Translations under genes and position numbers: made by a program | Source: Dehalococcoidia bacterium | GTDB lineage: Bacteria > Chloroflexota > Dehalococcoidia > Lucifugimonadales > UBA3495 | Direction of reading: 5' to 3' | NCBI GenBank assembly: GCA_012959605.1 | Contig: DUCU01000085.1 | Coordinates: forward strand, 20,177-84,176 | Length of the DNA stretch: 64,000 bases | Shown: piece by piece, positions 1 through 64,000 of the stretch | Layout: every line of letters begins with the position of its first letter | Numbering within the stretch: position 1 is the first letter of the stretch | Notes under the pieces: generated by a model | Seen by the model: only the letters and a program-made list of their open reading frames with translations | Databases searched by the model: none | What the model was told of the DNA's origin: nothing

Positions 1-262
1 CAGACGTACATGCCGCGAAAAGGCTTGAATAACTTTCGGTATCGCGATTGACCAGTTCATTCAGATCGTGTCCAGAACTGAATGCGGGGCCTTCGGACCG
101 TACAACGACGACTCTTACTGTTGGGTCGTCTCGAATATAATCGAAACTATCTTTCAATTCCGCTAATAAATGGCTTGATAGGGAGTTCCTACTATCTGGG
201 TTATTCAGAGTGAGGCATAAGATGCCGTCAACCTGAGTCCGTAGAAGGAGTTGATTACTCAT
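1..262 (-). CDS. enoyl-CoA hydratase/isomerase (crotonase) family protein, N-terminal part; gene runs off the left edge
   Basis: Hand translation of the reverse strand from ATG at 262 (GAGGGG just upstream): MSNQLLLRTQVDGILCLTLNNPDSRNSLSSHLLAELKDSFDYIRDDPTVRVVVVRSEGPAFSSGHDLNEL. This is the usual crotonase N-terminal pattern. It is not in the ORF track because it is edge-truncated. Confidence 0.6.
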   Translation of the reverse strand, partial: MSNQLLLRTQVDGILCLTLNNPDSRNSLSSHLLAELKDSFDYIRDDPTVRVVVVRSEGPAFSSGHDLNELVNRDTESYSSLFAACTS

Positions 263-402
263 TATGCCCCTCAAATAGTGCGATAGTGGTAGTTATCACA
301 TCGAAATGTCTTGGATCAGACCCGATGCAAAGTCGAGTCAACTTCACGGCTGGACTATGTGGTTCTCGCATCACCTGTCCAAGAAATCTGGATAGCGATC
401 CT

Positions 403-1791
403 TTACAGCCTTATATAACCTTTGGAGCCTTCGATATCAATCTTTGTCCCGAAGGGTTCTGAAGCGTTCTTTAACCATATCAAGATTTCCTCCGCTGCAT
501 CTCCCTCTGCTAATACGGGCCTACCTCTTTGCGGTATTGGTCGTCCGTATCCCAGATCTATGGGATGAAGCACAATCTCTTTCAGGTCGCCGGCGGTGTA
601 ATTACAAACTGCTACCACGCTCTGCCAGAATACTGGATTTCTTGCAAAAGCCCTCGTACCACTGCCCGATCTGGTGTCAAGGTAATCACCAGGAGTTTGA
701 TCATATCCCAGGCCGAAACGCCGGTAAGCTTCATCGGGTAATCGCAATACGCTTTCATTCTGGAAGATGAAATTGCCGAGGCTATAAAAGATCGGCCTGC
801 CTTTATAGATCTCTATCCCCCTTAACAGATGCGGGCCGTGGCCTGCAAATAAAGCGCACCCTTGATCGATGGTCCAATGGGCGAAGTCTACCAGGAATTC
901 GGGCGGCGTTAGTCGGTTCAGGCCATGGAATTCTCCAGTCTGGCCACTTTCATGGCTATGAAAACCGTATATGGTCCAATCTGCTTGCTTCTGCGCTCCT
1001 CTGATCCAATTTCCGATCCCAGACCTATCGCTTTCATTGACTGAAGTTTTGACACCAAACTCCTCGCCTAATACGAATCGGTTATCAAGGAAATGGACTT
1101 CGGAGGACGGGTCGATAGGGTTTTCGTTCCCTCGGAACCCGAACTCCCGTTTTGCTGTGGCAAATCCCTCGTATCCCAATACTTTGTTGGCTTTCTGCAA
1201 AGCGTCAAATACGTCCCGCTCGACGTAGTGCACCACGTCATGTCGTAATGCGTTGACACCCGGCTTTCCTGGAAAATCAGGCCGGCCTGCCCCTGCCCGT
1301 GATTGTTCACTAAAAGTGCTAGTGGCGGACATCACCGCAACCCGACCTCTAGCTGAATCTACGTAGACTGGAGCTCGGGCTTGGTCGATATCCGTACCTC
1401 CACCCGCTGCGGGCAAATCAAAGTCTTTGCAGTGACGAAGCGTGGTTAAAAAACCGCCTTCAGAGAAATCAAACGAATGATTGTTCGCTGTTGTAACCGC
1501 ATCGACCCCCATCCATTTCAGGTCGGACAGATTATGCGGGTCGGACCTTGTGTAGGTAGTATCGGTAAATTGCCAACTGCTTTCATAGTCATGGAAGAGC
1601 ATTTCCAAGTTGACTACGGAAACATCGGCCTTCTTGAGGATATCGATGAGACCTAAGAAGTTAGGCTCGTTGAAAGCGTTCATGCGTCTTGTAATCATGG
1701 CGTCACCTCCAACTGCAATCGATATGTCACCTCGTTCTGCGTTGTATATCATTCGTCTTCTCTTCTTGTACCGCTGTTCCGATCGGTACAT
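403..1791 (-). CDS. CapA/PGA_cap family metallophosphatase-like protein
   Basis: 462-aa ORF with ISIAVGGDAMITRR near the N-terminus, TTANNHSFDF and GFHSHE motifs typical of CapA-family proteins. The alternative start M14 (1752) is possible. Confidence 0.7.
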   Translation of the reverse strand: MYRSEQRYKKRRRMIYNAERGDISIAVGGDAMITRRMNAFNEPNFLGLIDILKKADVSVVNLEMLFHDYESSWQFTDTTYTRSDPHNLSDLKWMGVDAVTTANNHSFDFSEGGFLTTLRHCKDFDLPAAGGGTDIDQARAPVYVDSARGRVAVMSATSTFSEQSRAGAGRPDFPGKPGVNALRHDVVHYVERDVFDALQKANKVLGYEGFATAKREFGFRGNENPIDPSSEVHFLDNRFVLGEEFGVKTSVNESDRSGIGNWIRGAQKQADWTIYGFHSHESGQTGEFHGLNRLTPPEFLVDFAHWTIDQGCALFAGHGPHLLRGIEIYKGRPIFYSLGNFIFQNESVLRLPDEAYRRFGLGYDQTPGDYLDTRSGSGTRAFARNPVFWQSVVAVCNYTAGDLKEIVLHPIDLGYGRPIPQRGRPVLAEGDAAEEILIWLKNASEPFGTKIDIEGSKGYIRL

Positions 1792-1873
1792 CCTCCATTA
1801 CTTGATTTCTTCTTGAATGATCGGGTCATGTTTCGCTCGAATACGACCGACTACCGGCTCGAAAACTACCTTA

Positions 1874-3064
1874 TTAGAGATGAAAGACCTTTGCCAACTT
1901 CTCAATTCCTTCCCGTATTTCGTTTTCGCTGGGAAGAGCGAAGCAGAGCCGGATATAGTTTGCTGCCGCATCAGGATCTGCAGACCAGTCAGGGCCAGGA
2001 TTGTAGGCGACCCCTTCCTCAAGAGCGGTCTGTACCATGTCGCGTGAATCTATCCCTGAAGGTAGCTTGACCCATAAGTACATACCACCACGGGGTTCTT
2101 GGAAATCGACCAAAGGGCCAAAATGTTCTCGTAAAGCAGCACTCAGTACATCACATTTCCGCTTGAGGGCGCTACGCATGTCTAGGATATGTTCATCATA
2201 ATGATTCGAGAAATAATCACCCACAATCATCTGATCCATGACACCGGTTCCCGCGTCGCTCTTTTTAGATATTAGTCGGCTCATGACATCCCATGACGCT
2301 ACGACATATCCGAGCCGAAGCCCTGGTCCTAGAGACTTAGAAAACGACCCTATATGTAAAACTCGATTAGAATCATCTAACGACCTTATCGCTTTTTCGC
2401 ATTCACCTTCAAAGATGAGATCTGCGTAACATTCATCTTCGAATATCGGTACTTCATACTCCTCACTGAGCTTGATTAGTTGGTATCGGCGTTCCATGGT
2501 CATCACGGTGCCGGTTGGATTTTGCAGAGTTGGAATCGTGTAGATGTATTTGGGCCGGATCCCGTTTGTTTTCAGATTCTCTAGGATATCTTTCAGACGG
2601 TCCATCCGGATCCCGCTCTCGTCAATATCGACCCCGACGAAATTAACCCTACGACGTCTCAGGTTCGACAATGCACCAGCAAAGGTGAAGGATTCTACGA
2701 TTACAGTGTCTCCTTCGTCCAATAAAATTTCGTTGATAAGCTCTATGCCTTGACCAGAACCAGAAGTAATGAGGATCTCTTCGGTAGTGACGTGTATTCC
2801 TCGCTCGGTAGCCAATTTCTCAACTAGGAAGCTACGCAATGAAAGGACCCCCTGAGGACCTCCATCAAAGTTATACATTGCGATGTTTCTCGCGTCGCCC
2901 TTAAATACATTGGTAGCAGACTCGATGAAACTGTCCATAGGTACTAGGTCTGGGTCGCTATGGCCACCGATGAAATTATATTTCGGATGGCCTTGCCACT
3001 TGCCCGAAGGAGAAGAGAGGTCTTTGTTAAAAAGAGTTGAATAGTCGATGTTTCTACCTGCCAT
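1874..3064 (-). CDS. PLP-dependent aminotransferase (class I/II fold)
   Basis: 396-aa ORF. SFSKSLGPGLRLGYV contains the SxSK PLP-lysine motif, and YIYTIPTLQNPTG is typical of this family. An AGGA RBS lies upstream. Confidence 0.8.
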   Translation of the reverse strand: MAGRNIDYSTLFNKDLSSPSGKWQGHPKYNFIGGHSDPDLVPMDSFIESATNVFKGDARNIAMYNFDGGPQGVLSLRSFLVEKLATERGIHVTTEEILITSGSGQGIELINEILLDEGDTVIVESFTFAGALSNLRRRRVNFVGVDIDESGIRMDRLKDILENLKTNGIRPKYIYTIPTLQNPTGTVMTMERRYQLIKLSEEYEVPIFEDECYADLIFEGECEKAIRSLDDSNRVLHIGSFSKSLGPGLRLGYVVASWDVMSRLISKKSDAGTGVMDQMIVGDYFSNHYDEHILDMRSALKRKCDVLSAALREHFGPLVDFQEPRGGMYLWVKLPSGIDSRDMVQTALEEGVAYNPGPDWSADPDAAANYIRLCFALPSENEIREGIEKLAKVFHL

Positions 3065-3098
3065 ATAACACGTCCTACAATTGAGCTATTCACGGACC

Positions 3099-3344
3099 TT
3101 ATTCGCGGAACCACCTGAATGCTGAGTACACGAAGCTGACAGCCAACGCTGGAAGGCGTGTGCCGGAGGAGAACCCCTGTCCCTTTACATCTATAATCCG
3201 GGCCGTCTCCGAGTCCGCAGAATCTCTCCGGAAAATATGGACTGTGGTTACTTCCACACCCACCGTACCGAAGAATCCGGGGTTGCTAATCCCACCCACA
3301 ACGAGCCTGGTTTTAATTAGATGGTCTACCGGTTGAAACCTCTT
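3099..3344 (-). pseudogene. relic of a D-aminoacylase-type amidohydrolase (N-terminal about 80 codons only)
   Basis: The frame reads ..VDHLIKTRLVVGGISNPGFFGTVGVEVTTVHIFRRDSADSETARIIDVKGQGFSSG... This aligns by eye with the N-terminus of the intact gene at 36500..38071 (MLDLLINNGIIVDGTGNPGFYGSVGVSGDTISIFRG..EATRVIDAKRKVVCPGFID). No start codon remains after an in-frame TGA at about 3345-3347, and the frame stops before the HxH metal motif. Confidence 0.5.
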
Positions 3345-3366
3345 TCAGAGCCAAATAGTGGGAACC

Positions 3367-3861
3367 CTAAACAGAACGGACCTTAGCCCAGCCAGAGTCG
3401 AATGGTGTATTGAAGATTCCGGTAGACTTCTTGCTCTTGAACATCCAATGGCCGTCCACGCGAACGTACTCCTCATCGTCGATACCCGCCCGCCACATGG
3501 CCTGGTCGCCGTCTCCCACCGTGCAGGGCATGAACAGGTACCAACGCGCCCTTGCTGTATCTCCAGTGACTTCTATCTGGGGATTCAGGCTGTAGTGGAT
3601 GGCGAAGGTGAATATCTCGGAAGCTCCCCGGAAAAAATCGCGGATGGATTCTTTTCCCTCGAACCGTCCCAGAGGCCCGCTCTCCCAGACCGCGTCATCG
3701 ACGAACAGGGCAGCGATCCCATCTGGGTTGTAGTCGTCGTCGCACAGCTCGGCGTATCTGGCCTTCAGGTTCCGAATGGCGTCAGTATCCTCTACGGCCC
3801 TGATCCGGCTTTCGAGATCCTCAAGCTTGCCAATGATATCTGAATTAGTCTGAGCAGTCAT
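3367..3861 (-). CDS. SnoaL-like / NTF2-fold protein
   Basis: 164-aa ORF. DTDAIRNLKARYAELCDDDYNPDGIAALFVDDAVWE is the characteristic SnoaL_4-type opening. A GGAGGG RBS is present. Confidence 0.7.
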   Translation of the reverse strand: MTAQTNSDIIGKLEDLESRIRAVEDTDAIRNLKARYAELCDDDYNPDGIAALFVDDAVWESGPLGRFEGKESIRDFFRGASEIFTFAIHYSLNPQIEVTGDTARARWYLFMPCTVGDGDQAMWRAGIDDEEYVRVDGHWMFKSKKSTGIFNTPFDSGWAKVRSV

Positions 3862-4238
3862 GGTTGTTTCCCTCCGCTATTTAGAGTTAGTAAAAGGTAA
3901 ATGCGTCGCGATGATGATTACCCATCTTTTACCGCAATGCCAGTCAACTGCGGAACATAAGCAACAAAGAACTTAGCATGGAACTTTGGACTAGAATCGC
4001 TGGTATATAAGGATTTGATGATTCACTTGTTGGGGAAGAAAAGCGAATAGGAACGATCATATCCTTGGCCACTTTGGCCGTATCGACTGCGGCCTTGGTT
4101 CTAGTATTAATGTTTTTCGTCACAGGGCACTGGGAGTCTCGTGAACCTGATGTAGAACACCCTCAAGACCTTACTGTAACTATGCTTTAAACACTGGTTG
4201 GAAACCACGCTAACGTACTAACCAAGGCTAATGGGATC

Positions 4239-4505
4239 ATGGGCGAAAATATTGAGACCGTGTCTACGATTCCCGGTTGGGGATGTTTTTGGATCCAAAT
4301 GATAGATGACGGCAAAGCCAGGGTAGCAGCTAATGCAGGGTACACTCCGGCTCAGTCTTATAGTTACAACCGAATTAGCGACGTTTGGTTGGTCACTTCA
4401 GTAGATTTGTTCTGTGAGAACGGGATAGAGACCTGGACCGTCGATGACAACTCCGGGGAAATCTCCTACGGGCGCTCAGACGACGAGATTTCTATCATGC
4501 GTTAG
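4239..4505 (+). CDS. hypothetical protein (weak call)
   Basis: 88-aa ORF in a low-coding, lower-GC stretch (3862-4637). No motif recognised. Confidence 0.2.
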   Translation: MGENIETVSTIPGWGCFWIQMIDDGKARVAANAGYTPAQSYSYNRISDVWLVTSVDLFCENGIETWTVDDNSGEISYGRSDDEISIMR

Positions 4506-4637
4506 ATATTATCCATATCACAAGCATTTGCTATACATGGACTGCTGTTCATCGTCGTGCTGATGGCGTTGGCTAGTCCGCCGACGTCTGACGATCAATG
4601 CGTGCCAGTAATGTGGGAAGTCACCCGGTTCAAAAGA

Positions 4638-5198
4638 CTACACCGGTAAGAAAGGCTCATCGGAAGGAGGTGGAAGTTGCTCGAAAGCGTTGATGTTGAA
4701 TGCAAGCACCGAGTAATAGCCCATCAAATTGGTCAATTCCACTAACCCCCGTGCGCCAAACTCATCCAACGCGGCGTCAAAGGTAGTTTGAGAGACTCGG
4801 CGAGTTCGGAAGAATTCCCTGCCATAGTTGATAACCGCTGACTCTGCAGACGACAAAGCGGGCAACTCTTGTTTATCTCGCAATGCATCAACTAGAGCGT
4901 CGCTCAGACCCGCCCGTCGACCGGCGGCTGCATGGGCGTGCCAAATGAATTGGCAATCAAGTTCACGAGCGGTCGTTATCATAGCCAACTCTGCGACATT
5001 GTCCGGCAACGTTGAACCGTCGGACCTTAGGTAGGCTCTAAGGGCTTCGCCTCGTTGAGCTATCTCAGGGACATGGAGTTGTACGGCCACTGGCCCAAAT
5101 TCAGGGACAACCCCACTTCGAACGGACACTACGGCGTCGAAAGCGTCAACTTGATCCTGCGGCACTTTTCCGCGTGAGGCGATTGGAAAACGTGGCAT
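4638..5198 (-). CDS. carboxymuconolactone decarboxylase (CMD/AhpD-like) family protein
   Basis: 186-aa ORF. LAMITTARELDCQFIWHAHAAAGRRAGLSDALVDAL matches the CMD-domain pattern. An AAGGAG RBS is present. Confidence 0.7.
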   Translation of the reverse strand: MPRFPIASRGKVPQDQVDAFDAVVSVRSGVVPEFGPVAVQLHVPEIAQRGEALRAYLRSDGSTLPDNVAELAMITTARELDCQFIWHAHAAAGRRAGLSDALVDALRDKQELPALSSAESAVINYGREFFRTRRVSQTTFDAALDEFGARGLVELTNLMGYYSVLAFNINAFEQLPPPSDEPFLPV

Positions 5199-5522
5199 GA
5201 CTAGAGCTCCTTGAAATCTATGATTCCTCGGATACTACATCCGCACTGACATCTAGGCAACTCAGTTGGTTGAATATCGTCCGAACTTTAGAACTGTCAA
5301 CCCAGATGGATATAAACATCCACTAGACGATTGAGGGGTGAGTCCTTAACACCAGCAAATAGGAATCGAACTTACGTTTGAAGTCGGTTGATGGTCCACC
5401 GATACGACAAGACAACATTTGATTCAACTTGACAAGGTTCGACTGATCAACCTTCATCTATAAAAATCACTGGGTTGCCAACAGTCCATAGCGGGCCGAC
5501 CGCATACTGCGCCGCCCGACGC

Positions 5523-5551
5523 TTGCGCATGAACGTGGCTGTGCCTATAAT
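5523..5551 (+). promoter_or_regulatory. sigma70-like promoter for the tRNA cluster
   Basis: TTGCGC (5523-5528), a 17-nt spacer, then TATAAT (5546-5551), about 20 nt upstream of the first tRNA. Confidence 0.45.
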
Positions 5552-5572
5552 TTATCTTGTCCCAAAGGCAAG

Positions 5573-5648
5573 GGGCGGTTAGCTCAGTGGTTAGAGCGCC
5601 TCGTTCACACCGAGGAGGTCGGAGGTTCGACCCCTCCATCGCCCACCA
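5573..5648 (+). tRNA. tRNA-Val (anticodon CAC), CCA encoded
   Basis: Cloverleaf folded by hand. Acceptor GGGCGGT/ATCGCCC, D-arm GCTCAGTGGTTAGAGC, anticodon stem CCTCG/CGAGG with loop TTCACAC, T-arm GGAGGTTCGACCCCTCC. Confidence 0.9.
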
Positions 5649-5709
5649 TGCAGTTTGGGACCGCACGAGTCCAGCCTAGGATCCATAAGGATTAGCCTGG
5701 CTCTCTCGG

Positions 5710-5795
5710 GCCGAGGTGGCGGAACGGCAGACGCGCTGCGTTCAGGGCGCAGTGTCCTTACGGATGTGTGGGTTCAAATCCCACCCTCGGCACCA
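5710..5795 (+). tRNA. tRNA-Leu (anticodon CAG), long variable arm, CCA encoded
   Basis: Acceptor GCCGAGG/CCTCGGC, anticodon stem CTGCG/CGCAG with loop TTCAGGG, long variable arm, T-loop GGTTCAAATCC. Confidence 0.9.
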
Positions 5796-5831
5796 CCATA
5801 GCTAACAGCCACTAGTTGAAAGCTAAACATT

Positions 5832-5907
5832 GCGCTTGTAGCTCAGCGGATAGAGCACTGGCTTGCGGAGCCAGGGGTCGTGGGTTCAAATCCCGCCAAG
5901 CGCACCA
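5832..5907 (+). tRNA. tRNA-Arg (anticodon GCG), CCA encoded
   Basis: Acceptor GCGCTTG/CAAGCGC, anticodon stem CTGGC/GCCAG with loop TTGCGGA, giving anticodon GCG. T-arm GTGGGTTCAAATCCCGC. Confidence 0.85.
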
Positions 5908-5921
5908 TTTGCATTTATTAA

Positions 5922-5955
5922 AGGCCCTCAGAAAACGTCTGAGGGCCTTTTGTTT
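5922..5955 (+). terminator. rho-independent terminator of the tRNA operon
   Basis: AGGCCCTCAG / CTGAGGGCCT 10-bp stem with a 7-nt loop, followed by TTTTGTTT. Confidence 0.75.
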
Positions 5956-6031
5956 GAGAATTCGGGAACTCCGAAGTTTTGAGACATTTATGTATGTCAT
6001 TAGTTAGGACATTTCTGGTTGGTTTGGGAAA

Positions 6032-7333
6032 TTGAATAATCTCCCTCTGATTATTGCCAGGTATTGTAGCCCCCGGTTGCCCTTCTATTACGGGTGGGTG
6101 GTGGTGTTTGCTGCTGGCACCACCGTCTTTGCCAGAATGGCACCCTCGGTGTTTGTCCTTGGTATTTTCCTGTCTCCTATCGCCGATGAATTTGGCTGGA
6201 GTCGCACCCTAATTGCCGGCGCGGTCAGCGTGGGTGCTGTGGCATCCATGGTTCTCTCTCCGATCATTGGCTGGGCGGTGGACCGCTACGGGGCGGGCAT
6301 TATATTGACGGTCAGCATGGTGGTTCTGGGTGTGGCCGTAATATCCCTTGCCTGGGCCACAGTCCCTTTATTCTTCTATCTGGGGTTCGCCACCGGCCGG
6401 ATTATCTTCCATGTTCCGGTGCAGATTGGTTCCGGTGCCGTGGTTTCTAGATGGTTCATACGTAAGAGAGGCCGGGCCATTGGAGTGCTCTATCTGTCGG
6501 GGGCCATTGGCGGTATCGTCTGCATTCAAATCGCATCCATCGCCCTTTCTAATTGGGGAATCGGCGCCGCCTGGGTCGCTTTGGGGGTTACAGTACTGGG
6601 GGTCGCGGTTTTACCATCGGCGTTGCTGATTGTGGACCGCCCGGAAGATGTTGGACTGGAACCAGATGGCCTGCCGTCCGGCCCGCCCGAATCCATGCCG
6701 GTCTATCTACAACTGACTCAAGACCCGATTGAGATTGATTGGACACTCCGCGAGGCCATGGGCACCAAATCCTTGTGGATCATGGTCGGCGTGGTCGGGA
6801 CGCTATTTATGACCCAGGCCGGGGTCTCAGTGCACATCGGAGCGTTCTACCAGGACCGGGGACTTGGTATTACGGCCGTGGCTTCTGCGATCACCATCAA
6901 TGGAATTGTCAGCGGAATCGGCAGCCTGGTTTGGGGAGCAATCATCGAGCGTGCTCCGGTGCAGCGGGTTATGGTTGTCTTGATGGTACTGAGCGCCACT
7001 TCCACCTTTCTGCTCTTCACCGTTCATTCTCTGGCCGCTGCATTCGCCGTTTCGGCGGTCATCGGAGTTGTCGCCGCTGGTGGAAACGTCATACCGCCAG
7101 TGGCCTACGCTTCTTATTTTGGCCGTCGGTCTATCGGCAGTATTAGAGGCATCGGCGAAACTGGAGTACAGGTGGGCCAGACTATTGGCCCGTTACTATC
7201 CGGGTTGGCCTTCGATATAAATGGCAGCTACAAAGTAGCTTTCCTGACTTTTGCCATCGTGGCATTGATTGGCAGCGTGGTAATCGCTACAGCCAGCCCT
7301 CCGTCCAAGCCGAATCAATTTTCAAGTCCCTGA
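6032..7333 (+). CDS. MFS transporter
   Basis: 433-aa highly hydrophobic ORF with about 12 predicted helices. The FYYGWVVV opening and a central hydrophilic loop match MFS topology. TTG start. Confidence 0.8.
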   Translation: MNNLPLIIARYCSPRLPFYYGWVVVFAAGTTVFARMAPSVFVLGIFLSPIADEFGWSRTLIAGAVSVGAVASMVLSPIIGWAVDRYGAGIILTVSMVVLGVAVISLAWATVPLFFYLGFATGRIIFHVPVQIGSGAVVSRWFIRKRGRAIGVLYLSGAIGGIVCIQIASIALSNWGIGAAWVALGVTVLGVAVLPSALLIVDRPEDVGLEPDGLPSGPPESMPVYLQLTQDPIEIDWTLREAMGTKSLWIMVGVVGTLFMTQAGVSVHIGAFYQDRGLGITAVASAITINGIVSGIGSLVWGAIIERAPVQRVMVVLMVLSATSTFLLFTVHSLAAAFAVSAVIGVVAAGGNVIPPVAYASYFGRRSIGSIRGIGETGVQVGQTIGPLLSGLAFDINGSYKVAFLTFAIVALIGSVVIATASPPSKPNQFSSP

Positions 7334-7411
7334 CAGCGCTGCGCTTTGTGGTAATATCTCGGGAGTACGCTTAGAGTGATTTCAACGCTCTAAATATTGG
7401 GAGGATTTTGA

Positions 7412-7876
7412 ATGGCTACAATGATTGACGGTGAGTCATATTTGGGCAGAGTACTGGTTCAGCCTTTGGACGAGGCAGGGGATATCACGATTTATCTCTG
7501 GCCCGTTCGCTGCCTGAAGAGCAAGATGGGTGGCCCGACCTTCGGCATCGATGTCAATGGTGTTGAGGCGATCCGCTATGACCCCCACGGTCCTCGCGGC
7601 CACTGGCACCGAGGCGGTTATGACAAACTGGGCGCAGGTGGGTCTCATGTCGAGTTCCCTGACGACGTCCGTGATATCGAAGGGCAAATTTCCTGGGGTC
7701 TTGACCAGATTAAAGAGAACGGCGCCGATATGCTGGCTGAGGCCGGCTTCGCCGATGCCGCCAAGTCATTGGACTTGGAGAAAGTCGGAGCAGCTTCCGC
7801 AGCCATCAAGGAACGCCTCGCGGAAGACCCAAACCTAATAGGCAAGGCGATTGAGCAAGGACTGATCAACGCTTAG
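7412..7876 (+). CDS. hypothetical protein
   Basis: 154-aa ORF with a GGAGG-like RBS (GGGAGGATTTTGA ATG). No motif recognised. Confidence 0.5.
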   Translation: MATMIDGESYLGRVLVQPLDEAGDITIYLWPVRCLKSKMGGPTFGIDVNGVEAIRYDPHGPRGHWHRGGYDKLGAGGSHVEFPDDVRDIEGQISWGLDQIKENGADMLAEAGFADAAKSLDLEKVGAASAAIKERLAEDPNLIGKAIEQGLINA

Positions 7877-7919
7877 AGTCTTTACCCAGAGTCTTGGTCC
7901 AATAGCCCTAGCAACCATT

Positions 7920-7960
7920 GGCCGGTGTCCCTTCATGTAGGGGGCACCGGCCTTATTGAT
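7920..7960 (+). terminator. putative rho-independent terminator
   Basis: GGCCGGTG(T)CCC ... GGG(G)CACCGGCC hairpin followed by TTATTGATT. Confidence 0.45.
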
Positions 7961-7978
7961 TAGGAGAAAGGTAAAACG

Positions 7979-8317
7979 ATGGCAGTAGACCAATGGCAAT
8001 CGCGCATCGAGGCTCTGGAGGGCAAGGTAACCGACCTGGAGGCTCGTCTGGACCTCAAAAACAAGGAAGTGGCCTACATGTATATCCACTCCAACTGGGC
8101 TCTGATCCGATGGTACCTGGCACGGGAACAGGACCGCTCCGGTGAAGGGTCAGAAATCTACGTCAGGACCAAGAACGCCGAGACGTTGATCGACCGTCAG
8201 CTATCCCGTAACCTACGCGATGTCCACTTCGCCTCCGACCCAATGGAAGTGGCCTACCGCTGGCGCATCGAGTCCACGGTCATCCTGAAGGAGAACGGGT
8301 ACACGTTCTTTGACTAG
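7979..8317 (+). CDS. hypothetical protein (coiled-coil-like N-terminus)
   Basis: 112-aa ORF with an AGGAGAAAGG RBS. The N-terminal heptad-like segment is QSRIEALEGKVTDLEARLDLK. No family recognised. Confidence 0.45.
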   Translation: MAVDQWQSRIEALEGKVTDLEARLDLKNKEVAYMYIHSNWALIRWYLAREQDRSGEGSEIYVRTKNAETLIDRQLSRNLRDVHFASDPMEVAYRWRIESTVILKENGYTFFD

Positions 8318-8340
8318 GACCCTGCCGGTCTTCGCAGTGG

Positions 8341-8656
8341 ATGCAAATTCTTAATGCGCATGAGATTTCCAAACCTGACGTTCTATGGCTGGCCTAGCAG
8401 AGTTAACAGTCCTCATCGGGAAGAACGATTCCGGAAAGTCTTCAATTTTGGAAGCCCTGAGAATGCTTTTCGAGTGGTCTAGAGGGGCATCCGCCAGCTC
8501 CGATATCAGTCAATTGAGCGGCACAGAATATCTTTGGTTTGGAGCTGAGCCTGGAGAAAACCTCAATTGGCGGAGTACATTGGAATGCACCTAACAGAAG
8601 AACAGATCGACTCCGAATTAGCTGGCTTTATTCAGCTTATTTTAGCCAAGGAATAA
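8341..8656 (+). pseudogene. degraded AAA-family ATPase (AAA_15/OLD-like N-terminus), fragmented over several frames
   Basis: The 69-aa piece carries LTVLIGKNDSGKSSILEAL, a Walker A motif in the context typical of OLD/AAA_15 ATPases, then stops. A second frame continues HLTEEQIDSELAGFIQLILAKE and stops at 8654-8656. There are several stops upstream, and the surrounding DNA is AT-richer. Confidence 0.5.
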
Positions 8657-8858
8657 GTCAATCAATCATGCTGACAATCATAGACGTACTTAAAAACAAA
8701 GAAAAATTCGTAGCTCGTAATTTATTTCGTACCTGTTGAGCGGTTCGTTTCTAGATTGACCCAAATTGTTATGTGCCCCGTGCAGGCACAATACTTAGAA
8801 AGGCACCTTTTGATAACAGAAGTTATATGAATGGCCTGGACAAAATTTTCGGCCACCA

Positions 8859-9506
8859 TCACCCATCCCATACAACCTCTCCCAACCTCACATCATTATT
8901 AACAACAACCGACGCCGCTCCCTCCGGCTCGTCGCGTTGGAAGTGCAATCTCTGGGCGGGGTTGTATATGGTGCGGTAGTCACGGGTGGTTTCCTCTGGG
9001 GGCAGACCTTCTTGGCCTCGGGCTATGGCGCGCTGTAGGGCGGTTTCGAAGGTGCAGTCGATCCATACTGTGCGGTCATAGTAGGGACGGAAGTCGCGTT
9101 TTAGTAGGTAGATGCCCTCCAGCAGGATTACGTCCACGTCTCTGAAGTTGAGGGTGCGGCGCTCGTACTCGGTGGATAGCTCATCGGCGTAGTTGATCTC
9201 CACTTGCAGAGAGCGGTTCTCGCGAAGCGGCAGGACTACGCCGGAGAACATCTCCTCGAACCGGATGGAGTTGTTGTAGTAATGCTCCAGCGGGTTGGCG
9301 AGGTCGAAGCGGTCAATGTTCAGCCACGAGTCAACGCCGATGGCCACGGCGTTCACGCCCAACCGCTGCAGTTCAGCCTCCAGACGCTCCGTGAAATAAC
9401 CCTTGCCGCCAGCGTCGATGCCCGAAATGGCCGTCAGCACGCTACGTTCCAGGGGCACCGTCCGCCGGGCGTCCAGTATCTCGTCGACCACCTGCTTGAG
9501 TGTCAC
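8859..9506 (-). CDS. P-loop nucleoside/nucleotide kinase (uridine kinase/PRK-like)
   Basis: 215-aa ORF. ISGIDAGGKGYF is P-loop-like, and VILLEGIYLLKRDFRPYYDRTVWIDC matches the uridine-kinase-family core. Confidence 0.55.
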   Translation of the reverse strand: MTLKQVVDEILDARRTVPLERSVLTAISGIDAGGKGYFTERLEAELQRLGVNAVAIGVDSWLNIDRFDLANPLEHYYNNSIRFEEMFSGVVLPLRENRSLQVEINYADELSTEYERRTLNFRDVDVILLEGIYLLKRDFRPYYDRTVWIDCTFETALQRAIARGQEGLPPEETTRDYRTIYNPAQRLHFQRDEPEGAASVVVNNDVRLGEVVWDG

Positions 9507-9526
9507 CTCAGCACTTTCATCTGGGC

Positions 9527-10018
9527 CTAGCCAGACTCTTTGATGCGGCGGATTATCTCGGTGGTCGAGATCGTCGGTGTATAAGGAACGGTGCGGAACT
9601 TGCCCAAGGTAATGGGGATTTTGTAGAGCTCGCTGACCTGCTCATCGGAGTAATCGTCGCCGTGGATCACCAGGTCAATGTCGTGCTGCTCCATGAAGGC
9701 GGCGGTCATCGTCCATGGCGCGTCGGGGATGACCTCGTCCACGTAACGGCAGCCAGCCACCGACGCAGCCCGTTCTTCCATCGTCATGATTGGCACCCGC
9801 TTGTTGACCCTGGCCTCAGCGTCAGACATGATGCCGACCAGCAGGTAGTCGCCAAAGGCGCTGGCTTGCTTGAGAAAGGCCACGTGCCCAAAATGGAACA
9901 GGTCAGCCACCATGTCTACGTACACACGCGTCAAAAAACCAACTCCTGGGCCGGTCTGGCGCTGATTACCAGTCTCGGCGTCAGCATAGTGCCTCGGCAC
10001 AGGAAATGGAAATCGCAC
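9527..10018 (-). CDS. cytidylyltransferase-family protein (TagD / phospho-alcohol cytidylyltransferase-like)
   Basis: The VADLFHFGHVAFLKQA (HxGH) motif, YLLVGIMSDAEA, CRYVDEVIPDAPW and C-terminal TPTISTTEIIRRI are all characteristic of the glycerol-3-phosphate/phosphoethanolamine cytidylyltransferase family. The true start may be internal. Confidence 0.75.
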   Translation of the reverse strand: MRFPFPVPRHYADAETGNQRQTGPGVGFLTRVYVDMVADLFHFGHVAFLKQASAFGDYLLVGIMSDAEARVNKRVPIMTMEERAASVAGCRYVDEVIPDAPWTMTAAFMEQHDIDLVIHGDDYSDEQVSELYKIPITLGKFRTVPYTPTISTTEIIRRIKESG

Positions 10019-10145
10019 GGTCGAAATCGAGAATTGCTCACCCCCACCTGTGCTATATTAAGCGCAACCTTTTATCATTTACCCCATGTAGAAAGGCTTG
10101 TATTGAATCACGTTATGACAACAACTACTTCAGGCGAGGTACGCC

Positions 10146-11486
10146 TTGGCTGAAAAGAATATAGCTTCACGCGCAGTCTCCAATGTAACCCACGCCCATT
10201 TCGCCTGGTACATCGTGGCCATGGGCACCGCCCTGCAGCTCACCACCAACTTTGTCAGCCAGGCTTACAGCATCTTGGTGGTGGTCATGACCGACAAATT
10301 TGGCTGGTCGCTCACTGCCATCGTCCTCGCCTATTCGTTGCGCAGTATCGTTGGTGCGCTGTTGTCGCCCTACGCCGGTTCCTTGGGAGACAGATATGGC
10401 GCCAAGCGGGTCATGCTGGTAGGCGCCGGTTTTTTTGTCGGCGGGCTGGTGATGCTAAGCACCATCACCGAGCTCTGGCAGTTATTCCTTTACTACAGCA
10501 TCATCTTGGGCGTCGCTCAGGCCATGTTCCGAGTCAATATCCCCACCACCGTGGCTGCCTGGTTCAAGCAGAAGCTGGGTATCGCGGTGGGCATTCAGCA
10601 GTCGGCCGGCGGAATGGGCGCGTCGGTCCTGGCACCCGGGCTGACCGTCCTGTTGACCCAGACCAGTTGGCAGACCGCCTTCCTGCTCATCGGTATCGGC
10701 GGCGGAATCGTAGTATTTGCCCTGCTGGCATTCTTCCACGGTGAACCCTGGGATGTCGGCAAACTGCCCTACGGTGAGGATCCCAAAAGGAAAGCTGTGG
10801 TCAACCCTGTGAGCGGGGCCATGACCAAGATCAGGAACCAGGTCTTTATGAAACGGGCCAAGGAGACCAGGGCTTTCTGGTTCCTGCCCCTGGTCCATCA
10901 TCTGGGTTGCGTCGGCCATTCAATTTTCATCGTGCACGGCATCAACTACGCTCACGATCAGGGTATGTCCCTCAATGCTGCGTCGATAATCATCACGATT
11001 TATTCGCTTAGCAGTGTTGGCAGTCGTCTGATGGTGCCGATTTTGGCAGACCGCCTGGGAGCCAAAGGCGTGATGGCATTTTTCTACTTCATCCAGGGCG
11101 CGGCGATGCTCATGCTCTTCTGGACCACCGAGCCGTGGCAGTTCTACATCTTTGCTGTGGTGTTCGGAATCGGTTTCGGCGGCGAGATGTCGGCTTTCTT
11201 AGTGGTCAACCGCCAATACTTCGGTATGGGCCCGGTTCGGACTGTGTTCGGCATCCAGAGCATGGGCGCGGGACTTGGTATGGCCTTGGGCGGTCTGGTA
11301 GGCGCCGTAATCTACGACGCATTCGACTCATATAACTGGGCTTGGATTATTTCGTTCGCTGCCAGCATGGGCGGAATGATAGCCATCTTATTGATGGAGT
11401 CCACCAAGAACGAGCTGATCCCCTACTGGGAAGACTCACTGCCATCGGAGGCCCAGACCTCAGCTCCGTCACCGGCCGACGACTAG
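10146..11486 (+). CDS. MFS transporter (oxalate/formate-antiporter-like)
   Basis: 446-aa hydrophobic ORF. It shows an LGDRYGAKRV loop motif between TM2 and TM3 and a two-times-six helix layout with a central loop. Confidence 0.8.
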   Translation: MAEKNIASRAVSNVTHAHFAWYIVAMGTALQLTTNFVSQAYSILVVVMTDKFGWSLTAIVLAYSLRSIVGALLSPYAGSLGDRYGAKRVMLVGAGFFVGGLVMLSTITELWQLFLYYSIILGVAQAMFRVNIPTTVAAWFKQKLGIAVGIQQSAGGMGASVLAPGLTVLLTQTSWQTAFLLIGIGGGIVVFALLAFFHGEPWDVGKLPYGEDPKRKAVVNPVSGAMTKIRNQVFMKRAKETRAFWFLPLVHHLGCVGHSIFIVHGINYAHDQGMSLNAASIIITIYSLSSVGSRLMVPILADRLGAKGVMAFFYFIQGAAMLMLFWTTEPWQFYIFAVVFGIGFGGEMSAFLVVNRQYFGMGPVRTVFGIQSMGAGLGMALGGLVGAVIYDAFDSYNWAWIISFAASMGGMIAILLMESTKNELIPYWEDSLPSEAQTSAPSPADD

Positions 11487-11533
11487 CAGGATTAGAGCAG
11501 AACAACTCGTTCCTGTCATTCGCAACGTAAAAC

Positions 11534-11578
11534 AAAAAGGACCTTCCTGGATTGCAATCCAGGAAGGTCCTTTTCTTG
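11534..11578. terminator. bidirectional rho-independent terminator between convergent genes
   Basis: GGACCTTCCTGGAT / ATCCAGGAAGGTCC 14-bp stem, flanked by AAAAA on one side and TTTTCTTGTT on the other. Confidence 0.7.
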
Positions 11579-11609
11579 TTGTAGCTAATTCTGCTGTGGC
11601 GAGACTTGG

Positions 11610-13164
11610 TTAGTCGTCCGCCGGGGTTGGTGCCGGGACGGCTGCTTCTTCTGCTGCAGCCTTGCGGGCGACCGACGCTTTACTGAATCGTTTGCCGATG
11701 ATTCCCGTCTGGTAGGACGCCACCAGAGCACCCAACAGAATCGTGAAGACGACCGCTGTCGCGGCGTACTGGAAGCCCGTGCGATAGAAGGGCATGGCCT
11801 CAGCTTCGGTCATGAAGCCAATCCCTGCCGGCAATGCCAGACCCAGCATGGTGGCCGCGATGGTTACTCCGATGGTGTGGCCCATCTGCCGGCTGGTTTC
11901 CATCACGCCCGAGGCAAAACTCCGGTCCTCGGGCAGGCTATTCATGATCGTGGCATTACTGGGCGCGTTGAACGTGTGTGCCGATGAACGCCGGTATCAG
12001 CAGTATGGGCAGCACCCAGATCGGAACTGAAGTAGAGAACAGGGCCAGTAGCACAAACCCGGACGCGATGGCCAACAACCCCGCCGGTCGGATCCACCTT
12101 GGGTTGGATTTGTCGAAATAGTACCCAGCAATCAATGGCAGGAAAATGCCCAGGAATTGACCAGGTATGAGCACCCATGACGCGACGATGGGGTCGTAAC
12201 CCAGCCCGTTTTCAACCAGGATGGGCACCAAGGTCACCACGGCCATCATGGACATGTGGAAGGTGTGGTCACTGAACAAGGCCATGGAGAACTGGCTCTT
12301 CTTGAAATTGCCAAAGTTCAAGAATGGCTGGACCGAGCGACGCTGCACAATGATAAAAGCCGTCGCCATCACTAAGAACAAAGCATGGACTGGTAGGTGG
12401 TATTCCAGGGCCTCTGCGCTGACAAAGCTCTCATCGCCCTCGTGGACATGCAGTCCGGAGAGGATGAATACGGCCAACGTAGCCATCATGAGAAGTGCGC
12501 TGGGCGAGCCCAACACCACTTTTTTGGCGGCATCAGTAGCCTTGAGCAGTTCGTACTGCAGCAGCGGTCGGGCCATCCACAGTGCAAACATCCCAACCGG
12601 AACAGAGGTCAAGAAGACCAGTCTCCAACTGAAGAACTGCAAGAACACGCCGAATAAGGCCATGCCCAAAAGTGTGCCAATTCTTGCTGCGATAATGGGG
12701 ATGGAATAAGCTCTACCGCGTTCTTTATCGCCAAAAACAATCGCCAAGATAGGGTTGGAATTGGAGCTAATCATAGACGCACCAAGCCCAACGGACCCGC
12801 TCCAGACGATTGCTTGGTTGATGTTTGCTGAGGTAACGGCCAGCAACGAGGCAAGGGCCATTATAATCACGCCGATAAAGTAAACCTTGACGTGGCCAAC
12901 CTTGGAACCGCGCCTGGCGAAGAAGAATACCGTGCTGCCGATCACTATCATTCTGGCGATGATGGTCCAGGCGGCCTGGGAGACATCGACGCCAAAGTCC
13001 TCGGCCATCGAAGGCACCGAAAGGGCCATGGGGATGGTCGAGAGCTGAACCAACAACTGGGTTGAGGCCAGGGAGAGCAGGACCCGTTTTCTAGTATCAG
13101 TCGAACTCAGATCCCGGAAGGAAGCCACCAGGTTTAGACTGCGGAATGCATTTCTGTCTATCAA
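11610..13164 (-). pseudogene. MFS transporter (DHA2-like) interrupted by a frameshift
   Basis: The 402-aa ORF (11956..13164) ends ..LLIPAFIGTHVQRAQ*. The +1 frame continues SSAHTFNAPSNATIMNSLPEDRSFASGVMETSRQMGHTIG into the 111-aa ORF (11610..11945). Together they make one MFS protein, with the shift lying at a GGCACACAC run (about 11958-11990). Confidence 0.65.
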
Positions 13165-13297
13165 AAGATTGGTAAAATCGCGGCAAAAGCCGCAAGACTC
13201 TGTGGTAAAAATTAATCAGCGTCGGAGACCAAGTCGTTAAAATCGGTCTCAAACGGTTAGATGCTATATAACATAATAAGATTGATGCCACATTATT

Positions 13298-13326
13298 TTA
13301 ATCATTGGGTATTGAATACTTATAAT
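13298..13326 (+). promoter_or_regulatory. possible sigma70-like promoter upstream of the first amidohydrolase paralog
   Basis: TTAATC, a 17-nt spacer, then TATAAT (13321-13326) in an AT-rich intergenic region. The -35 element is weak. Confidence 0.3.
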
Positions 13327-13380
13327 CAAAACCTCTGATTATTAGCGATTTGCACTGCGACCTAGACACTTTAAAAATAA

Positions 13381-13416
13381 CCTCCCCCTGTCATAAAGGG
13401 GGACCGAGGGGGATTT
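13381..13416 (+). repeat. copy A of a 36-nt G/C-hairpin intergenic repeat
   Basis: CCTCCCCCTGTCATAAAGGGGGACCGAGGGGGATTT. It differs at 2 loop positions from copies at 14448..14483 and 17190..17225. Confidence 0.85.
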
Positions 13417-13443
13417 CTGTTAATAGACATTCACAGCCATCTG

Positions 13444-14400
13444 GTGATGCCGGAATACCTGGAGTACCTGACCGGCCGGGGCAACCTGCCCAAGGCGGTC
13501 CTGCGCGGCGGTGCCTACTTCGTCAGCTGCGGCGGCGGCTACACCCAAACCTCCGCAGCCGTGCACGCCGACGTTGAGCAAAAACTTAGGGACATGGAAC
13601 AGATCGGTGTCGATTTAGCCGTGATCAACCACGGCATCCCCGGTCCTGAGATGCTGGGCGGCGCAGAGGCCGACGACTGGGCCGCAAGGATGAACGACTT
13701 CCAAGCGGAGGTCATCCAGAAATACCCTGGCAAGTTCATCGGCTGGGCCAACATTGGCTTTGGCAGTCCCGAACGCTCCATCCAAGAGGTTGATCGCTGT
13801 ATCAACGAGCTTGGCTACAAGGGCGTTCAGCTATTCTCCAACATCAACCAAAAGGTGGTGGACTCTCCTGAGTTCATGCCCGTCTACCGGCACATCGCCA
13901 AACTTGGTGTGCCCATCAACCTGCACCCCACCGCGCCCATGAACCTGAATGGCATGGACCTGCAACCCTTGGTGCGCGGCATGTCGCTGATGTTCGACTC
14001 CACGCTGGCGACCATGCGGCTGGTGATGAGTGGCATCTTTGAAGAAGAACCTGGCTTCAAACTGATCGTCCCCCACACCGGCGGCTGGGTGCCCTACCTG
14101 CGCGGCCGAGTGGAGCGCATGATCGACATCTACGAACCACCGGAAGGCGAGCCAAAACTGGCCAGGCCGTCGGCCGAATCAGTGGACCGCATCTATGTGG
14201 ACACGGTGGCGCACAGCCCCGAGACGATGAAGTACTGCTACGAGATGTTTGGCCCGGAAAAAATCATGTTTGGCACCGATCACCCATTCATGCACTGGGA
14301 GATCTACCGGGAGATGATGGACGGCTTGGGTTGCACCGACGCCGAACGCGAACTCATCTACCACACCAACGCCGAAACCCTACTAGGCCTAACAAGCTAG
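13444..14400 (+). CDS. amidohydrolase_2 (ACMSD-like metal-dependent hydrolase/decarboxylase) family protein, paralog 1
   Basis: 318-aa ORF, roughly 60-65% identical by eye to the 16164..17141 product. Motifs include FSNINQK, HPTAPMN, IVPHTGGW, DTVAHSP and FGTDHPF. The in-frame codons just upstream (13423-13443: I D I H S H L) encode the HxH metal motif, so the real start is probably upstream and non-canonical (see findings). Confidence 0.8.
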   Translation: MMPEYLEYLTGRGNLPKAVLRGGAYFVSCGGGYTQTSAAVHADVEQKLRDMEQIGVDLAVINHGIPGPEMLGGAEADDWAARMNDFQAEVIQKYPGKFIGWANIGFGSPERSIQEVDRCINELGYKGVQLFSNINQKVVDSPEFMPVYRHIAKLGVPINLHPTAPMNLNGMDLQPLVRGMSLMFDSTLATMRLVMSGIFEEEPGFKLIVPHTGGWVPYLRGRVERMIDIYEPPEGEPKLARPSAESVDRIYVDTVAHSPETMKYCYEMFGPEKIMFGTDHPFMHWEIYREMMDGLGCTDAERELIYHTNAETLLGLTS

Positions 14401-14483
14401 GCCAGGCAGGCTGAGCCTGCACCCAAATACGTGCGGAAGCAAACCAACCTCCCCCTTTCGTAAAGGGGGACCGAGGGGGATTT
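14401..14483 (+). repeat. about 83-nt conserved 3'-flank module (hairpin GCAGGCT-N-AGCCTGC plus 36-nt repeat copy B)
   Basis: It starts immediately after the stop codon. Nearly the same sequence follows the stop of the paralog at 17142..17225, and the 36-nt core 14448..14483 is identical to 17190..17225. Confidence 0.85.
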
Positions 14484-14552
14484 CCGCCGCCACCCAATCT
14501 AAGAAGCTCAAGGGATAACCGCAAAGTAAGGACTCGAAGCAATCCCGCAACA

Positions 14553-14594
14553 CACCTGTCATTCTGAGGAGCGCCGTAGGCCGACGAAGAATCT
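14553..14594 (+). repeat. short dispersed repeat (CACCTGTCATTCTGAGGAG...)
   Basis: CACCTGTCATTCTGAGGAGCGCC recurs as CACCTGTCATTCTGAGGAGTGCC at 17387..17408. A related GACATTCTGAAG lies at about 14636-14647. Confidence 0.7.
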
Positions 14595-14699
14595 ACCAAC
14601 CCTCATCTTGGCAGACCCTTCGCCCCGCTCAGGGTGACATTCTGAAGAACAATTCTGCCTAAACCGGGGAAACACAGGAAAATCCGGTCGCTGCAGCCC

Positions 14700-15974
14700 C
14701 TAATCAATGCTCCAACTGGGGTTTTTGTTGGCCTCTGCTTGCAGGTGGTCTACGATCCAGTCTTTGACTGATTCCGAGACGTAAAAGGTGGGCATCAGTA
14801 GATCGCTGTCGGCAAAGACCCGTCCGTCGGCCCTTGCTTGGTCTGCTGATTTGGAGCCGGGTAGCATGCGTATCCCGATTCTCAGATTGGCGACCGTGGG
14901 CTTGATGGCTCGAAGAAAGACGAGCTTCCGCTCCATGGTTCCTTGGGTCTCGCCCGGAGAGCCAAAGGTCTGGCCCACGGTGTAGGGCAGGCCGCCCTCT
15001 TCGCACAAACGGCAAGCCTCAAGCATCTGGTCCAGGCGAGTGGACAACTCATCAGGATCAATGGCATCGACCACCAGGTCGCCAACTATCACCAGTGAGC
15101 ACCCAGATTTTTTCATCAGGCCAATCAGTTCTGGGTCGCAGTTCCTGGGCACCAGACCGGTGTTCCACTCGATCTTTAAATCAGCATCGATTAGAGCTTG
15201 GCAAAATGACTTGGCGTGATCGACCGGGGCGTTGAAACCGTTGGCTATGAAGAAGAACTTGCTCAGCCCCAGCCGTTGCTTCATGTCCTTAACTTCGTCC
15301 AGGACCTCTTGAATCGGCCGCAGGTTTTGACGGTCTGCAGCGTCGCCGCGTCCTCCCTGGCTGCTGAACCACTTGGTAATCACTCCAATGCCAAACCCGG
15401 CCTCAGAGTATTTGTCCAAGTCCAATTCTTCCAGGCGCGGGGGCTTCATGACCCCAGAAGTAGGCTGCGGGTCGGTCACTGTAGTCTTGCCGTCTGCTCG
15501 GTACACCAGACCTGGCAAGTCGGTGTACGACTTCCCACTTTCAATTCGGTCAGCTAAATCGGAGAACACGTCGCCACCGCTACCGGCTACGCCCACATCG
15601 GGTCCAATAAAATCGAAGCAATCGGACGGGAGAATACTGAACGCCGGCCCTCCGCAAACGATGGTGGCCTTGCTGATCGATCGGATCAGGTCAGTCACCT
15701 CCTTGGTGATGAGAAGTACCGACTCTGGGTTCAAATTGCTGCCATTATCCAAGTTTCTGATGGACAGCCCCACCATGTCGGGCTGGAATTCTTGCACTGA
15801 CTTTTTCACCTCATCCAGGTAGTCGTCGGCAAACATGAGGTCCAGCATTTTCGTGTCGTGCTTCTCGGGGTCCAAGTACCCGGAGATGTAGGCTAGCCCC
15901 AGTGGCAGGGGCTGGGCCTGAATGTTGTTCATGTAGCGCCCGTGGCGGTTGGTTGCGATCAATAAGATTCTCAT
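14700..15974 (-). CDS. B12-binding-domain / radical-SAM-like protein lacking the CxxxCxxC motif
   Basis: The probable start is the internal ATG at 15974 (GGAGAG RBS), giving MRILLIATNRH... The N-terminus resembles the cobalamin-binding domain of class B radical SAM enzymes, and the C-terminal half has rSAM-barrel-like segments (GSPGETQGT). The protein's cysteines are mostly isolated (one CRLC pair) and none forms CxxxCxxC. Confidence 0.65.
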   Translation of the reverse strand: MRILLIATNRHGRYMNNIQAQPLPLGLAYISGYLDPEKHDTKMLDLMFADDYLDEVKKSVQEFQPDMVGLSIRNLDNGSNLNPESVLLITKEVTDLIRSISKATIVCGGPAFSILPSDCFDFIGPDVGVAGSGGDVFSDLADRIESGKSYTDLPGLVYRADGKTTVTDPQPTSGVMKPPRLEELDLDKYSEAGFGIGVITKWFSSQGGRGDAADRQNLRPIQEVLDEVKDMKQRLGLSKFFFIANGFNAPVDHAKSFCQALIDADLKIEWNTGLVPRNCDPELIGLMKKSGCSLVIVGDLVVDAIDPDELSTRLDQMLEACRLCEEGGLPYTVGQTFGSPGETQGTMERKLVFLRAIKPTVANLRIGIRMLPGSKSADQARADGRVFADSDLLMPTFYVSESVKDWIVDHLQAEANKNPSWSID

Positions 15975-16034
15975 ACACTCTCCGGTCCAAGCCTGGTATC
16001 CAAACCACACCATTATTGCCCATCAATCGATATC

Positions 16035-16077
16035 TCTCAATGGTAATTTGTGACGCGGTCGCAAATTACCATTGAGA
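16035..16077. promoter_or_regulatory. 43-nt near-perfect palindrome in a divergent promoter region (candidate operator or structured leader)
   Basis: TCTCAATGGTAATTTG tgacgcggtcg CAAATTACCATTGAGA, with 16-bp perfect arms. It lies between the start of the rSAM-like gene (15974, minus) and the amidohydrolase paralog 2 (16164, plus). Confidence 0.6.
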
Positions 16078-16130
16078 CGCCAGGCTCGCCAGGTTAAACT
16101 GTCCCCGTTATTAATCTAGGCTAAAAGCCG

Positions 16131-16160
16131 TCCCCTAGCTAATAAGGGGATTGAGAGGGA
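16131..16160 (+). repeat. degenerate copy D of the G/C-hairpin repeat, abutting a start codon
   Basis: TCCCCTAGCTAATAAGGGGATTGAGAGGGA has the same architecture (C-run, loop, G-run, then GAG-G-run). It ends 3 nt before ATG 16164. Confidence 0.5.
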
Positions 16161-16163
16161 CTC

Positions 16164-17141
16164 ATGCGAATCGATGTTCATAGCCACCTGATCTACCTGC
16201 CCTACTTGGAGTACTTGGCGGGCCGTAGCTCTCTGCCCCAGGGCGTCCTGCAGGGCGGGACCTACTTTGTTAGCTGCACTGGCGGCTACCAGCATGCCTC
16301 ACCGATCATCCACGCTGACGTTGACCAGAAGCTGCGCGACATGGAAGACCTCGACATTGGAATGTCCATCTTGAGCCACGGTATGCCGGGTCCTGAGCTG
16401 CTTGGCGGGTCCGAAGCCGACGACTGGGCCTCCCGAATCAACGACCATCTGGCAGAGGTTATCCAGTCGCACCCCGGCAAGTTCCAAGCCTGGGCGACCC
16501 TGGGCTGGGGCAGCGCCGACCGGACCATCGCCGAGATCGACCGCTGTGTGCAGCAACTGGGTTTCAAAGGCGTGTATCTCTTTTCCAACATCAACCAGAA
16601 GACCCTGGACAGCAAAGAATTCTGGCCGGTGTACAAACACGTAGAGAGTCTGGGAATCCCCATGGACATGCACCCAACCGCGCCCATCAACATGAACGGC
16701 ATCGACCACCGGCCCTTGGTGCCCGGTATGGCCTTTATGTTTGACACCACGCTGGCCACGGTGCGGATGGTCATGAGCGGCGTCTTTGAAGAATATCCGG
16801 AGCTTAAATTGATCGTCCCCCACACCGGCGGGTTTGTGCCCTTCATCCAGGGCCGCGTTGGCCGCATGATTGACGCTTGGACCTCGCCCGATGATTGGAA
16901 CAATCTGTCAGATCCATCCCAGGCATCTTTCGCCAAGATTTACGTAGACACCGTGGCCCACAGTCCGGAAGCGCTGGAATATTGTTACAAGGTCTACGGA
17001 GCCGACAAACTGCTCTACGGCACCGACCATCCGTTCTCCCACTTCGAAGTATTCAACGAAATGGTCGACAATCTAGATTGCTCAGAATCAGACCGAGAGC
17101 TAATCAACCACGGCAACGCCGAACGCATACTAGGGCTATAA
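16164..17141 (+). CDS. amidohydrolase_2 (ACMSD-like) family protein, paralog 2
   Basis: 325-aa ORF starting MRIDVHSHL (HxH motif). It carries HPTAPIN, IVPHTGGF, DTVAHSP and YGTDHPF. Confidence 0.85.
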   Translation: MRIDVHSHLIYLPYLEYLAGRSSLPQGVLQGGTYFVSCTGGYQHASPIIHADVDQKLRDMEDLDIGMSILSHGMPGPELLGGSEADDWASRINDHLAEVIQSHPGKFQAWATLGWGSADRTIAEIDRCVQQLGFKGVYLFSNINQKTLDSKEFWPVYKHVESLGIPMDMHPTAPINMNGIDHRPLVPGMAFMFDTTLATVRMVMSGVFEEYPELKLIVPHTGGFVPFIQGRVGRMIDAWTSPDDWNNLSDPSQASFAKIYVDTVAHSPEALEYCYKVYGADKLLYGTDHPFSHFEVFNEMVDNLDCSESDRELINHGNAERILGL

Positions 17142-17225
17142 GCAGGCAGGCTCAGCCTGCACGCAAATACCTGGCGGCATCAAAACAAACCTCCCCCTTT
17201 CGTAAAGGGGGACCGAGGGGGATTT
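17142..17225 (+). repeat. about 84-nt conserved 3'-flank module (partner of 14401..14483; contains repeat copy C at 17190..17225)
   Basis: GCAGGCAGGCTCAGCCTGCACGCAAATAC...CCTCCCCCTTTCGTAAAGGGGGACCGAGGGGGATTT, directly after the TAA stop. Confidence 0.85.
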
Positions 17226-17280
17226 AGCCCATCCAAACCCAACAAAATGACAGCTTTCAGCGCTCAGTCCACAGCCGAAA

Positions 17281-17346
17281 GTCCCTCCCCCCGCGCCAGG
17301 GGCCAAAAATCCCTTCCCCCGCGCCGGGGGAAGGTTAGGATGGGGG
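17281..17346 (+). repeat. two tandem G/C hairpin units (CCCTCCCCCCGCGCCAGGGG / CCCTTCCCCCGCGCCGGGGGAAGG)
   Basis: Read directly from the sequence. Each unit is a C-run/G-run hairpin around GCGCC, and the second is followed by TTAGGATGGGGG. Confidence 0.6.
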
Positions 17347-17386
17347 TCACGCCTCGCTGAAACCATGTTAAGAGGCCCCGCCAACC

Positions 17387-17408
17387 ACCTGTCATTCTGA
17401 GGAGTGCC
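17387..17408 (+). repeat. second copy of the CACCTGTCATTCTGAGGAG repeat
   Basis: Matches 14553..14575 at 21 of 22 positions by eye. Confidence 0.7.
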
Positions 17409-17482
17409 AGAAACCCCAAAACTCAACAAACCAAACGCTGATCGCTGTTAGCTGACCGCTGACAGCTACCACAAGGAGAACC

Positions 17483-18259
17483 ATGAACCTGAGAGATTCT
17501 GTAATCATCGTTACCGGCTCTGCCACCGGACTCGGCGCCGCCATCGTAAAGCAGGTGGCTGCTAAGGGTGCGCGCGTGGTGATCAACTACACCAAGAGTG
17601 AGAAAGAGGCTCACGAGACAGAGGCCGTCTGCGACTATCTGGGCGTGGAGTCGATATTATGTAAAGCTGATGTGTCGGTTGATGAAGACTGCCGACGCAT
17701 GGCGAACCAGGCCATGGAAAAGTGGGACCGGATTGACGGGCTGGTCAACAACGCCGCTCGTTCGGTCTTCGCCAACTCCAAAGACCTGGAAGCTTTGGAA
17801 GGTCAGCAATTCATGGATGTCTTCTCGGTGAACGTGGTCGGTCCCTACCAGATGGCCCGGGCAGTTGTGCCTGCCATGAAAAAGCAGGGCCACGGCTCCA
17901 TCGTCAACGTCTCGTCCATCTCCGCCATCACCGGCGCCGGCAGCTCCATCGCCTACGCCGCTTCCAAGGGCGCATTGAACACCATGACCCTGTCTTTGGC
18001 CCGCTCCCTGGCGCCGGAGATCAAAGTCAACGCAATCATGCCCAGCGCGTTCCCTTCACGTTGGTGGGCCGACGGAATCGGCGAAGACGCAACTAAGACC
18101 CTGTTTGAAAAATTCAACGCCCAGGTGCCATTGCGAGAAGTGGCAACCCCCGAATCCGTAGCCCGGACCGTGGTCTGGCTGTTGGAAGACGCTGCTTTCA
18201 CCACCGGAGAGATGATTAAGATAGATTCTGGCATGCATCTGCTGGGTTTCCAGCCTTAG
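17483..18259 (+). CDS. SDR family oxidoreductase
   Basis: 258-aa ORF. It has VTGSATGLGAAI (TGxxxGxG), NNAA and YAASKGAL (YxxxK). An AAGGAG RBS is present. Confidence 0.85.
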   Translation: MNLRDSVIIVTGSATGLGAAIVKQVAAKGARVVINYTKSEKEAHETEAVCDYLGVESILCKADVSVDEDCRRMANQAMEKWDRIDGLVNNAARSVFANSKDLEALEGQQFMDVFSVNVVGPYQMARAVVPAMKKQGHGSIVNVSSISAITGAGSSIAYAASKGALNTMTLSLARSLAPEIKVNAIMPSAFPSRWWADGIGEDATKTLFEKFNAQVPLREVATPESVARTVVWLLEDAAFTTGEMIKIDSGMHLLGFQP

Positions 18260-18355
18260 CAAACAATTCCAAAGGCGTTTTGACTGGGTCTGGAGGTTTT
18301 CGAATATTCACTGCTATCGTCGCAAGTAGGCATTAGTAGATTAAGGGGGACGCTG

Positions 18356-18700
18356 ATGAAGACCGACCATATAAAGAAACGGAACATGATCATGCAGATA
18401 TTTCTGATGGTTATTACCCTAGGCATCTACGCCATCTATTGGTTCTACTCCACCCTGAACGAACTCCACATTGCCAACGGCAATGATGGCGGCGCACTGC
18501 TCTGGACTATCCTGGCGTTGATTCCGCTCTTGAACCTATTCGCCTACTGGCACTATTCCAGTGAATTCTCTAAGTTCAATGACGGAAAATACCCCTCAAT
18601 AGTGGTGTTCGTGGCGTGGGTCCTGTTCTCGCCACTTGTCTGGTTGCTGGTACAAATAGATCTGAACAAAGCTGCGGATGGCGGGTCGTTGAATAACTGA
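18356..18700 (+). CDS. DUF4234-like small membrane protein
   Basis: 114-aa ORF. RNMIMQIFLMVITLGIYAIYWFY is the signature opening of DUF4234 proteins, and there are 3 hydrophobic helices. Confidence 0.6.
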   Translation: MKTDHIKKRNMIMQIFLMVITLGIYAIYWFYSTLNELHIANGNDGGALLWTILALIPLLNLFAYWHYSSEFSKFNDGKYPSIVVFVAWVLFSPLVWLLVQIDLNKAADGGSLNN

Positions 18701-18727
18701 TCAACTCAAAATCTTAAGTTGCATTTC

Positions 18728-18765
18728 AAGGCCGCCTTCACTATGAGGGCGGCCTTTTTATTTGT
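18728..18765 (+). terminator. rho-independent terminator
   Basis: AAGGCCGCCTTC / GAGGGCGGCCTT stem (one G-U pair) followed by TTTATTTGTT. Confidence 0.7.
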
Positions 18766-18897
18766 TGCACTCAGAGAATGAAGCCACCGGTATCAAAACC
18801 CGGCTATGCCACCCCCGCTAGACGCGACCTCAAATCCTTGCCAGAATACGTCCCATAAATCCCTTGCGCCGTTTACGCAATTATTAGGAGATAAATT

Positions 18898-19746
18898 ATG
18901 GGACCAGAGTTAGTTGAATACCTGAAATATGAAGTAGAGGACTCGGGCATCGCCTGGATCACCTTCAACCGGCCCGAGCGCCGCAACGCCCTGATGGGCA
19001 ACTCCCAGGAAAAGAGCACCGTGGCCAAGGTGGGTGAATACATGCGGGCGGCCGATGACGATCCGGACGTTAAAGTTATTGTCCTCACTGGCGAGGGCCA
19101 GGGCTTCTGCTCCGGAGCCGATATGCGCCGCGACAACGACCCTGATGTGCTCGGCGAGAACTTTGTTGGCAACCGAGACCACACAGAAAGTCCGGACTTT
19201 GTCCGCCAGCATTTCTTCCACGGGTTCACCCAGCTGCACCGGGACATCTCCCTCGTCCGAAAACCCACCATCGCCATGATCAACGGCGCGGCTGTGGGTT
19301 CCGGCATGGACATGGCCCTCCACTGCGACATCCGAGTTGGCTGTGAGGCTACTCAGTTTGTGGGCTACCACCAACTGGGCCAAATATTCGAGAACGGTGG
19401 CAGCTACTATCTGCCCAAGATGGCGGGACTGGGTCGAGCCCTAGAGTTTGCCTACACCGGGCGGTTGGATGCCGAACGTGCCTACCAATGGGGCCTGCTG
19501 AACTACCTGGTAGACTCCAGCGAACTTGAGAAGACCACCCGCGACCTGTGCGACCGCATCATGCGGGTGCCGCCCATGGTGCATTGGATCAGCAAGCGGA
19601 TCATGCGCACGGCCATGGACACCACTTTGGAGAACACCATGGTGCTGACGTCAAACGCCGGCGGCATCCTAAGCGGTTCCGAAGATGCCGACGAAGCGCG
19701 CATCGCATTCTTGGAGAAGCGAGCGCCCAAGTTCAAAGGCCGCTAA
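18898..19746 (+). CDS. enoyl-CoA hydratase/isomerase (crotonase) family protein
   Basis: 282-aa ORF. It carries ITFNRPERRNAL, VIVLTGEGQGFCSGADM, KPTIAMINGAAVGSGMDMAL and a C-terminal FLEKRAPKFKG. Confidence 0.85.
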   Translation: MGPELVEYLKYEVEDSGIAWITFNRPERRNALMGNSQEKSTVAKVGEYMRAADDDPDVKVIVLTGEGQGFCSGADMRRDNDPDVLGENFVGNRDHTESPDFVRQHFFHGFTQLHRDISLVRKPTIAMINGAAVGSGMDMALHCDIRVGCEATQFVGYHQLGQIFENGGSYYLPKMAGLGRALEFAYTGRLDAERAYQWGLLNYLVDSSELEKTTRDLCDRIMRVPPMVHWISKRIMRTAMDTTLENTMVLTSNAGGILSGSEDADEARIAFLEKRAPKFKGR

Positions 19747-19974
19747 GCCAGCTTTAATCGGGCGCAGCCCAACGGTAAGCTTTTTGTTAAAAGACCACGG
19801 GTAGAAGACCAACGGGGGGAATGACCGGATGTCCACATTCGGAGACCTTGAACGCACCTTCGCTGATCTTTATCCCTACCGCTGGGTTTTTGCGGTTGGA
19901 TCGATGGTCGTAATAGCGGTGTCCGTCGCCTTCGCTTATAGGAGGGGCTGGCACCGCTATCTTTGGGGCCACAG

Positions 19975-20173
19975 AGTGCCGGTGGATATGAGACACTTCG
20001 AGCGGCATCCCCTGGTCTGATAAGAAAGCGTGGAATTGACGCACGGATTCTGAGTAGGTCTCTTGTGTCCGGGGGCTCATGTTCTCAGCGGCAAGGTGGC
20101 GACCGAAGGATTCGAGGTTAACACCGATATCGCCGCCTGCTACAATAGCTTTGGTTGAGGCTGATTTGGCCAT
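19975..20173 (-). pseudogene. tyrosine recombinase/integrase remnant (N-terminal SAM-like domain only)
   Basis: From the internal ATG 20173: MAKSASTKAIVAGGDIGVNLESFGRHLAAENMSPRTQETYSESVRQFHAFLSDQGMPLEVSHI. This is the pattern of the integrase N-terminal core-binding domain. The frame then degenerates into unrelated sequence and no catalytic domain is present. It lies about 105 nt from tRNA-Val(TAC). Confidence 0.5.
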
Positions 20174-20277
20174 GAAAAACACCGTCGTAAAGCTAAATAA
20201 ATATGTCCAGCTATATCCTGTCGGAGCGGTGTGCGTCAACGGAAAATCAGTTATCTACTGTCGGTAGGCATAAAAAT

Positions 20278-20354
20278 GGGTGGTTAGCTCAGTTGGTTAG
20301 AGCACCTGCTTTACACGCAGGGGGTCAGAGGTTCGAGTCCTCTACCGCCCACCA
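20278..20354 (+). tRNA. tRNA-Val (anticodon TAC), CCA encoded
   Basis: Acceptor GGGTGGT/ACCGCCC, anticodon stem CCTGC/GCAGG with loop TTTACAC, T-arm CAGAGGTTCGAGTCCTCTG. Confidence 0.9.
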
Positions 20355-20655
20355 CTGTTAATCGAGCCTGAAACGGCCATTTTGAGCTGTCTTAGGCTTT
20401 TCTTTTGTGGCTGAGAATGCTGGGTTGCCCCACATTTTGATTGGGCGAGTGCTGTCCCGATAGATCCGCAGCCCTAAATATAAATTTATAGTTCTTTCTT
20501 GAGTCGTTATATTAACCCCTGGAATAGGCCGTTTAGCGGTAAAATTCACTGTTATGGAAATACCAAGAATTTCTGAATTTAGCCATTCGTGTCTACAACG
20601 TAGACGATACCGTCGGATGCCACTGCTACATAAACTTCCTGTCTCGGATAGATCG

Positions 20656-21945
20656 TTACTCTTTCGGAATCTCCCCTGTGATTCCGTTTGTTATCAGATC
20701 CGCTATTTCGTGCTCTGAAAGCCCCAGTAGTTCAGTCAGCAGCTGATGGTTGTGTTCTCCCAGACCGGGGGCCGGTCTAGGGATTCCTCTTGGACTCTTC
20801 GAGAGAAGCCAAGGCGTGGTTACCTGCTTATACGGACCTGTTTCTGGATGGTCAACTACATCCCAGAAACCTCTTGATTCAAGATGAGGATCGGTTATTA
20901 CCTCGTTGCCATTAAGTACTGGAGCCGACGGAACACCATGAGACTGTAGTCGATGCATCGCTTCGTAATGATCTTGTTCGATGGTCCATAATGCGATAAT
21001 TGCGTCCAACTCGTTCTGATTAGCATGTCTTGATTCATTGTCACAGAATCTATTATCACTGGCTAATTCCAAATCGCCCAGTGCCATACATAGTCCACGC
21101 CATTCGTCTTCAGTTCCAACTGCGATAGCAACCCACATGTCTTCCCCCAGACAAGGGTATACACCATGAGGCGACATATCTCGGTGAAGATTCTCCATCG
21201 TCACAGCTATCCTACCGGTGACCGAGAAATCCAGTATAGATTCGCCAAGAAGCATAGTCGTGACTTCTCGTTGCGACAGATCAACTAAGCAGCCTTTACC
21301 GGTCTTGAGGCGGCTACGCAATGCAGTCATCAAAGCACCGAACGAAAGAATCCCGACGACCGGGTCTGGATAGACTAGATTGGTCAACAAAGGAAGACCA
21401 TCCTCGTATCCAGTGATTGAAGCTAATCCTCCAGTTTGCTCCAGAGTTGAGCCTAGAGACCCGTAGTTAGCTTCTGGTCCAGTGGCCCCTTGACTGCTGA
21501 TTTTCAAGTAGATCAGTTGAGGATTTTGACTTGAAACCACATCATAGCCAAGCCCCAGTCGATCCATCACCGAACCTCGGTAATTCTCAACTAATACGTC
21601 GCAGACTTTTACCAAATCAAGAAGTAGTTCTCTTCCTTGATCTGTCGCTAAATCGATTGTTAGTGATTGTTTGTTAATGTTCCTGTGGACATGATGAGCT
21701 GTACGGTTCCATGGCCGTTCTCCTGGGTCACCGTTAGGGTACACTCGGAGATCATCCGGCCCGGGTCGTGCTTTCCCCCGGTTTATGTCCATGCGAGATA
21801 GAGATTCGATTTTAATTACTTCAGCGCCCATAAAACCAAGGAACATGGTTGCATATGGACCAGCCGCAACCTGGCTAAGGTCTAATATACGTAATCCTTC
21901 GAGTGCTGGTTTGGGAGAGGAAATAGACATTCTACGATACCTCAA
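20656..21945 (-). CDS. CaiB/BaiF family-III CoA-transferase
   Basis: 429-aa ORF with LEGLRILDLSQVAAGPYATMFLGFMGAEVIKIES, the family-III N-terminal signature. It overlaps the upstream paralog by 14 nt. Confidence 0.85.
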   Translation of the reverse strand: MRYRRMSISSPKPALEGLRILDLSQVAAGPYATMFLGFMGAEVIKIESLSRMDINRGKARPGPDDLRVYPNGDPGERPWNRTAHHVHRNINKQSLTIDLATDQGRELLLDLVKVCDVLVENYRGSVMDRLGLGYDVVSSQNPQLIYLKISSQGATGPEANYGSLGSTLEQTGGLASITGYEDGLPLLTNLVYPDPVVGILSFGALMTALRSRLKTGKGCLVDLSQREVTTMLLGESILDFSVTGRIAVTMENLHRDMSPHGVYPCLGEDMWVAIAVGTEDEWRGLCMALGDLELASDNRFCDNESRHANQNELDAIIALWTIEQDHYEAMHRLQSHGVPSAPVLNGNEVITDPHLESRGFWDVVDHPETGPYKQVTTPWLLSKSPRGIPRPAPGLGEHNHQLLTELLGLSEHEIADLITNGITGEIPKE

Positions 21946-23101
21946 GTCCCAATTCAGTCATAGAATACCCCAAACCCTGGCACAATATCTCTTCATTGTG
22001 CTCGCCTAGTCTGGGGGCTTGGGAAATTTCCCAAGAATTGTCAGCGATTCGATAAGGGGCACCAGGTTGAATGGTATTCGGGAGTGATTCACCCCCAACT
22101 AGCTTAAAGAATTCCCGGTCTACAAACTGCTGAGACATCAAAAGGTCTTCCACTGTTGCTACGTATCCAGTGATGGTGCGTAAGGACTGGAGTGTATGGT
22201 AGATCTCTTCTTTAGGTTTACGTACTGCCCAATCGGAGATGACGACCAAGAGTGCGTCCTGATTAGCCCGTCGTGACTCTTGGGTAATGAATCTCGAATC
22301 GTTAACCAATTCGGGTTTTTCGATCAGCTCACACACTTTAAGCCAAGTGCTCTCCTGAACACCTGTCTCCAACCCAGGGCTAACCCAACCGTCTTTAGCC
22401 CGAACTAGATTGCTTCCCCGCCGCGCGAGAGGACGGCCAAACTGAGCATAGATAGAAGAATATAACTGTGATACGGCCATCACTTCCATCGCAGAGATAT
22501 CCACGTGTTGACCGAATCCTTGAGTATCTTTGACATATATGGCCATGGTGGTGGCTGAGAACGCACTGATACCGGTTGTATAGAGCGCCGCTTCGCCACC
22601 CACTTTCAGGGGTGGCCTGTCCGGGAGCCCAATGGTATACATGAGAGCCCCAGCGGCCTGAGCTATCAGGTCAGAGCCTTTGTATGCGCTGTAGGGTCCG
22701 GTTTGTCCGAACGGAGTAACTGATACGTAAACCAGGTCATGACATGAGTCAGCGATGTCACTATAACCCAGTCCACAGGCCGTCAAATAGCCAGGAGGAA
22801 AGCTCTCAATCAGAACGTCACAGTTCTGGGCTAACTTCATGATAGCTTGAGCATGACTGGGAACGAACGGGTCCAGTGTCACACTCTTTTTGCTGGTATT
22901 GATATAAGAAAAAAGTGCACTAGCTTGGGAGTGGTCGATCGTCTGAAAGAACGGTTTGGATGACCGGCAAGGGTCGCCGGTATACGGAGGTTCGACCTTT
23001 ATGACGTCTGCGCCCCATCCAGCCAAAAGTTTTGCGCAGAATGGGCCAGATACGCCTTGGCTTAGGTCTAGTACATTGATATCGCTGAGGAGATTATCCA
23101 T
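21932..23101 (-). CDS. CaiB/BaiF family-III CoA-transferase
   Basis: 389-aa ORF with LSDINVLDLSQGVSGPFCAKLLAGWGADVIKVEPP. Confidence 0.85.
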   Translation of the reverse strand: MDNLLSDINVLDLSQGVSGPFCAKLLAGWGADVIKVEPPYTGDPCRSSKPFFQTIDHSQASALFSYINTSKKSVTLDPFVPSHAQAIMKLAQNCDVLIESFPPGYLTACGLGYSDIADSCHDLVYVSVTPFGQTGPYSAYKGSDLIAQAAGALMYTIGLPDRPPLKVGGEAALYTTGISAFSATTMAIYVKDTQGFGQHVDISAMEVMAVSQLYSSIYAQFGRPLARRGSNLVRAKDGWVSPGLETGVQESTWLKVCELIEKPELVNDSRFITQESRRANQDALLVVISDWAVRKPKEEIYHTLQSLRTITGYVATVEDLLMSQQFVDREFFKLVGGESLPNTIQPGAPYRIADNSWEISQAPRLGEHNEEILCQGLGYSMTELGLEVS

Positions 23102-23629
23102 AAATTGGAGACGCTCTTAATGTTCTAGAGTTAGGTTACAAAGACCCGATGAACTATATGTGTGGCTCTCATGCTCGTCAATAACCAGCATCTTTGTCGC
23201 CTCTACGGTGATTTTCAGCGCGATTATTTGCTCATTCTCCGTCTATACGATTAGGTCTTACTGGGAGGACAAACGGTGGAGAAAGCAATATTTCGATATC
23301 GACCCTGAGGCTTATCCGATGCCGCTCCTGCGGGAGCCCGTACTTCTAATCTTAAAAATAAGCGCATTGGTTGGACTAACGTCTTCATCCCAAATCCGTG
23401 AACAACCTTGTCGCCCAAAAGTCGTCTGATAAACAAACCAACCGGGTTTAGAAAACGCTTCAAAATCCTGATCAAGAGGACTATCGGCTCCTAGTTTTGA
23501 ATAGTCTTGAGGAGCGTACAGATTCTTGCTTCTCAGACACTTACGCAAAATGGAGGCAAGTAATTACCATGGCCAGTAACCTGAATACCGTGAGGAAGAT
23601 GGCCTCACGTGGAGAGGGCGTCACCGATC

Positions 23630-23845
23630 TCAAGTTTTTACGTAACGGCATTCCGGTTGGTGTCCGTGGTCTCCGTTGTCAGTGCAGGTACATGGAATGT
23701 CATCCCGCCTTTCAAATCCGCGCTTCTCAAGAAACGAACGGAACCCAAAGTAAAAACCGTCACCGTCATCGATTGAGTCGAATCCTGCTTGGAATGCTTC
23801 CCGCAGTTGATCGTGGTTGGGCCGTTGCGAGACGAAATTGACCAT
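23630..23845 (-). CDS. hypothetical small protein (71 aa, Cys/His-rich C-terminus)
   Basis: Its start ATG overlaps the stop of the preceding 66-aa ORF (TGATG), and it is the last gene of the dioxygenase operon. The CTCTDNGDHGHQPEC segment is notable. No family recognised. Confidence 0.4.
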   Translation of the reverse strand: MVNFVSQRPNHDQLREAFQAGFDSIDDGDGFYFGFRSFLEKRGFERRDDIPCTCTDNGDHGHQPECRYVKT

Positions 23846-24045
23846 CAGTTCAGGACCTCTGTGATGTCTTGGGCGAAAAACATTTCTTCAGTCCCAACTA
23901 AGGACGGGTCATTGGGGTTGATCGTGTATTTTCCAAAAATCCAGACGCCGTCTTTTGGGTTCTCAATAATTTCTATTGTGGCACCGGCAGTGGTGAAGAC
24001 CTTGACCCCCACCTCCAAGGTGATGAGATTAACTACTTCGGCCAT
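23845..24045 (-). CDS. hypothetical small protein (66 aa)
   Basis: It lies 53 nt downstream of the dioxygenase beta-subunit gene on the same strand and is translationally coupled to the next ORF. No family recognised. Confidence 0.4.
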   Translation of the reverse strand: MAEVVNLITLEVGVKVFTTAGATIEIIENPKDGVWIFGKYTINPNDPSLVGTEEMFFAQDITEVLN

Positions 24046-24098
24046 TTAGGATGTACTCCATTGTTGAAGCTGTTGGTTCGTATTCGAAATCCTCAAGG

Positions 24099-24644
24099 CT
24101 AGAAGAAAAAAGTAAGATTCTTTGCTAGTAACACGTTCTGGTCTAAGATGATTTTTCGCTGTGAAATCTTCCATTCTTCATTTACTTTTCTGAGTGTGTC
24201 TTCGCGTTTGCCAATCAGAAAATCAGTCTCCGTTTGAACACGATTTCGGTAGATCAAGAACCGGCATTTCACCGAGACTTCAATTGGATCCGTGATTGAC
24301 GGCTCCGCCCCAAGTAGTTGGACGTTGGTGACGAAATGGCAGATGCGTGACAACGGCTCCTCGGCCCAGTGGACGCCAGTAAGAATCTGTCTTACACGGC
24401 GGTCTAGGGTTCCTTTGCCCTCATCGAACCAGTTAATGTCCTGTCCTTCGCGGGTGAACTCCCGGTCAAGTTCGTTGGCCTTCACGTTTCGACGCATTGG
24501 CATCCAGTAACGAATATCATCCGTGAGCAGATCCAGCCATTCTTCAAAGTTCCGTTCATCCAGCAATTCTGCTTCTCGAAAGAGAAAATCTTGAATCTCC
24601 TCCTTGAGAAGGATTCGGGAGATATTTGTTTCAACTGTGGTCAT
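24099..24644 (-). CDS. aromatic ring-hydroxylating dioxygenase, beta (small) subunit
   Basis: EEIQDFLFREAELLDERNFEEWLDLLTDDIRYWMP is the classic Ring_hydroxyl_B opening. I place the start at ATG 24644 (GGAGG upstream) rather than the longer ORF start 24719, which overlaps the alpha gene. Confidence 0.8.
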   Translation of the reverse strand: MTTVETNISRILLKEEIQDFLFREAELLDERNFEEWLDLLTDDIRYWMPMRRNVKANELDREFTREGQDINWFDEGKGTLDRRVRQILTGVHWAEEPLSRICHFVTNVQLLGAEPSITDPIEVSVKCRFLIYRNRVQTETDFLIGKREDTLRKVNEEWKISQRKIILDQNVLLAKNLTFFF

Positions 24645-24675
24645 AGCCCAAGGGCCTCCGGAACTGAGGGATTTG

Positions 24676-26064
24676 TTAATGTGACTTTCCGTTGCCGTTA
24701 CGCCAAGTTGCCAACGCATCCCAGTCCGGGGCGCTCATGAATTCTGACCATCGCTGGTAGAAGCCTCTTTGGTTCTGCTCGCCAGCAAACGCGTCCGTGA
24801 CGTTTCTGATCTGGCCGGGCATTTCCAGACCATCTGTGACCACGGGCGGGCCGTCAAATCCCAGGCCCATTTGATAGTTGTAGGGATGGCGCCGGGCAAT
24901 GACTCCTTGACTGGCATTGTGGGCGTAATTCCAGTTCTCCATATCATCCTGCTCGGTCAAACCAGAGGGACCGGAATAGGTGATGTAATAGTGACGCAGG
25001 AATTCTCTGACTTCCGGCGGGGCATTCTTGTCGATGAGGAACCAGCGCCAGGCCTCATGACTGTTGGCACCACGAGGGTTCCAAACGGCGATGCTGCGTG
25101 GTTGGCGCGGGAGATAGGACATGTTTGGGAACACAGTACTGGGGCCGGGAAGCAGACGGGCCCATTTTCCATAATTCTTTTGGCGTTCCGATTCACAATG
25201 GGCAAAGTACTCAGAGACTATCTTGGAATGTTGGTACGAAGTTGTTTTCTTGTCGTCCGGCCTCAAGAATGTGATGGTGCCGTGCCCCCTCTCTGGGAAT
25301 GAGATGTCCAGCGCAGTGGCACCCTCTCTCTCGGTGGTGTCGCGGCGACCGACACCGCTGGGACCCACGCCAGCCATATCGACAGAGCGGTGGCTGATGT
25401 TGTGGTAACGGTCCCCGATGAAGTTCTCCGCGGGGAACTTCCAATTGCAGGGAATGACCCATTTCTCTATACCTCCGAACACTTCTGTCTCACCGCCTGC
25501 CCCGTCCCATGTGTCTAGTAGAAAATCGAGGTAGGTTGTAAAACCGCCCATGTACTCAGCGAAAGAAGGAGCATGTTTGTCCCAAGTAGCCCAGATGCTG
25601 CCTTTGTAGTTACAGACCTGGGCTACTTCCGGCAACCCCCACTTGGACTTGTCCAATGTTTCTTTGTAGGCGTCTTTGAAATACGGTACGCCCACCAGCT
25701 TGCCGTCAGTGGCGAAACTCCAACCGTGGTAGGGACAGCTGAAAACAGGGGTGTTGCCTTCGTCATACCGACAGACTTTCATGCCCCGGTGGGTGCATGA
25801 GTTCAGGAAAACGTGAATCTCATTTTGTCGGTCTCTGCAAAGGATTACGGATTCTTCCCCCATGGATGACACGAAAAAATCCCCGGGTTTGCTGATCTGG
25901 CTTTGATGGCCGATGAACAACCAAGCCCTGGCGAATAGTTGCTCTTGTTCCTGGGCGTAAATTTCGGGGTTGACAAAAATTTCCCGGCTAATAACCCCGG
26001 ATTCAAGGTCAACCAAGGAATTTCTGTTAGAACTCTTGCTGCGCGGCTTACGGGCTGTTGCCAT
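24676..26064 (-). CDS. Rieske (2Fe-2S) aromatic ring-hydroxylating dioxygenase, alpha subunit
   Basis: 462-aa ORF. The Rieske motif is CTHRGMKVC...CPYHGW. The catalytic-domain segment is NWKFPAENFIGDRYHNISHRS, with mononuclear-iron His residues. Confidence 0.9.
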   Translation of the reverse strand: MATARKPRSKSSNRNSLVDLESGVISREIFVNPEIYAQEQEQLFARAWLFIGHQSQISKPGDFFVSSMGEESVILCRDRQNEIHVFLNSCTHRGMKVCRYDEGNTPVFSCPYHGWSFATDGKLVGVPYFKDAYKETLDKSKWGLPEVAQVCNYKGSIWATWDKHAPSFAEYMGGFTTYLDFLLDTWDGAGGETEVFGGIEKWVIPCNWKFPAENFIGDRYHNISHRSVDMAGVGPSGVGRRDTTEREGATALDISFPERGHGTITFLRPDDKKTTSYQHSKIVSEYFAHCESERQKNYGKWARLLPGPSTVFPNMSYLPRQPRSIAVWNPRGANSHEAWRWFLIDKNAPPEVREFLRHYYITYSGPSGLTEQDDMENWNYAHNASQGVIARRHPYNYQMGLGFDGPPVVTDGLEMPGQIRNVTDAFAGEQNQRGFYQRWSEFMSAPDWDALATWRNGNGKSH

Positions 26065-26103
26065 GTTGGTTTAGCTCCTCGTCCAAGAGATGTTCAAGAG
26101 ATT

Positions 26104-26988
26104 TTATGGTTTTGGTTTGGATCGAACTTCGGCTCCAGCCATTTGTTCTAGGATTCGGGCGACGACTGGGTATCCTTCAGTGCCAAGACCCTGGGCCTGG
26201 GCCCGTTGAAGTACGTCGTCCACGATGTCCCCAATGCGCGAAGGCGCTTGCACATCACGGGCTAATTGACAGGCGAGATGAAGGTCTTTGGCTACGATGT
26301 CCAGCGTTCCGTTGCTGGCGAAAGTGCCGTCTAGAACCACGTCCAGGGAACGCGCCATTACCCCACTGGCCGAAGCGCTGATGGGAATAAGTTTGGCCAG
26401 GATGTCCATATCCAGGCCGGCTTTGGCGCCAATGATCATACCCTCGACTCCGGCAACAAAATTGGAATATCCCAGATATTGGGTGACCAACTTTGCTGTG
26501 CAACCAGAGCCGGTGCCGCCCACGTAGATGACATCCTTGCCCATGGTCTCTAGTACCGAACGATGTTGTTCAAACACCTCTGGGTTGCCGCCAACCATCA
26601 TCGTCATGTTTGGTATTCGCCCGCTCACCGGGCAATCCAACATCTTGATCCCCATTTTCTTACAAACGTTTGCCAGATGGTGAATCACAGTAGGTGAATT
26701 GGTGGTTGTGTCGACCCAGGTGCAGCCCGTTTTCAGACCCGCCAGGATTCCAGTGTCCGGTGCGGTCAACACATTTTCAGTTTCGACCGGTCCAGGAAGC
26801 GAAGTGAAAACCACTTCGCTTACCTCTGCCAGTTTTTGAGGGCTTTCTGCCCAATTTGCGCCCATTTCGCAGAGGTTGGTCGCCGACTCCCGGCGCACAT
26901 CAAAGACCGTGACTGAGTGTCCCGCTTCGATCAGAGCTTTGGCCATGGGGTTACCCATGGTGCCAGTGCCAATATATCCAAGCTGCAT
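26104..26988 (-). CDS. NAD(P)-dependent beta-hydroxyacid dehydrogenase (3-hydroxyisobutyrate dehydrogenase-like)
   Basis: 294-aa ORF. MQLGYIGTGTMGNPMAKAL is the GxGxxG Rossmann motif, and the length and C-terminal helical domain are typical of the HIBADH/6PGDH-like family. Confidence 0.75.
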   Translation of the reverse strand: MQLGYIGTGTMGNPMAKALIEAGHSVTVFDVRRESATNLCEMGANWAESPQKLAEVSEVVFTSLPGPVETENVLTAPDTGILAGLKTGCTWVDTTTNSPTVIHHLANVCKKMGIKMLDCPVSGRIPNMTMMVGGNPEVFEQHRSVLETMGKDVIYVGGTGSGCTAKLVTQYLGYSNFVAGVEGMIIGAKAGLDMDILAKLIPISASASGVMARSLDVVLDGTFASNGTLDIVAKDLHLACQLARDVQAPSRIGDIVDDVLQRAQAQGLGTEGYPVVARILEQMAGAEVRSKPKP

Positions 26989-26996
26989 CTATTTAC

Positions 26997-27863
26997 CTAT
27001 TTGGCACTAACGGGTGTTACGTTTCGATGCCCCCAGATGCTGCCTTTCTCATGGCGTTGCACCTGCCACGTGGCGTCATCGACGGTCCGGGCTCCCCAGC
27101 CGTACTCAACATTGAAGCCAGAGGGCGTCTGCATATAGAAAGAGGTCATGTGGTCGTTGGTATGCCGACCTAGTCCTCTGGTGAGTGGCAGTCCTTGGTC
27201 CAGCACCATGTCGTAAGTGGTTCCCACATCGTTCATAGTCTGTGTTTGAATCATGAAGTGGTTTAGCTTCTTTGGCACCTTGGCTTCGATTAATGCCAGG
27301 GAATGGTGGCGAGGATTGCAGTGAAAGAACGCTAAGTTGCGTATGAAATCGCTAATCTTCATGCCCAAAACGTCGCGGTAGAACTTCACAGTTCGGTCCA
27401 AGTCTTCAACGTGCAAGACGACGTGGCCGAGACCTTGTTCGCCGGTGACGAACCCGATGGCTCGCGGTGAATTGAACGGCCGGTCAAAGCTGATAGGTGG
27501 GCCGTAAAAAATCTCTGTAGCGGTGCCATCCGGATCTTCAAACTTGATCATGCCCTCTACTCGACGAGATTTGTTCTCTTCGTCGGTGCCGTCAGCGACT
27601 TCTATACCTGCCTGCTGAAGTTGTTCGGCCATTTCTCTGAGCGCCTGTTCGTCGGTTACCTGCCAGCCGACGAATTCAAGATCATCTTTTCCGGTGGGCT
27701 GAATGATGAAACGATGGCTGTTTTCGTCCATACGAAAGGATAGGTTGCCATCGGCGTCCACCCCATTACTCTCCAAACCCAATAAGTCAGTAGCAAAGTG
27801 TTCCCATTCCTCCACGTTGCTAACGCCCAGTCCCACGTATCCCAATTGCGTTACTCTGGCCAT
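26997..27863 (-). CDS. extradiol ring-cleavage dioxygenase (VOC superfamily, BphC/catechol 2,3-dioxygenase-like)
   Basis: MARVTQLGYVGLGVSNVEEWEHFATDLLGLE is a typical type-I extradiol dioxygenase N-terminus, with a second VOC module (LGHVVLHVEDLDRTVKFY). The start is placed at ATG 27863 (GGAG 9 nt upstream); the ORF track's longer start is 27890. Confidence 0.8.
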   Translation of the reverse strand: MARVTQLGYVGLGVSNVEEWEHFATDLLGLESNGVDADGNLSFRMDENSHRFIIQPTGKDDLEFVGWQVTDEQALREMAEQLQQAGIEVADGTDEENKSRRVEGMIKFEDPDGTATEIFYGPPISFDRPFNSPRAIGFVTGEQGLGHVVLHVEDLDRTVKFYRDVLGMKISDFIRNLAFFHCNPRHHSLALIEAKVPKKLNHFMIQTQTMNDVGTTYDMVLDQGLPLTRGLGRHTNDHMTSFYMQTPSGFNVEYGWGARTVDDATWQVQRHEKGSIWGHRNVTPVSAK

Positions 27864-27953
27864 GTCCAAATCTCCAATTAATGATTTCATAGATTTCTGA
27901 CTATGTGATTTCGAATTGGTCTATTCGTTGCGTATGTTGGATGCTAAGGCTTT

Positions 27954-29417
27954 TCAGCCCCTCCCGTCCACTTTAGCCGCCCGTTGTTTGTTCAACGCTC
28001 GGATCTCGGGGGTATCAGGATCCGCGCCGCTCCACCTTTGTGCAGCGCGGCTTAAACTAGAGTCCGCTTCGGCAGATTGGCCTTGGCCCGATTGAACCCG
28101 GCCCAACCAAAATGTGTCTCGTACCGACTCTCTCTGGTTCAAGCGGCTATACAGCATGGCCTCCGCTTTTTCGAACTGTTCTGCGCGTATATAAGCTTCC
28201 AACATGGTATCTTCGAAGACCTCGCGCTGGGCGTGGCTTCCTCCGATGCGCACCAACTGAGGGAACACCGGCTCCATCAAACGGACGGACTCGGTGTAAT
28301 TCTCTTCAGCGAAGGCTTCGATACCCTGTATCAAAGGAAGGATAACTTCCTTGGCGAAAGAGTCGCCTTCCTCGGCTGAGTCTTGTAAGCGGCTGGTAAT
28401 CTGGCCCATCGCTTCGTAGTCACCGCTGCCCGCGAATGCCAAAGCTGCGTGGGCATCACGGAATGCGGCACCGGGGCCCTGGGCGGCTGGAACTGCGATC
28501 TTCAATACTTCGTCCCACGGTTTCGGAGATGGAACGTCGCTGTAAATTTGCAAACGCCATAACAGGGAAGCGCTGTCATTCAAGGCGGCCATGCTATTGG
28601 CGATCACAGAAGGGCGGATGTATTTCTCATAGCGATCCAAGGTCTCTTGATACTTGCCCTGGGCCATTTCAAAAAGCGCCAAGTGCCATGACAGATGTAC
28701 GTAGGAACTGGCGGGCGCGTCGAATCCTTGGAGCCAGGAACTCAAAAAATCCTCTCCGCTTGAAGCATCGCCCCGCTCAAAGTGCACGTGGGTCATTGAA
28801 TGGCAGGCAACGGCGTTGCTAGGATTCATATCTAATGACCGCTGGGCCAATTCCATCGCGATATCCAATTGACCGGTCTCGTGGTGAGCGAAAGCATATT
28901 CGGCCCAAAAAGCCCAATCTTCTGTGCAATGAGCCTCAACGCTTTGGAGCAGAGACAAATATTCAGGAGGGAAATTCGGCGAACCAGCCCCGCTGCATCC
29001 CAGCATATATAACCGGTGGGCCAGTCGTAGTAGCAGTCTTTCCTGGGGAAACTCGGAGAGATGTTCTTTTATGAGTGCAATGGAATCACTGCCCCGTCCA
29101 AATATCCAAAGGCTGATCGCTTCGATCAGCTGACGTTCCCTACGGGTGATTCCTGAGGTCAACCCTTGGGCTCTGACCATGGTCTTCTTGGCTTCTTCTG
29201 GGAGGGCCCGTTGTTGATACCAATATGCTAGGCAACCGTGCGCCAGGGCGAAGCCTTCGTCCAGTTCAATCGCTTCTTGAAATTTCAAATCGGGGCCGTG
29301 ATTTTGGGACAGTAGACGGTCCATACCTTCGTCTAAGGTATCCGCGGCTGCGGCTGAACTAGTGCTAAGGGCCATCCCGAAACGATCCTGGATCCCATTG
29401 CGCATCATGGCCTCCAT
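27954..29417 (-). CDS. TTC38-family tetratricopeptide-repeat protein
   Basis: It aligns by eye with the TTC38 family (..AVACHSMTHVHFERGD.., ..LSWHLALFEMAQGKYQE.., ..IGGSHAQREVFEDTML..). The start is placed at the internal ATG (MEAMMRNG) so as not to overlap the upstream gene. Confidence 0.6.
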   Translation of the reverse strand: MEAMMRNGIQDRFGMALSTSSAAAADTLDEGMDRLLSQNHGPDLKFQEAIELDEGFALAHGCLAYWYQQRALPEEAKKTMVRAQGLTSGITRRERQLIEAISLWIFGRGSDSIALIKEHLSEFPQERLLLRLAHRLYMLGCSGAGSPNFPPEYLSLLQSVEAHCTEDWAFWAEYAFAHHETGQLDIAMELAQRSLDMNPSNAVACHSMTHVHFERGDASSGEDFLSSWLQGFDAPASSYVHLSWHLALFEMAQGKYQETLDRYEKYIRPSVIANSMAALNDSASLLWRLQIYSDVPSPKPWDEVLKIAVPAAQGPGAAFRDAHAALAFAGSGDYEAMGQITSRLQDSAEEGDSFAKEVILPLIQGIEAFAEENYTESVRLMEPVFPQLVRIGGSHAQREVFEDTMLEAYIRAEQFEKAEAMLYSRLNQRESVRDTFWLGRVQSGQGQSAEADSSLSRAAQRWSGADPDTPEIRALNKQRAAKVDGRG

Positions 29418-29476
29418 CGGGTCGAGTTTGAACCGACGCTTACTGGGCGGTTGATTCCTGAACAGGCACATAAGAA

Positions 29477-30475
29477 CTATTTGGGTATCGACAACACCGA
29501 CGATATTTCGCTGAATTCCCGCCACATCTTATTCCAAGAGTCGCCGCCATCATCGCTGCGGTAAAGGTGCCCATAGCGGCTTCCGGCGTACGCCAATTGG
29601 TCGTTGGACGAGGAGATATCCACGGCCCACATAGCACTGTTGGGCGGTGTTGGCAGTGAGAGATTCTCCCAGGTACGTCCAGTATCCTTGGATCGCATCA
29701 CCGTCCCGGTCCGCCCTGGTGTGGTGTCACCAATCGTCAGGAAGATGGTGCTTGGATACCCAGGGTGTACTTTTATCCCACGGGGATAGGTATAGGGAAA
29801 CACTTCTTTGATTCCGATACTTTCCCAGGTGGCGCCATCGTCGATGCTCGTGAAAACATCATTGTTTACCACAACAATAATGGTCTTGGGTGGACCAAAG
29901 GTGATCGCGACATTGTGGACGTCCAGATTCGGAATGTCGGTTCCGGCCTTGGTCCAGGTGTATCCACCGTCGGAGCTGTGCCTAAGTCCGTCCACTTCTA
30001 TGCCTGCCCAGACGCTCTTGGGGTTGGTGGGGTCTATCGCGATCCCCGTCATCTGTGGATTGCCTATCGGGCATTCCTCAACCACTTCCATGTCGCGGCG
30101 CTCCCAATTTTCTCCGCCATCATCAGAACGAAACATTGCGACCGAGGAAGGAGTCCCAGTCCCGGCTAAAATAATGTTTGGGTCCGTCGGATCGATGGCC
30201 ATCGCCCACACAGAGTATTCGCTTAAAGGCGAAACAATTCTGCGCCAGTTTTGGCCTGCGTCGTGGCTCTTGAATAGACCCCTTTCCGTCCCAGCGAAGA
30301 CCACCTCAGGCTGATTTGGATGATTCGCCAAAACCCGGACCATCGGATTTTGATACATCCCTTGATTTACAGAAATCCGCTGCCAAGTATCGCCAACGTC
30401 TGAGCTGCGCATGACGCCTTGCCCGACTGTGCCAACAAGGATCGTTGATTCATCCGCCATAGCATTACCTCTCAT
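29477..30475 (-). CDS. BNR/Asp-box repeat beta-propeller protein (Ycf48/sialidase-like fold)
   Basis: Seven SxDxGxTW-type Asp-boxes: SDVGDTWQRI, HDAGQNWRRI, SDDGGENWERR, SSDGGYTWTKA, SIDDGATWESI, SKDTGRTWENL, SDDGGDSWNKM. Confidence 0.75.
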   Translation of the reverse strand: MRGNAMADESTILVGTVGQGVMRSSDVGDTWQRISVNQGMYQNPMVRVLANHPNQPEVVFAGTERGLFKSHDAGQNWRRIVSPLSEYSVWAMAIDPTDPNIILAGTGTPSSVAMFRSDDGGENWERRDMEVVEECPIGNPQMTGIAIDPTNPKSVWAGIEVDGLRHSSDGGYTWTKAGTDIPNLDVHNVAITFGPPKTIIVVVNNDVFTSIDDGATWESIGIKEVFPYTYPRGIKVHPGYPSTIFLTIGDTTPGRTGTVMRSKDTGRTWENLSLPTPPNSAMWAVDISSSNDQLAYAGSRYGHLYRSDDGGDSWNKMWREFSEISSVLSIPK

Positions 30476-30694
30476 TCGAAGACAGAACCGCTTTGGTTAC
30501 GGCCCAGTGTACAGGGGGGGTAACCAGCCTTCAAGGAGAAGGCCAAACGGACATTGAGCCAAAGCTAAAACATCAAGCGCCAGCGCATTTAACCGCTTGT
30601 TTGAGATGTTCACCAATCGACCCGGCTTCCGTTCCTGATATAGTATTGCCGCTTGGGAAAGCTGCCGGGAAAGATTCATAGGAGGGATTCATAT

Positions 30695-32236
30695 ATGAAG
30701 TACGACCATATAATCGTCGGTGGTGGAACCGCAGGATGCATTCTAGCCGCTAGATTATCTGAAGACCCGGAACGATCTGTTTTGTTGTTGGAAGCAGGGC
30801 CAGAATACCCTGATTTTGAACAATTGCCTGACTCGTTGAAATACGGTTGGGGGATGCTCAATCTGGAGGCTCGTAAGGCCGGTGGTCCCTTCAACTGGTC
30901 GTACAGCGGCAAGACCACGCCTCAGCAACCTGAACTGATGCCGGTTCCTAGAGGCAAGGCCATGGGTGGCACCAGTTCGATCAATGGCCAGACATTCATC
31001 CGTGGCGCTCCCGAAGATTTCGACACCTGGGCTTCTTGGGGCAATGAGGGTTGGTCCTACGTCGATTGCCTGCCTTACTTCCGAAAGCTCGAAAACGACA
31101 ATGATTATTCCGGAGATTTCCACGGCTCCGACGGTCCTGTGCCGGTGCGCCGACACCACCGTGATACCTGGCCGCCGGCCCAAGAGGCTTTCTATCTAGC
31201 CTGCATCGCTTCCGGGTACCCGGATTTTCCTGATGTCCACGATCCCGAATCCACGGGTATCAGTCTCCGGGCCGAAAACAACATCGACGGGGTGCGGATG
31301 AGCATGGCGCTAGCCTACCTCGACCCGATTCGACACCGCCTTAACCTGACAGTTAAGGCTAGCGTGCAGGCGATGAAGATTAACTTTACCGGTAAAAGAG
31401 CCACCGGTTTGGATGTAGAGATCAACGACGAACGGTTCACTGTGGAAGGCGATGAGGTTGTCTTGTGCGCCGGGGCAGTTGCCTCCCCTCACCTGCTGAT
31501 GTTATCGGGCATAGGTCCAGCCGACCATTTGAACGAGATCGGCATCCCAGTAGTCAACGACCTTCCGGGGGTGGGCCAGAACATGCGCGACCACCCAAAC
31601 GTTACTGTGAGGTTCTCAGTTAAAGAGGGCACTTACGACGATCCCAACGGGATGCGGGCACTCCGCCTCAGGTTCAGCGCCACCGGGTCTAAAACACCCA
31701 ACGACATGATTCTATCTCCGGCTTCAATGAACACCGTTATCAATGAAGGTGATGACCCAAGTCATACCATAAATTGCGGACTGTATCTGGCGGTGGGCAA
31801 GGGCGAACTACGACTAGTTTCTTCCGACCCTCACGCCCAACCCAGCATGGACTACCACTACCTTGAGGACAGTTGGGACCGCGAGCGGCTAAGAGAATCA
31901 GTTCGAAAATGCGTCAACCTTTTGAAGGACCCATCGTATTCCGAGATTATTGAAGAACGGACGGCACCAACTGACGCTGACCTAGTCTCGGACCAGACAT
32001 TGGATGATTGGCTTCTCCGAACTGTCAGCTCCTCATTCCACATCTCTGGCACCTGCAAGATGGGTACCGCAGCTGATCGGGAATCCGTGGTGGACCAGCA
32101 CCTCAAGGTTCGCGGCATTGAAAACCTGCGGATTGTCGATGCGTCGGTAATGCCAGACGTGGTCCGCGCTAACACGAATGTCACCACAATGATGATTGCC
32201 GAACGGGCGGCCGATTTCATCAAACAGGGTCTTTAG
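30695..32236 (+). CDS. GMC family oxidoreductase (choline dehydrogenase-like)
   Basis: MKYDHIIVGGGTAGCILAARLSED is the GxGxxG FAD motif. It also has GKAMGGTSSINGQ and a C-terminal HISGTCKMG...VDASVMP. The start is placed at ATG 30695 behind a GGAGGG RBS. Confidence 0.85.
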   Translation: MKYDHIIVGGGTAGCILAARLSEDPERSVLLLEAGPEYPDFEQLPDSLKYGWGMLNLEARKAGGPFNWSYSGKTTPQQPELMPVPRGKAMGGTSSINGQTFIRGAPEDFDTWASWGNEGWSYVDCLPYFRKLENDNDYSGDFHGSDGPVPVRRHHRDTWPPAQEAFYLACIASGYPDFPDVHDPESTGISLRAENNIDGVRMSMALAYLDPIRHRLNLTVKASVQAMKINFTGKRATGLDVEINDERFTVEGDEVVLCAGAVASPHLLMLSGIGPADHLNEIGIPVVNDLPGVGQNMRDHPNVTVRFSVKEGTYDDPNGMRALRLRFSATGSKTPNDMILSPASMNTVINEGDDPSHTINCGLYLAVGKGELRLVSSDPHAQPSMDYHYLEDSWDRERLRESVRKCVNLLKDPSYSEIIEERTAPTDADLVSDQTLDDWLLRTVSSSFHISGTCKMGTAADRESVVDQHLKVRGIENLRIVDASVMPDVVRANTNVTTMMIAERAADFIKQGL

Positions 32237-32856
32237 CATGCTGGTCGGGAGTTAGCATAGGATTTGTCGACCTGGGTGCCTTGCAGCGGATTACGGAGTA
32301 GAGAGCTTCGGTTGGTATTCCTCCGTGGATGGTTGGAACGCAAACCAGAATGCAGATCGGCTTGGCAACCGTTCCAGCCTGCTCTCAGGGTTGTCCAAGC
32401 TGATTAGGACCTTTTCATGGTCGTACTCGTGAACCTAACACTTCTCCGGCCGATTGGGTCATATATTCCATTATGGCGCGAATACTACTACTAACAAGCA
32501 CATGGGGCCGCCACCAGCTGATTGGTACTCCGCCTTGGCCTAATCATGACCGTCATAGCCATCGGCGTCTTGTTCACTATAGTCCTGCCTTATTGGAGCA
32601 TGGTCGGCGAACGTCCGGAGCAGTGACGGGATGGTCCAGAGTCAATCACCGTTGTCGAAAATATCGCTCCAACCCAACCAGTCACAATTATTGGTTTTCG
32701 ATATCACGCCCTTCTGGTAAATTAGACAAGGAAATCCAGACGAATCAGCGTATTATTCAGGTTGATACAAACCTCAGATGATAAGAAGCCTAAGTTTTTG
32801 CTGAGTGGATTAGAGACGTACGAATAAACAGAAACGTTTGGGCCTTAGGAGAGTAA

Positions 32857-33255
32857 ATGGCAGTACAAGATTGGGAATCAAAAACCTCAGACATCGTTTA
32901 CAGAAAATTTGAGGCTGGAGAATCACTGGTAGAAACGCTTGAGTCTTTGGCGCGTGCCAATGGCATTCGGGAAGCGATCGTGACGTCATGCATCGGGAGC
33001 TTTAGAAACCTGAGCCTGCGCAACCTTTGTGCTTGGGAAGAAGGCTCTCCAGAATTCCAGCGTCAAGAAATTAATGAGACTATGGAGTTGGTTAGCGCGG
33101 AAGGCTATATTCAGCCGTTGCCGGATGGTGGCCTTCGGGTGCACATTCACGTTGCTGCGGCCCGTCCTAACGGCGAGATGGTCGGTGGCCACTGCGAAGA
33201 CGCCACCCTTTTGAGCGGCGCTTTCATGTACCTTCAGGTCTTAGAACGGGAATAG
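32857..33255 (+). CDS. PPC (DUF296) domain protein
   Basis: 132-aa ORF. The pattern RKFEAGESLVETLESLARANGIREA...HIHVAAARPNGEMVGGHCEDATLL matches PPC/DUF296 domains. Confidence 0.6.
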   Translation: MAVQDWESKTSDIVYRKFEAGESLVETLESLARANGIREAIVTSCIGSFRNLSLRNLCAWEEGSPEFQRQEINETMELVSAEGYIQPLPDGGLRVHIHVAAARPNGEMVGGHCEDATLLSGAFMYLQVLERE

Positions 33256-33273
33256 GTGTCCTAGTAAAAGATT

Positions 33274-33320
33274 GGTCGACGTTTGCGAGAGGGCTTTTTC
33301 GGAACGTCGGCCTTTTTTGT
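33274..33320 (+). terminator. putative rho-independent terminator
   Basis: GGTCGACGTT ... AACGTCGGCC stem with a long loop, followed by TTTTTTGTT. Confidence 0.45.
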
Positions 33321-33428
33321 TGCCCAAATATTTGCCTCAGTGTAGTATCACCGAGAGTTCACCCAGTAAGGGAATCAGTGATATCTGGATCGTCCTAGCC
33401 CAGAAGACAAATCAACCAGGGAGAATCC

Positions 33429-35003
33429 ATGAAATACGATATTGTGATTGTTGGCGGTGGAGCCGCCGGATCAGTAATGGCTGCTAGACTGGCCGAAAAC
33501 GCGAATACCTCTGTTCTGTTGCTAGAAGCTGGAAAGGATTACCCTGACCCGGATAACCTTCCGGATGAAGTAAAGTACGCCACCACAAGTTTTGCAGAAT
33601 CCCCAGAGTCGGAACACAACTGGGCCTTGCGTGGAACCATCACCGAGGAGCAGGGCGAGATTCACGTAGCCCAGGGCAAGGTGATTGGCGGTGGGTCGTC
33701 CATCAACGGCGCGGCGATGCAGCGAGGATTGCCCGAGGATTTTGATTCCTGGGCCGAGATGGGTAATGATCAATGGTCTTATGACAAGGTTCTACCATAT
33801 TTTAGGAAATGCGAACGCGACCTAGACATTCGCGATGATTTTCATGGGACTGACGGACCAATGCCGGTGCGTCGTCGCCAGGCAGGTGAATGGCCTGATA
33901 TTCAAAAGGCATTCCACGCCGCCTGCCTGAACGAGGGTTACGGATCGGTTGAGGATACCAACGGCCCAAACCCCGCTGGAGTCGGCGTATGGCCGTCTAA
34001 CAACCTGGACGGCTGGCGGATGAGCGCTGCATTGACCCACTTGAATCCCATGCGCCACCGTATAAACCTAACTGTGCGGGGGGAGGTCCTCGTCAGGAAG
34101 GTGTTGATTGAGGACGGGAAGGCCGTCGGTGTGGAAGCAGAAAGCGGTGGTGAGGTATTTAATATAGAAGCAGACCGTGTGGTTTTAAGCGCTGGGGCGA
34201 TCAAGTCCCCGCACCTGCTTATGCTGTCGGGCATCGGCCCAAAGGACCAACTTGAGGAGTTCGGAATTCCGGTCATCAAGGATCTTCCGGGAGTTGGGCA
34301 AAACCTGATGAACCATCTGAGCGCTCAAGTTACTTTCAAGGTCAAAGACGGATTGTCACTCTTCGGCGATACCGATTCGATCCACTTTGGTCTGCACTAC
34401 ACTTCAGATGGGTCAAGTGAAGTCAATGACATGCTGATGCGGACCACGCCAATGGTCGATGAACGGCCGGAGCGTGTCCCAGGATTGCGGACCAAATCCC
34501 TAAACGATGACGTCCCGGCAGACCGTGTGGCCAGAGTTTCCATCACGCTTGGGTTGCCTGACGGATCAGGATACGTGAACCTCGCATCGGCTGACCCATC
34601 GGTGCAGCCTACATTTAACTATCGTTATCTACAGAATGAAAACGACAAACGCCGGGTTCGGGAAGGCATACGGAAGGCAGCTGATTTTCTTGAATCCGAC
34701 GCGTATAAAAACGTATGCGATTACCGTCTCCATCCTTCGAATGACATCTTGTCCGACGACGATGCTTTGGACCTGTATATACGCCAAACCGTAGGCACAG
34801 CCCGGCATGTTGCTGGTACCTGCAAGATGGGACCAGACTCAGACCCGATGGCTGTTGTTGACCAATACTGCAGCGTCAAGGGAATCACCGGATTGTCGGT
34901 GGTCGATGCGTCGGTGAAACCCAAGATCACCAGGTCAGGCGGCAGCCACGCAACGGTCCTCATGATGAGTGAACGCGCCGTGGAGTTCATTGCGCCAGCG
35001 TAA
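33429..35003 (+). CDS. GMC family oxidoreductase, second paralog
   Basis: MKYDIVIVGGGAAGSVMAARLAEN, GKVIGGGSSINGA, HVAGTCKMG and VDASVKP. Confidence 0.85.
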   Translation: MKYDIVIVGGGAAGSVMAARLAENANTSVLLLEAGKDYPDPDNLPDEVKYATTSFAESPESEHNWALRGTITEEQGEIHVAQGKVIGGGSSINGAAMQRGLPEDFDSWAEMGNDQWSYDKVLPYFRKCERDLDIRDDFHGTDGPMPVRRRQAGEWPDIQKAFHAACLNEGYGSVEDTNGPNPAGVGVWPSNNLDGWRMSAALTHLNPMRHRINLTVRGEVLVRKVLIEDGKAVGVEAESGGEVFNIEADRVVLSAGAIKSPHLLMLSGIGPKDQLEEFGIPVIKDLPGVGQNLMNHLSAQVTFKVKDGLSLFGDTDSIHFGLHYTSDGSSEVNDMLMRTTPMVDERPERVPGLRTKSLNDDVPADRVARVSITLGLPDGSGYVNLASADPSVQPTFNYRYLQNENDKRRVREGIRKAADFLESDAYKNVCDYRLHPSNDILSDDDALDLYIRQTVGTARHVAGTCKMGPDSDPMAVVDQYCSVKGITGLSVVDASVKPKITRSGGSHATVLMMSERAVEFIAPA

Positions 35004-35135
35004 TTTCTCCCTTCAAAGAACAAAAATAATAACGGCCTACACGAGGTACTCATCTACAGATCCATGGTGCGTACCTCGTTCTGGCTGGGCACCCACTGAA
35101 TAGCACCAATTATCCGTTACGCGAGCGGTATCAAC

Positions 35136-35567
35136 ATGACAATCCCCGGGAAACCACCGGCTCCCACTGACCAGGTGCACCACATCGGAATCGCAGTGGC
35201 CGATCTGGACTACAGTATCAACTTCTATAAAAGCATATTTGGGCTGGAACCCGGTCCAATCATAGTCCGAGAAGAACTTGGTGTTCGTGGTTGTTTTATC
35301 GCAATCGGCAGCACCAACTTGGAACTCCTGCAAGGAACTGGCCCGAAAAGCTCTATTTCGATTCACATTGAAGAAAAAGGTGAAGGCCTTCACCATATTT
35401 GCTTTGAGGTAGAGGGAATCGAAGAGAAATTGAAGACCCTTGAGGAGCTTGGCATAGACCTGCGTGACAAAATTCCCAGAAAGGGGCTCATGGGGGGAGA
35501 CATCGGATTCCTGAGCCCTTCCGCAGCAAAAGGGGTTCTAATTGAGTTGGCCGAGCACGAACATTAA
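35136..35567 (+). CDS. VOC family protein (methylmalonyl-CoA epimerase-like)
   Basis: 143-aa ORF. VHHIGIAVADLDYSINFYKSIFG and GEGLHHICFEVEGIEE are the paired metal-binding modules of epimerase/glyoxalase-type VOC proteins. Confidence 0.7.
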   Translation: MTIPGKPPAPTDQVHHIGIAVADLDYSINFYKSIFGLEPGPIIVREELGVRGCFIAIGSTNLELLQGTGPKSSISIHIEEKGEGLHHICFEVEGIEEKLKTLEELGIDLRDKIPRKGLMGGDIGFLSPSAAKGVLIELAEHEH

Positions 35568-35622
35568 CCCACTGTAACGAGCCCAGTCTTTTAAAACGAA
35601 ATCGCAAATTGGAGTAAACGAC

Positions 35623-36474
35623 ATGTCTGTTGGCGTAATAATTCCTCTGCCGGCTTACACCTTGAATCCAGCATTCATCGCCAAGAAAGCGGAAGACCTC
35701 GGGTTTGAGTCTATCTGGTACCACGAACATCCGGTGTTGCCAGTGGCAAGCCAAAGTTCATTCCCGGCCACCGGAGGCGAGATTCCTTGGACTTATGCCC
35801 ATTTTTCAGAGCCTTATATCTCGTTGGCGATGGCGGCAGCGGTAACTAGCAAGATCAAGTTGGCCACCGGAATAACATTGGTGCCAGAACGAAATCCGCT
35901 GATACTGGCCAAAGAGATTTCTGTGCTAGACCTGCACAGCGGCGGCCGGTTCATCTTCGGAATCGGGGCCGGCTGGAACCGAGAAGAGACGACAATGATG
36001 GGCGGAGACTTCGATCACCGGTGGACCCAAACGCGTGAGGCAGTGGAAGCGCTGAAAGAACTGTGGACCAAAGACGAGGCCGAATACCATGGTCGTTACT
36101 ATGACTTTCCTCCCGTCTACAGTTATCCTAAGCCGCTCCAAAAGCCCCATCCGCCAGTCCTGTTGGGCGGTAATGCCAAGAATGTCCTGCGAAGGGTCGC
36201 CACTTGGGGCGATGGTTGGTTACCGAACAGAGCGACCGCCAGTCAGATTGAAGAAAGCAGGAAAATCTTGGATACATTGGCTTCGGAGCGTGACCGGGAC
36301 CCTACGTCATTGACCATCTCGGTTTTCGGTCAACCCACTGACACCACCAGGCAGCAAGTGGATGATTTTATTAACGCTGGGGCTCTTAGAGTGTCAGCCT
36401 GGGCACCGCATTGCGAGACCGAAAAAGAAATGGAAAATGAGCTGGAGCGAATGTCCGAAACGATGATTCGGTAG
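35623..36474 (+). CDS. LLM-class (luciferase-like) F420/flavin-dependent oxidoreductase
   Basis: 283-aa ORF with AEDLGFESIWYHEH, LDLHSGGRFIFGIGAGW and PHPPVLLGG. Confidence 0.8.
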   Translation: MSVGVIIPLPAYTLNPAFIAKKAEDLGFESIWYHEHPVLPVASQSSFPATGGEIPWTYAHFSEPYISLAMAAAVTSKIKLATGITLVPERNPLILAKEISVLDLHSGGRFIFGIGAGWNREETTMMGGDFDHRWTQTREAVEALKELWTKDEAEYHGRYYDFPPVYSYPKPLQKPHPPVLLGGNAKNVLRRVATWGDGWLPNRATASQIEESRKILDTLASERDRDPTSLTISVFGQPTDTTRQQVDDFINAGALRVSAWAPHCETEKEMENELERMSETMIR

Positions 36475-36499
36475 TCGACACTGTCAGGTTATGTAATTG

Positions 36500-38071
36500 C
36501 TAGTCACGGCCGTGGCGCAAGGCCCTTCCTGCCAAGGCTCCGGTGTGTTGGCCTTGGTCTACCACAACCTTGCCGTTGACCAGAACGTAATCGATGCCCA
36601 CCGGATATTGCTTGGGATTTTGGAGCGTGGCCGGAGAACTCACGGTATCCGGGTCAAACACCACGATGTCCGCCTTCATTCCATCGCGTAACATTCCACG
36701 GTCGCGAATATCCAGTCGGTGGGCGGCCATAGAGGTCATCTTTCGGATGGCCTCTTCAAGGGTCAATCTGCCTTCTTCACGCACGTAATCCGCCAGTATC
36801 GTAGGGAAAGTCCCGTAGCTGCGCGGGTTGGGGTATTCACCTAGTAGTACCGCATCGGTGCCGATCATTGTTCTGGCGTGGGTTATAAAATCTGGGAGCG
36901 TTGTCAGGCTGGGTCCCGGTGAAACATAGGAGATCTGCAGGTCTTCGTCCAAAAGCAGGTCGCAGATGGTGTCGACCTCGCCCTTTTTCATCATCTCCGC
37001 TGCTTCAGCCAACGACTTGCCTTCAAATCTTAGGTTGTGGGGCTGCTTAAAGTTGGTCATCATCAGCTCAGTAAACGACCCACTGCGAGGGCGAATTTCC
37101 TGCCTAAGACGTTCTCGGCCTTCATCGGAGCGTATTATTGCCTTGAGTTTTTCCGGTCCGCCGTTAAATGCCCATGATGGGATCAATATCAGGAGTCGTG
37201 TGCTGCTATAGCCGTAATGAAAACAGTCCATGGTCACGTCTTGACCTTGGCCAACCGCTCCATCAACCAATTCCAGTAGCCGCTTGGCGCTCCCAGAATG
37301 GGTCAACTTCTGGTAGAAGTGGGTCAAATGACAGGGAATTTCCCCCCGCTGCCCAATCTCCAACGCCTCTTTTACTGGGTCCAAGAACTGGTCGCCCAGT
37401 GTATTGCGCAGGTGGGTGTGGTAGATGCCACCATAACGGCCCGCAACCTGTGCCAATTCCACCAGCTCGTTGGTGTCTGCGTAGCTGCCCGGCGGGTAGT
37501 CGAGCCCAGTGGATAGACCAAAAGCGCCATCCTCCATGCCCTCGCGCAGCATGGAGCGCATGTTCGCGATCTCAGAGTCGCTGGCCGGTTTTTCGTCCCA
37601 ACCCACGGCAGATATGCGTAGAGGCGAGTTCCCAATGACATAGGCGATGTTCACGGCCACGGTGCCGTCGAACATGTTCAAGTACTCAGCAACCGTGGAC
37701 CAATTTCCCGGCAATTCAGGTGCGCCGTCCAGGCCCGAATTCAGCTCGAAGAAGGCCAGAAAATCATCGTGGGACGTAAAGGGCGCATAGGAGTTGCCGT
37801 CAACACCGACGAGTTCTGTGGTGATACCCTGACGCACCTTTGGGTGGTGTTCCGGTTCGGCTAATATCATCAGACCGGAGTGGGCGTGCACATCAATGAA
37901 CCCGGGGCAGACCACTTTCCGTTTTGCGTCAATGACCCGTGTCGCCTCCACGTCGTTTAAGGCGCCTCGGAAGATGCTGATCGTATCTCCTGACACGCCC
38001 ACGGATCCGTAGAATCCAGGATTGCCGGTGCCGTCCACTATGATCCCATTGTTAATCAGAAGGTCTAACAA
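36500..38071 (-). CDS. D-aminoacylase (N-acyl-D-amino-acid deacylase) family amidohydrolase
   Basis: 523-aa ORF. The N-terminus is LLINNGIIVDGTGNPGFYGSVGVSGDTI...CPGFIDVHAHS, and the C-terminus ADIVVFDPDTV is typical of this family. TTG start. Confidence 0.8.
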   Translation of the reverse strand: MLDLLINNGIIVDGTGNPGFYGSVGVSGDTISIFRGALNDVEATRVIDAKRKVVCPGFIDVHAHSGLMILAEPEHHPKVRQGITTELVGVDGNSYAPFTSHDDFLAFFELNSGLDGAPELPGNWSTVAEYLNMFDGTVAVNIAYVIGNSPLRISAVGWDEKPASDSEIANMRSMLREGMEDGAFGLSTGLDYPPGSYADTNELVELAQVAGRYGGIYHTHLRNTLGDQFLDPVKEALEIGQRGEIPCHLTHFYQKLTHSGSAKRLLELVDGAVGQGQDVTMDCFHYGYSSTRLLILIPSWAFNGGPEKLKAIIRSDEGRERLRQEIRPRSGSFTELMMTNFKQPHNLRFEGKSLAEAAEMMKKGEVDTICDLLLDEDLQISYVSPGPSLTTLPDFITHARTMIGTDAVLLGEYPNPRSYGTFPTILADYVREEGRLTLEEAIRKMTSMAAHRLDIRDRGMLRDGMKADIVVFDPDTVSSPATLQNPKQYPVGIDYVLVNGKVVVDQGQHTGALAGRALRHGRD

Positions 38072-38334
38072 TTATTACCTCTCTTATTAGCTGCCGTTGC
38101 GCGAACTACTCTACATGATTATAGAAGTTGGATAACCATCGAGATTACCGCCATTAACAAGATGCTGCACGAGAATAGCGACGGACATGTTCGTAGTAGA
38201 ATCCGCACCACGGCGAACTTACTGTGGGAGGGGTAGTGGCGGCCATGGGCAGGCAGAAAGTGGACCGGCGGTTTAAACTGATGCGGAAACGCAGAAGATA
38301 AAGCCCGTGAGATTCACCAAGCAGAAATGAGAAG

Positions 38335-40032
38335 GTGACGATGACATTGAGGGACACTGGTAAAGCTGACATCATCTTGCATGCTGGTAAAGTTATAACC
38401 GTTGGCAATGACGACCGAATCGAACAGGCCGTGGCCGTACGCGGTGAGCTTATTCAGGCCGTTGGTAGTGATCAAGACGTGCTTGCCTTGGCCGGCCCTG
38501 ACACCCAAGTCATAGATCTGCGGGGGCGGACGGTCATCCCTGGGATCATCGATATACACGCCCACATGGACCGGGAAGGATTAAAGCGAATCTACCCCTC
38601 TCTTGAAGGCGCAACGTCGATACCTGAAATCCTCAGCCTGATAAAGCAGCAAGTAGACCAGAAGCGCCCCGGTGAATGGGTCACAACCATGCCAGTGGGT
38701 GATCCGCCCAATTATGCCGATATGCCCGCCAACCTTCAGGAAGGGCGTTTCCCCGACAGATGGGACCTCGATAAAGTATCGCCGAACAACCCTGTTTATA
38801 TCCGGGGTACATGGACACCCTGGAATGTCCCTCCGTCAGTGGCGATTGCCAACAGTATGGCATTACAACTGGCTGGCATCGATCGGAATACCCAGTCGCC
38901 CGACTCAAGCGTGACCATAGATCACGACGATTCAGGTGAACCAACCGGCATATTGAGAGACTCGGAGAGGTTTCCATCGTTGGAATTCACTCTGATGAAG
39001 GTTGTGCCTAGGTTCACTCAAGAACAACGGGTGGCTGCCTTGAAAGAGTCGATGCAACTCTACAACTCGGTGGGAACAACTGGCACCTATGAAGGCCACG
39101 GTGTAGCTCCGGAGGTGATGCGAGCCTACAAAGAAGTTTGGGATGCCAACGAGATGACGGTCCGGGCCCATCTGGTGTTGAGTCCCGAATGGAAAACTGT
39201 CGCCGGTGCGGCTAAAGAGATGGAACGCTGGGCGCATGCGGCTTCCGGCCAGGGATTTGGCGATGGGATGCTTCGCGTTAGCGGCTACTACTTATCCCAC
39301 CGTGGCAACAAATACACCGCGCGTGCTAGGTCAGCAGAGCTTCCATTCACCGGCTGGGCGGGTTTTGCTGAAAGCTACAATTCGCCTGCTAAATTTCATC
39401 AATTGGCCCTGTTGGCAGCCAAGCACAACCTGCGGGTCAATACCATTGTTGCCCGCGGACTGGGTGAAGTGTTAGACATATTCCAGGAAGTGAATCGGGA
39501 GATTCCAATCGGCGACAAGCGTTGGACGATCGGCCATGTGGTTGAGACATCCGCCGAGGAATTAAAGGTCATCCGGGAGTTGGGCCTAATCATTGAGACT
39601 ATCCCCCTGACTCATCTGTGGCTGCGCGGCGGCCAGTTTGTGAAAGACTCCGCCAGGGCCGACAAAGCCGTGGCCCACAAAGATTACCTGGACCAAGGCG
39701 TACGATTTGGCATGGGCACGGACAACAAACCGTACAGTCCGTTCCCTACGATATGGGCAGCGGTTGCCCGACAGGAGCGCACAACCAACGAAGTGATTGG
39801 ACCAAACCAATGTCTGACCCGGATGGAAGCATTGCGCGCAATCACCATGGGCGGCGCTTATTTCTCATTTGAAGAGAATCGTCGGGGTTCACTGGAGCTG
39901 GGTAAACTCGCCGACGTTGCGGTGCTATCCGGCGACTACTTGGACATACCGGAAGACGAGATACCCGACTTGAACTCGGTGCTGACTATGCTTGGCGGGC
40001 GTGTTGTTCACTCTTCCGGCTTGCTTGAATAA
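38335..40032 (+). CDS. amidohydrolase_3 family protein (YtcJ-like metal-dependent hydrolase)
   Basis: 565-aa ORF with ADIILHAGKVITV...AVAVRGELIQAVG...TVIPGIIDIHAHMD and C-terminal LADVAVLSGDYL. ATG 38341 behind GAAGGTGA is an equally likely start. Confidence 0.75.
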   Translation: MTMTLRDTGKADIILHAGKVITVGNDDRIEQAVAVRGELIQAVGSDQDVLALAGPDTQVIDLRGRTVIPGIIDIHAHMDREGLKRIYPSLEGATSIPEILSLIKQQVDQKRPGEWVTTMPVGDPPNYADMPANLQEGRFPDRWDLDKVSPNNPVYIRGTWTPWNVPPSVAIANSMALQLAGIDRNTQSPDSSVTIDHDDSGEPTGILRDSERFPSLEFTLMKVVPRFTQEQRVAALKESMQLYNSVGTTGTYEGHGVAPEVMRAYKEVWDANEMTVRAHLVLSPEWKTVAGAAKEMERWAHAASGQGFGDGMLRVSGYYLSHRGNKYTARARSAELPFTGWAGFAESYNSPAKFHQLALLAAKHNLRVNTIVARGLGEVLDIFQEVNREIPIGDKRWTIGHVVETSAEELKVIRELGLIIETIPLTHLWLRGGQFVKDSARADKAVAHKDYLDQGVRFGMGTDNKPYSPFPTIWAAVARQERTTNEVIGPNQCLTRMEALRAITMGGAYFSFEENRRGSLELGKLADVAVLSGDYLDIPEDEIPDLNSVLTMLGGRVVHSSGLLE

Positions 40033-40098
40033 AGGGCCGGGTTGTTGAGTCCCTTGGGAATCCCGAAGAGAATGCGCTTACTGGAATTGGAGAAGTGA

Positions 40099-42159
40099 AT
40101 GACTGATCGTGTGCCGTCCGCCCCAAAAAGACCTCAAGAAATAACGAACCACGGGGATGTTAGGAATGACCCGTGGTTTTGGCTCCGTGATATCGATGAC
40201 CCAGAAACCATGGAGTATCTCAATGCTGAGAATGCCTATACCGAAGCGATTTTGGAACCTGAGAATGCGCTTCGAGAAACCCTATTCGATGAGATGCGAG
40301 CTCGGATAAAAGAAGACGATTCCACCGTTCCCCAAAAGGACGGGGATTATTACTACTACACCCGCTTTGAAGAGGGCAATCAATACGCCATAGTTTGTCG
40401 CAAGTATTTTTCGTTGGATGCGGACGAAGAAGTCATTCTAGACGTAAATGAACTTGCGAAAGACCTAGATTACTGCCGCGTTGGCAGTTTGGAGAACAGC
40501 CCCGACCATAAATTGTTGGCTTATTCAATGGACTCTGACGGCTCAGAGATTTACACCATCTACGTCAAGAATCTGGAGACTGGCGAACTGCTGCCAGATG
40601 CCATCACCAACTCCTACTACTCCCTGGAATGGGCCAACGATAGCAAGACCCTGTTCTATGACGTTCTGGACGAAAACCACCGGCCAGTTAAGGTGTTCAA
40701 ACATCGTCTGGGGGACGATCCGTCGGCGGACGAACTGGTCTACCAGGAGATGGATGAGCGTTTCTTCGTCGGGGCGATGAAATCGTCCAGCAATCGTTTT
40801 ATCTTCGTGGCTGCCTCAGGAAACAACATGTCAGAGTGGCGTTTCATAGAAGCCGATAATTCGGGTTCTGCGTTGACGTTGATTGAGACACGCCGTGAGG
40901 GGTTTGAATACGATGTAGAACACCACGGCGATCGGTTCCTAATCCGCCACAATAGCGGAGATGCCAAGGACTTCCAGGTCTCAGAAACACCGATAGCGAC
41001 GCCCGCAGAGGAGAATTGGCAGGACTTGATACCTCACGTGCTGGGTCATCCCATCGGAGGTATCACCGTTACCCGAGACCACTTGATTCTTTCAAGTCGT
41101 GATGACGGGTTGCCTCAGATTCGTGTGATTGAACACGCCACTGGGAATTCCTTCGATATTCCTTTCGATGAAGAAGACTATTTTGTGGGGGTTATGGAAG
41201 GTCGGGAATGGGAGACTTCAACACTACGGTTTTCCTATTCCTCGATGACTACTCCAGCGACGATCTACGACTACAACATTGAAACGCACGAGCGGGAGTT
41301 GAAGAAACAAACCGAGGTTTTGGGAGATTTCTCCTCGGATAAATACCGGACTAGTAGGATCCTAGCGCCGGCAGAAGATGGAACTCTGATCCCGATTTCG
41401 ATCCTCTATTCAGAGGACACTCCTCTCGACGGTTCGGCGCCGCTTTATCTGTATGGATATGGGTCGTACGGCATCGTCGTCGATTCCAATTTCGGCTCGG
41501 CTCGGCTGAGTCTGGTGGACCGCGGGTTTATCTTTGCCGTGGCCCACATCCGCGGCGGGATGGACTTAGGATGGGACTGGTATGAAGATGGAAAACTGCT
41601 TAAAAAGCGGAATACTTTTACTGATTTCATTGCCTGCGCCGAGTATTTGGTCGACCAGAACTACACAGAGAAAGGTCGAATCATTGCCTCCGGTGGCAGT
41701 GCCGGCGGCATGCTCATGGGAGCGGTGGTCAACCTTCGCCCTGACTTGTTCAAGGCGGTGGTCGCCGATGTTCCCTTCGTGGACGTTCTGAACACAATGC
41801 TGGATGACACTCTTCCATTGACCACAATGGAGTACAACGAATGGGGCAACCCCAACGAGAAGGATTTCTATGATTACATGAAATCTTATTCACCCTACGA
41901 CAATGTGCAGCGCCAAGATTACCCTCACATGCTAATCACTGGGGGTATCAGCGATCCAAGGGTGACCTACTGGGAGCCGGCTAAATGGACCGCTCGCCTG
42001 CGGGACACCAAGACCGACGACAACCTACTGTTGTTGAAGATTCACATGGAATCGGGGCACGGTGGAGCGTCGGGCCGGTTTGATCGACTGAAAGAAGTAG
42101 CGCTGGAATACGCCTTCGCCTTGAAAGTCTTTGGAATGAGCGAAACGACAAAACAATAA
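40099..42159 (+). CDS. ptrB: S9 family serine peptidase, oligopeptidase B-like
   Basis: 686-aa ORF. The N-terminus is HGDVRNDPWFWLRD...YLNAENAYT. The catalytic Ser context is GGSAGGMLMG, and the C-terminal segment is GHGG. The symbol is tentative. Confidence 0.75.
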   Translation: MTDRVPSAPKRPQEITNHGDVRNDPWFWLRDIDDPETMEYLNAENAYTEAILEPENALRETLFDEMRARIKEDDSTVPQKDGDYYYYTRFEEGNQYAIVCRKYFSLDADEEVILDVNELAKDLDYCRVGSLENSPDHKLLAYSMDSDGSEIYTIYVKNLETGELLPDAITNSYYSLEWANDSKTLFYDVLDENHRPVKVFKHRLGDDPSADELVYQEMDERFFVGAMKSSSNRFIFVAASGNNMSEWRFIEADNSGSALTLIETRREGFEYDVEHHGDRFLIRHNSGDAKDFQVSETPIATPAEENWQDLIPHVLGHPIGGITVTRDHLILSSRDDGLPQIRVIEHATGNSFDIPFDEEDYFVGVMEGREWETSTLRFSYSSMTTPATIYDYNIETHERELKKQTEVLGDFSSDKYRTSRILAPAEDGTLIPISILYSEDTPLDGSAPLYLYGYGSYGIVVDSNFGSARLSLVDRGFIFAVAHIRGGMDLGWDWYEDGKLLKKRNTFTDFIACAEYLVDQNYTEKGRIIASGGSAGGMLMGAVVNLRPDLFKAVVADVPFVDVLNTMLDDTLPLTTMEYNEWGNPNEKDFYDYMKSYSPYDNVQRQDYPHMLITGGISDPRVTYWEPAKWTARLRDTKTDDNLLLLKIHMESGHGGASGRFDRLKEVALEYAFALKVFGMSETTKQ

Positions 42160-42174
42160 ACCGAGGGATATCTA

Positions 42175-42538
42175 ATGGTACAAATCGTAACGGTCTACCC
42201 GGGTGCCGACGGCGGATCACGTCTTGCTGACGTGTCCATGGATCAGTTCTCTGAGATCATCCAAAACATCGGAGAAGGCCCCAAACAGGCTGAATCAAAG
42301 CCCTTCCTATTCTGAATCCGATTACCACACCGCCTCCCGCCTCCAATAGGTTATGTATCTGGAAGGAATCTCCGAGATTGAAATTGCCGATGGCATGTCC
42401 AAACAACTGCACCCAGGAGATATCCTGGTCGCTCAGGACACCACTGGACACGGGCACATCACCCGGAGAATCGGAGACGGGCTCCGAATTTCGATAAACG
42501 CTCCATTGGAAGACGGCCCCTGGCTCCCAAATCCGTAA
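42175..42538 (+). pseudogene. small cupin-like protein disrupted by a frameshift and an in-frame TAG
   Basis: Frame 1 from ATG 42175 (GAGGGA RBS) ends at TGA 42313. Frame 2 continues SESDYHTASRLQ-TAG(42347)-VMYLEGISEIEIADG..PGDILVAQDTTGHGHITR. Read together they look like one about 120-aa cupin-type gene with two lesions. Confidence 0.5.
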
Positions 42539-42574
42539 ACTGTCAGACGATTCTGTTTTTAGGAAGGTTCACTA

Positions 42575-43429
42575 TTGGCTAGAACGACGATCGAAAACAA
42601 TGTCATCGCCTACCTTGATAATGACGACAGCCCCGATATTACCAACCCGATTCACTCCACTGAAATTGCCAAAGCCTACGGGTTTGACGGCCCACTTGTG
42701 GGCGGAGTCACGGTGTGGGGATGGGCGACTGACACAATCATGGAGGCCTTGGGCGAAGGCTGGCTGGATCAGGGTTGGGCCGAGTATTTGTTCCGGCAAC
42801 CCACCTATCCAGGTGACTCGCTTACGGTGAAAGCGGTGCTGAATGAAGACGTACCTCTTGCATCCTGGAGCGTTGAAATGATCAATAAATCCGGTGATGT
42901 ATGCGTGACCGGCACGGTCGGACTCGGAAAAGCGGAATGGCTCCAGGAGCTTAAACTCCCAGGCTCAATGGGCGCTTCGAGCGAGCCGGAGAACAAAGGC
43001 CCTCTGACCCTTGAGAACGCGGAGATTGGGAAGGATTGGTTGGCGGCGGAGCTTGGTTTTTCAGAGGAGGAATCCACAGAGTTCATCGCAAAAAAACAGC
43101 ATACCGACAACCCGTTATTTCTCGGTGGCAACGGAATTGCACATCCTTCTTGGACTGCCGGGTGGGCCGAGAAGCTGTTGCGGCACAATTTTGAGATACC
43201 AAGCTCCATGCATACGAAAAGCCGCGTTCAGCACCACGCCAGGATACCGATTGGAACCTCAGTGATTGGAGGCGCTCACCTGATTGATGCCTACGAGCGG
43301 AAGGCCCATCATTTTGCGAACTATGATGTCCTCTTGGCCGATAATGAAGGCAACCGATTGGCCCAACTACGCCATTGGACCATCTTTAAGATTGCCACCA
43401 TGGAAGAGCGAGCAAAGCTAGCGGATTAA
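42575..43429 (+). CDS. MaoC-like/hotdog-fold (double hotdog) dehydratase-family protein
   Basis: 284-aa ORF with two hotdog-like halves (..GPLVGGVTVWGW...FRQPTYPGDSL.. and ..IAHPSW...HHARIPIGTSV..). The assignment is from pattern only. TTG start behind AGGAAGG. Confidence 0.5.
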   Translation: MARTTIENNVIAYLDNDDSPDITNPIHSTEIAKAYGFDGPLVGGVTVWGWATDTIMEALGEGWLDQGWAEYLFRQPTYPGDSLTVKAVLNEDVPLASWSVEMINKSGDVCVTGTVGLGKAEWLQELKLPGSMGASSEPENKGPLTLENAEIGKDWLAAELGFSEEESTEFIAKKQHTDNPLFLGGNGIAHPSWTAGWAEKLLRHNFEIPSSMHTKSRVQHHARIPIGTSVIGGAHLIDAYERKAHHFANYDVLLADNEGNRLAQLRHWTIFKIATMEERAKLAD

Positions 43430-43472
43430 ATCGTTCCGTGACTGAAGATTGAGTTCTGAAGGAAGTAACACA

Positions 43473-44414
43473 GTGAAGATTGGCATGTCGTTGACGTCGA
43501 GCTATCCCGTCGACCAAGACAGCGCTCAGATAATGGCAAACTTGATTGAAGAAGTCAGGCTGATGGCCGAACTCGGGTTCGACTCCTTCTCATTGGGAGA
43601 CCACCACCTGACCTCTAACCATTACCTGCAGGTATTGCCCACGATGTCCAGTCTTTCCCCCATCAGCGGGAGGATGCGCCTATTACCGCTGTTCCTGCTG
43701 CCCTTTTATAACCCAATATTGCTTGCTGAGCAGTTGGCCACACTCGACGTCATCAGCGGTGGAAAGACCACCGTGATTGCTGGTCTGGGTTACGACCCGG
43801 CGGCCTTTACCGCCTTTCAAACTACCCAGAGCGCGAGGGTTTCCAGGTTCGTTGAGACGTTAGAAATCATGAAGCTGTTGTGGGAGGGCGACGCTGTTAC
43901 CTACCAAGGCCGCCATTATTCCATCGACGTTCCTGTAGAAATGAACCCAAAGCCCATATCTCGGCCGCTGCCCACGTGGATTGCAGGAGGGGCGGTGCCA
44001 GCCATCGAGAGGGCAGCGAAGATGGCTGATGGATGGGTGATTGCTCCCGGCTCGACTCCGAAGACGGCAAAAGAAGGGATTGCTGAATACAAGGGAGCGC
44101 TGGAAAAACTGGGACGTGATGTGGCGGATATGAGCATCGTATTAAGGCGTGACGCGCACTTGAGTCCTATGTCTGCTGCTGGTCACCGGGAGGCCCAAAC
44201 GCTCTTAGAAAATGGCTACCGTGGTTTCGGAGCCACGGAGTTGGAAGAATCACTGGTGGTCGGTGGCCCTGATGACTGCATCAAATACCTGGAAGAGATG
44301 CAGTCCGCAGGCGTAACTGAGGTGTTATTCCGGTGCGCTCTCGACGAACGTGAGCTGGCGTTACAGACCATCACAACCATCGGCAAAGAGGTTATACCAC
44401 ATTTCAGGCGCTAG
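43473..44414 (+). CDS. LLM-class (luciferase-like) flavin-dependent oxidoreductase
   Basis: VKIGMSLTSS..., AELGFDSFSLGDHH, LDVISGGKTTVIAGLGY and the C-terminal TIM-barrel pattern. The start is placed at GTG 43473 behind GAAGGAAG; the ORF track start is 43449. Confidence 0.75.
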   Translation: MKIGMSLTSSYPVDQDSAQIMANLIEEVRLMAELGFDSFSLGDHHLTSNHYLQVLPTMSSLSPISGRMRLLPLFLLPFYNPILLAEQLATLDVISGGKTTVIAGLGYDPAAFTAFQTTQSARVSRFVETLEIMKLLWEGDAVTYQGRHYSIDVPVEMNPKPISRPLPTWIAGGAVPAIERAAKMADGWVIAPGSTPKTAKEGIAEYKGALEKLGRDVADMSIVLRRDAHLSPMSAAGHREAQTLLENGYRGFGATELEESLVVGGPDDCIKYLEEMQSAGVTEVLFRCALDERELALQTITTIGKEVIPHFRR

Positions 44415-44450
44415 CCAACTTGGGGCTCGTGAGGCTGCGAATCCCTAACG

Positions 44451-44933
44451 TTACTTGGATGGCACGAACAGCGGAAGCACCACGTTGGGCTCATCAACGG
44501 TGGGCATGAAGGTAACCTGCACCGGCATGTTGACGTAGATGTCTTCCGGCGCAATGTTCAGCACATTGCTACACACTCGCAGACCCTCTTGCTCTTCCAG
44601 CTCGATGAGGGAAATGTTGTAGGGCACCTGGTCCTTTTCCCTAATGGCGGGATGGACTGGATTCCGAACGACCACGAAGGAATAAACGACCCCTTTTCCA
44701 CTGACCCTGGTCCATAGGTATTCCAGAGAATGGCAGTGGGGGCACATTGGGGTCGGCAAGTGCCGGAACATCTCACATGCAGAACACTTTTGGATTCGGA
44801 GTTCGTTGTTGTGGGTAGCCTCCCAGAACCCCCGTTCGTAGTCGGGGAGTCGGTCCAAATCCGGAAGTGGTATTCCCTCCAGAGGCCCGGTCATCGGACG
44901 CGATTTTATGGTCTGATCTTGTTGCTGCGTCAT
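44451..44933 (-). CDS. DUF35 Zn-ribbon/OB-fold protein (thiolase-associated)
   Basis: 160-aa ORF. FWEATHNNELRIQKCSACEMFRHLPTPMCPHCHS has a four-Cys ribbon and is followed by an OB-fold segment. It lies 4 nt downstream of the thiolase-like gene. Confidence 0.8.
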   Translation of the reverse strand: MTQQQDQTIKSRPMTGPLEGIPLPDLDRLPDYERGFWEATHNNELRIQKCSACEMFRHLPTPMCPHCHSLEYLWTRVSGKGVVYSFVVVRNPVHPAIREKDQVPYNISLIELEEQEGLRVCSNVLNIAPEDIYVNMPVQVTFMPTVDEPNVVLPLFVPSK

Positions 44934-44937
44934 GAAT

Positions 44938-46122
44938 CTATCCCCTGCGGATGATTACGGCTGCGCTCAGTTGGGCAACGCTGCTGCATGAGAGAACTCG
45001 GTTGATGGTCTTGTTGGGCGGCTGGGCGGTGGATGTACCCCGGATCAGCCGCACCGCTTCCTGGGTGTGGGTGAGGCCATGGATGTAGGCCTCGGAGTGG
45101 TTGCCGCCATGGGTGTTTGTCGGCAACATACCGTCGAACCTGATGTTATGTCCCCCTTGCACGAAGTCCTTGGCCTCGCCGAATGGCACGAAGCCGTAGG
45201 CCTCTAGATTGAACAGGCAGAACGGAGTGAAGTGGTCATAGAACATCAGGGCATCCATGTCTTTTGGCCCAAGATTGGCCCTGGCCCAGAGGTCTCTGGC
45301 AGTGTTTACCGACTCCGACATGGCAATGTCGGGGCGGTAGATAACTCCCTCATTCAGAGGCCCTGAGCCTTGGGCAGCGGCCTCAACCAGTGTCAGAGTA
45401 TCAGCGTGACGGAGGTTTTTCGCACGGTCTGGCGTGGTCATCACGATGGCCGCAGCTCCGTCGTTCTCCTGGCAGATGTCCAGCAGATGCAGCGGATCCA
45501 CCACCATGCGGGAGTTCTGGTGGTCATCCAGAGTGATTGGGGTTCTGCGAAGGGCGCGTGGGTTGCGTGAGGCGTGCTCACGCAACGTCACGGCTACCCA
45601 GCCAAAATGCTCGCTCGTGGCCCCGTACTCATGCATGTAGCGACGAACAAACAGGCTGAACTGATGTGCTGGAGCCATGCTGCCAAATGGAGCTGCGAAG
45701 ACTCCCTGGCCTCCAGCGATTCGACTGGGGTTTCTGGCTTGACCCAGCCTCAATTGAGACCGCAGATTGGCAGCGCGGAAGCAGACAACGTAGTTGCAAT
45801 ATCCGGCAGAGATAGCAGCAGCGGCATGGCCCACCACGGCGTTGCCCGCCCCCCCGCCGTAGGAAACAGACTCCCAATGGCGCAAGTTCTTGATGCCCAG
45901 CGACTGCACCACCATCGTTTCCAGATTGGTGTCCATCTCGTACCGGACCAGGCCGTCTATGTCGTGGGGTGATATGCCAGCGTCGTCGCAGGCTGCCTTG
46001 ATCGCCTCGGATGCAAGCTGAAGTTCACTTCGTCCGGAGTCAAAAGAAAACTCGGTCTCGCCAATGCCAATGATGGCAGCCTTGTCCCTGATTCCGTTAA
46101 CGTCTGCGGAGTTTGTCGTCAC
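44938..46122 (-). CDS. thiolase-like protein (SCP-x/Ltp-type, non-acetoacetyl thiolase clade)
   Basis: 394-aa ORF with a thiolase-fold pattern (..GGGAGNAVVGHAAAAI.., ..NTHGGNHSEAYIHG..). Pairing with a DUF35 gene is typical. Confidence 0.75.
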   Translation of the reverse strand: MTTNSADVNGIRDKAAIIGIGETEFSFDSGRSELQLASEAIKAACDDAGISPHDIDGLVRYEMDTNLETMVVQSLGIKNLRHWESVSYGGGAGNAVVGHAAAAISAGYCNYVVCFRAANLRSQLRLGQARNPSRIAGGQGVFAAPFGSMAPAHQFSLFVRRYMHEYGATSEHFGWVAVTLREHASRNPRALRRTPITLDDHQNSRMVVDPLHLLDICQENDGAAAIVMTTPDRAKNLRHADTLTLVEAAAQGSGPLNEGVIYRPDIAMSESVNTARDLWARANLGPKDMDALMFYDHFTPFCLFNLEAYGFVPFGEAKDFVQGGHNIRFDGMLPTNTHGGNHSEAYIHGLTHTQEAVRLIRGTSTAQPPNKTINRVLSCSSVAQLSAAVIIRRG

Positions 46123-46134
46123 TTTCAGCCCCTC

Positions 46135-48564
46135 TTAAACTTCGTCCCAGTCTACAATACCGCGTTCTTTGAAATCAGTGATCTGGTCATCGGTGTATCC
46201 CAACTCTTTGAGCACTGGTCGGGTGTGCTCCCCTTTAATTGGGGCCGGGCCAGCTTTGCCCGCGGTCTTCGAGAATACGACCACTGGGGTATAGCGCCAG
46301 AACTCGCCGAGGCCAGTGGCTTCTATCTGCGTTAGGATGCCGTTTTCTCGTACGTGGCTGTCTACATCGAAGAAGTAGTACATTCCCCGGTCTTCGGCCT
46401 TGACGCAGGCGACATCGGCATCAGTTAGCAGCTTCTCCCATTCCAAGGGCTCCCTGGGTACGAACACTTGGGTTAGTTCTTCAATCAGTTCGTTATCGTG
46501 TTTCTCTCGTGCTGACTGAGTTGCAAATCGAGGGTCTTTGAGAAGGTCTGGCCGCTCGATGGTTTGGCAGAGAGCCTGCCATTCCTCTTCAAATGGGCAG
46601 GCGAGAAAAACCCAGCCGCTCTTTGCGGGGTACAGGCGGTGCAGAGCGTCAAGGCCGTACCCGTCTCGGTCTGGCAGACGCCGGGGTAACTTGCCTTGGT
46701 GCCAGAAAAAATCATCGGCATTTGCATAGGCATTGGCCGCAATCATGGTGGATTCAACGTACTGAGCCTTGCCGGTGCGCTCCCTGGCGTAGAGTCCCAG
46801 TACCAGACCAACAGAGTTGACCATGGCCGTGGTGTGATCGGCAGTGCCGTCATTAGCTCGTTTGAGTTGCGTGGACACCGCGACGATTTCATCAATGGTC
46901 ATAGTATGTTCTGGAGGCGGAAAAGAATCACGCCCCATCTGGGCAACGCCTCCCCCGGAGACCGCCCCGGCGATGGGGGCCATGGACGGCCGGTGGGAAT
47001 ACGGGCCGGTGGAGCCGTAGCCGCCGGCGTAGAGGTAGATCAAGTTGGGATTAATCTCGGCCAGTTGCTCGTAGCCGATGCCGGTGCGCTCTGGGGCTCC
47101 CGGCCGCATGCTGTGCAGTAGCATGTCGGCCTTGGCCGCCAGTTGGTGCATTATCTTCTGGCCTTCAGGGGCCTTCAGGTTCAAGCAGACACCCTCAGAG
47201 CCAGCCATCGTGCGCTGCACTGAAATGCCTTGGAGACCCTGCCTTCCCCAGTCACCGTCTAAGGCCTCGATGCGAATGACCCTGGCACCCAACTCTGCCA
47301 CTAGAGCGCAACCCAGCGGCCCGTTAATCACTGTGCCTAAGTCCAGCAGCGTAACGCCTTCTAACGCCAACTTGGGCATGGGTTCTTGGCCTTCGTTGGC
47401 TGGAGTTTTAGTGGCTGAATCCAGGCGTGCTAGGACTTCATCAGTGTGTTGGCCGGGCTCGGGAGCGGCGCCCTTGGCGCTGCCGGGAGTCTCCGACATG
47501 ATTACCATGGGGCCCAGTTGTCGTAATTCTCCCACCCCTGAGTGTTGGGCGTTGGCCACGTGGCCGTTGTGCACAATTTGAGGATGCTCCAGCGCCGTTT
47601 CAGAGGTCATGTAGGGCTCCGCTGCCACATCACTACCTTCTCCTGCGAATAATTCCATCCACTCATCCAGAGTCTTTTCCTGAATCTTCTCCAGCATCAT
47701 CTTTTCTAGCGATGCCACATGTTCCACTGCCACGGATGGAGCGGTTTTGTAACGCGGATCATCGTATATGAAGTCCATCTCCAAAGAATGCACCATGGAA
47801 CGGAACAGCCGATGTACTATGTTGCCCAACTGGATCCAGTGGCCGTCTTTGGTGCGAGCGGGCAGATATCCCGTGGGATTGGGACGTCCGATGCCCACTC
47901 TTGTGTCTGGTGGGTGGTTTACCGGGTCCTTGGCGATCATCTGACCGTGAATCCAGGATATGTGGTCGTAGGTGGTGATGGTCTTGAGCATGCTAGTTTC
48001 AACCAGCTGCCCCTGGCCAGTTTTCTCACGCAGGTATAGGGCGGTAGTGATACCCCGTATGAGGGCCGTGGCCGCTGAGTGGCAAACACCGTGTACCACC
48101 ACGTAGTTGGGTCCTTGCCTTGGGTTTTGCCCGGAAAACATCATCATCCGGCCAGTCTTGGCGGCAACCACGGCGTCGTAGCCTTTGTAGTTGGCGTAGG
48201 GGCCTTCAGAACCAAATCCGGTCAGTGACGCGTAAACCAACTCCGGATGATTCGCTCTCAAACTGGTGTAATCGATGCCCAATCGCTTGGTTACACCGGG
48301 GCGAAAGCTCTCGACCACTACATCGGAGACCTGCGCCAACTTCTGTGCCTGCTCTCGGCCTTCGGCAGTCTTTAAGTCGAGGATGACGCTTTTTTTGCCC
48401 CGGTTCCATTGGATAGATCCGGGCGATTCTCTGAATCTGTCACCAGACGGGGATTCAACCTTGATCACTTCGGCGCCGAAGTCGGACATCACCATGGTGG
48501 CAATGCCTCCAGGCATTCCTCTGGTGAAGTCCAGGACCGTGATCCCATCGAAGACCTGCGCCAT
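46135..48564 (-). CDS. tandem (double-domain) CaiB/BaiF family-III CoA-transferase
   Basis: 809-aa ORF with two complete family-III units. Unit 1 starts FDGITVLDFTRGMPGGIATMVMSDFGAEVIKVESP, and unit 2 starts at about residue 405, LEGVTLLDLGTVINGPLGCALVAELGARVIRIEA. Confidence 0.8.
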   Translation of the reverse strand: MAQVFDGITVLDFTRGMPGGIATMVMSDFGAEVIKVESPSGDRFRESPGSIQWNRGKKSVILDLKTAEGREQAQKLAQVSDVVVESFRPGVTKRLGIDYTSLRANHPELVYASLTGFGSEGPYANYKGYDAVVAAKTGRMMMFSGQNPRQGPNYVVVHGVCHSAATALIRGITTALYLREKTGQGQLVETSMLKTITTYDHISWIHGQMIAKDPVNHPPDTRVGIGRPNPTGYLPARTKDGHWIQLGNIVHRLFRSMVHSLEMDFIYDDPRYKTAPSVAVEHVASLEKMMLEKIQEKTLDEWMELFAGEGSDVAAEPYMTSETALEHPQIVHNGHVANAQHSGVGELRQLGPMVIMSETPGSAKGAAPEPGQHTDEVLARLDSATKTPANEGQEPMPKLALEGVTLLDLGTVINGPLGCALVAELGARVIRIEALDGDWGRQGLQGISVQRTMAGSEGVCLNLKAPEGQKIMHQLAAKADMLLHSMRPGAPERTGIGYEQLAEINPNLIYLYAGGYGSTGPYSHRPSMAPIAGAVSGGGVAQMGRDSFPPPEHTMTIDEIVAVSTQLKRANDGTADHTTAMVNSVGLVLGLYARERTGKAQYVESTMIAANAYANADDFFWHQGKLPRRLPDRDGYGLDALHRLYPAKSGWVFLACPFEEEWQALCQTIERPDLLKDPRFATQSAREKHDNELIEELTQVFVPREPLEWEKLLTDADVACVKAEDRGMYYFFDVDSHVRENGILTQIEATGLGEFWRYTPVVVFSKTAGKAGPAPIKGEHTRPVLKELGYTDDQITDFKERGIVDWDEV

Positions 48565-48941
48565 TATTCCCCTCCTGACATAGTTACCAAACGGTTGAAG
48601 ATGAGGCGTGGTTCGGCCATTCTAGTCTACGATGGTACGCTTTGGGGCCATTATCGTTGGGGTTTTAATCCTGTTCGTAGCTGACGGTACTGAGGGCACC
48701 GGGAGGAGATAGGAACTTAGCTAGAATTAATAATCCGGGATATGGCGGGAGGTTAACAATAGTGAAAGTTGCGAATTTGCTGTGGTCTGGTCATATAGTT
48801 AACGCTCAGACCCAATGTATAATCAGTCGGGCCTACGGAGCCTCAGTGATTCACTAGATTGGGCAAAATATAATCATCGGCCTGGATACGCCTTGTCCAG
48901 GGCAGAATGCCGATCCGATGTAATTTTTTGGAGACGACTTA

Positions 48942-49265
48942 ATGACCGAGCAAGAGTTCGTGCAGGTAGCTCAGACTGGAGACCTATCCCCAGGGGAAAT
49001 GACGATGGTCAAACTAAACCGGGATCAAGTCCTCTTGGCCAATGTTGCTGGAACGTTCTACGCGATCAATAACATGTGCACACACATGATGGGTAGACTT
49101 GCCAAGGGCTTTCTTGACGACTCCGAAGTCATATGCCCGTTCCACAGCGCTAGGTTTAGCGTTGTAACCGGAGAAGCTTTAACCACTCCGGCCAAGGATA
49201 ATGTTCAGACCTACGAGGTCAAGATCTCCGGCGAGGAGATCCTGATCAGACAATCTGTCGCCTGA
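48942..49265 (+). CDS. Rieske (2Fe-2S) ferredoxin
   Basis: 107-aa ORF. CTHMMG...CPFHSARF gives the CxH...CxxH motif, and the size is typical of oxygenase ferredoxin components. Confidence 0.8.
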   Translation: MTEQEFVQVAQTGDLSPGEMTMVKLNRDQVLLANVAGTFYAINNMCTHMMGRLAKGFLDDSEVICPFHSARFSVVTGEALTTPAKDNVQTYEVKISGEEILIRQSVA

Positions 49266-49303
49266 CCTGACGATCTATCGAAGAGTTCTTGTCAATTGCG
49301 CTT

Positions 49304-50059
49304 TTAGCCAGCAGTATCCAACAACGCCCTTTTAAACCCTTCCCAACTCCCGGAATCGAAATCACTCTCAGTATCAGTGTGTTCAGTGCCAGGCTGATTA
49401 TCCCAGCCGTCAAAGTGGATTAACCCCTCAAGGTCCATCCGGTTTCGCCAGCCAGCGGATTGCAGCACCGGCTCTTTAGGGAATTCCACTGGGTATCCCA
49501 GGCAAAGATAAGCCACCGGTATTACATGAAGCGGCACGCCCAATATCTGCCGCAGCTGTGGCTGTTTCAATATGCTCACCCAGCCCACGCCAATCCCCTC
49601 CGCACGGGCCGCCAGCCACAGATTCTGCACGGCACAACAAGTGGAATACAAATCGGTCTCCTGGATAGAATTGCGCCCCAATACGACATCTGCTCTGGTC
49701 GGGTCACAGGTCACGCATACGTTGACTGGCGATTCTAAAATGCCTTCCAACTTCAGAGATAGATAGTGAGAACGTCTTGGTTCGTCGAAAAATGTTGATG
49801 CTGCCTGGCGCTCACGGTCGAACAAGTCCTTAACTTTTAGTCTAATACCCTTGTCCTGCACCATGATAAAGTCCCACGGCTGCATAAACCCAACAGAAGG
49901 CCCATGATGGGCGGCGCGGATGATGCGAGCTAAGACATCCGGTGGAACGGGGTCGCTTTTGAAAGTTCTAATATCCCGACGAGAGTAGATAGCGCGGTAA
50001 AGCCCGCGTTGTTCTTCTGTGGAGAATTCGCCCGTCTGAATCTGTGAATTAGAAACCAT
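49304..50059 (-). CDS. bluB: 5,6-dimethylbenzimidazole synthase (BluB-type nitroreductase-fold)
   Basis: 251-aa ORF. RRDIRTFKSDPVPPDVLARIIRAAHHGPSVGFMQPWDFIMV and YLSLKLEGILESP match BluB-type sequences. It is preceded by a cobalamin riboswitch. Confidence 0.7.
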   Translation of the reverse strand: MVSNSQIQTGEFSTEEQRGLYRAIYSRRDIRTFKSDPVPPDVLARIIRAAHHGPSVGFMQPWDFIMVQDKGIRLKVKDLFDRERQAASTFFDEPRRSHYLSLKLEGILESPVNVCVTCDPTRADVVLGRNSIQETDLYSTCCAVQNLWLAARAEGIGVGWVSILKQPQLRQILGVPLHVIPVAYLCLGYPVEFPKEPVLQSAGWRNRMDLEGLIHFDGWDNQPGTEHTDTESDFDSGSWEGFKRALLDTAG

Positions 50060-50107
50060 ACGTTCTGCTCCAAGTAGGGTTCAAGATGCGCGATCAACTT
50101 TAGCCGC

Positions 50108-50146
50108 GAAATAAAAAGCCCCCGTCACAATTGGGACGGGGGCTTT
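50108..50146 (-). terminator. intrinsic terminator forming the riboswitch expression platform
   Basis: On the minus strand: AAAGCCCCCGTC ccaattgt GACGGGGGCTTT followed by TTTTATTT, about 50 nt upstream of the bluB start. Confidence 0.7.
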
Positions 50147-50174
50147 GCATACAACTCTGCCCGCTCAATCCACG

Positions 50175-50423
50175 AAGCGGCAATACTTGCGCGGCAGGTC
50201 TACTGACTTATGGTTCATCACCCTACAGCGCCTTCCCGCCCCGATAATCCGGGACAGTGACTGGCAAATCCCACGTGATAGATACCCTGTTCAGAGAATG
50301 ATCACTGGGTGGATGCCGTGCTGCAGGGCTCCCCAATTACAGTGGCGGGCCCGTGCCGGAATCTCACCGGCTTTCCTATTCTTCCCGATGCCGTTCCCAC
50401 CTACAGGTGAGAACGGCATCGGG
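50175..50423 (-). promoter_or_regulatory. cobalamin (B12) riboswitch
   Basis: The minus-strand reading contains GGGAAGAATAGGAAAGCCGGTGAGATTCCGGCACGGGCCCGCCACTGTAA. It continues ...GCCAGTCACTG...GGGCGGGAAGGCG... and ends with the B12 box AGTCAGTAGACCTGCCGC (50191-50208). Confidence 0.8.
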
Positions 50424-50998
50424 ACACCGCACGCTATTCTGTTTCCGTTCGCAAGGTTAGGTTATGCCCGTCTGAAAGTCAACGAATCAGATACGGAATT
50501 TCTCACAAAAACCTTCCTTCTACTCCGGCAAACACTCCACTACAAATCTTAGGTTGAACCCCAGATCTGCTAACTGAAACTCCAGTTTTGTTGATTAACC
50601 AGCCAGCCCTCCGGATAGCCCTACAGGTCCATTGGGCTGACCCTGAAAGAGTCGCAAGAGGATAAGAATCGCTCCATCCGCTCGGCCCGTTAAGTGCTTG
50701 GAGCACTATTCACCGGGTGAGAGCATATCTCGAGTGGTTATGGAGAGAGCATTCTTACTCCCTGCCATAGTGACCCAAGTGATCGGCCAAGCTTGAAACG
50801 AACATCAGCTGGATCGGTCATACCGATTCCGGCTAAGGCTGAGATAGATAACACCCCTGTGCTGCGCCAACCGAACGATTGATCGCTCCTCATTAGTCCT
50901 CGAATTGGTGCCAACGCTGAATCCAGTGCCAGGATATCTCCAATTCAGTACATGGTAAGCTACTGAAACTCAGACCCCGGAACCCTAGTCGCTGGAGT

Positions 50999-51403
50999 TT
51001 GAATATGTATCGGAAAATAATTACTGCGTTAGTTTTGTTGGTCGCTTTGTTAGCCATAGTGGCCTGCGAAACCGAGACGGGTATCGCTAAAGATATTCTT
51101 GGAGCGGAGCCCGACTACCGAGTTTCTGCTGCCCAATTGGTATCGGAATATGAACGTAGCGAGAACGATGCCGATGACAAGTACAAAGAAAAGGTGATTT
51201 TGGTGACTGGTGTCGTCAAAGAAGTCTACCGAGGTTTTCTTTACACACCGTATGTGGACCTCGAGGCCGGTGTGCGCTGTAGTTTCAGCGACGAAGAGGA
51301 TGCGGACTTGCTGGGCTTAGTCACTGGCCAAACGGTGTCAATGAAAGGCAGGGGTGACAGGCTGTTGTTTGGCGTGGAATTGCGAGGCTGCACGGTAGAG
51401 TAA
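50999..51403 (+). CDS. lipoprotein with OB-fold (tRNA_anti-like) domain
   Basis: 134-aa ORF with a signal peptide and lipobox LLAIVAC. EPDYRVSAAQLVSEYERSENDADDKYKEKVILVTGVV matches the tRNA_anti-like lipoprotein family. Confidence 0.6.
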   Translation: MNMYRKIITALVLLVALLAIVACETETGIAKDILGAEPDYRVSAAQLVSEYERSENDADDKYKEKVILVTGVVKEVYRGFLYTPYVDLEAGVRCSFSDEEDADLLGLVTGQTVSMKGRGDRLLFGVELRGCTVE

Positions 51404-51582
51404 CCGAATGGATAAACCGCTTTGTTGCATGTTGTTGGGTAAATTCGTTAGAAAGTAGGTCTTAGCATTGCTCGGACAATGGCCTCTGCAGCGTTGAATT
51501 CTTCAACCATACCCAACTAGAATTATGTAACCCTAGACCTCTTTCCCTTATTTCGTAGGTAGCGGGTCTTCCGGAGGCGGGA

Positions 51583-51819
51583 ATGGTAGTCCTGGCCATC
51601 ATAATTGGCGGTATCGCTGGCGGCATCCTTGCGGCCCTTGGCACCCTGCTGATTCGCAGGGAGCTAGGCTTTCGCTTGCCGAAGGCGCTGGACCCGGAAT
51701 ACCGACACCGAGAAGTCGTCTCCTGCGGTCTGATGATGGAGATTGGGATGAAAGCCGGCTCTGTGGGCGCTGCCATCGGGGCGATTGTCGGCCTGCTCTT
51801 GTACCAATTCGTTTTTTAA
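51583..51819 (+). CDS. small membrane protein, hypothetical
   Basis: 78-aa ORF with GGAGG 6 nt upstream and two Gly-rich hydrophobic helices. Confidence 0.45.
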   Translation: MVVLAIIIGGIAGGILAALGTLLIRRELGFRLPKALDPEYRHREVVSCGLMMEIGMKAGSVGAAIGAIVGLLLYQFVF

Positions 51820-51936
51820 GTCCTTTTTTGAAAGCAGGTTGTTGACCCCGGCTTGCTCCCGCTTGTGAATCAATGGAGAATCTATCTAGTTCATCCAGAG
51901 TCAATCACCAATTATTGATTGGCGTCGAGTAGAGAT

Positions 51937-52242
51937 ATGTATTCAGTAACCAACCGGATTATGATTAAGAGCGGCAATGGCGATGACATGGAAGCGGTCT
52001 TTGCCAAGCGCGGCAACGTTCAGAACGAACCAGGCTTCAAAAGCTTTGAACTGTGGAAGTTGCAGAAAGAGGACGACCACGAGGTCTACTTGGTGGTCAC
52101 TCGATGGGAGTCTGAAGACGATTTCAAGGCTTGGACCCAGAGCGCTTCATTCAGGGAGTCCCATGCTGGCCCTCATCCTGACTACATTCTGGGCGGAGAA
52201 CTTTCCAACTACGATATAAAACTTTCGATTATTAAGAGCTAA
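51937..52242 (+). CDS. antibiotic-biosynthesis-monooxygenase (ABM) domain protein, IsdG/HmoA-like
   Basis: MYSVTNRIMIKSG...EPGFKSFELWK...YLVVTRWESEDDFKAWTQSASFRESHAG is the ABM ferredoxin-like fold pattern. The start is placed at ATG 51937. Confidence 0.65.
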   Translation: MYSVTNRIMIKSGNGDDMEAVFAKRGNVQNEPGFKSFELWKLQKEDDHEVYLVVTRWESEDDFKAWTQSASFRESHAGPHPDYILGGELSNYDIKLSIIKS

Positions 52243-52271
52243 GCCGTCAAGAGTTAAGCTCAGCAGCGTTA

Positions 52272-52327
52272 ACAAGAAAAGAGGTCCTTCCCGTCAATGT
52301 CAGTAAGGACCTCTTTTCTTGTGTTTT
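52272..52327. terminator. bidirectional rho-independent terminator between convergent genes
   Basis: ACAAGAAAAGAGGTCCTT / AAGGACCTCTTTTCTTGT 18-bp stem with a 15-nt loop and T-rich tails on both strands. Confidence 0.7.
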
Positions 52328-52347
52328 GGATTGACGGGGTTAACCCG

Positions 52348-52509
52348 CTATTTTCCGTGGCAGCGTTTGTATTTCTTGCCACTGTTGCATGGGCACTTGG
52401 CATTTCGGCCAATCTTTCCCTGCTCGGGCTGCATCCTCCGCTTCTCGTCACATTGAGCGCAGGTGCAAGCTGTTGGATGCTCGCTGTACCAGTTTGTCCT
52501 AGTGGCCAT
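52348..52509 (-). CDS. SEC-C motif small protein (53 aa)
   Basis: Hand-translated, as it is below the ORF-track length cutoff: [53 protein letters not shown]. The C-terminal CPCxSGKKYKxCHG is the SecA-type metal-binding SEC-C motif. Confidence 0.6.
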
Positions 52510-52681
52510 TATTACCTAATCTTTCTAAACTGCTTATCACCATCCTACAACCGCAGGTTTATCCATACAAGTAACTAATTCTCCTCCCCATCCCTGGTGT
52601 TGACGAAATTGCGGGGGATACTACAATACCTGCGGAGTAGCCCCGAAGTAATTCGCTGAGTAATTTGCTGACCCTGGAGAC

Positions 52682-53950
52682 ATGATGCCTGGTGCCCAAG
52701 GGGGAATCGATTTTTTACTGGAACCCTACCGGGTTCTGGACCTAACCGACGAGCGTGGCCTGCTTGCCGGAAAGATACTGGCCGACATGGGCGCCGACGT
52801 GCTGCAAGTGGAGCCTCTAGGCGGCAGTCCGGCCCGCAACGTAGGTCCGTTCCACGGTGACGACCCGCAACCCGAAAAGAGCCTTTTCTGGTGGGCTTAC
52901 GCCGCCAACAAGCGGAGTATCACCCTCAATTTAGAACACAAAGACGGCCAAGAGCTGCTGAAGAAGCTGGTGGCCAAAGCTGATTTCTTGATCGAATCGT
53001 TCTCCCCCGGATATCTGGAAGGACTGGGGTTGGGTTACGAGAAACTAGCCGAGATAAACCCCAAGCTGGTCATGGTGTCCATAACGCCCTTTGGCCAGGA
53101 TGGCCCCTACTCCAACTACCAAGCCACTGACATCGTTGGCATGGCTTTGGGCGGATTCATGTACCTGACCGGTGACGACGACCGTGCACCAGTGAGAATC
53201 AGCTTCCCCCATTTCTACCTCCACGGTGGAGCAGCCGGGGCCACCGCTGCAATGCTGGCCCATACCTACCGCGTCACCAGCGGTCAGGGCCAATACGTTG
53301 ACGTTTCCTGTCAGCAAGCAGTTGCCAAGACCCTGGCCCACGCACCGCAGATCTGGGACATTGAGGGTGCAATCCTCAAACGGCAGGGCGTGTACCGGCA
53401 GACCTCCGGCGAGAACCGAGTGCGCATCAACTGGCCCTGCAAAGATGGTTATGTGAACTACATGGTGCAGGGCGGGACTGTCGCCTACAGCACCAGGGCG
53501 CTCTTGGACTGGATGAAAGAGGACAAGTTTGACACTGCGGATCTGGATGCCGTCGATTGGGAGAAAATGGGCTACGGTGCAATAACGCCAGAACTAATGG
53601 CCCAATTGGGCGGGCCTTTGGGCGATTTCTTCAAGGGCCACACGAGAGCAGAATTGGTGCAAGGTAGTCTTGATCGCCGAATTTTGCTATTCCCGGTTGC
53701 TACTCCCTCAGCACTGCAGGGGCATCCGCAATTAGAGGCCCGTGGCTATTTCAGAGAGATTGAACACCCAGAACTGGGCGAAACCGTCCAATATCCAGGC
53801 GCTTTCATAAAGTCGGGCGATGGTCGGGACATCGCCGGTGTCTACCGAAGGCCACCTCTAATCGGCGAACACAACGTCCAGGTTTATCAAGAAGAAATGG
53901 GCCTCTCAAGTTCCGAGCTAGAGACTCTCAAACGAAGTGGGGTTATTTAA
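52682..53950 (+). CDS. CaiB/BaiF family-III CoA-transferase
   Basis: 422-aa ORF with LEPYRVLDLTDERGLLAGKILADMGADVLQVEP. Its stop overlaps the start of the next paralog (TAATG). Confidence 0.85.
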   Translation: MMPGAQGGIDFLLEPYRVLDLTDERGLLAGKILADMGADVLQVEPLGGSPARNVGPFHGDDPQPEKSLFWWAYAANKRSITLNLEHKDGQELLKKLVAKADFLIESFSPGYLEGLGLGYEKLAEINPKLVMVSITPFGQDGPYSNYQATDIVGMALGGFMYLTGDDDRAPVRISFPHFYLHGGAAGATAAMLAHTYRVTSGQGQYVDVSCQQAVAKTLAHAPQIWDIEGAILKRQGVYRQTSGENRVRINWPCKDGYVNYMVQGGTVAYSTRALLDWMKEDKFDTADLDAVDWEKMGYGAITPELMAQLGGPLGDFFKGHTRAELVQGSLDRRILLFPVATPSALQGHPQLEARGYFREIEHPELGETVQYPGAFIKSGDGRDIAGVYRRPPLIGEHNVQVYQEEMGLSSSELETLKRSGVI

Positions 53951-55203
53951 TGACGGCTCAGCAAGAAACCAACCAAACCCCAGGACCTGGAAAACCCCTG
54001 GACGGTGTCAACGTACTGGACTTCTGTTGGGTTGCCGTTGGACCCATGACCACCAAGTACCTCGGTGAGTACGGCGCTACCGTGGTGCGGGTGGAGTCGG
54101 TCAAGCGACCTGGGACTCTGCGGAATGCAGCCCCATTTAGGGATGGCATTTCCGGTATTAACCGCAGCGGCTATTTTGCCAGTTACAACGCCAACAAGAT
54201 GGGTATCACTGTTGATATGCGGCACCCCAGAGCCCGGGAACTGATGCTGCGGATGGCAAAATGGGCCCATCTGGTTACCGAGAACTTCACCCCCGGCACC
54301 ATGGAAAGCTGGGAGCTTGGCTTCGACCAGCTCAAAGAAGTTAACCCTGGGCTGGTCATGTTCAGCACCTCAATGATGGGACGAGGCGGGCCCATGGAAC
54401 GGCAGCCAGGATTTGGCCCTGTATTGTCGTCGTTGGTGGGCCTAACGAACCTAACCGGCTGGCCGGATCGAGACCCCGTAAACCCTTACGGCGCGTACAC
54501 TGACTTTATTGTCCCTCGGTTCGCCGTAGCAGCCATTCTGGCCGGGCTGGACCGCAGCCGCCGCACGGGAGAGGGCGTCCACATAGATATGTCCCAATTG
54601 GAGACCACGCTCCACTTCTCGGCCCCGGTTCTGCTGGACTACGCAGTGAACAACCGAGAGCAGGCCCGCGCCGGAAACCGAGATCCAGGCGCGGCCCCCC
54701 ACGGCGCTTATCTCTGCTCTGGTAACGACCGCTGGCTCGCCATCGGCTGCTTCTCCGATCAACACTGGGAGGGTCTGCAGCGGACCATCGCTCCGGACGG
54801 CAAGGGGTGGCCCTACAACCCAGACTTCGCCACGCTACTCAGTCGGAAGGCCAACGAAGACGAGTTGGACCACCTGCTGACAGACTGGACCAGTTCGTGG
54901 GAAGTGGGGGCGCTGATGGAGACGCTGCAGAGCGCGGGAGTGCCTGCAGGGATGGTCAACGACTGCCGAGACCTGTTCGAAGACGCGCAATTGCAGCACA
55001 GAGGCCACTTCCAATGGCTGGACCACCCTGAGATTGGCCCCTACGCCACCGACACCAGTGAGATGGTCCTGTCTCTGAGTCCGGGCAGTCTCGATACTCC
55101 GGCACCACTGTTGGGCGAGCACAACAGCCACGTGCTAAAAGACCTAATTGGCCTGACCGATGAAGAGTACAAGTCGCTGGAAGAAGACGGCGTACTGGAG
55201 TAG
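53950..55203 (+). CDS. CaiB/BaiF family-III CoA-transferase
   Basis: 417-aa ORF with LDGVNVLDFCWVAVGPMTTKYLGEYGATVVRVES. Confidence 0.85.
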   Translation: MTAQQETNQTPGPGKPLDGVNVLDFCWVAVGPMTTKYLGEYGATVVRVESVKRPGTLRNAAPFRDGISGINRSGYFASYNANKMGITVDMRHPRARELMLRMAKWAHLVTENFTPGTMESWELGFDQLKEVNPGLVMFSTSMMGRGGPMERQPGFGPVLSSLVGLTNLTGWPDRDPVNPYGAYTDFIVPRFAVAAILAGLDRSRRTGEGVHIDMSQLETTLHFSAPVLLDYAVNNREQARAGNRDPGAAPHGAYLCSGNDRWLAIGCFSDQHWEGLQRTIAPDGKGWPYNPDFATLLSRKANEDELDHLLTDWTSSWEVGALMETLQSAGVPAGMVNDCRDLFEDAQLQHRGHFQWLDHPEIGPYATDTSEMVLSLSPGSLDTPAPLLGEHNSHVLKDLIGLTDEEYKSLEEDGVLE

Positions 55204-55219
55204 CGGTAATTAGCGACCG

Positions 55220-56530
55220 CTAGTCGTCGGTTCGTTGGGAACGAAAACGGAGTGTGCTGCCAGCTATTATCAGACTCACAGAGGTGAAACTGATGATAAA
55301 TAACGCCACTTTAAGGCTGTCGAACCCCTCCTGAAGGAACCCGGTGAACAGCGGCCCCAATGATGTTCCCACCGACGTACTCATCATGGTGAAGGAAAAG
55401 GCCACGGCCAGTTCTCTGGGCCGGATTCCGGGTAGGTGAAACGGCACCGTAACCAGGATTGGGAAGAAGGCCCAGGCCACGCCGTTGAGGAAAGACACCA
55501 CAAACAGAAACGGTAGCGACGCCGTTATTATCATCCCAATGTTGGTGACAATCATCAGAATTCCTAAAACCTGAAGGAAGTTCCCCTCTCGCCCGGTGGT
55601 GGATGCGGCCCAGGCAATCGCCAGACCGCCAATCCCGCCTACTATTACCCCCAGCGCCAGAATGCCGCCGGAAATCTGAAGAGAAATGTCGTATTCCTCT
55701 AGCATCAACGTGGGGTAGAACGCCAAGAACGCGCCAAACGCCGCCGTTGCCCCGGCAAATCCCATTCCGCCGATCCAGAGGTCACGGTGGCCCAGTGCGC
55801 CTTTGATAACGGCCCATCCCTGGGGGGCAACCACTCCCTGGTCTGCTTCGTTGGTCCGGGTCTTACCCAGGATCAGCCACAGAATGGTTATCCCGGCGAA
55901 ATAGAACCCAAATATTTGCAGCGTGGTTCGCCAGTCGCCGCCGACCATGCTGAGTATCACCGGCGCCAACACTAGCCCACCGCCAACCACTAAGCCAAAA
56001 AACACGTTGGACAGCCCGTTCACAAAGATCACTTCCTTGGGTGGGAACCATTGCCGTGTCAACAATGCGCGGGCCGGTTGTTGGGCGATATTGGCGACGC
56101 CAAAAAGCAGCCTCCCGATCAACAAAACGAAAAACACCGGGGCCCAGGCCTGTAGGAACAAACAAAATGTCGCCAGCGTAATCGTGGCGGCAGTTAAGAG
56201 TTTGGGAGATAGCCGAGAAGTTGCCCAGCTGAGAGGTATGGCGAGGGCAATGTTTCCCCAGTGGGAGGCTGAGCCCAGCAGACCTTGCTGGCTCGGCGAG
56301 AGGCTAAGCTCGGCGCTGATGGCAGGCAACAAGATACCCAGCGTGTTCAATACCATGAATGACGAAACGCTGGAGAACAGCCATATACTGATGACTGTCC
56401 ACCGGTACCGGCTATAGGTGATCGGAGACTGGGGTGTCAAAGCAGTTTGTGAGTTCTCCGATAGGTGATTTTCTATGGAAAGCCGTGATTCCAGACTCCA
56501 TTGGGCTTCAGTACGTTGACGGCATGGCAT
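55220..56530 (-). CDS. MFS transporter
   Basis: 436-aa hydrophobic ORF with about 12 helices. The true start may be downstream of the annotated one. Confidence 0.75.
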   Translation of the reverse strand: MPCRQRTEAQWSLESRLSIENHLSENSQTALTPQSPITYSRYRWTVISIWLFSSVSSFMVLNTLGILLPAISAELSLSPSQQGLLGSASHWGNIALAIPLSWATSRLSPKLLTAATITLATFCLFLQAWAPVFFVLLIGRLLFGVANIAQQPARALLTRQWFPPKEVIFVNGLSNVFFGLVVGGGLVLAPVILSMVGGDWRTTLQIFGFYFAGITILWLILGKTRTNEADQGVVAPQGWAVIKGALGHRDLWIGGMGFAGATAAFGAFLAFYPTLMLEEYDISLQISGGILALGVIVGGIGGLAIAWAASTTGREGNFLQVLGILMIVTNIGMIITASLPFLFVVSFLNGVAWAFFPILVTVPFHLPGIRPRELAVAFSFTMMSTSVGTSLGPLFTGFLQEGFDSLKVALFIISFTSVSLIIAGSTLRFRSQRTDD

Positions 56531-56607
56531 ATCATAGACCCTTAGGCAGCCCAGAAGCCAAGCAATTGGAATGGTAATAATCCATTAGATATTGGGGAGG
56601 ACAGCAG

Positions 56608-57606
56608 ATGGAGCGCGTTGGAGTGGGTTTCTCCGGGGGAATGTCACCCCAGGACATAGTGGAATGCGTGAAAGTGGCTGAGGAACTTGGCTATGAATCT
56701 GCATGGGTTGCTGAAGGACACGGCGGCGACCAATTCTCCGTTCTTACAGCCTGTGCGTTGGCTACGGAAAAAATCAAACTTGGCACCAGCATCACCAGCG
56801 TCTTCGTTCGTACCGCTCCCACGATTGCCATGGCTGCCGCTTCAGTCGACTATTTCTCCAACGGTCGGTTCATCCTTGGCATGGGCACCAGCCACAAAGT
56901 GCAGGTTGAACCTGAACATGGCCTGGAATTCACAAAACCGGTGCAGCGGCTGCGCGAATGTGTGGACATTGTGCGGGGCATCTTGAAGGACTCGGATGTG
57001 AACTACCACGGCGAGATTTATGACATTGACCGCTTTGATCTGTGGTTTGAACCCCTCCGTAAAGAGATACCGATCTACGTGGCGGCCGTCTTCCCTAAGA
57101 TGCTGGAAATCTGCGGCGAGATCAGCCAGGGAGCCATCCTCACCTGGTGCACCTTGGACCACGCGGAATCGGCGGCCTGGCACGTGGGCATCGGCGCCCG
57201 TAACGCCGGTCGTGCTCCTGGTGAGGTTGAAGTAGCGAGTCTCTTGCCTTGTGCTGTCTCCGATAACCGGGAGGCGGCCAGAGACCTGATGCGCCAGCCA
57301 ATTGCGTCCTACGCGGGTCGTTTCCCCCGCTACCGCAAACTCATGGTGGACGCCGGGTTCCCGGACGAGATCGAGAAAGTACGGGTGGCCTGGCAGGCCG
57401 GAAACATCCAGGAGTCTCTAAACCTGGTACCCGGAGCGCTGATAGACAAGATTGGGCTGGTTGGCACTGCCGACGAGGTCCAAGAAAAGCTGGCCGATTA
57501 TCGCAAAGCTGGCATCACCCTGCCCATAGTGTCGCCCCGGTTCATCGGCGACGGCGCAAAAGAGCAGGCACTGGAAATAATCCGCGCCTGCGCCCCCGCC
57601 CAATAG
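56608..57606 (+). CDS. LLM-class (luciferase-like) F420/flavin-dependent oxidoreductase
   Basis: 332-aa ORF with AEELGYESAWVAEGHGGD and SNGRFILGMGTSH. A GGGGAGG RBS is present. Confidence 0.8.
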   Translation: MERVGVGFSGGMSPQDIVECVKVAEELGYESAWVAEGHGGDQFSVLTACALATEKIKLGTSITSVFVRTAPTIAMAAASVDYFSNGRFILGMGTSHKVQVEPEHGLEFTKPVQRLRECVDIVRGILKDSDVNYHGEIYDIDRFDLWFEPLRKEIPIYVAAVFPKMLEICGEISQGAILTWCTLDHAESAAWHVGIGARNAGRAPGEVEVASLLPCAVSDNREAARDLMRQPIASYAGRFPRYRKLMVDAGFPDEIEKVRVAWQAGNIQESLNLVPGALIDKIGLVGTADEVQEKLADYRKAGITLPIVSPRFIGDGAKEQALEIIRACAPAQ

Positions 57607-57610
57607 CACC

Positions 57611-58780
57611 ATGGACTTCGATTTCACTCCCGAACAATCCCAATTCAAAGACGAACTCCGCGAGTTCCTAAGGGCAGAAGTACCCTTGGAAAAGCAGGAG
57701 GTCTTTGGCCAATGGTCTGAGGAACAGTACCAGTTTGGCCGGGAGATCAACCGCCAATTGGCCGCGCGTAACTGGCTGGCCATTGGACTGCCAGAAAAAT
57801 ACGGCGGCGGTGGCAAAGGGGCAATCGAGCGAGGAATCTTAGCAGAGGAACTGGGCTACGGACGAGTTCCCAAGGCGGGGTTCATTGGGCTTGGGATAGT
57901 AGCTCCGGCCATCATGGCCTTTGGCACCAAAGATCAGAAAGACCTCTACCTGAGCCCTATAGCCAAAGGCGAAGTGGAATACTGCCAGGGGTTTAGCGAA
58001 CCCAATGTGGGGTCTGACCTGGCTTCCCTAGAGCTTAGGGCAGAGCGTGACGGCGATGGCTATGTGCTGAACGGTGCCAAGATGTTCACCAGTTACGCCT
58101 TTCAGGCTGATTACATCTACCTGCTGGCCCGCACTGACCCACAAGCCGAGAAACACCGTGGTATCAGCCTGTTCATCGTAGATATGAAAACCTCCGGAAT
58201 CAGTCTGCAGCCGCTGCCCTATATCAACGGAGAGATGGCAGCCCAGGTCGATTTCGACAATGTCTGTTTGCCGTGGTCTAGTCTCATCGGAGAAGAAAAT
58301 AGGGGCTGGTACCAAGCCATGACCACGCTGGACTATGAAAGGTCCGGGTTGGGACGGTACGGTTCAGTGCGCCGCGTTTTTGATGACATTACCGACTTCT
58401 GTAACGACTCCGCGCCCGATGGCGGGCAACCTTTGGCAGAACATCCTTTGGTGCGCCACCAACTGGCCGACCGCCGGTTGGGTATGGAGACCTGGAAGCT
58501 GCTCTGCTGGCGTGTGGCCTGGTTGCAGAGTACCGGGTCGACGCCAAATGCCGAAGCATCGATAGCTTTTCTGTACGGCACTGATGAACGACTCCGTTTT
58601 GCCGAGATGGCTATGGAGGTGCTCGGCCCCTACGCTACCCTTCGGAACGGTTCAGGCCAGGCCCCGCTGCTGGGTAACATTGAAGGAATCCACCGCGAAG
58701 CTATGCACCTGCACGGAGCAGGGACAACTGAGATTCACCGAAATATCATCGCCCAGCGCGGCCTTGGTATGCCACGCTAA
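57611..58780 (+). CDS. acyl-CoA dehydrogenase family protein
   Basis: 389-aa ORF. MDFDFTPEQSQFKDELREFL is a typical ACAD N-terminus, followed by CQGFSEPNVGSD and C-terminal GAGTTEIHRNIIAQRGLG. Confidence 0.85.
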   Translation: MDFDFTPEQSQFKDELREFLRAEVPLEKQEVFGQWSEEQYQFGREINRQLAARNWLAIGLPEKYGGGGKGAIERGILAEELGYGRVPKAGFIGLGIVAPAIMAFGTKDQKDLYLSPIAKGEVEYCQGFSEPNVGSDLASLELRAERDGDGYVLNGAKMFTSYAFQADYIYLLARTDPQAEKHRGISLFIVDMKTSGISLQPLPYINGEMAAQVDFDNVCLPWSSLIGEENRGWYQAMTTLDYERSGLGRYGSVRRVFDDITDFCNDSAPDGGQPLAEHPLVRHQLADRRLGMETWKLLCWRVAWLQSTGSTPNAEASIAFLYGTDERLRFAEMAMEVLGPYATLRNGSGQAPLLGNIEGIHREAMHLHGAGTTEIHRNIIAQRGLGMPR

Positions 58781-58790
58781 TAAACTTGAT

Positions 58791-59879
58791 ATGAACTTTA
58801 GCCTGACATCAGAACAACAATTACTGCGCAATACTGCTCGAGAGTTCTTGGCTATTGAATGCCCTACATCGGTAGTGAGAGAAGCCGAGGAATCCGGGGT
58901 CGGCCATGCTCCAGACCTGTGGCGAAAGATGGCCGACCTAGGCTGGATGGGTATATGTCTGCCAAAAAAATACGGAGGCGAAGAATCCTTACTCACTGAC
59001 CAAACGGTGCTATTTGAGGAGGTTGGCCGGGCGTTGGTTCCAGGCCCGTTACTCTCTTCTTCAGTATTGGCGGCCCAGATCGTGCTGCATGGCGGGACCG
59101 ACCAACAAAAAGAAACCCTACTTCCCGGTATGATCAGGGGCGAGATCATTCTGACGTTGGCCCGCGGGGAACGGTTGGAAACTTCATCCCAAAGCGGCAA
59201 CTTAGTCCTCAGCGGCGACAGTTCGTTTGTCCGTTACGCAGGGTCGGCCAACCAGATCATCTGCGCCACCCGACCTGCAATAGGAGCCTGGCCCGATACG
59301 ACCCTGGTTCTGGTCGACGGCCAGGCGGACGGCGTGATCAAGACCGCCATGGAATCTATCGCCAACTACCCCCAGTTCCTGGTCGAGTTTGACGACGTGT
59401 CACTACCCGATGATGCAGTGCTGGGTGAGATTGCGGAAGGCCGCGTGGCCTTGGAACTGGCGACTCAGCGGGCGACGGTAATCCAGTGTGCTGAGACCCT
59501 GGGTCGGGCTGAGAAAGTGTTGGATATGGTGGTGGAGTACGCTGGCATGCGGCAGCAATTTGGCCAGCCAATCGGTACATTCCAGGCCGTTCAACACCGG
59601 TGTGCCAACCTGAAAGTTGCGGTGGACAGCGGACGGCTGCTGACCTACCAAGCAGCCTGGCGACTGGATCAAAACCTGCGTGCCAGTGATGAGATAGCCA
59701 TGGCGAAAGCACAGTCCGGTACACTGAGTCGGCTGGCCACTGAAACCGGACATTCCATCTTTGCCGGAATCTCTTTCACCGTGGAACACGATATGCATCT
59801 GTACTCCGACAGGGCCAAAATCGCCGAGGCCAACCTGGGTGATACGGAGTACCACCTGGACCAAATGATTGTTGATTAA
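58791..59879 (+). CDS. acyl-CoA dehydrogenase family protein (shorter, diverged partner)
   Basis: The start is placed at ATG 58791 (MNFSLTSEQQLLRNTAREFL); the upstream part of the 431-aa ORF overlaps the previous gene. It has an ACAD-like middle and C-terminal domains, but the C-terminal ..LGDTEYHLDQMIV deviates from the usual GGTxEIxRN motif. Confidence 0.75.
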   Translation: MNFSLTSEQQLLRNTAREFLAIECPTSVVREAEESGVGHAPDLWRKMADLGWMGICLPKKYGGEESLLTDQTVLFEEVGRALVPGPLLSSSVLAAQIVLHGGTDQQKETLLPGMIRGEIILTLARGERLETSSQSGNLVLSGDSSFVRYAGSANQIICATRPAIGAWPDTTLVLVDGQADGVIKTAMESIANYPQFLVEFDDVSLPDDAVLGEIAEGRVALELATQRATVIQCAETLGRAEKVLDMVVEYAGMRQQFGQPIGTFQAVQHRCANLKVAVDSGRLLTYQAAWRLDQNLRASDEIAMAKAQSGTLSRLATETGHSIFAGISFTVEHDMHLYSDRAKIAEANLGDTEYHLDQMIVD

Positions 59880-59940
59880 CCGGCCTGCTGGGCCGGGGGA
59901 AACATAGCTGGATTCTCTGTAACTAAAGAGGGGTGCCAAC

Positions 59941-60666
59941 ATGCCCGACGCCAATCCAATCTCTAGCGAAACACTAGAGATCCTAAAAACTATCCCAACC
60001 CAAACCCTGATCGACGGCCTCTGGGTTATGGGCTGGCCCATGAGTTTCATTCACGGCGCCAAACCGCTCCAACCGGGGCAGCACATGGCTGGTCGCGCCG
60101 TTACCCTACGGTTCGTTCCCCACCGGCCTGACCTGGTCGCGGACAAGCCCAAGGGCGCTGATTCTGCCGAGTACGTGGCCATTGAACTGGTCGGCCCGGA
60201 AGAAATCTTAGTCATTGATGCCATGGGCTGGGAATATAGTTCCATTGGTGGCGACATCAAATTCCTACGCATGATGCAATTAAAGGCTGGCGGCCTGGTC
60301 ACAGACGGCGCAGCTAGGGACAGCAACACCCTCAAGAGTTACGGGTTCCCGGTTTACGCGGCCAATACCACCGCAAAGCAGGGTCCGGCGGAGTTTTGGC
60401 CTTGGCAGGTGAATGACGCCATTCAGTGCGGTGGTGTCCTGGTGCGGCCCGGAGACGTTGTGGTCGGTGACGACGACGGCGTGGTAGTGGTGGCGGCTTC
60501 AGCGGTGGACGAGGTGATCCGTATCGCCCACGAACGAGAGGAAGTTGAAGAGGTAATCAAAGCCCAACTTGGGATTGAGCAATGTTCACCCGGCAAATAC
60601 TACCCGTTCAACGATGCCACCTGGAAATTATTTGAGGAGAAAACCGGCAAGAAGCGCACCGGCTAG
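59941..60666 (+). CDS. RraA-family protein (HMG/CHA aldolase / oxaloacetate decarboxylase-like)
   Basis: 241-aa ORF. GGDIKFLRMMQLKAGGLVTDGAARD and GFPVYAANTTAKQGP match the RraA/demethylmenaquinone-methyltransferase-like fold family. Confidence 0.7.
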   Translation: MPDANPISSETLEILKTIPTQTLIDGLWVMGWPMSFIHGAKPLQPGQHMAGRAVTLRFVPHRPDLVADKPKGADSAEYVAIELVGPEEILVIDAMGWEYSSIGGDIKFLRMMQLKAGGLVTDGAARDSNTLKSYGFPVYAANTTAKQGPAEFWPWQVNDAIQCGGVLVRPGDVVVGDDDGVVVVAASAVDEVIRIAHEREEVEEVIKAQLGIEQCSPGKYYPFNDATWKLFEEKTGKKRTG

Positions 60667-60773
60667 TTCTCAAATAAGGCGAGCCCTTGAATCCGAGGCG
60701 TGATTCATTAACGTAATTTACGTATAGTGGATAGTGGCGAACCGCCGCCTCTGGACTGGGGGTCTGAATAACA

Positions 60774-62063
60774 ATGAATGGATTGAACACGGGCAAAACT
60801 GGCACGGGCAAAACTGGAATGATGTCTCGAAATAACAAACTAAAACGCTGGTTGATCCCTGCGGCGCTCGCACTGATGCTATTTGTCATCGCGGCGTGCA
60901 CCAGCGAGTCCGCGCCCGCGACCGAAAGCAGCGAAACGTCTAGCCCAATCGCAGAGATAACCCAGGTTGACGAGCCGGATGCTGACGAATCGGATGTTGA
61001 CGTACTAGATATTGCCATGAACCTGGTTGCAGCCCAAGAATCGGTCATGATCCAGATCTACCAGAAGGCCGTGCCTTCGGTGGTCAATATCCAGGTTATC
61101 CAGGGCTCGGGCGGCAACGATGGTACCGGAGCATTCCCCAACGTGCCCGGTGTTCCGGAAGACTTCTTGGAGCGCGGCGAAGGCTCTGGCTTTGTGTGGG
61201 ACGACAAAGGACGAATCGTTACCAACCAACACGTTATTGACGGTGCAGAAATCGTAACTGTAATCTTTTCCGACCGCACCCAAGTGTTGGCCAAAGTGTT
61301 GGGCGGGGACACCGATTCAGACCTTGCTGTACTGGAACTGCTGGAACCCATCGATGGATTGAATCCAATCGACCTTGGCGATAGCAGTGAAGTGCTTGTA
61401 GGCCAGCTGGCAATCGCAATTGGTGCGCCCTTCGGACAGGAATTCACCATGACGAGCGGCATCGTCAGCGCCGTGGGTCGGACCATCCGCAGCGGCTTCA
61501 GCCAGTTCACGGTTCCCGAGGTTATTCAGACCGACGCCCCAATCAACCCCGGCAACTCCGGTGGCCCGCTGCTGGACCGCCATGGCCGGGTGATGGGCAT
61601 CAATACCCAGATAATTAGCCGATCAGGTAGCAACGCCGGCGTTGGCCTGGCCGTTCCAATAAACATCGCCAAGATGGTGGTGCCTGCGTTGATTGAAGAC
61701 GGCAAGTACGAGTATTCCTGGCTGGGTATCTCCGGAGGGCCAGTGAGACCGGATGTGGTCCAGTTGATGGACTTGCCCGAAGGCATTGAAGGAGCCCTGG
61801 TTATCACTGTGAGAGAGGACGGCCCCGCAGCTGACGGTGGCCTGACTGGCAGCGACCGGATCGAAGTGGTCAACGGTATACAATACGCCCTGGGTGGCGA
61901 CACCATCACCGGCATCGATGGTTCCAAGGTAAGAGACATGACCGACCTCATCGTCTACCTGACCAACAACACCCGGCCCGGCGATGAGATCATGCTGGAA
62001 GTGATTCACCAGGACGGTACATCAGAGGATCTTCAGATAGTACTCGGCACCCGCCCCAGCTAA
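60774..62063 (+). CDS. HtrA/DegP-type S1C serine protease with PDZ domain, probable lipoprotein
   Basis: 429-aa ORF with lipobox LFVIAAC. The catalytic triad contexts are TNQHVI (His), DSDLAVLEL (Asp) and GNSGGPLLD (Ser), with a C-terminal PDZ-like region. The true start may be the ATGATG at about 60819. Confidence 0.85.
   Translation: MNGLNTGKTGTGKTGMMSRNNKLKRWLIPAALALMLFVIAACTSESAPATESSETSSPIAEITQVDEPDADESDVDVLDIAMNLVAAQESVMIQIYQKAVPSVVNIQVIQGSGGNDGTGAFPNVPGVPEDFLERGEGSGFVWDDKGRIVTNQHVIDGAEIVTVIFSDRTQVLAKVLGGDTDSDLAVLELLEPIDGLNPIDLGDSSEVLVGQLAIAIGAPFGQEFTMTSGIVSAVGRTIRSGFSQFTVPEVIQTDAPINPGNSGGPLLDRHGRVMGINTQIISRSGSNAGVGLAVPINIAKMVVPALIEDGKYEYSWLGISGGPVRPDVVQLMDLPEGIEGALVITVREDGPAADGGLTGSDRIEVVNGIQYALGGDTITGIDGSKVRDMTDLIVYLTNNTRPGDEIMLEVIHQDGTSEDLQIVLGTRPS
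60788..60817 (+). repeat. perfect tandem duplication, 2 x 15 nt
   Basis: CACGGGCAAAACTGG CACGGGCAAAACTGG, in frame in the longest htrA ORF (TGKTG twice) and upstream of the more plausible start. Confidence 0.8.
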
Positions 62064-62114
62064 TTCCCGGGGAGCTTTCATCGATTCTTCTGGCGACTAT
62101 TAATGGAGTGACCA

Positions 62115-62915
62115 TTGCGAACTGTTGCGGCAATCTTCACCTCACCAGTTAAATCTCTCGCCCTGCTACAGCCGGAATCCGTAACGGTTGGCCACTCCGG
62201 CATCGTGGAAGACCGACGCTTTCATCTAATCGACGCAGACGGTCGGTTGTTGACCCAACGACAGGTGGGGCGCCTGGCCTTGGTTCAAGCCGGTTTCTCC
62301 GCAGAGTCAGAAGAACTAACACTCGAGTTTCCGGGCGAGTCACGTTTGGTGGGCTCCACAGAACTGGGAAGTCCGGTCAGCACCGCTATCTGGGGGCGAG
62401 AGGTACCCGGGAAAGAAGTCACCGGCGACTGGAACGAAGCCCTTTCCGAGTTCTGCGGCTCGCCGGTGCGCCTGGTCAAGACTGACAACCCAGGCGATAG
62501 CTATGACGAATACCCGGTGTCGCTCCTTTCCCAGGCGTCCATCGACAAACTGGGCATTTTTCTGACTGAAAACGTGGCCGATGCGCTGGGTGAAGCGCCA
62601 AGGTTTGAAGGTCGGCGCTTCCGCCCCAACTTTTTGCTGGACGGCTGTTCCCCCCATGAAGAAGACTCTTGGCTGGGTGGAGTAGTGCAGATTGGCCCCG
62701 ACCTCCGCGTGAGATTGGTTGCTCCCGACCCCAGATGCGCCATCACCACCCTTGACCCCGACACCGGGGAGCGAGACTTCAACGTCCCCAAGTTGCTCCA
62801 AAGCTACCGCCCAAACACACGCGCCCCGTATTTTGGCGTCTACGGATCCGTTGAGTCTACCGGTATTGTCTCGGTGGGCGACGCTATTGAGTTGGTCCAG
62901 AAACCCGCAGCCTAA
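62115..62915 (+). CDS. MOSC domain-containing protein
   Basis: 266-aa ORF. The N-terminal beta-barrel region is IFTSPVKSLALLQPESV...GIVEDRRFHL, and RFRPNFLLDG and APDPRCAITTLDPDTGE are typical of MOSC proteins. Confidence 0.75.
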   Translation: MRTVAAIFTSPVKSLALLQPESVTVGHSGIVEDRRFHLIDADGRLLTQRQVGRLALVQAGFSAESEELTLEFPGESRLVGSTELGSPVSTAIWGREVPGKEVTGDWNEALSEFCGSPVRLVKTDNPGDSYDEYPVSLLSQASIDKLGIFLTENVADALGEAPRFEGRRFRPNFLLDGCSPHEEDSWLGGVVQIGPDLRVRLVAPDPRCAITTLDPDTGERDFNVPKLLQSYRPNTRAPYFGVYGSVESTGIVSVGDAIELVQKPAA

Positions 62916-62947
62916 CACCCGGTGGATACGCCCCGTCAGCTCTCTGA

Positions 62948-62976
62948 TTGACACCCATACTGGCCGTGTTTACACT
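62948..62976 (+). promoter_or_regulatory. possible sigma70-like promoter
   Basis: TTGACA (62948-62953), a 17-nt spacer, then TACACT (62971-62976), about 100 nt upstream of the aldolase gene. Confidence 0.4.
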
Positions 62977-63077
62977 CTCTTGGGCTTCAAATAGACAATG
63001 CCGCTAAACAGACGTCCTGCTTTGCCCGTAGGCCGGGCGATTGCTAGCAAGACTGAGTATCAAACACGGAGTAAATC

Positions 63078-63869
63078 ATGAAACAAAACCGGATTAAAAA
63101 AGTGATGCGCGAGGGCGGTTTGGCCCTGGTGAGCCACATAGGATTCGCCGACCCTGCAGTCGTTGAGATAATTGCCAAAGCCGGGTTCGACGGCGCGTTC
63201 ATTGATATGGAACACTCCATCTTTGACATGCAGACCGTGGGCGAGATGATTCGTGTCGCCGACCTGTGTGACATCACACCGGTGGTCCGCGTGCCCGACG
63301 ACAACCCCAAGACCATCCTGCGGCTATTGGACATGGGAGCCCAGGGAATCCAAATACCCCACATCGCCGGAGTTGAGGGAGCAAAGAGAGCTGTTGAGGC
63401 AGTCAGGTATCCCCCGCTGGGAGAACGCGGCGGGGCTGGCAGCACTCGGGCCGCCGGTTACGGATCCGTCCCGTGGTTGGAACACATGAAGACCTCCAAT
63501 GAAGAGATTCTTCTGATCGTCATGACCGAAGACGAACGTGGCCTGGACGAGATCGCCGAGATCGCTGCCGTACCGGGCGTCGACATCATCGCCCTTGGCC
63601 CCACCGATATCAGCACCGCCCTCGGGATGACCGACCCGGCCGATCCCAAACTCCGAGAGACGTTTGTAGAGCTTGCCGCCAAGGTCAATGCGGTTGGCAA
63701 CGCCAAGGTCTACATCCCGGTGAACCACGCTGCCTGTCGGTTCACGCCCCAAGACCTGATTAACATGGGAGTAAATTACTGCTCCGTGGCCCCGGCCCCA
63801 CCGACCATTGTGTTGAACGCCCTAAAAGCCACAGCGGCCAGCATCCGGGAGGAAGTAACCAAAGCGTAG
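63078..63869 (+). CDS. HpcH/HpaI family 2-keto-3-deoxy-acid aldolase
   Basis: 263-aa ORF with AKAGFDGAFIDMEHS, PVVRVPDDNPKTILRLLDMGAQGIQIPHI and YPPLGERG. Confidence 0.8.
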   Translation: MKQNRIKKVMREGGLALVSHIGFADPAVVEIIAKAGFDGAFIDMEHSIFDMQTVGEMIRVADLCDITPVVRVPDDNPKTILRLLDMGAQGIQIPHIAGVEGAKRAVEAVRYPPLGERGGAGSTRAAGYGSVPWLEHMKTSNEEILLIVMTEDERGLDEIAEIAAVPGVDIIALGPTDISTALGMTDPADPKLRETFVELAAKVNAVGNAKVYIPVNHAACRFTPQDLINMGVNYCSVAPAPPTIVLNALKATAASIREEVTKA

Positions 63870-64000
63870 CCATTCTGGCTGCCAACGCTGAAACCTTGCG
63901 AGTGAATCGGATTCCGATTAAACCGTTGGCGTATTCGGTGGTGGCTTTGAGCCCAAACCGGTATACTTTGGAACAACATCCGGTGGAAATATTCTTGCGT

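Follow-up and report, generated by a model that had tools for sequence, protein, structure and literature searches.

TsrM, a tryptophan 2-C-methyltransferase (PDB 6WTE/6WTF), is a cobalamin-dependent enzyme of the radical SAM fold that acts without radicals. Its Arg69 favours Co(I)/five-coordinate MeCbl and polar transfer (PMC8992657, PMC13331322). Turnover by TsrM does not need the reductant usually supplied for cluster reduction (PMC8992657), so the cluster is not a radical-generating redox centre on this scaffold. Because TsrM still has its cluster, a cluster-free member of the scaffold would be without precedent. QueG (epoxyqueuosine reductase) and MetH are mechanistic analogues for Co(I) chemistry. 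MetH illustrates that aerobes can run methyl transfer through Co(I)/MeCbl, with reactivation needed now and then. In QueG, an Arg likewise blocks the lower cobalt face, favouring Co(I) (PMC13331322).

Two families of B12-binding radical SAM proteins gave the best NCBIfam matches to the protein described here: TIGR04072 ("lipid biosynthesis B12-binding/radical SAM protein", ladderane-cluster type), followed by BzaD (TIGR04385), which acts in anaerobic biosynthesis of the B12 lower ligand. The function of TIGR04072 is only hypothesised (PMC13459092); the closest canonical family, which is TIGR04072-like, is itself uncharacterised. We analysed a 64,000-nucleotide stretch of a Dehalococcoidia contig (the window) encoding a protein with the layout of these enzymes that lacks the cluster motif. 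We found no prior description of such a cluster-less family.

Architecture of the 424-residue protein

The gene and its parts are located as follows.

14700..15974 (-): gene for the cluster-less B12-binding/radical-SAM-like protein, 424 aa; the start, MRILLIATN, is common to all homologs
15465..15974 (-): cobalamin-binding Rossmann domain, residues ~1-170, from PF02310, TsrM alignment and conservation
15756..15758 (-): codon of Arg73, by alignment the counterpart of TsrM Arg69, the residue blocking cobalamin's lower face
15321..15371 (-): degenerate former cluster loop, residues 202-218, after the invariant GFGIGVxTK; stands in for the CxxxCxxC loop
14850..15407 (-): partial TIM barrel of radical SAM type, residues ~190-375, from Pfam, TsrM alignment, AF2 model and fold match

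A preliminary description of this DNA had assigned the product a B12-binding and radical-SAM-like layout, and the profile searches agreed: PF02310 (B12-binding) scored 49.8 bits against a cutoff of 32.1, while PF04055 (Radical_SAM) stayed below threshold (26.0 bits, cutoff 29.5). The PF04055 match spans only positions 22-161 of the 166 in the profile, and thus misses the cluster-motif part. The peptide segments quoted in that description were all present, and its four open reading frames lie at the coordinates and on the strands it gave. It had also noted isolated cysteines with a single late pair and no CxxxCxxC. The cysteines are indeed at residues 107, 119, 258, 279, 292, 321 and 324, with C321-x-x-C324 the sole close pair, and residues 197-216, around the expected site, read GVITKWFSSQGGRGDAADRQ (window 15326-15386). 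The motif was absent from all reading frames of the gene's strand at 14700..15974; its absence from the other two frames excludes a simple frameshift.

TsrM was the top PDB match both by sequence (E 2.5e-18) and by fold (E 2e-25, TM 0.74-0.77, AF2 model with pLDDT 83.5). In this model, the degenerate former cluster loop has pLDDT below 50 at residues 204-212. Like TsrM, the protein orders a Rossmann cobalamin domain before a partial TIM barrel and carries the GxSxR (G69, S71, R73, with the Arg under cobalt), GG (G108, G109) and GE-type (G134-D135) motifs. These cobalamin-binding motifs were defined according to PMC9204698. The barrel keeps FGxPGET, the ribose-motif Asp303 and the β6 Arg369, the latter two aligning with their TsrM counterparts. 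In contrast, TsrM retains CX3CX2C and binds a [4Fe-4S] cluster with Glu273 as ligand of the unique iron; here the GGE-motif Glu at that position is replaced by Gly246. Neither Glu236/Lys240 of the TsrM Cys loop, which bridge SAM and cobalamin, nor Lys346 of α4a has a counterpart. TsrM is also longer (575 versus 424 aa), with a larger C-terminal cap, and TIGR04428 reached only 87 bits against a cutoff of 500.

Both NCBIfam matches fell short of their cutoffs. TIGR04072 scored 188 bits, far below its cutoff of 360. BzaD scored 120 bits, far below its cutoff of 450, although the model aligns nearly full length (residues 20-404); unlike BzaD, the gene has no bza context and the host encodes BluB. 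The nearest canonical sequences (P0126-P0134; 31-38% identical, full length) scored 296-352 bits on TIGR04072, again sub-threshold, and share R73, the GG motif, FGxPGET, W270 and C258/C292 with the 424-residue protein.

Single loss of the cluster loop within SAR202/Dehalococcoidia

Homologs were numerous (hundreds, full-length) and were found only in metagenome-assembled genomes of SAR202/Dehalococcoidia, SAR202 being abundant deep-ocean bacteria. Among the 120 closest (53-100% identity), none had CxxxCxxC, nor did representatives of the deeper branches (36-52%). The earlier claim that a canonical radical SAM enzyme is excluded is supported, and loss of the cluster cysteines characterises the whole clade. 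In canonical relatives, CxxxCxxC lies near residue 200, at the alignment position of the former cluster loop. In the tree, all 25 Cys-less terminals grouped into one clade that contained no canonical sequence and was nested among canonical relatives. These results show that the clade is monophyletic and long conserved, and that the loop was lost once, in an ancestor within SAR202/Dehalococcoidia, with purifying selection since. The B12 gene has a dN/dS of 0.083 at dS 0.62 against a 90% ortholog, and the identical protein occurs on 22 contigs from several samples. Absence of the motif is a conserved feature of the clade, not decay.

Constraint is relaxed only in the former cluster loop (column identity 0.30 versus 0.76 elsewhere), which varies from 11 to 28 aa (11-27 in the representative set), compared with a fixed 22 aa in 119 of 123 canonical relatives. 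TIGR04072-type relatives combine this fixed 22-residue loop with a 7-residue "His loop"; the Cys-less clade has neither, its clade-specific His loop (residues 10-21) being 12 residues long, five more than the canonical one. Across the clade, the GxSxR, GG and GE motifs vary little or not at all and are the best-conserved features of the family. Arg73 is invariant in all 26 Cys-less sequences and in 123/123 canonical relatives; being inherited, it did not arise as a response to losing the cluster. Invariant polar residues also line up along the barrel sequence (K201, R219, E227, K255, W270, N271, T272, D280, E282, N363 and R365). At least two paralog subfamilies exist, with 2-3 paralogs per genome.

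Candidate cobalamin chemistry

Without a [4Fe-4S] cluster, reductive SAM cleavage is impossible, and the loss of the cluster from a B12-dependent radical SAM ancestor makes B12-only chemistry probable. We tentatively favour a clade of cluster-less class B radical SAM homologs working as cobalamin-only, non-radical, TsrM-like enzymes, with synteny that is only local. The protein preserves the class B layout of two domains, along with every cobalamin-binding motif. As judged from sequence and model, cobalamin would most likely be bound base-off/His-off with Arg73 under cobalt, as in TsrM. The chemistry would most likely be polar, cycling between Co(I) and methyl-Co(III), with TsrM-like methyl transfer to or from a substrate held in the barrel and occasional reactivation by an external reductant. 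Several TsrM SAM contacts are gone, so SAM may not be the methyl donor. No methyl acceptor/donor partner, reductive activase or pterin-binding gene was consistently found near family members. QueG and MetH belong to unrelated folds and families (no profile matches), and QueG has Fe-S clusters. The host is an aerobic cobalamin user: the window also encodes BluB under a cobalamin riboswitch, and DMB is made aerobically with BluB.

An unlikely alternative is that the old enzyme scaffold now serves only to bind cobalamin, without catalysis, in a sensor, chaperone, store or delivery factor. Such a role would fit the missing catalytic cluster and SAM contacts, the superior conservation of the cobalamin motifs and a stand-alone gene with no conserved enzymatic partners. 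However, the barrel is as conserved as the cobalamin domain (mean column identity 0.75 and 0.78), its many invariant polar residues are those expected of a binding or active site, and the number of paralogs per genome suggests substrate diversification. Of the earlier proposal of a "cobalamin-binding or scaffold partner", the first half is supported at the sequence level by the invariant motifs, while the scaffold role found no support.

Gene neighbourhood and remaining explanations

The following features flank the B12 gene.

13360..13416 (+): hairpin repeat copy 1 (…TCCCCCTGTCATAAAGGGGGACCGAGGGGGATTT), adjoining the start of amidohydrolase A
13417..14400 (+): amidohydrolase A, Amidohydro_2 of the ACMSD/LigW type; to be read at full length it must start from the CTG at 13417
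14403..14483 (+): hairpin modules 3' of amidohydrolase A, GCAGGCTGAGCCTGC and then repeat copy 2
16035..16077 (.): near-perfect 20-nt inverted repeat in the divergent promoter region
16164..17141 (+): amidohydrolase B, Amidohydro_2 of the ACMSD/LigW type, full length and including HxH; the B12 gene runs divergently from it
17143..17225 (+): the same hairpin modules 3' of amidohydrolase B (repeat copy 3)
17483..18259 (+): classical SDR, syntenic only in relatives at ≥90% identity

As previously proposed, the flanking genes encode two Amidohydro_2 paralogs (60% identical; PF04909 at 96-120 bits, as in the ACMSD/LigW/γ-resorcylate decarboxylase subgroup) and an SDR. Their best PDB matches were human ACMSD (E 1.5e-33) and γ-resorcylate, 2,3-dihydroxybenzoate and 5-carboxyvanillate decarboxylases; no NCBIfam equivalog matched either. 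Both have the N-terminal HxH of the subgroup, with HPT, PHTGG and GTDHPF segments where its other metal and catalytic residues are expected. In amidohydrolase A (dN/dS 0.029 against the L093 ortholog), HxH (L-I-D-I-H-S-H) is encoded in the same frame at 13420-13440, ahead of the first canonical start at 13444, which would drop it. The CTG at 13417 is TTG in the 90% ortholog (L093), and repeat copy 1 provides a Shine-Dalgarno-like GAGGGGGA. No transporter lies inside the block, as had been stated, though two MFS genes adjoin it (10146-13164). Hairpin-rich spacers separate the B12 gene from the convergent amidohydrolase A and the divergent amidohydrolase B. The modules at 14403..14483 are followed by a ~190-bp insertion with CCTGTCATTCTGAGGAG, missing from the 90% ortholog locus, and those at 17143..17225 by a lineage-specific insertion of ~200 bp. 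Each arm of the inverted repeat overlaps a TTGAGA -35-like hexamer.

We consider the earlier idea of a four-gene pathway module improbable. In it, the Cys-less protein would act together with the amidohydrolases and the SDR; one version would have methoxylated aromatic acids undergo cobalamin-dependent O-demethylation and then LigW-type decarboxylation. The identical contigs and the 90% ortholog locus do preserve the arrangement, and purifying selection acts on all its genes. However, a relative at 81% identity lacks it, as do all 14 other species representing the same subfamily and most of the 64 sister-subfamily loci. Neighbour families recur in at most 5 of the 14 species, and most subfamily II genes stand alone in housekeeping synteny (DUF1385, L21/L27, FakA/DegV, RecG, HerA). 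The convergent and divergent orientation, the hairpins between genes and an inverted repeat not conserved in the 90% ortholog locus also argue against a module. The sandwich is therefore mostly local, a shallow synteny and not a family-wide module. The B12 gene forms a transcription unit of its own.

Non-orthologous Amidohydro_2 genes (25-29% identical to those of the window) nevertheless adjoin family members in ~4-5 independent lineages. In ~11 species they sit 0-450 bp from subfamily II genes, often as a divergent tandem pair, with further cases at loci L013, L099 and L010. Amidohydro_2 ORF density was 11-fold higher within 1.6 kb than farther out (0.93 versus 0.084 per 10 kb), in a post hoc test that reduces to ~4-5 events in genomes rich in such catabolic paralogs. 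This recurring adjacency is suggestive, and there may be a loose link to the breakdown of aromatic or heterocyclic acids by Amidohydro_2 enzymes.

Homolysis of adenosylcobalamin could in principle replace SAM/[4Fe-4S] as a radical source in this aerobic, BluB-encoding host, given a Rossmann-plus-barrel layout analogous to AdoCbl mutases and a retained, conserved barrel. We regard this as very unlikely: the protein has no DxHxxG His-on motif, matched no AdoCbl-enzyme family in Pfam/NCBIfam profile searches, and places an Arg under cobalt as in TsrM and QueG, which favours Co(I) and heterolytic chemistry. Little credence, and slightly less still, goes to a metal cluster ligated by other cysteines. 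Seven are conserved and four (107, 119, 279 and 321) are clade-specific gains, but C321 and C324 are absent from the deepest Cys-less branches (P0123-P0125), and canonical relatives often have C258, C292 and C324 as well. By secondary-structure mapping, the cysteines spread over both domains and different barrel faces, and the gains replace aliphatic residues, as is typical of buried positions. Finally, pseudogene decay or an artefact of assembly or frameshift, which the missing hallmark motif and sub-threshold Radical_SAM score might suggest, is refuted by the intact ORF with the motif in no alternative frame, the 22 identical contigs, the hundreds of full-length homologs and the dN/dS of 0.083.

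The class B fold and its missing cluster motif

The block comprises four open reading frames, all of which agree with the calls in the preliminary description:

13444..14400, plus strand: amidohydrolase A
14700..15974, minus strand: the B12 gene, encoding the 424-aa query protein
16164..17141, plus strand: amidohydrolase B
17483..18259, plus strand: a classical SDR

The peptide segments quoted earlier were all found in the query, with GVITKWFSSQGGRGDAADRQ at residues 197-216. The protein had also been described as lacking the CX3CX2C motif, which supplies the three cysteine ligands of the SAM-binding [4Fe-4S] cluster, and neither this motif nor a close variant was present among its seven cysteines (residues 107, 119, 258, 279, 292, 321, and 324). 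Pfam searches matched the B12-binding domain (PF02310) at residues 17-140 with 49.8 bits (cutoff 32.1). Radical_SAM (PF04055) scored 26.0 bits, below its cutoff of 29.5, and this match spanned profile positions 22-161 of 166, with the N-terminal cluster-motif part outside it. We translated the remaining two frames of the gene's strand and found no CxxxCxxC in either, which excludes a mis-called frame or simple frameshift as the cause of the missing motif.

The AlphaFold (AF2) model of the query (pLDDT 83.5, pTM 0.79) and Foldseek searches revealed a partial (β/α)6 TIM-barrel core homologous to radical SAM enzymes, with residues 204-212 forming one of only two low-confidence segments. Foldseek matches with probability 1.0 included TsrM, OxsB, AprD4, MgmA, CysS, viperin, and HydE, among others. 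An N-terminal Rossmann B12-binding domain precedes the barrel, a class B layout whose domain order and fold are those of TsrM and OxsB. In the PDB, TsrM ranked first in sequence similarity (E 2.5e-18) as well as in fold similarity (E 2e-25, TM 0.74-0.77); the next fold matches were OxsB, AprD4, MgmA, and CysS, all class B enzymes. The query nevertheless scored only 86.7 bits on the TsrM family TIGR04428, whose equivalog cutoff is 500. Its top NCBIfam match was TIGR04072, "lipid biosynthesis B12-binding/radical SAM protein" (187.9 bits, cutoff 360), in two stretches that skipped the cluster region; the nearest canonical sisters, with 296-352 bits, also fell under this cutoff. The role of the TIGR04072 family in ladderane formation is still a hypothesis only (PMC13459092). 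The second NCBIfam match, BzaD, reached 120 bits, far under its cutoff.

Extent of the Cys-less clade and the residues it retains

We searched 5.8 billion proteins and obtained 977 homologs, the best 120 of which were full-length, 53-100% identical to the query, and without exception devoid of a CxxxCxxC-like motif (0/120). An exhaustive HMMER search over 1.84 billion cluster representatives revealed a sharp boundary. The full-length representatives P0121-P0125 (52, 45, 40, 36, and 37% identity) lacked the motif, and from P0126 (38%) on, nearly every full-length protein carried CxxxCxxC at about residue 200, aligned with the invariant GFGIGVxTK of the query and the variable loop after it. A neighbor-joining tree of 149 sequences placed all but one of the Cys-less proteins in one clade (25 terminals), which contained no canonical member. 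These data indicate that the clade lost the cluster loop once and that the protein has been maintained ever since. The preliminary view that the query is not a canonical radical SAM enzyme therefore stands, as the cluster ligands are absent from the query and its close homologs alike.

The one Cys-less protein outside the clade, P0139, reads CPFEC..WDD. Its cluster site (QRGCPFECLWDD) has the first two cysteines and not the third, and its His loop is short and canonical; it could be an independent partial loss or an intermediate stage of cluster loss.

Comparison of the query gene with its ortholog in a 90%-identical relative yielded a dN/dS of 0.083 at a dS of 0.62, and a protein identical to the query was found on 22 contigs from several samples. 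Together, these observations show that the B12 gene is functional. The window itself belongs to contig GBIDBA_10000913 (84 kb) of JGI sample 3300001683. A scan with one genome per GTDB species returned 242 relatives, of which the best 80 came from MAGs titled SAR202, Dehalococcoidia, or Chloroflexota, except for two titled only "uncultured bacterium". They fell into subfamily I, which includes the query (65-78% identity to it), and subfamily II (49-57%). Roughly ten SAR202/Dehalococcoidia genomes carried two to three Cys-less paralogs, for example at loci L013 and L066, L015 and L082, or L019, L047, and L084. Public annotations of the family and of the boundary representatives read only "cobalamin-dependent protein" or "YgiQ family", and our literature search turned up neither a described cluster-less class B clade nor an account of the family in SAR202. 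As far as we could find, this widespread and uncharacterized clade of class B radical SAM homologs has not been described.

We analyzed column identity in 38 clade members and, separately, compared 26 Cys-less representatives with 123 canonical relatives. Mean column identity across the 38 members was 0.78 in the cobalamin domain, 0.75 in the barrel, and 0.30 in the former cluster loop. This loop ranged from 11 to 28 residues among the 38 members and from 11 to 27 among the Cys-less representatives, compared with a fixed 22 residues in 119 of the 123 canonical relatives. Motif definitions were taken from structural reviews of OxsB, TsrM, and TokK (PMC9204698) and mapped to the query through a HMMER alignment to TsrM.

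Table. Motifs of TsrM and their counterparts in the query (counts from the 38 clade members)
TsrM element; query counterpart; state
Downstream Cbl motif G65-x-T67-x-R69; G69-x-S71-x-R73; invariant, 38/38
Gly-Gly base-off motif; G108-G109; invariant, 38/38
Gly-Glu motif on α5; G134-D/E135; nearly invariant (G134 37/38; position 135 E24/D14)
GxIxGxxE; FGxPGET; kept
Ribose-motif Asp335; D303; 32/38
β6 Arg412; R369; 34/38
GGE-motif Glu273 (cluster-iron ligand); Gly246; changed, G in 36/38
Cys-loop Glu236 and Lys240, α4a Lys346; no equivalent; lost

In the representative set, R73, G108, and G109 were invariant among the 26 Cys-less proteins, with G69 in 26/26 and S71 in 25/26. R73 was also present in all 123 canonical relatives, indicating that it was inherited and outlasted the loss of the cluster and is no new adaptation. 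Features specific to the clade were a His loop five residues longer than in canonical relatives (12 vs. 7), the residues Gly246, Asp303, and Asn271/Thr272, and four cysteines (107, 119, 279, and 321) at positions where canonical relatives have aliphatic residues. The cobalamin motifs, the barrel, and the overall fold have thus been retained under selection. With these motifs kept and PF02310 above its cutoff, the earlier guess of a cobalamin-binding protein is upheld at the level of sequence.

Gene neighborhood and the flanking amidohydrolases

Amidohydrolases A and B are Amidohydro_2 proteins 60% identical to each other, scoring 96 and 120 bits on PF04909 (cutoff 26.4; ACMSD/LigW-type). In amidohydrolase B, HxH is part of MRIDVHSH, and the stretch aligned to human ACMSD contains HPT, PHTGG, and GTDHPF segments. 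The HxH metal motif of amidohydrolase A (LIDIHSH, within 13417-13447) is in frame and upstream of the first ATG, GTG, or TTG, so the protein either starts at a rare CTG or is truncated without two metal ligands. The orthologous start codon is CTG (13417) here and TTG at L093, the locus of the 90%-identical ortholog, and gene callers gave 317-318 aa here vs. 325 aa in L093.

A hairpin repeat of about 57 nt, TCCCCCTTTCGTAAAGGGGGACCGAGGGGGATTT, occurs three times around these genes:

13360-13416: copy 1, supplying the ribosome-binding-like site of amidohydrolase A
14427-14483: copy 2, after a second shared hairpin, GCAGGCTnAGCCTGC, just past the stop codon of amidohydrolase A
17169-17225: copy 3, likewise after GCAGGCTnAGCCTGC, just past the stop codon of amidohydrolase B

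The three copies have in common an exact 21-mer found nowhere else in the 64 kb, and L093 carries diverged versions at the same places. Each of the two spacers 3' of the amidohydrolases also has an insertion of about 190-200 bp (at roughly 14500-14690 and 17260-17465) that is absent from L093. The segment common to these insertions, CCTGTCATTCTGAGGAG(C/T)GCC, and their G+C-rich hairpins suggest a small mobile repeat of the MITE/REP type. A small DUF4234 membrane protein gene between the SDR and enoyl-CoA hydratase genes (18356-18700, plus strand) is missing from the matching L093 spacer and is therefore a lineage-specific insertion. On the other side of the block, an MFS transporter (11610-13164, minus strand) is split into a 402-aa ORF (11956-13164) and a 111-aa ORF (11610-11945), 10 nt apart; the same split was called in identical contigs, and the gene may be frameshifted or truncated.

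The preliminary description had proposed that the B12 gene, the amidohydrolases, and the SDR form a module, to be judged by its recurrence in other genomes. The order ECH-SDR-amidohydrolase B/B12 gene/amidohydrolase A was kept in identical contigs and in L093, where all of these genes are under purifying selection. It persisted only at ≥90% identity and was gone at 81%, and the sandwich was absent from all 14 subfamily I species and from most of the 64 subfamily II loci. Since it does not extend beyond near relatives, the module is not conserved.

We clustered 1267 neighbor ORFs from 80 loci de novo. In subfamily I, the neighborhood differed in almost every species: no neighbor family occurred in more than 5 of the 14 loci, the immediate neighbors were all different, and no conserved operon partner emerged. 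In the 64 subfamily II species, the gene stands alone between oppositely oriented genes in conserved housekeeping synteny, in the order HerA-like/gene/DUF1385/L31-L27-L21/FakA-DegV/RecG (loci L013-L092). DUF1385 was found in 41 of the 64 loci, FakA in 32, HerA-like and DegV in 31 each, RecG in 29, and L21 in 28. Besides these opposite-strand neighbors, subfamily II had only variable inserts, namely divergent family III CoA-transferases (23/64) and a same-strand pair of thiolase-like and DUF35-type genes (19/64). The contexts of the deep Cys-less branches P0124 and P0125 differed again. CoA-transferases also occur elsewhere in the window, as an 809-aa protein with two fused family III domains (46135-48564, minus strand; PF02515 in two stretches, 534 bits) and as a tandem pair of separate enzymes (20656-23101).

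Within the block, genes are convergent or divergent with terminator-like hairpins in the spacers, and no operon-like organization was apparent. The spacer between the B12 gene and amidohydrolase B holds a near-perfect inverted repeat of 20 nt, TCTCAATGGTAATTTGTGAC gtc GCAAATTACCATTGAGA (16035-16077), whose arms each overlap a TTGAGA -35-like hexamer belonging to a divergent promoter-like site. We considered a shared operator and rejected it, as the palindrome is unique in the window and, with one arm diverged, is not conserved in L093. The block may belong to an island-like segment (about 6-20 kb) that starts near a tRNA cluster (5573-5907) and may have its boundary at 19787-20354; this is only suggestive, the integrase-like ORF at that boundary being truncated and sub-threshold (phage-integrase N-terminal domain, 22.5 bits). 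The ORF lies beside tRNA-Val(tac) (20278-20354), and GC content falls there from 0.55-0.58 to 0.47-0.50.

Amidohydro_2 genes do recur next to the gene. A sub-lineage of about 11 subfamily II species carries a tandem pair, divergent and 0-450 bp upstream, only 25-29% identical to the amidohydrolases of the window. Further cases are L013, where a single gene lies 138 bp upstream on the same strand, the deep Cys-less branch L099, and L010. Within 1.6 kb of the gene, HMM detection gave 0.93 Amidohydro_2 ORFs per 10 kb, compared with 0.084 per 10 kb in the more distant parts of the same loci, an 11-fold excess (25 ORFs/269 kb vs. 10/1188 kb) that is post hoc and reduces to about four to five independent events once related loci are collapsed. 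This recurrent adjacency, in genomes rich in catabolic paralogs, is suggestive and may reflect a loose functional link.

Proposed cobalamin chemistry without a cluster

Lacking a cluster-binding site, the query is expected to be unable to cleave SAM reductively into a 5'-deoxyadenosyl radical. We tentatively favor the explanation that the query is a cobalamin-only, polar, TsrM-like enzyme on a cluster-less class B scaffold. It would bind cobalamin base-off/His-off with Arg73 beneath the cobalt, and its barrel would host polar chemistry of the Co(I)/methyl-Co(III) type, as in TsrM. R73 is equivalent to TsrM Arg69, which sits in the loop after Rossmann β3 on the lower cobalt face, blocks a sixth ligand, favors Co(I) and five-coordinate methylcobalamin, and aids polar methyl transfer (PMC8992657, PMC13331322). 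In TsrM, Glu273 ligates the unique iron and bars SAM from the cluster, whereas the query has Gly246 there and no cluster. TsrM turnover proceeds without the reductant normally supplied for cluster reduction, so the cluster is not a radical-generating redox center on this scaffold (PMC8992657), and an aerobic lineage could thus plausibly have lost it. With several SAM contacts missing, SAM may not be the methyl donor.

That the protein binds cobalamin non-catalytically seems rather unlikely to us; the retained cobalamin motifs would suit such a role, and the barrel is conserved nearly as well as the cobalamin domain. A true functional module with the amidohydrolases, which would be compatible with the TsrM-like reading, is improbable: the recurrent adjacency speaks for it, and the loss of the sandwich beyond near relatives against it. 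There is little to recommend an AdoCbl-type radical enzyme, against which R73 speaks, its TsrM counterpart favoring Co(I) and five-coordinate methylcobalamin. An alternative metal site built on the four clade-specific cysteines receives about as little credit. Family-wide conservation and the dN/dS of 0.083 rule out a lone pseudogene, and an artefact is practically excluded as well.

The defining trait of class B radical SAM enzymes is the joint use of two cofactors. TsrM demonstrates that their scaffold can work without radical chemistry, yet it retains the cluster. A widespread clade, maintained by purifying selection without the cluster but with all cobalamin motifs, would show that cobalamin by itself can suffice for this scaffold. 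In that case, the "radical SAM enzyme without radicals" represented by TsrM would be widened to a "radical SAM fold without a cluster", and enzymologists would gain a natural, probably oxygen-tolerant Co(I)/MeCbl system in this fold. Although its function is inferred, a cluster-less clade is surprising for radical SAM and B12 enzymology, and Cys-less proteins of the family should not be labeled radical SAM enzymes.

In the dark ocean, SAR202 is one of the most abundant groups of bacteria, and SAR202/Dehalococcoidia are dominant deep-ocean heterotrophs. Their genomes carry the family as a near-core gene, frequently with two to three copies. What the family does therefore matters for the demand for B12 and possibly for how recalcitrant organic carbon is turned over. 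It is conceivable, if doubtful, that these proteins are a new class of B12 enzyme whose scaffold, freed of the oxygen-labile cluster, uses cobalamin alone for Co(I)/methyl-Co(III) chemistry under aerobic conditions in SAR202. An example would be the (de)methylation of aromatic or alicyclic acids with methoxy or carboxy groups, in some cases coupled with ACMSD/LigW-type decarboxylases. If true, this would reveal a previously unrecognized cobalamin demand in the degradation of recalcitrant organic matter.

We also examined cobalamin-related features of the window. An Rfam scan detected no cobalamin riboswitch near the block, so riboswitch control of the B12 gene was rejected. The sole one in the window controls BluB:

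49304-50059, minus strand: BluB, the oxygen-dependent, aerobic 5,6-dimethylbenzimidazole (DMB) synthase (TIGR02476, 261 bits)
50176-50441, minus strand: cobalamin riboswitch directly upstream of BluB (RF00174, 79.9 bits)

This arrangement indicates that the host is an aerobic, cobalamin-using organism in which lower-ligand synthesis is under B12 feedback.
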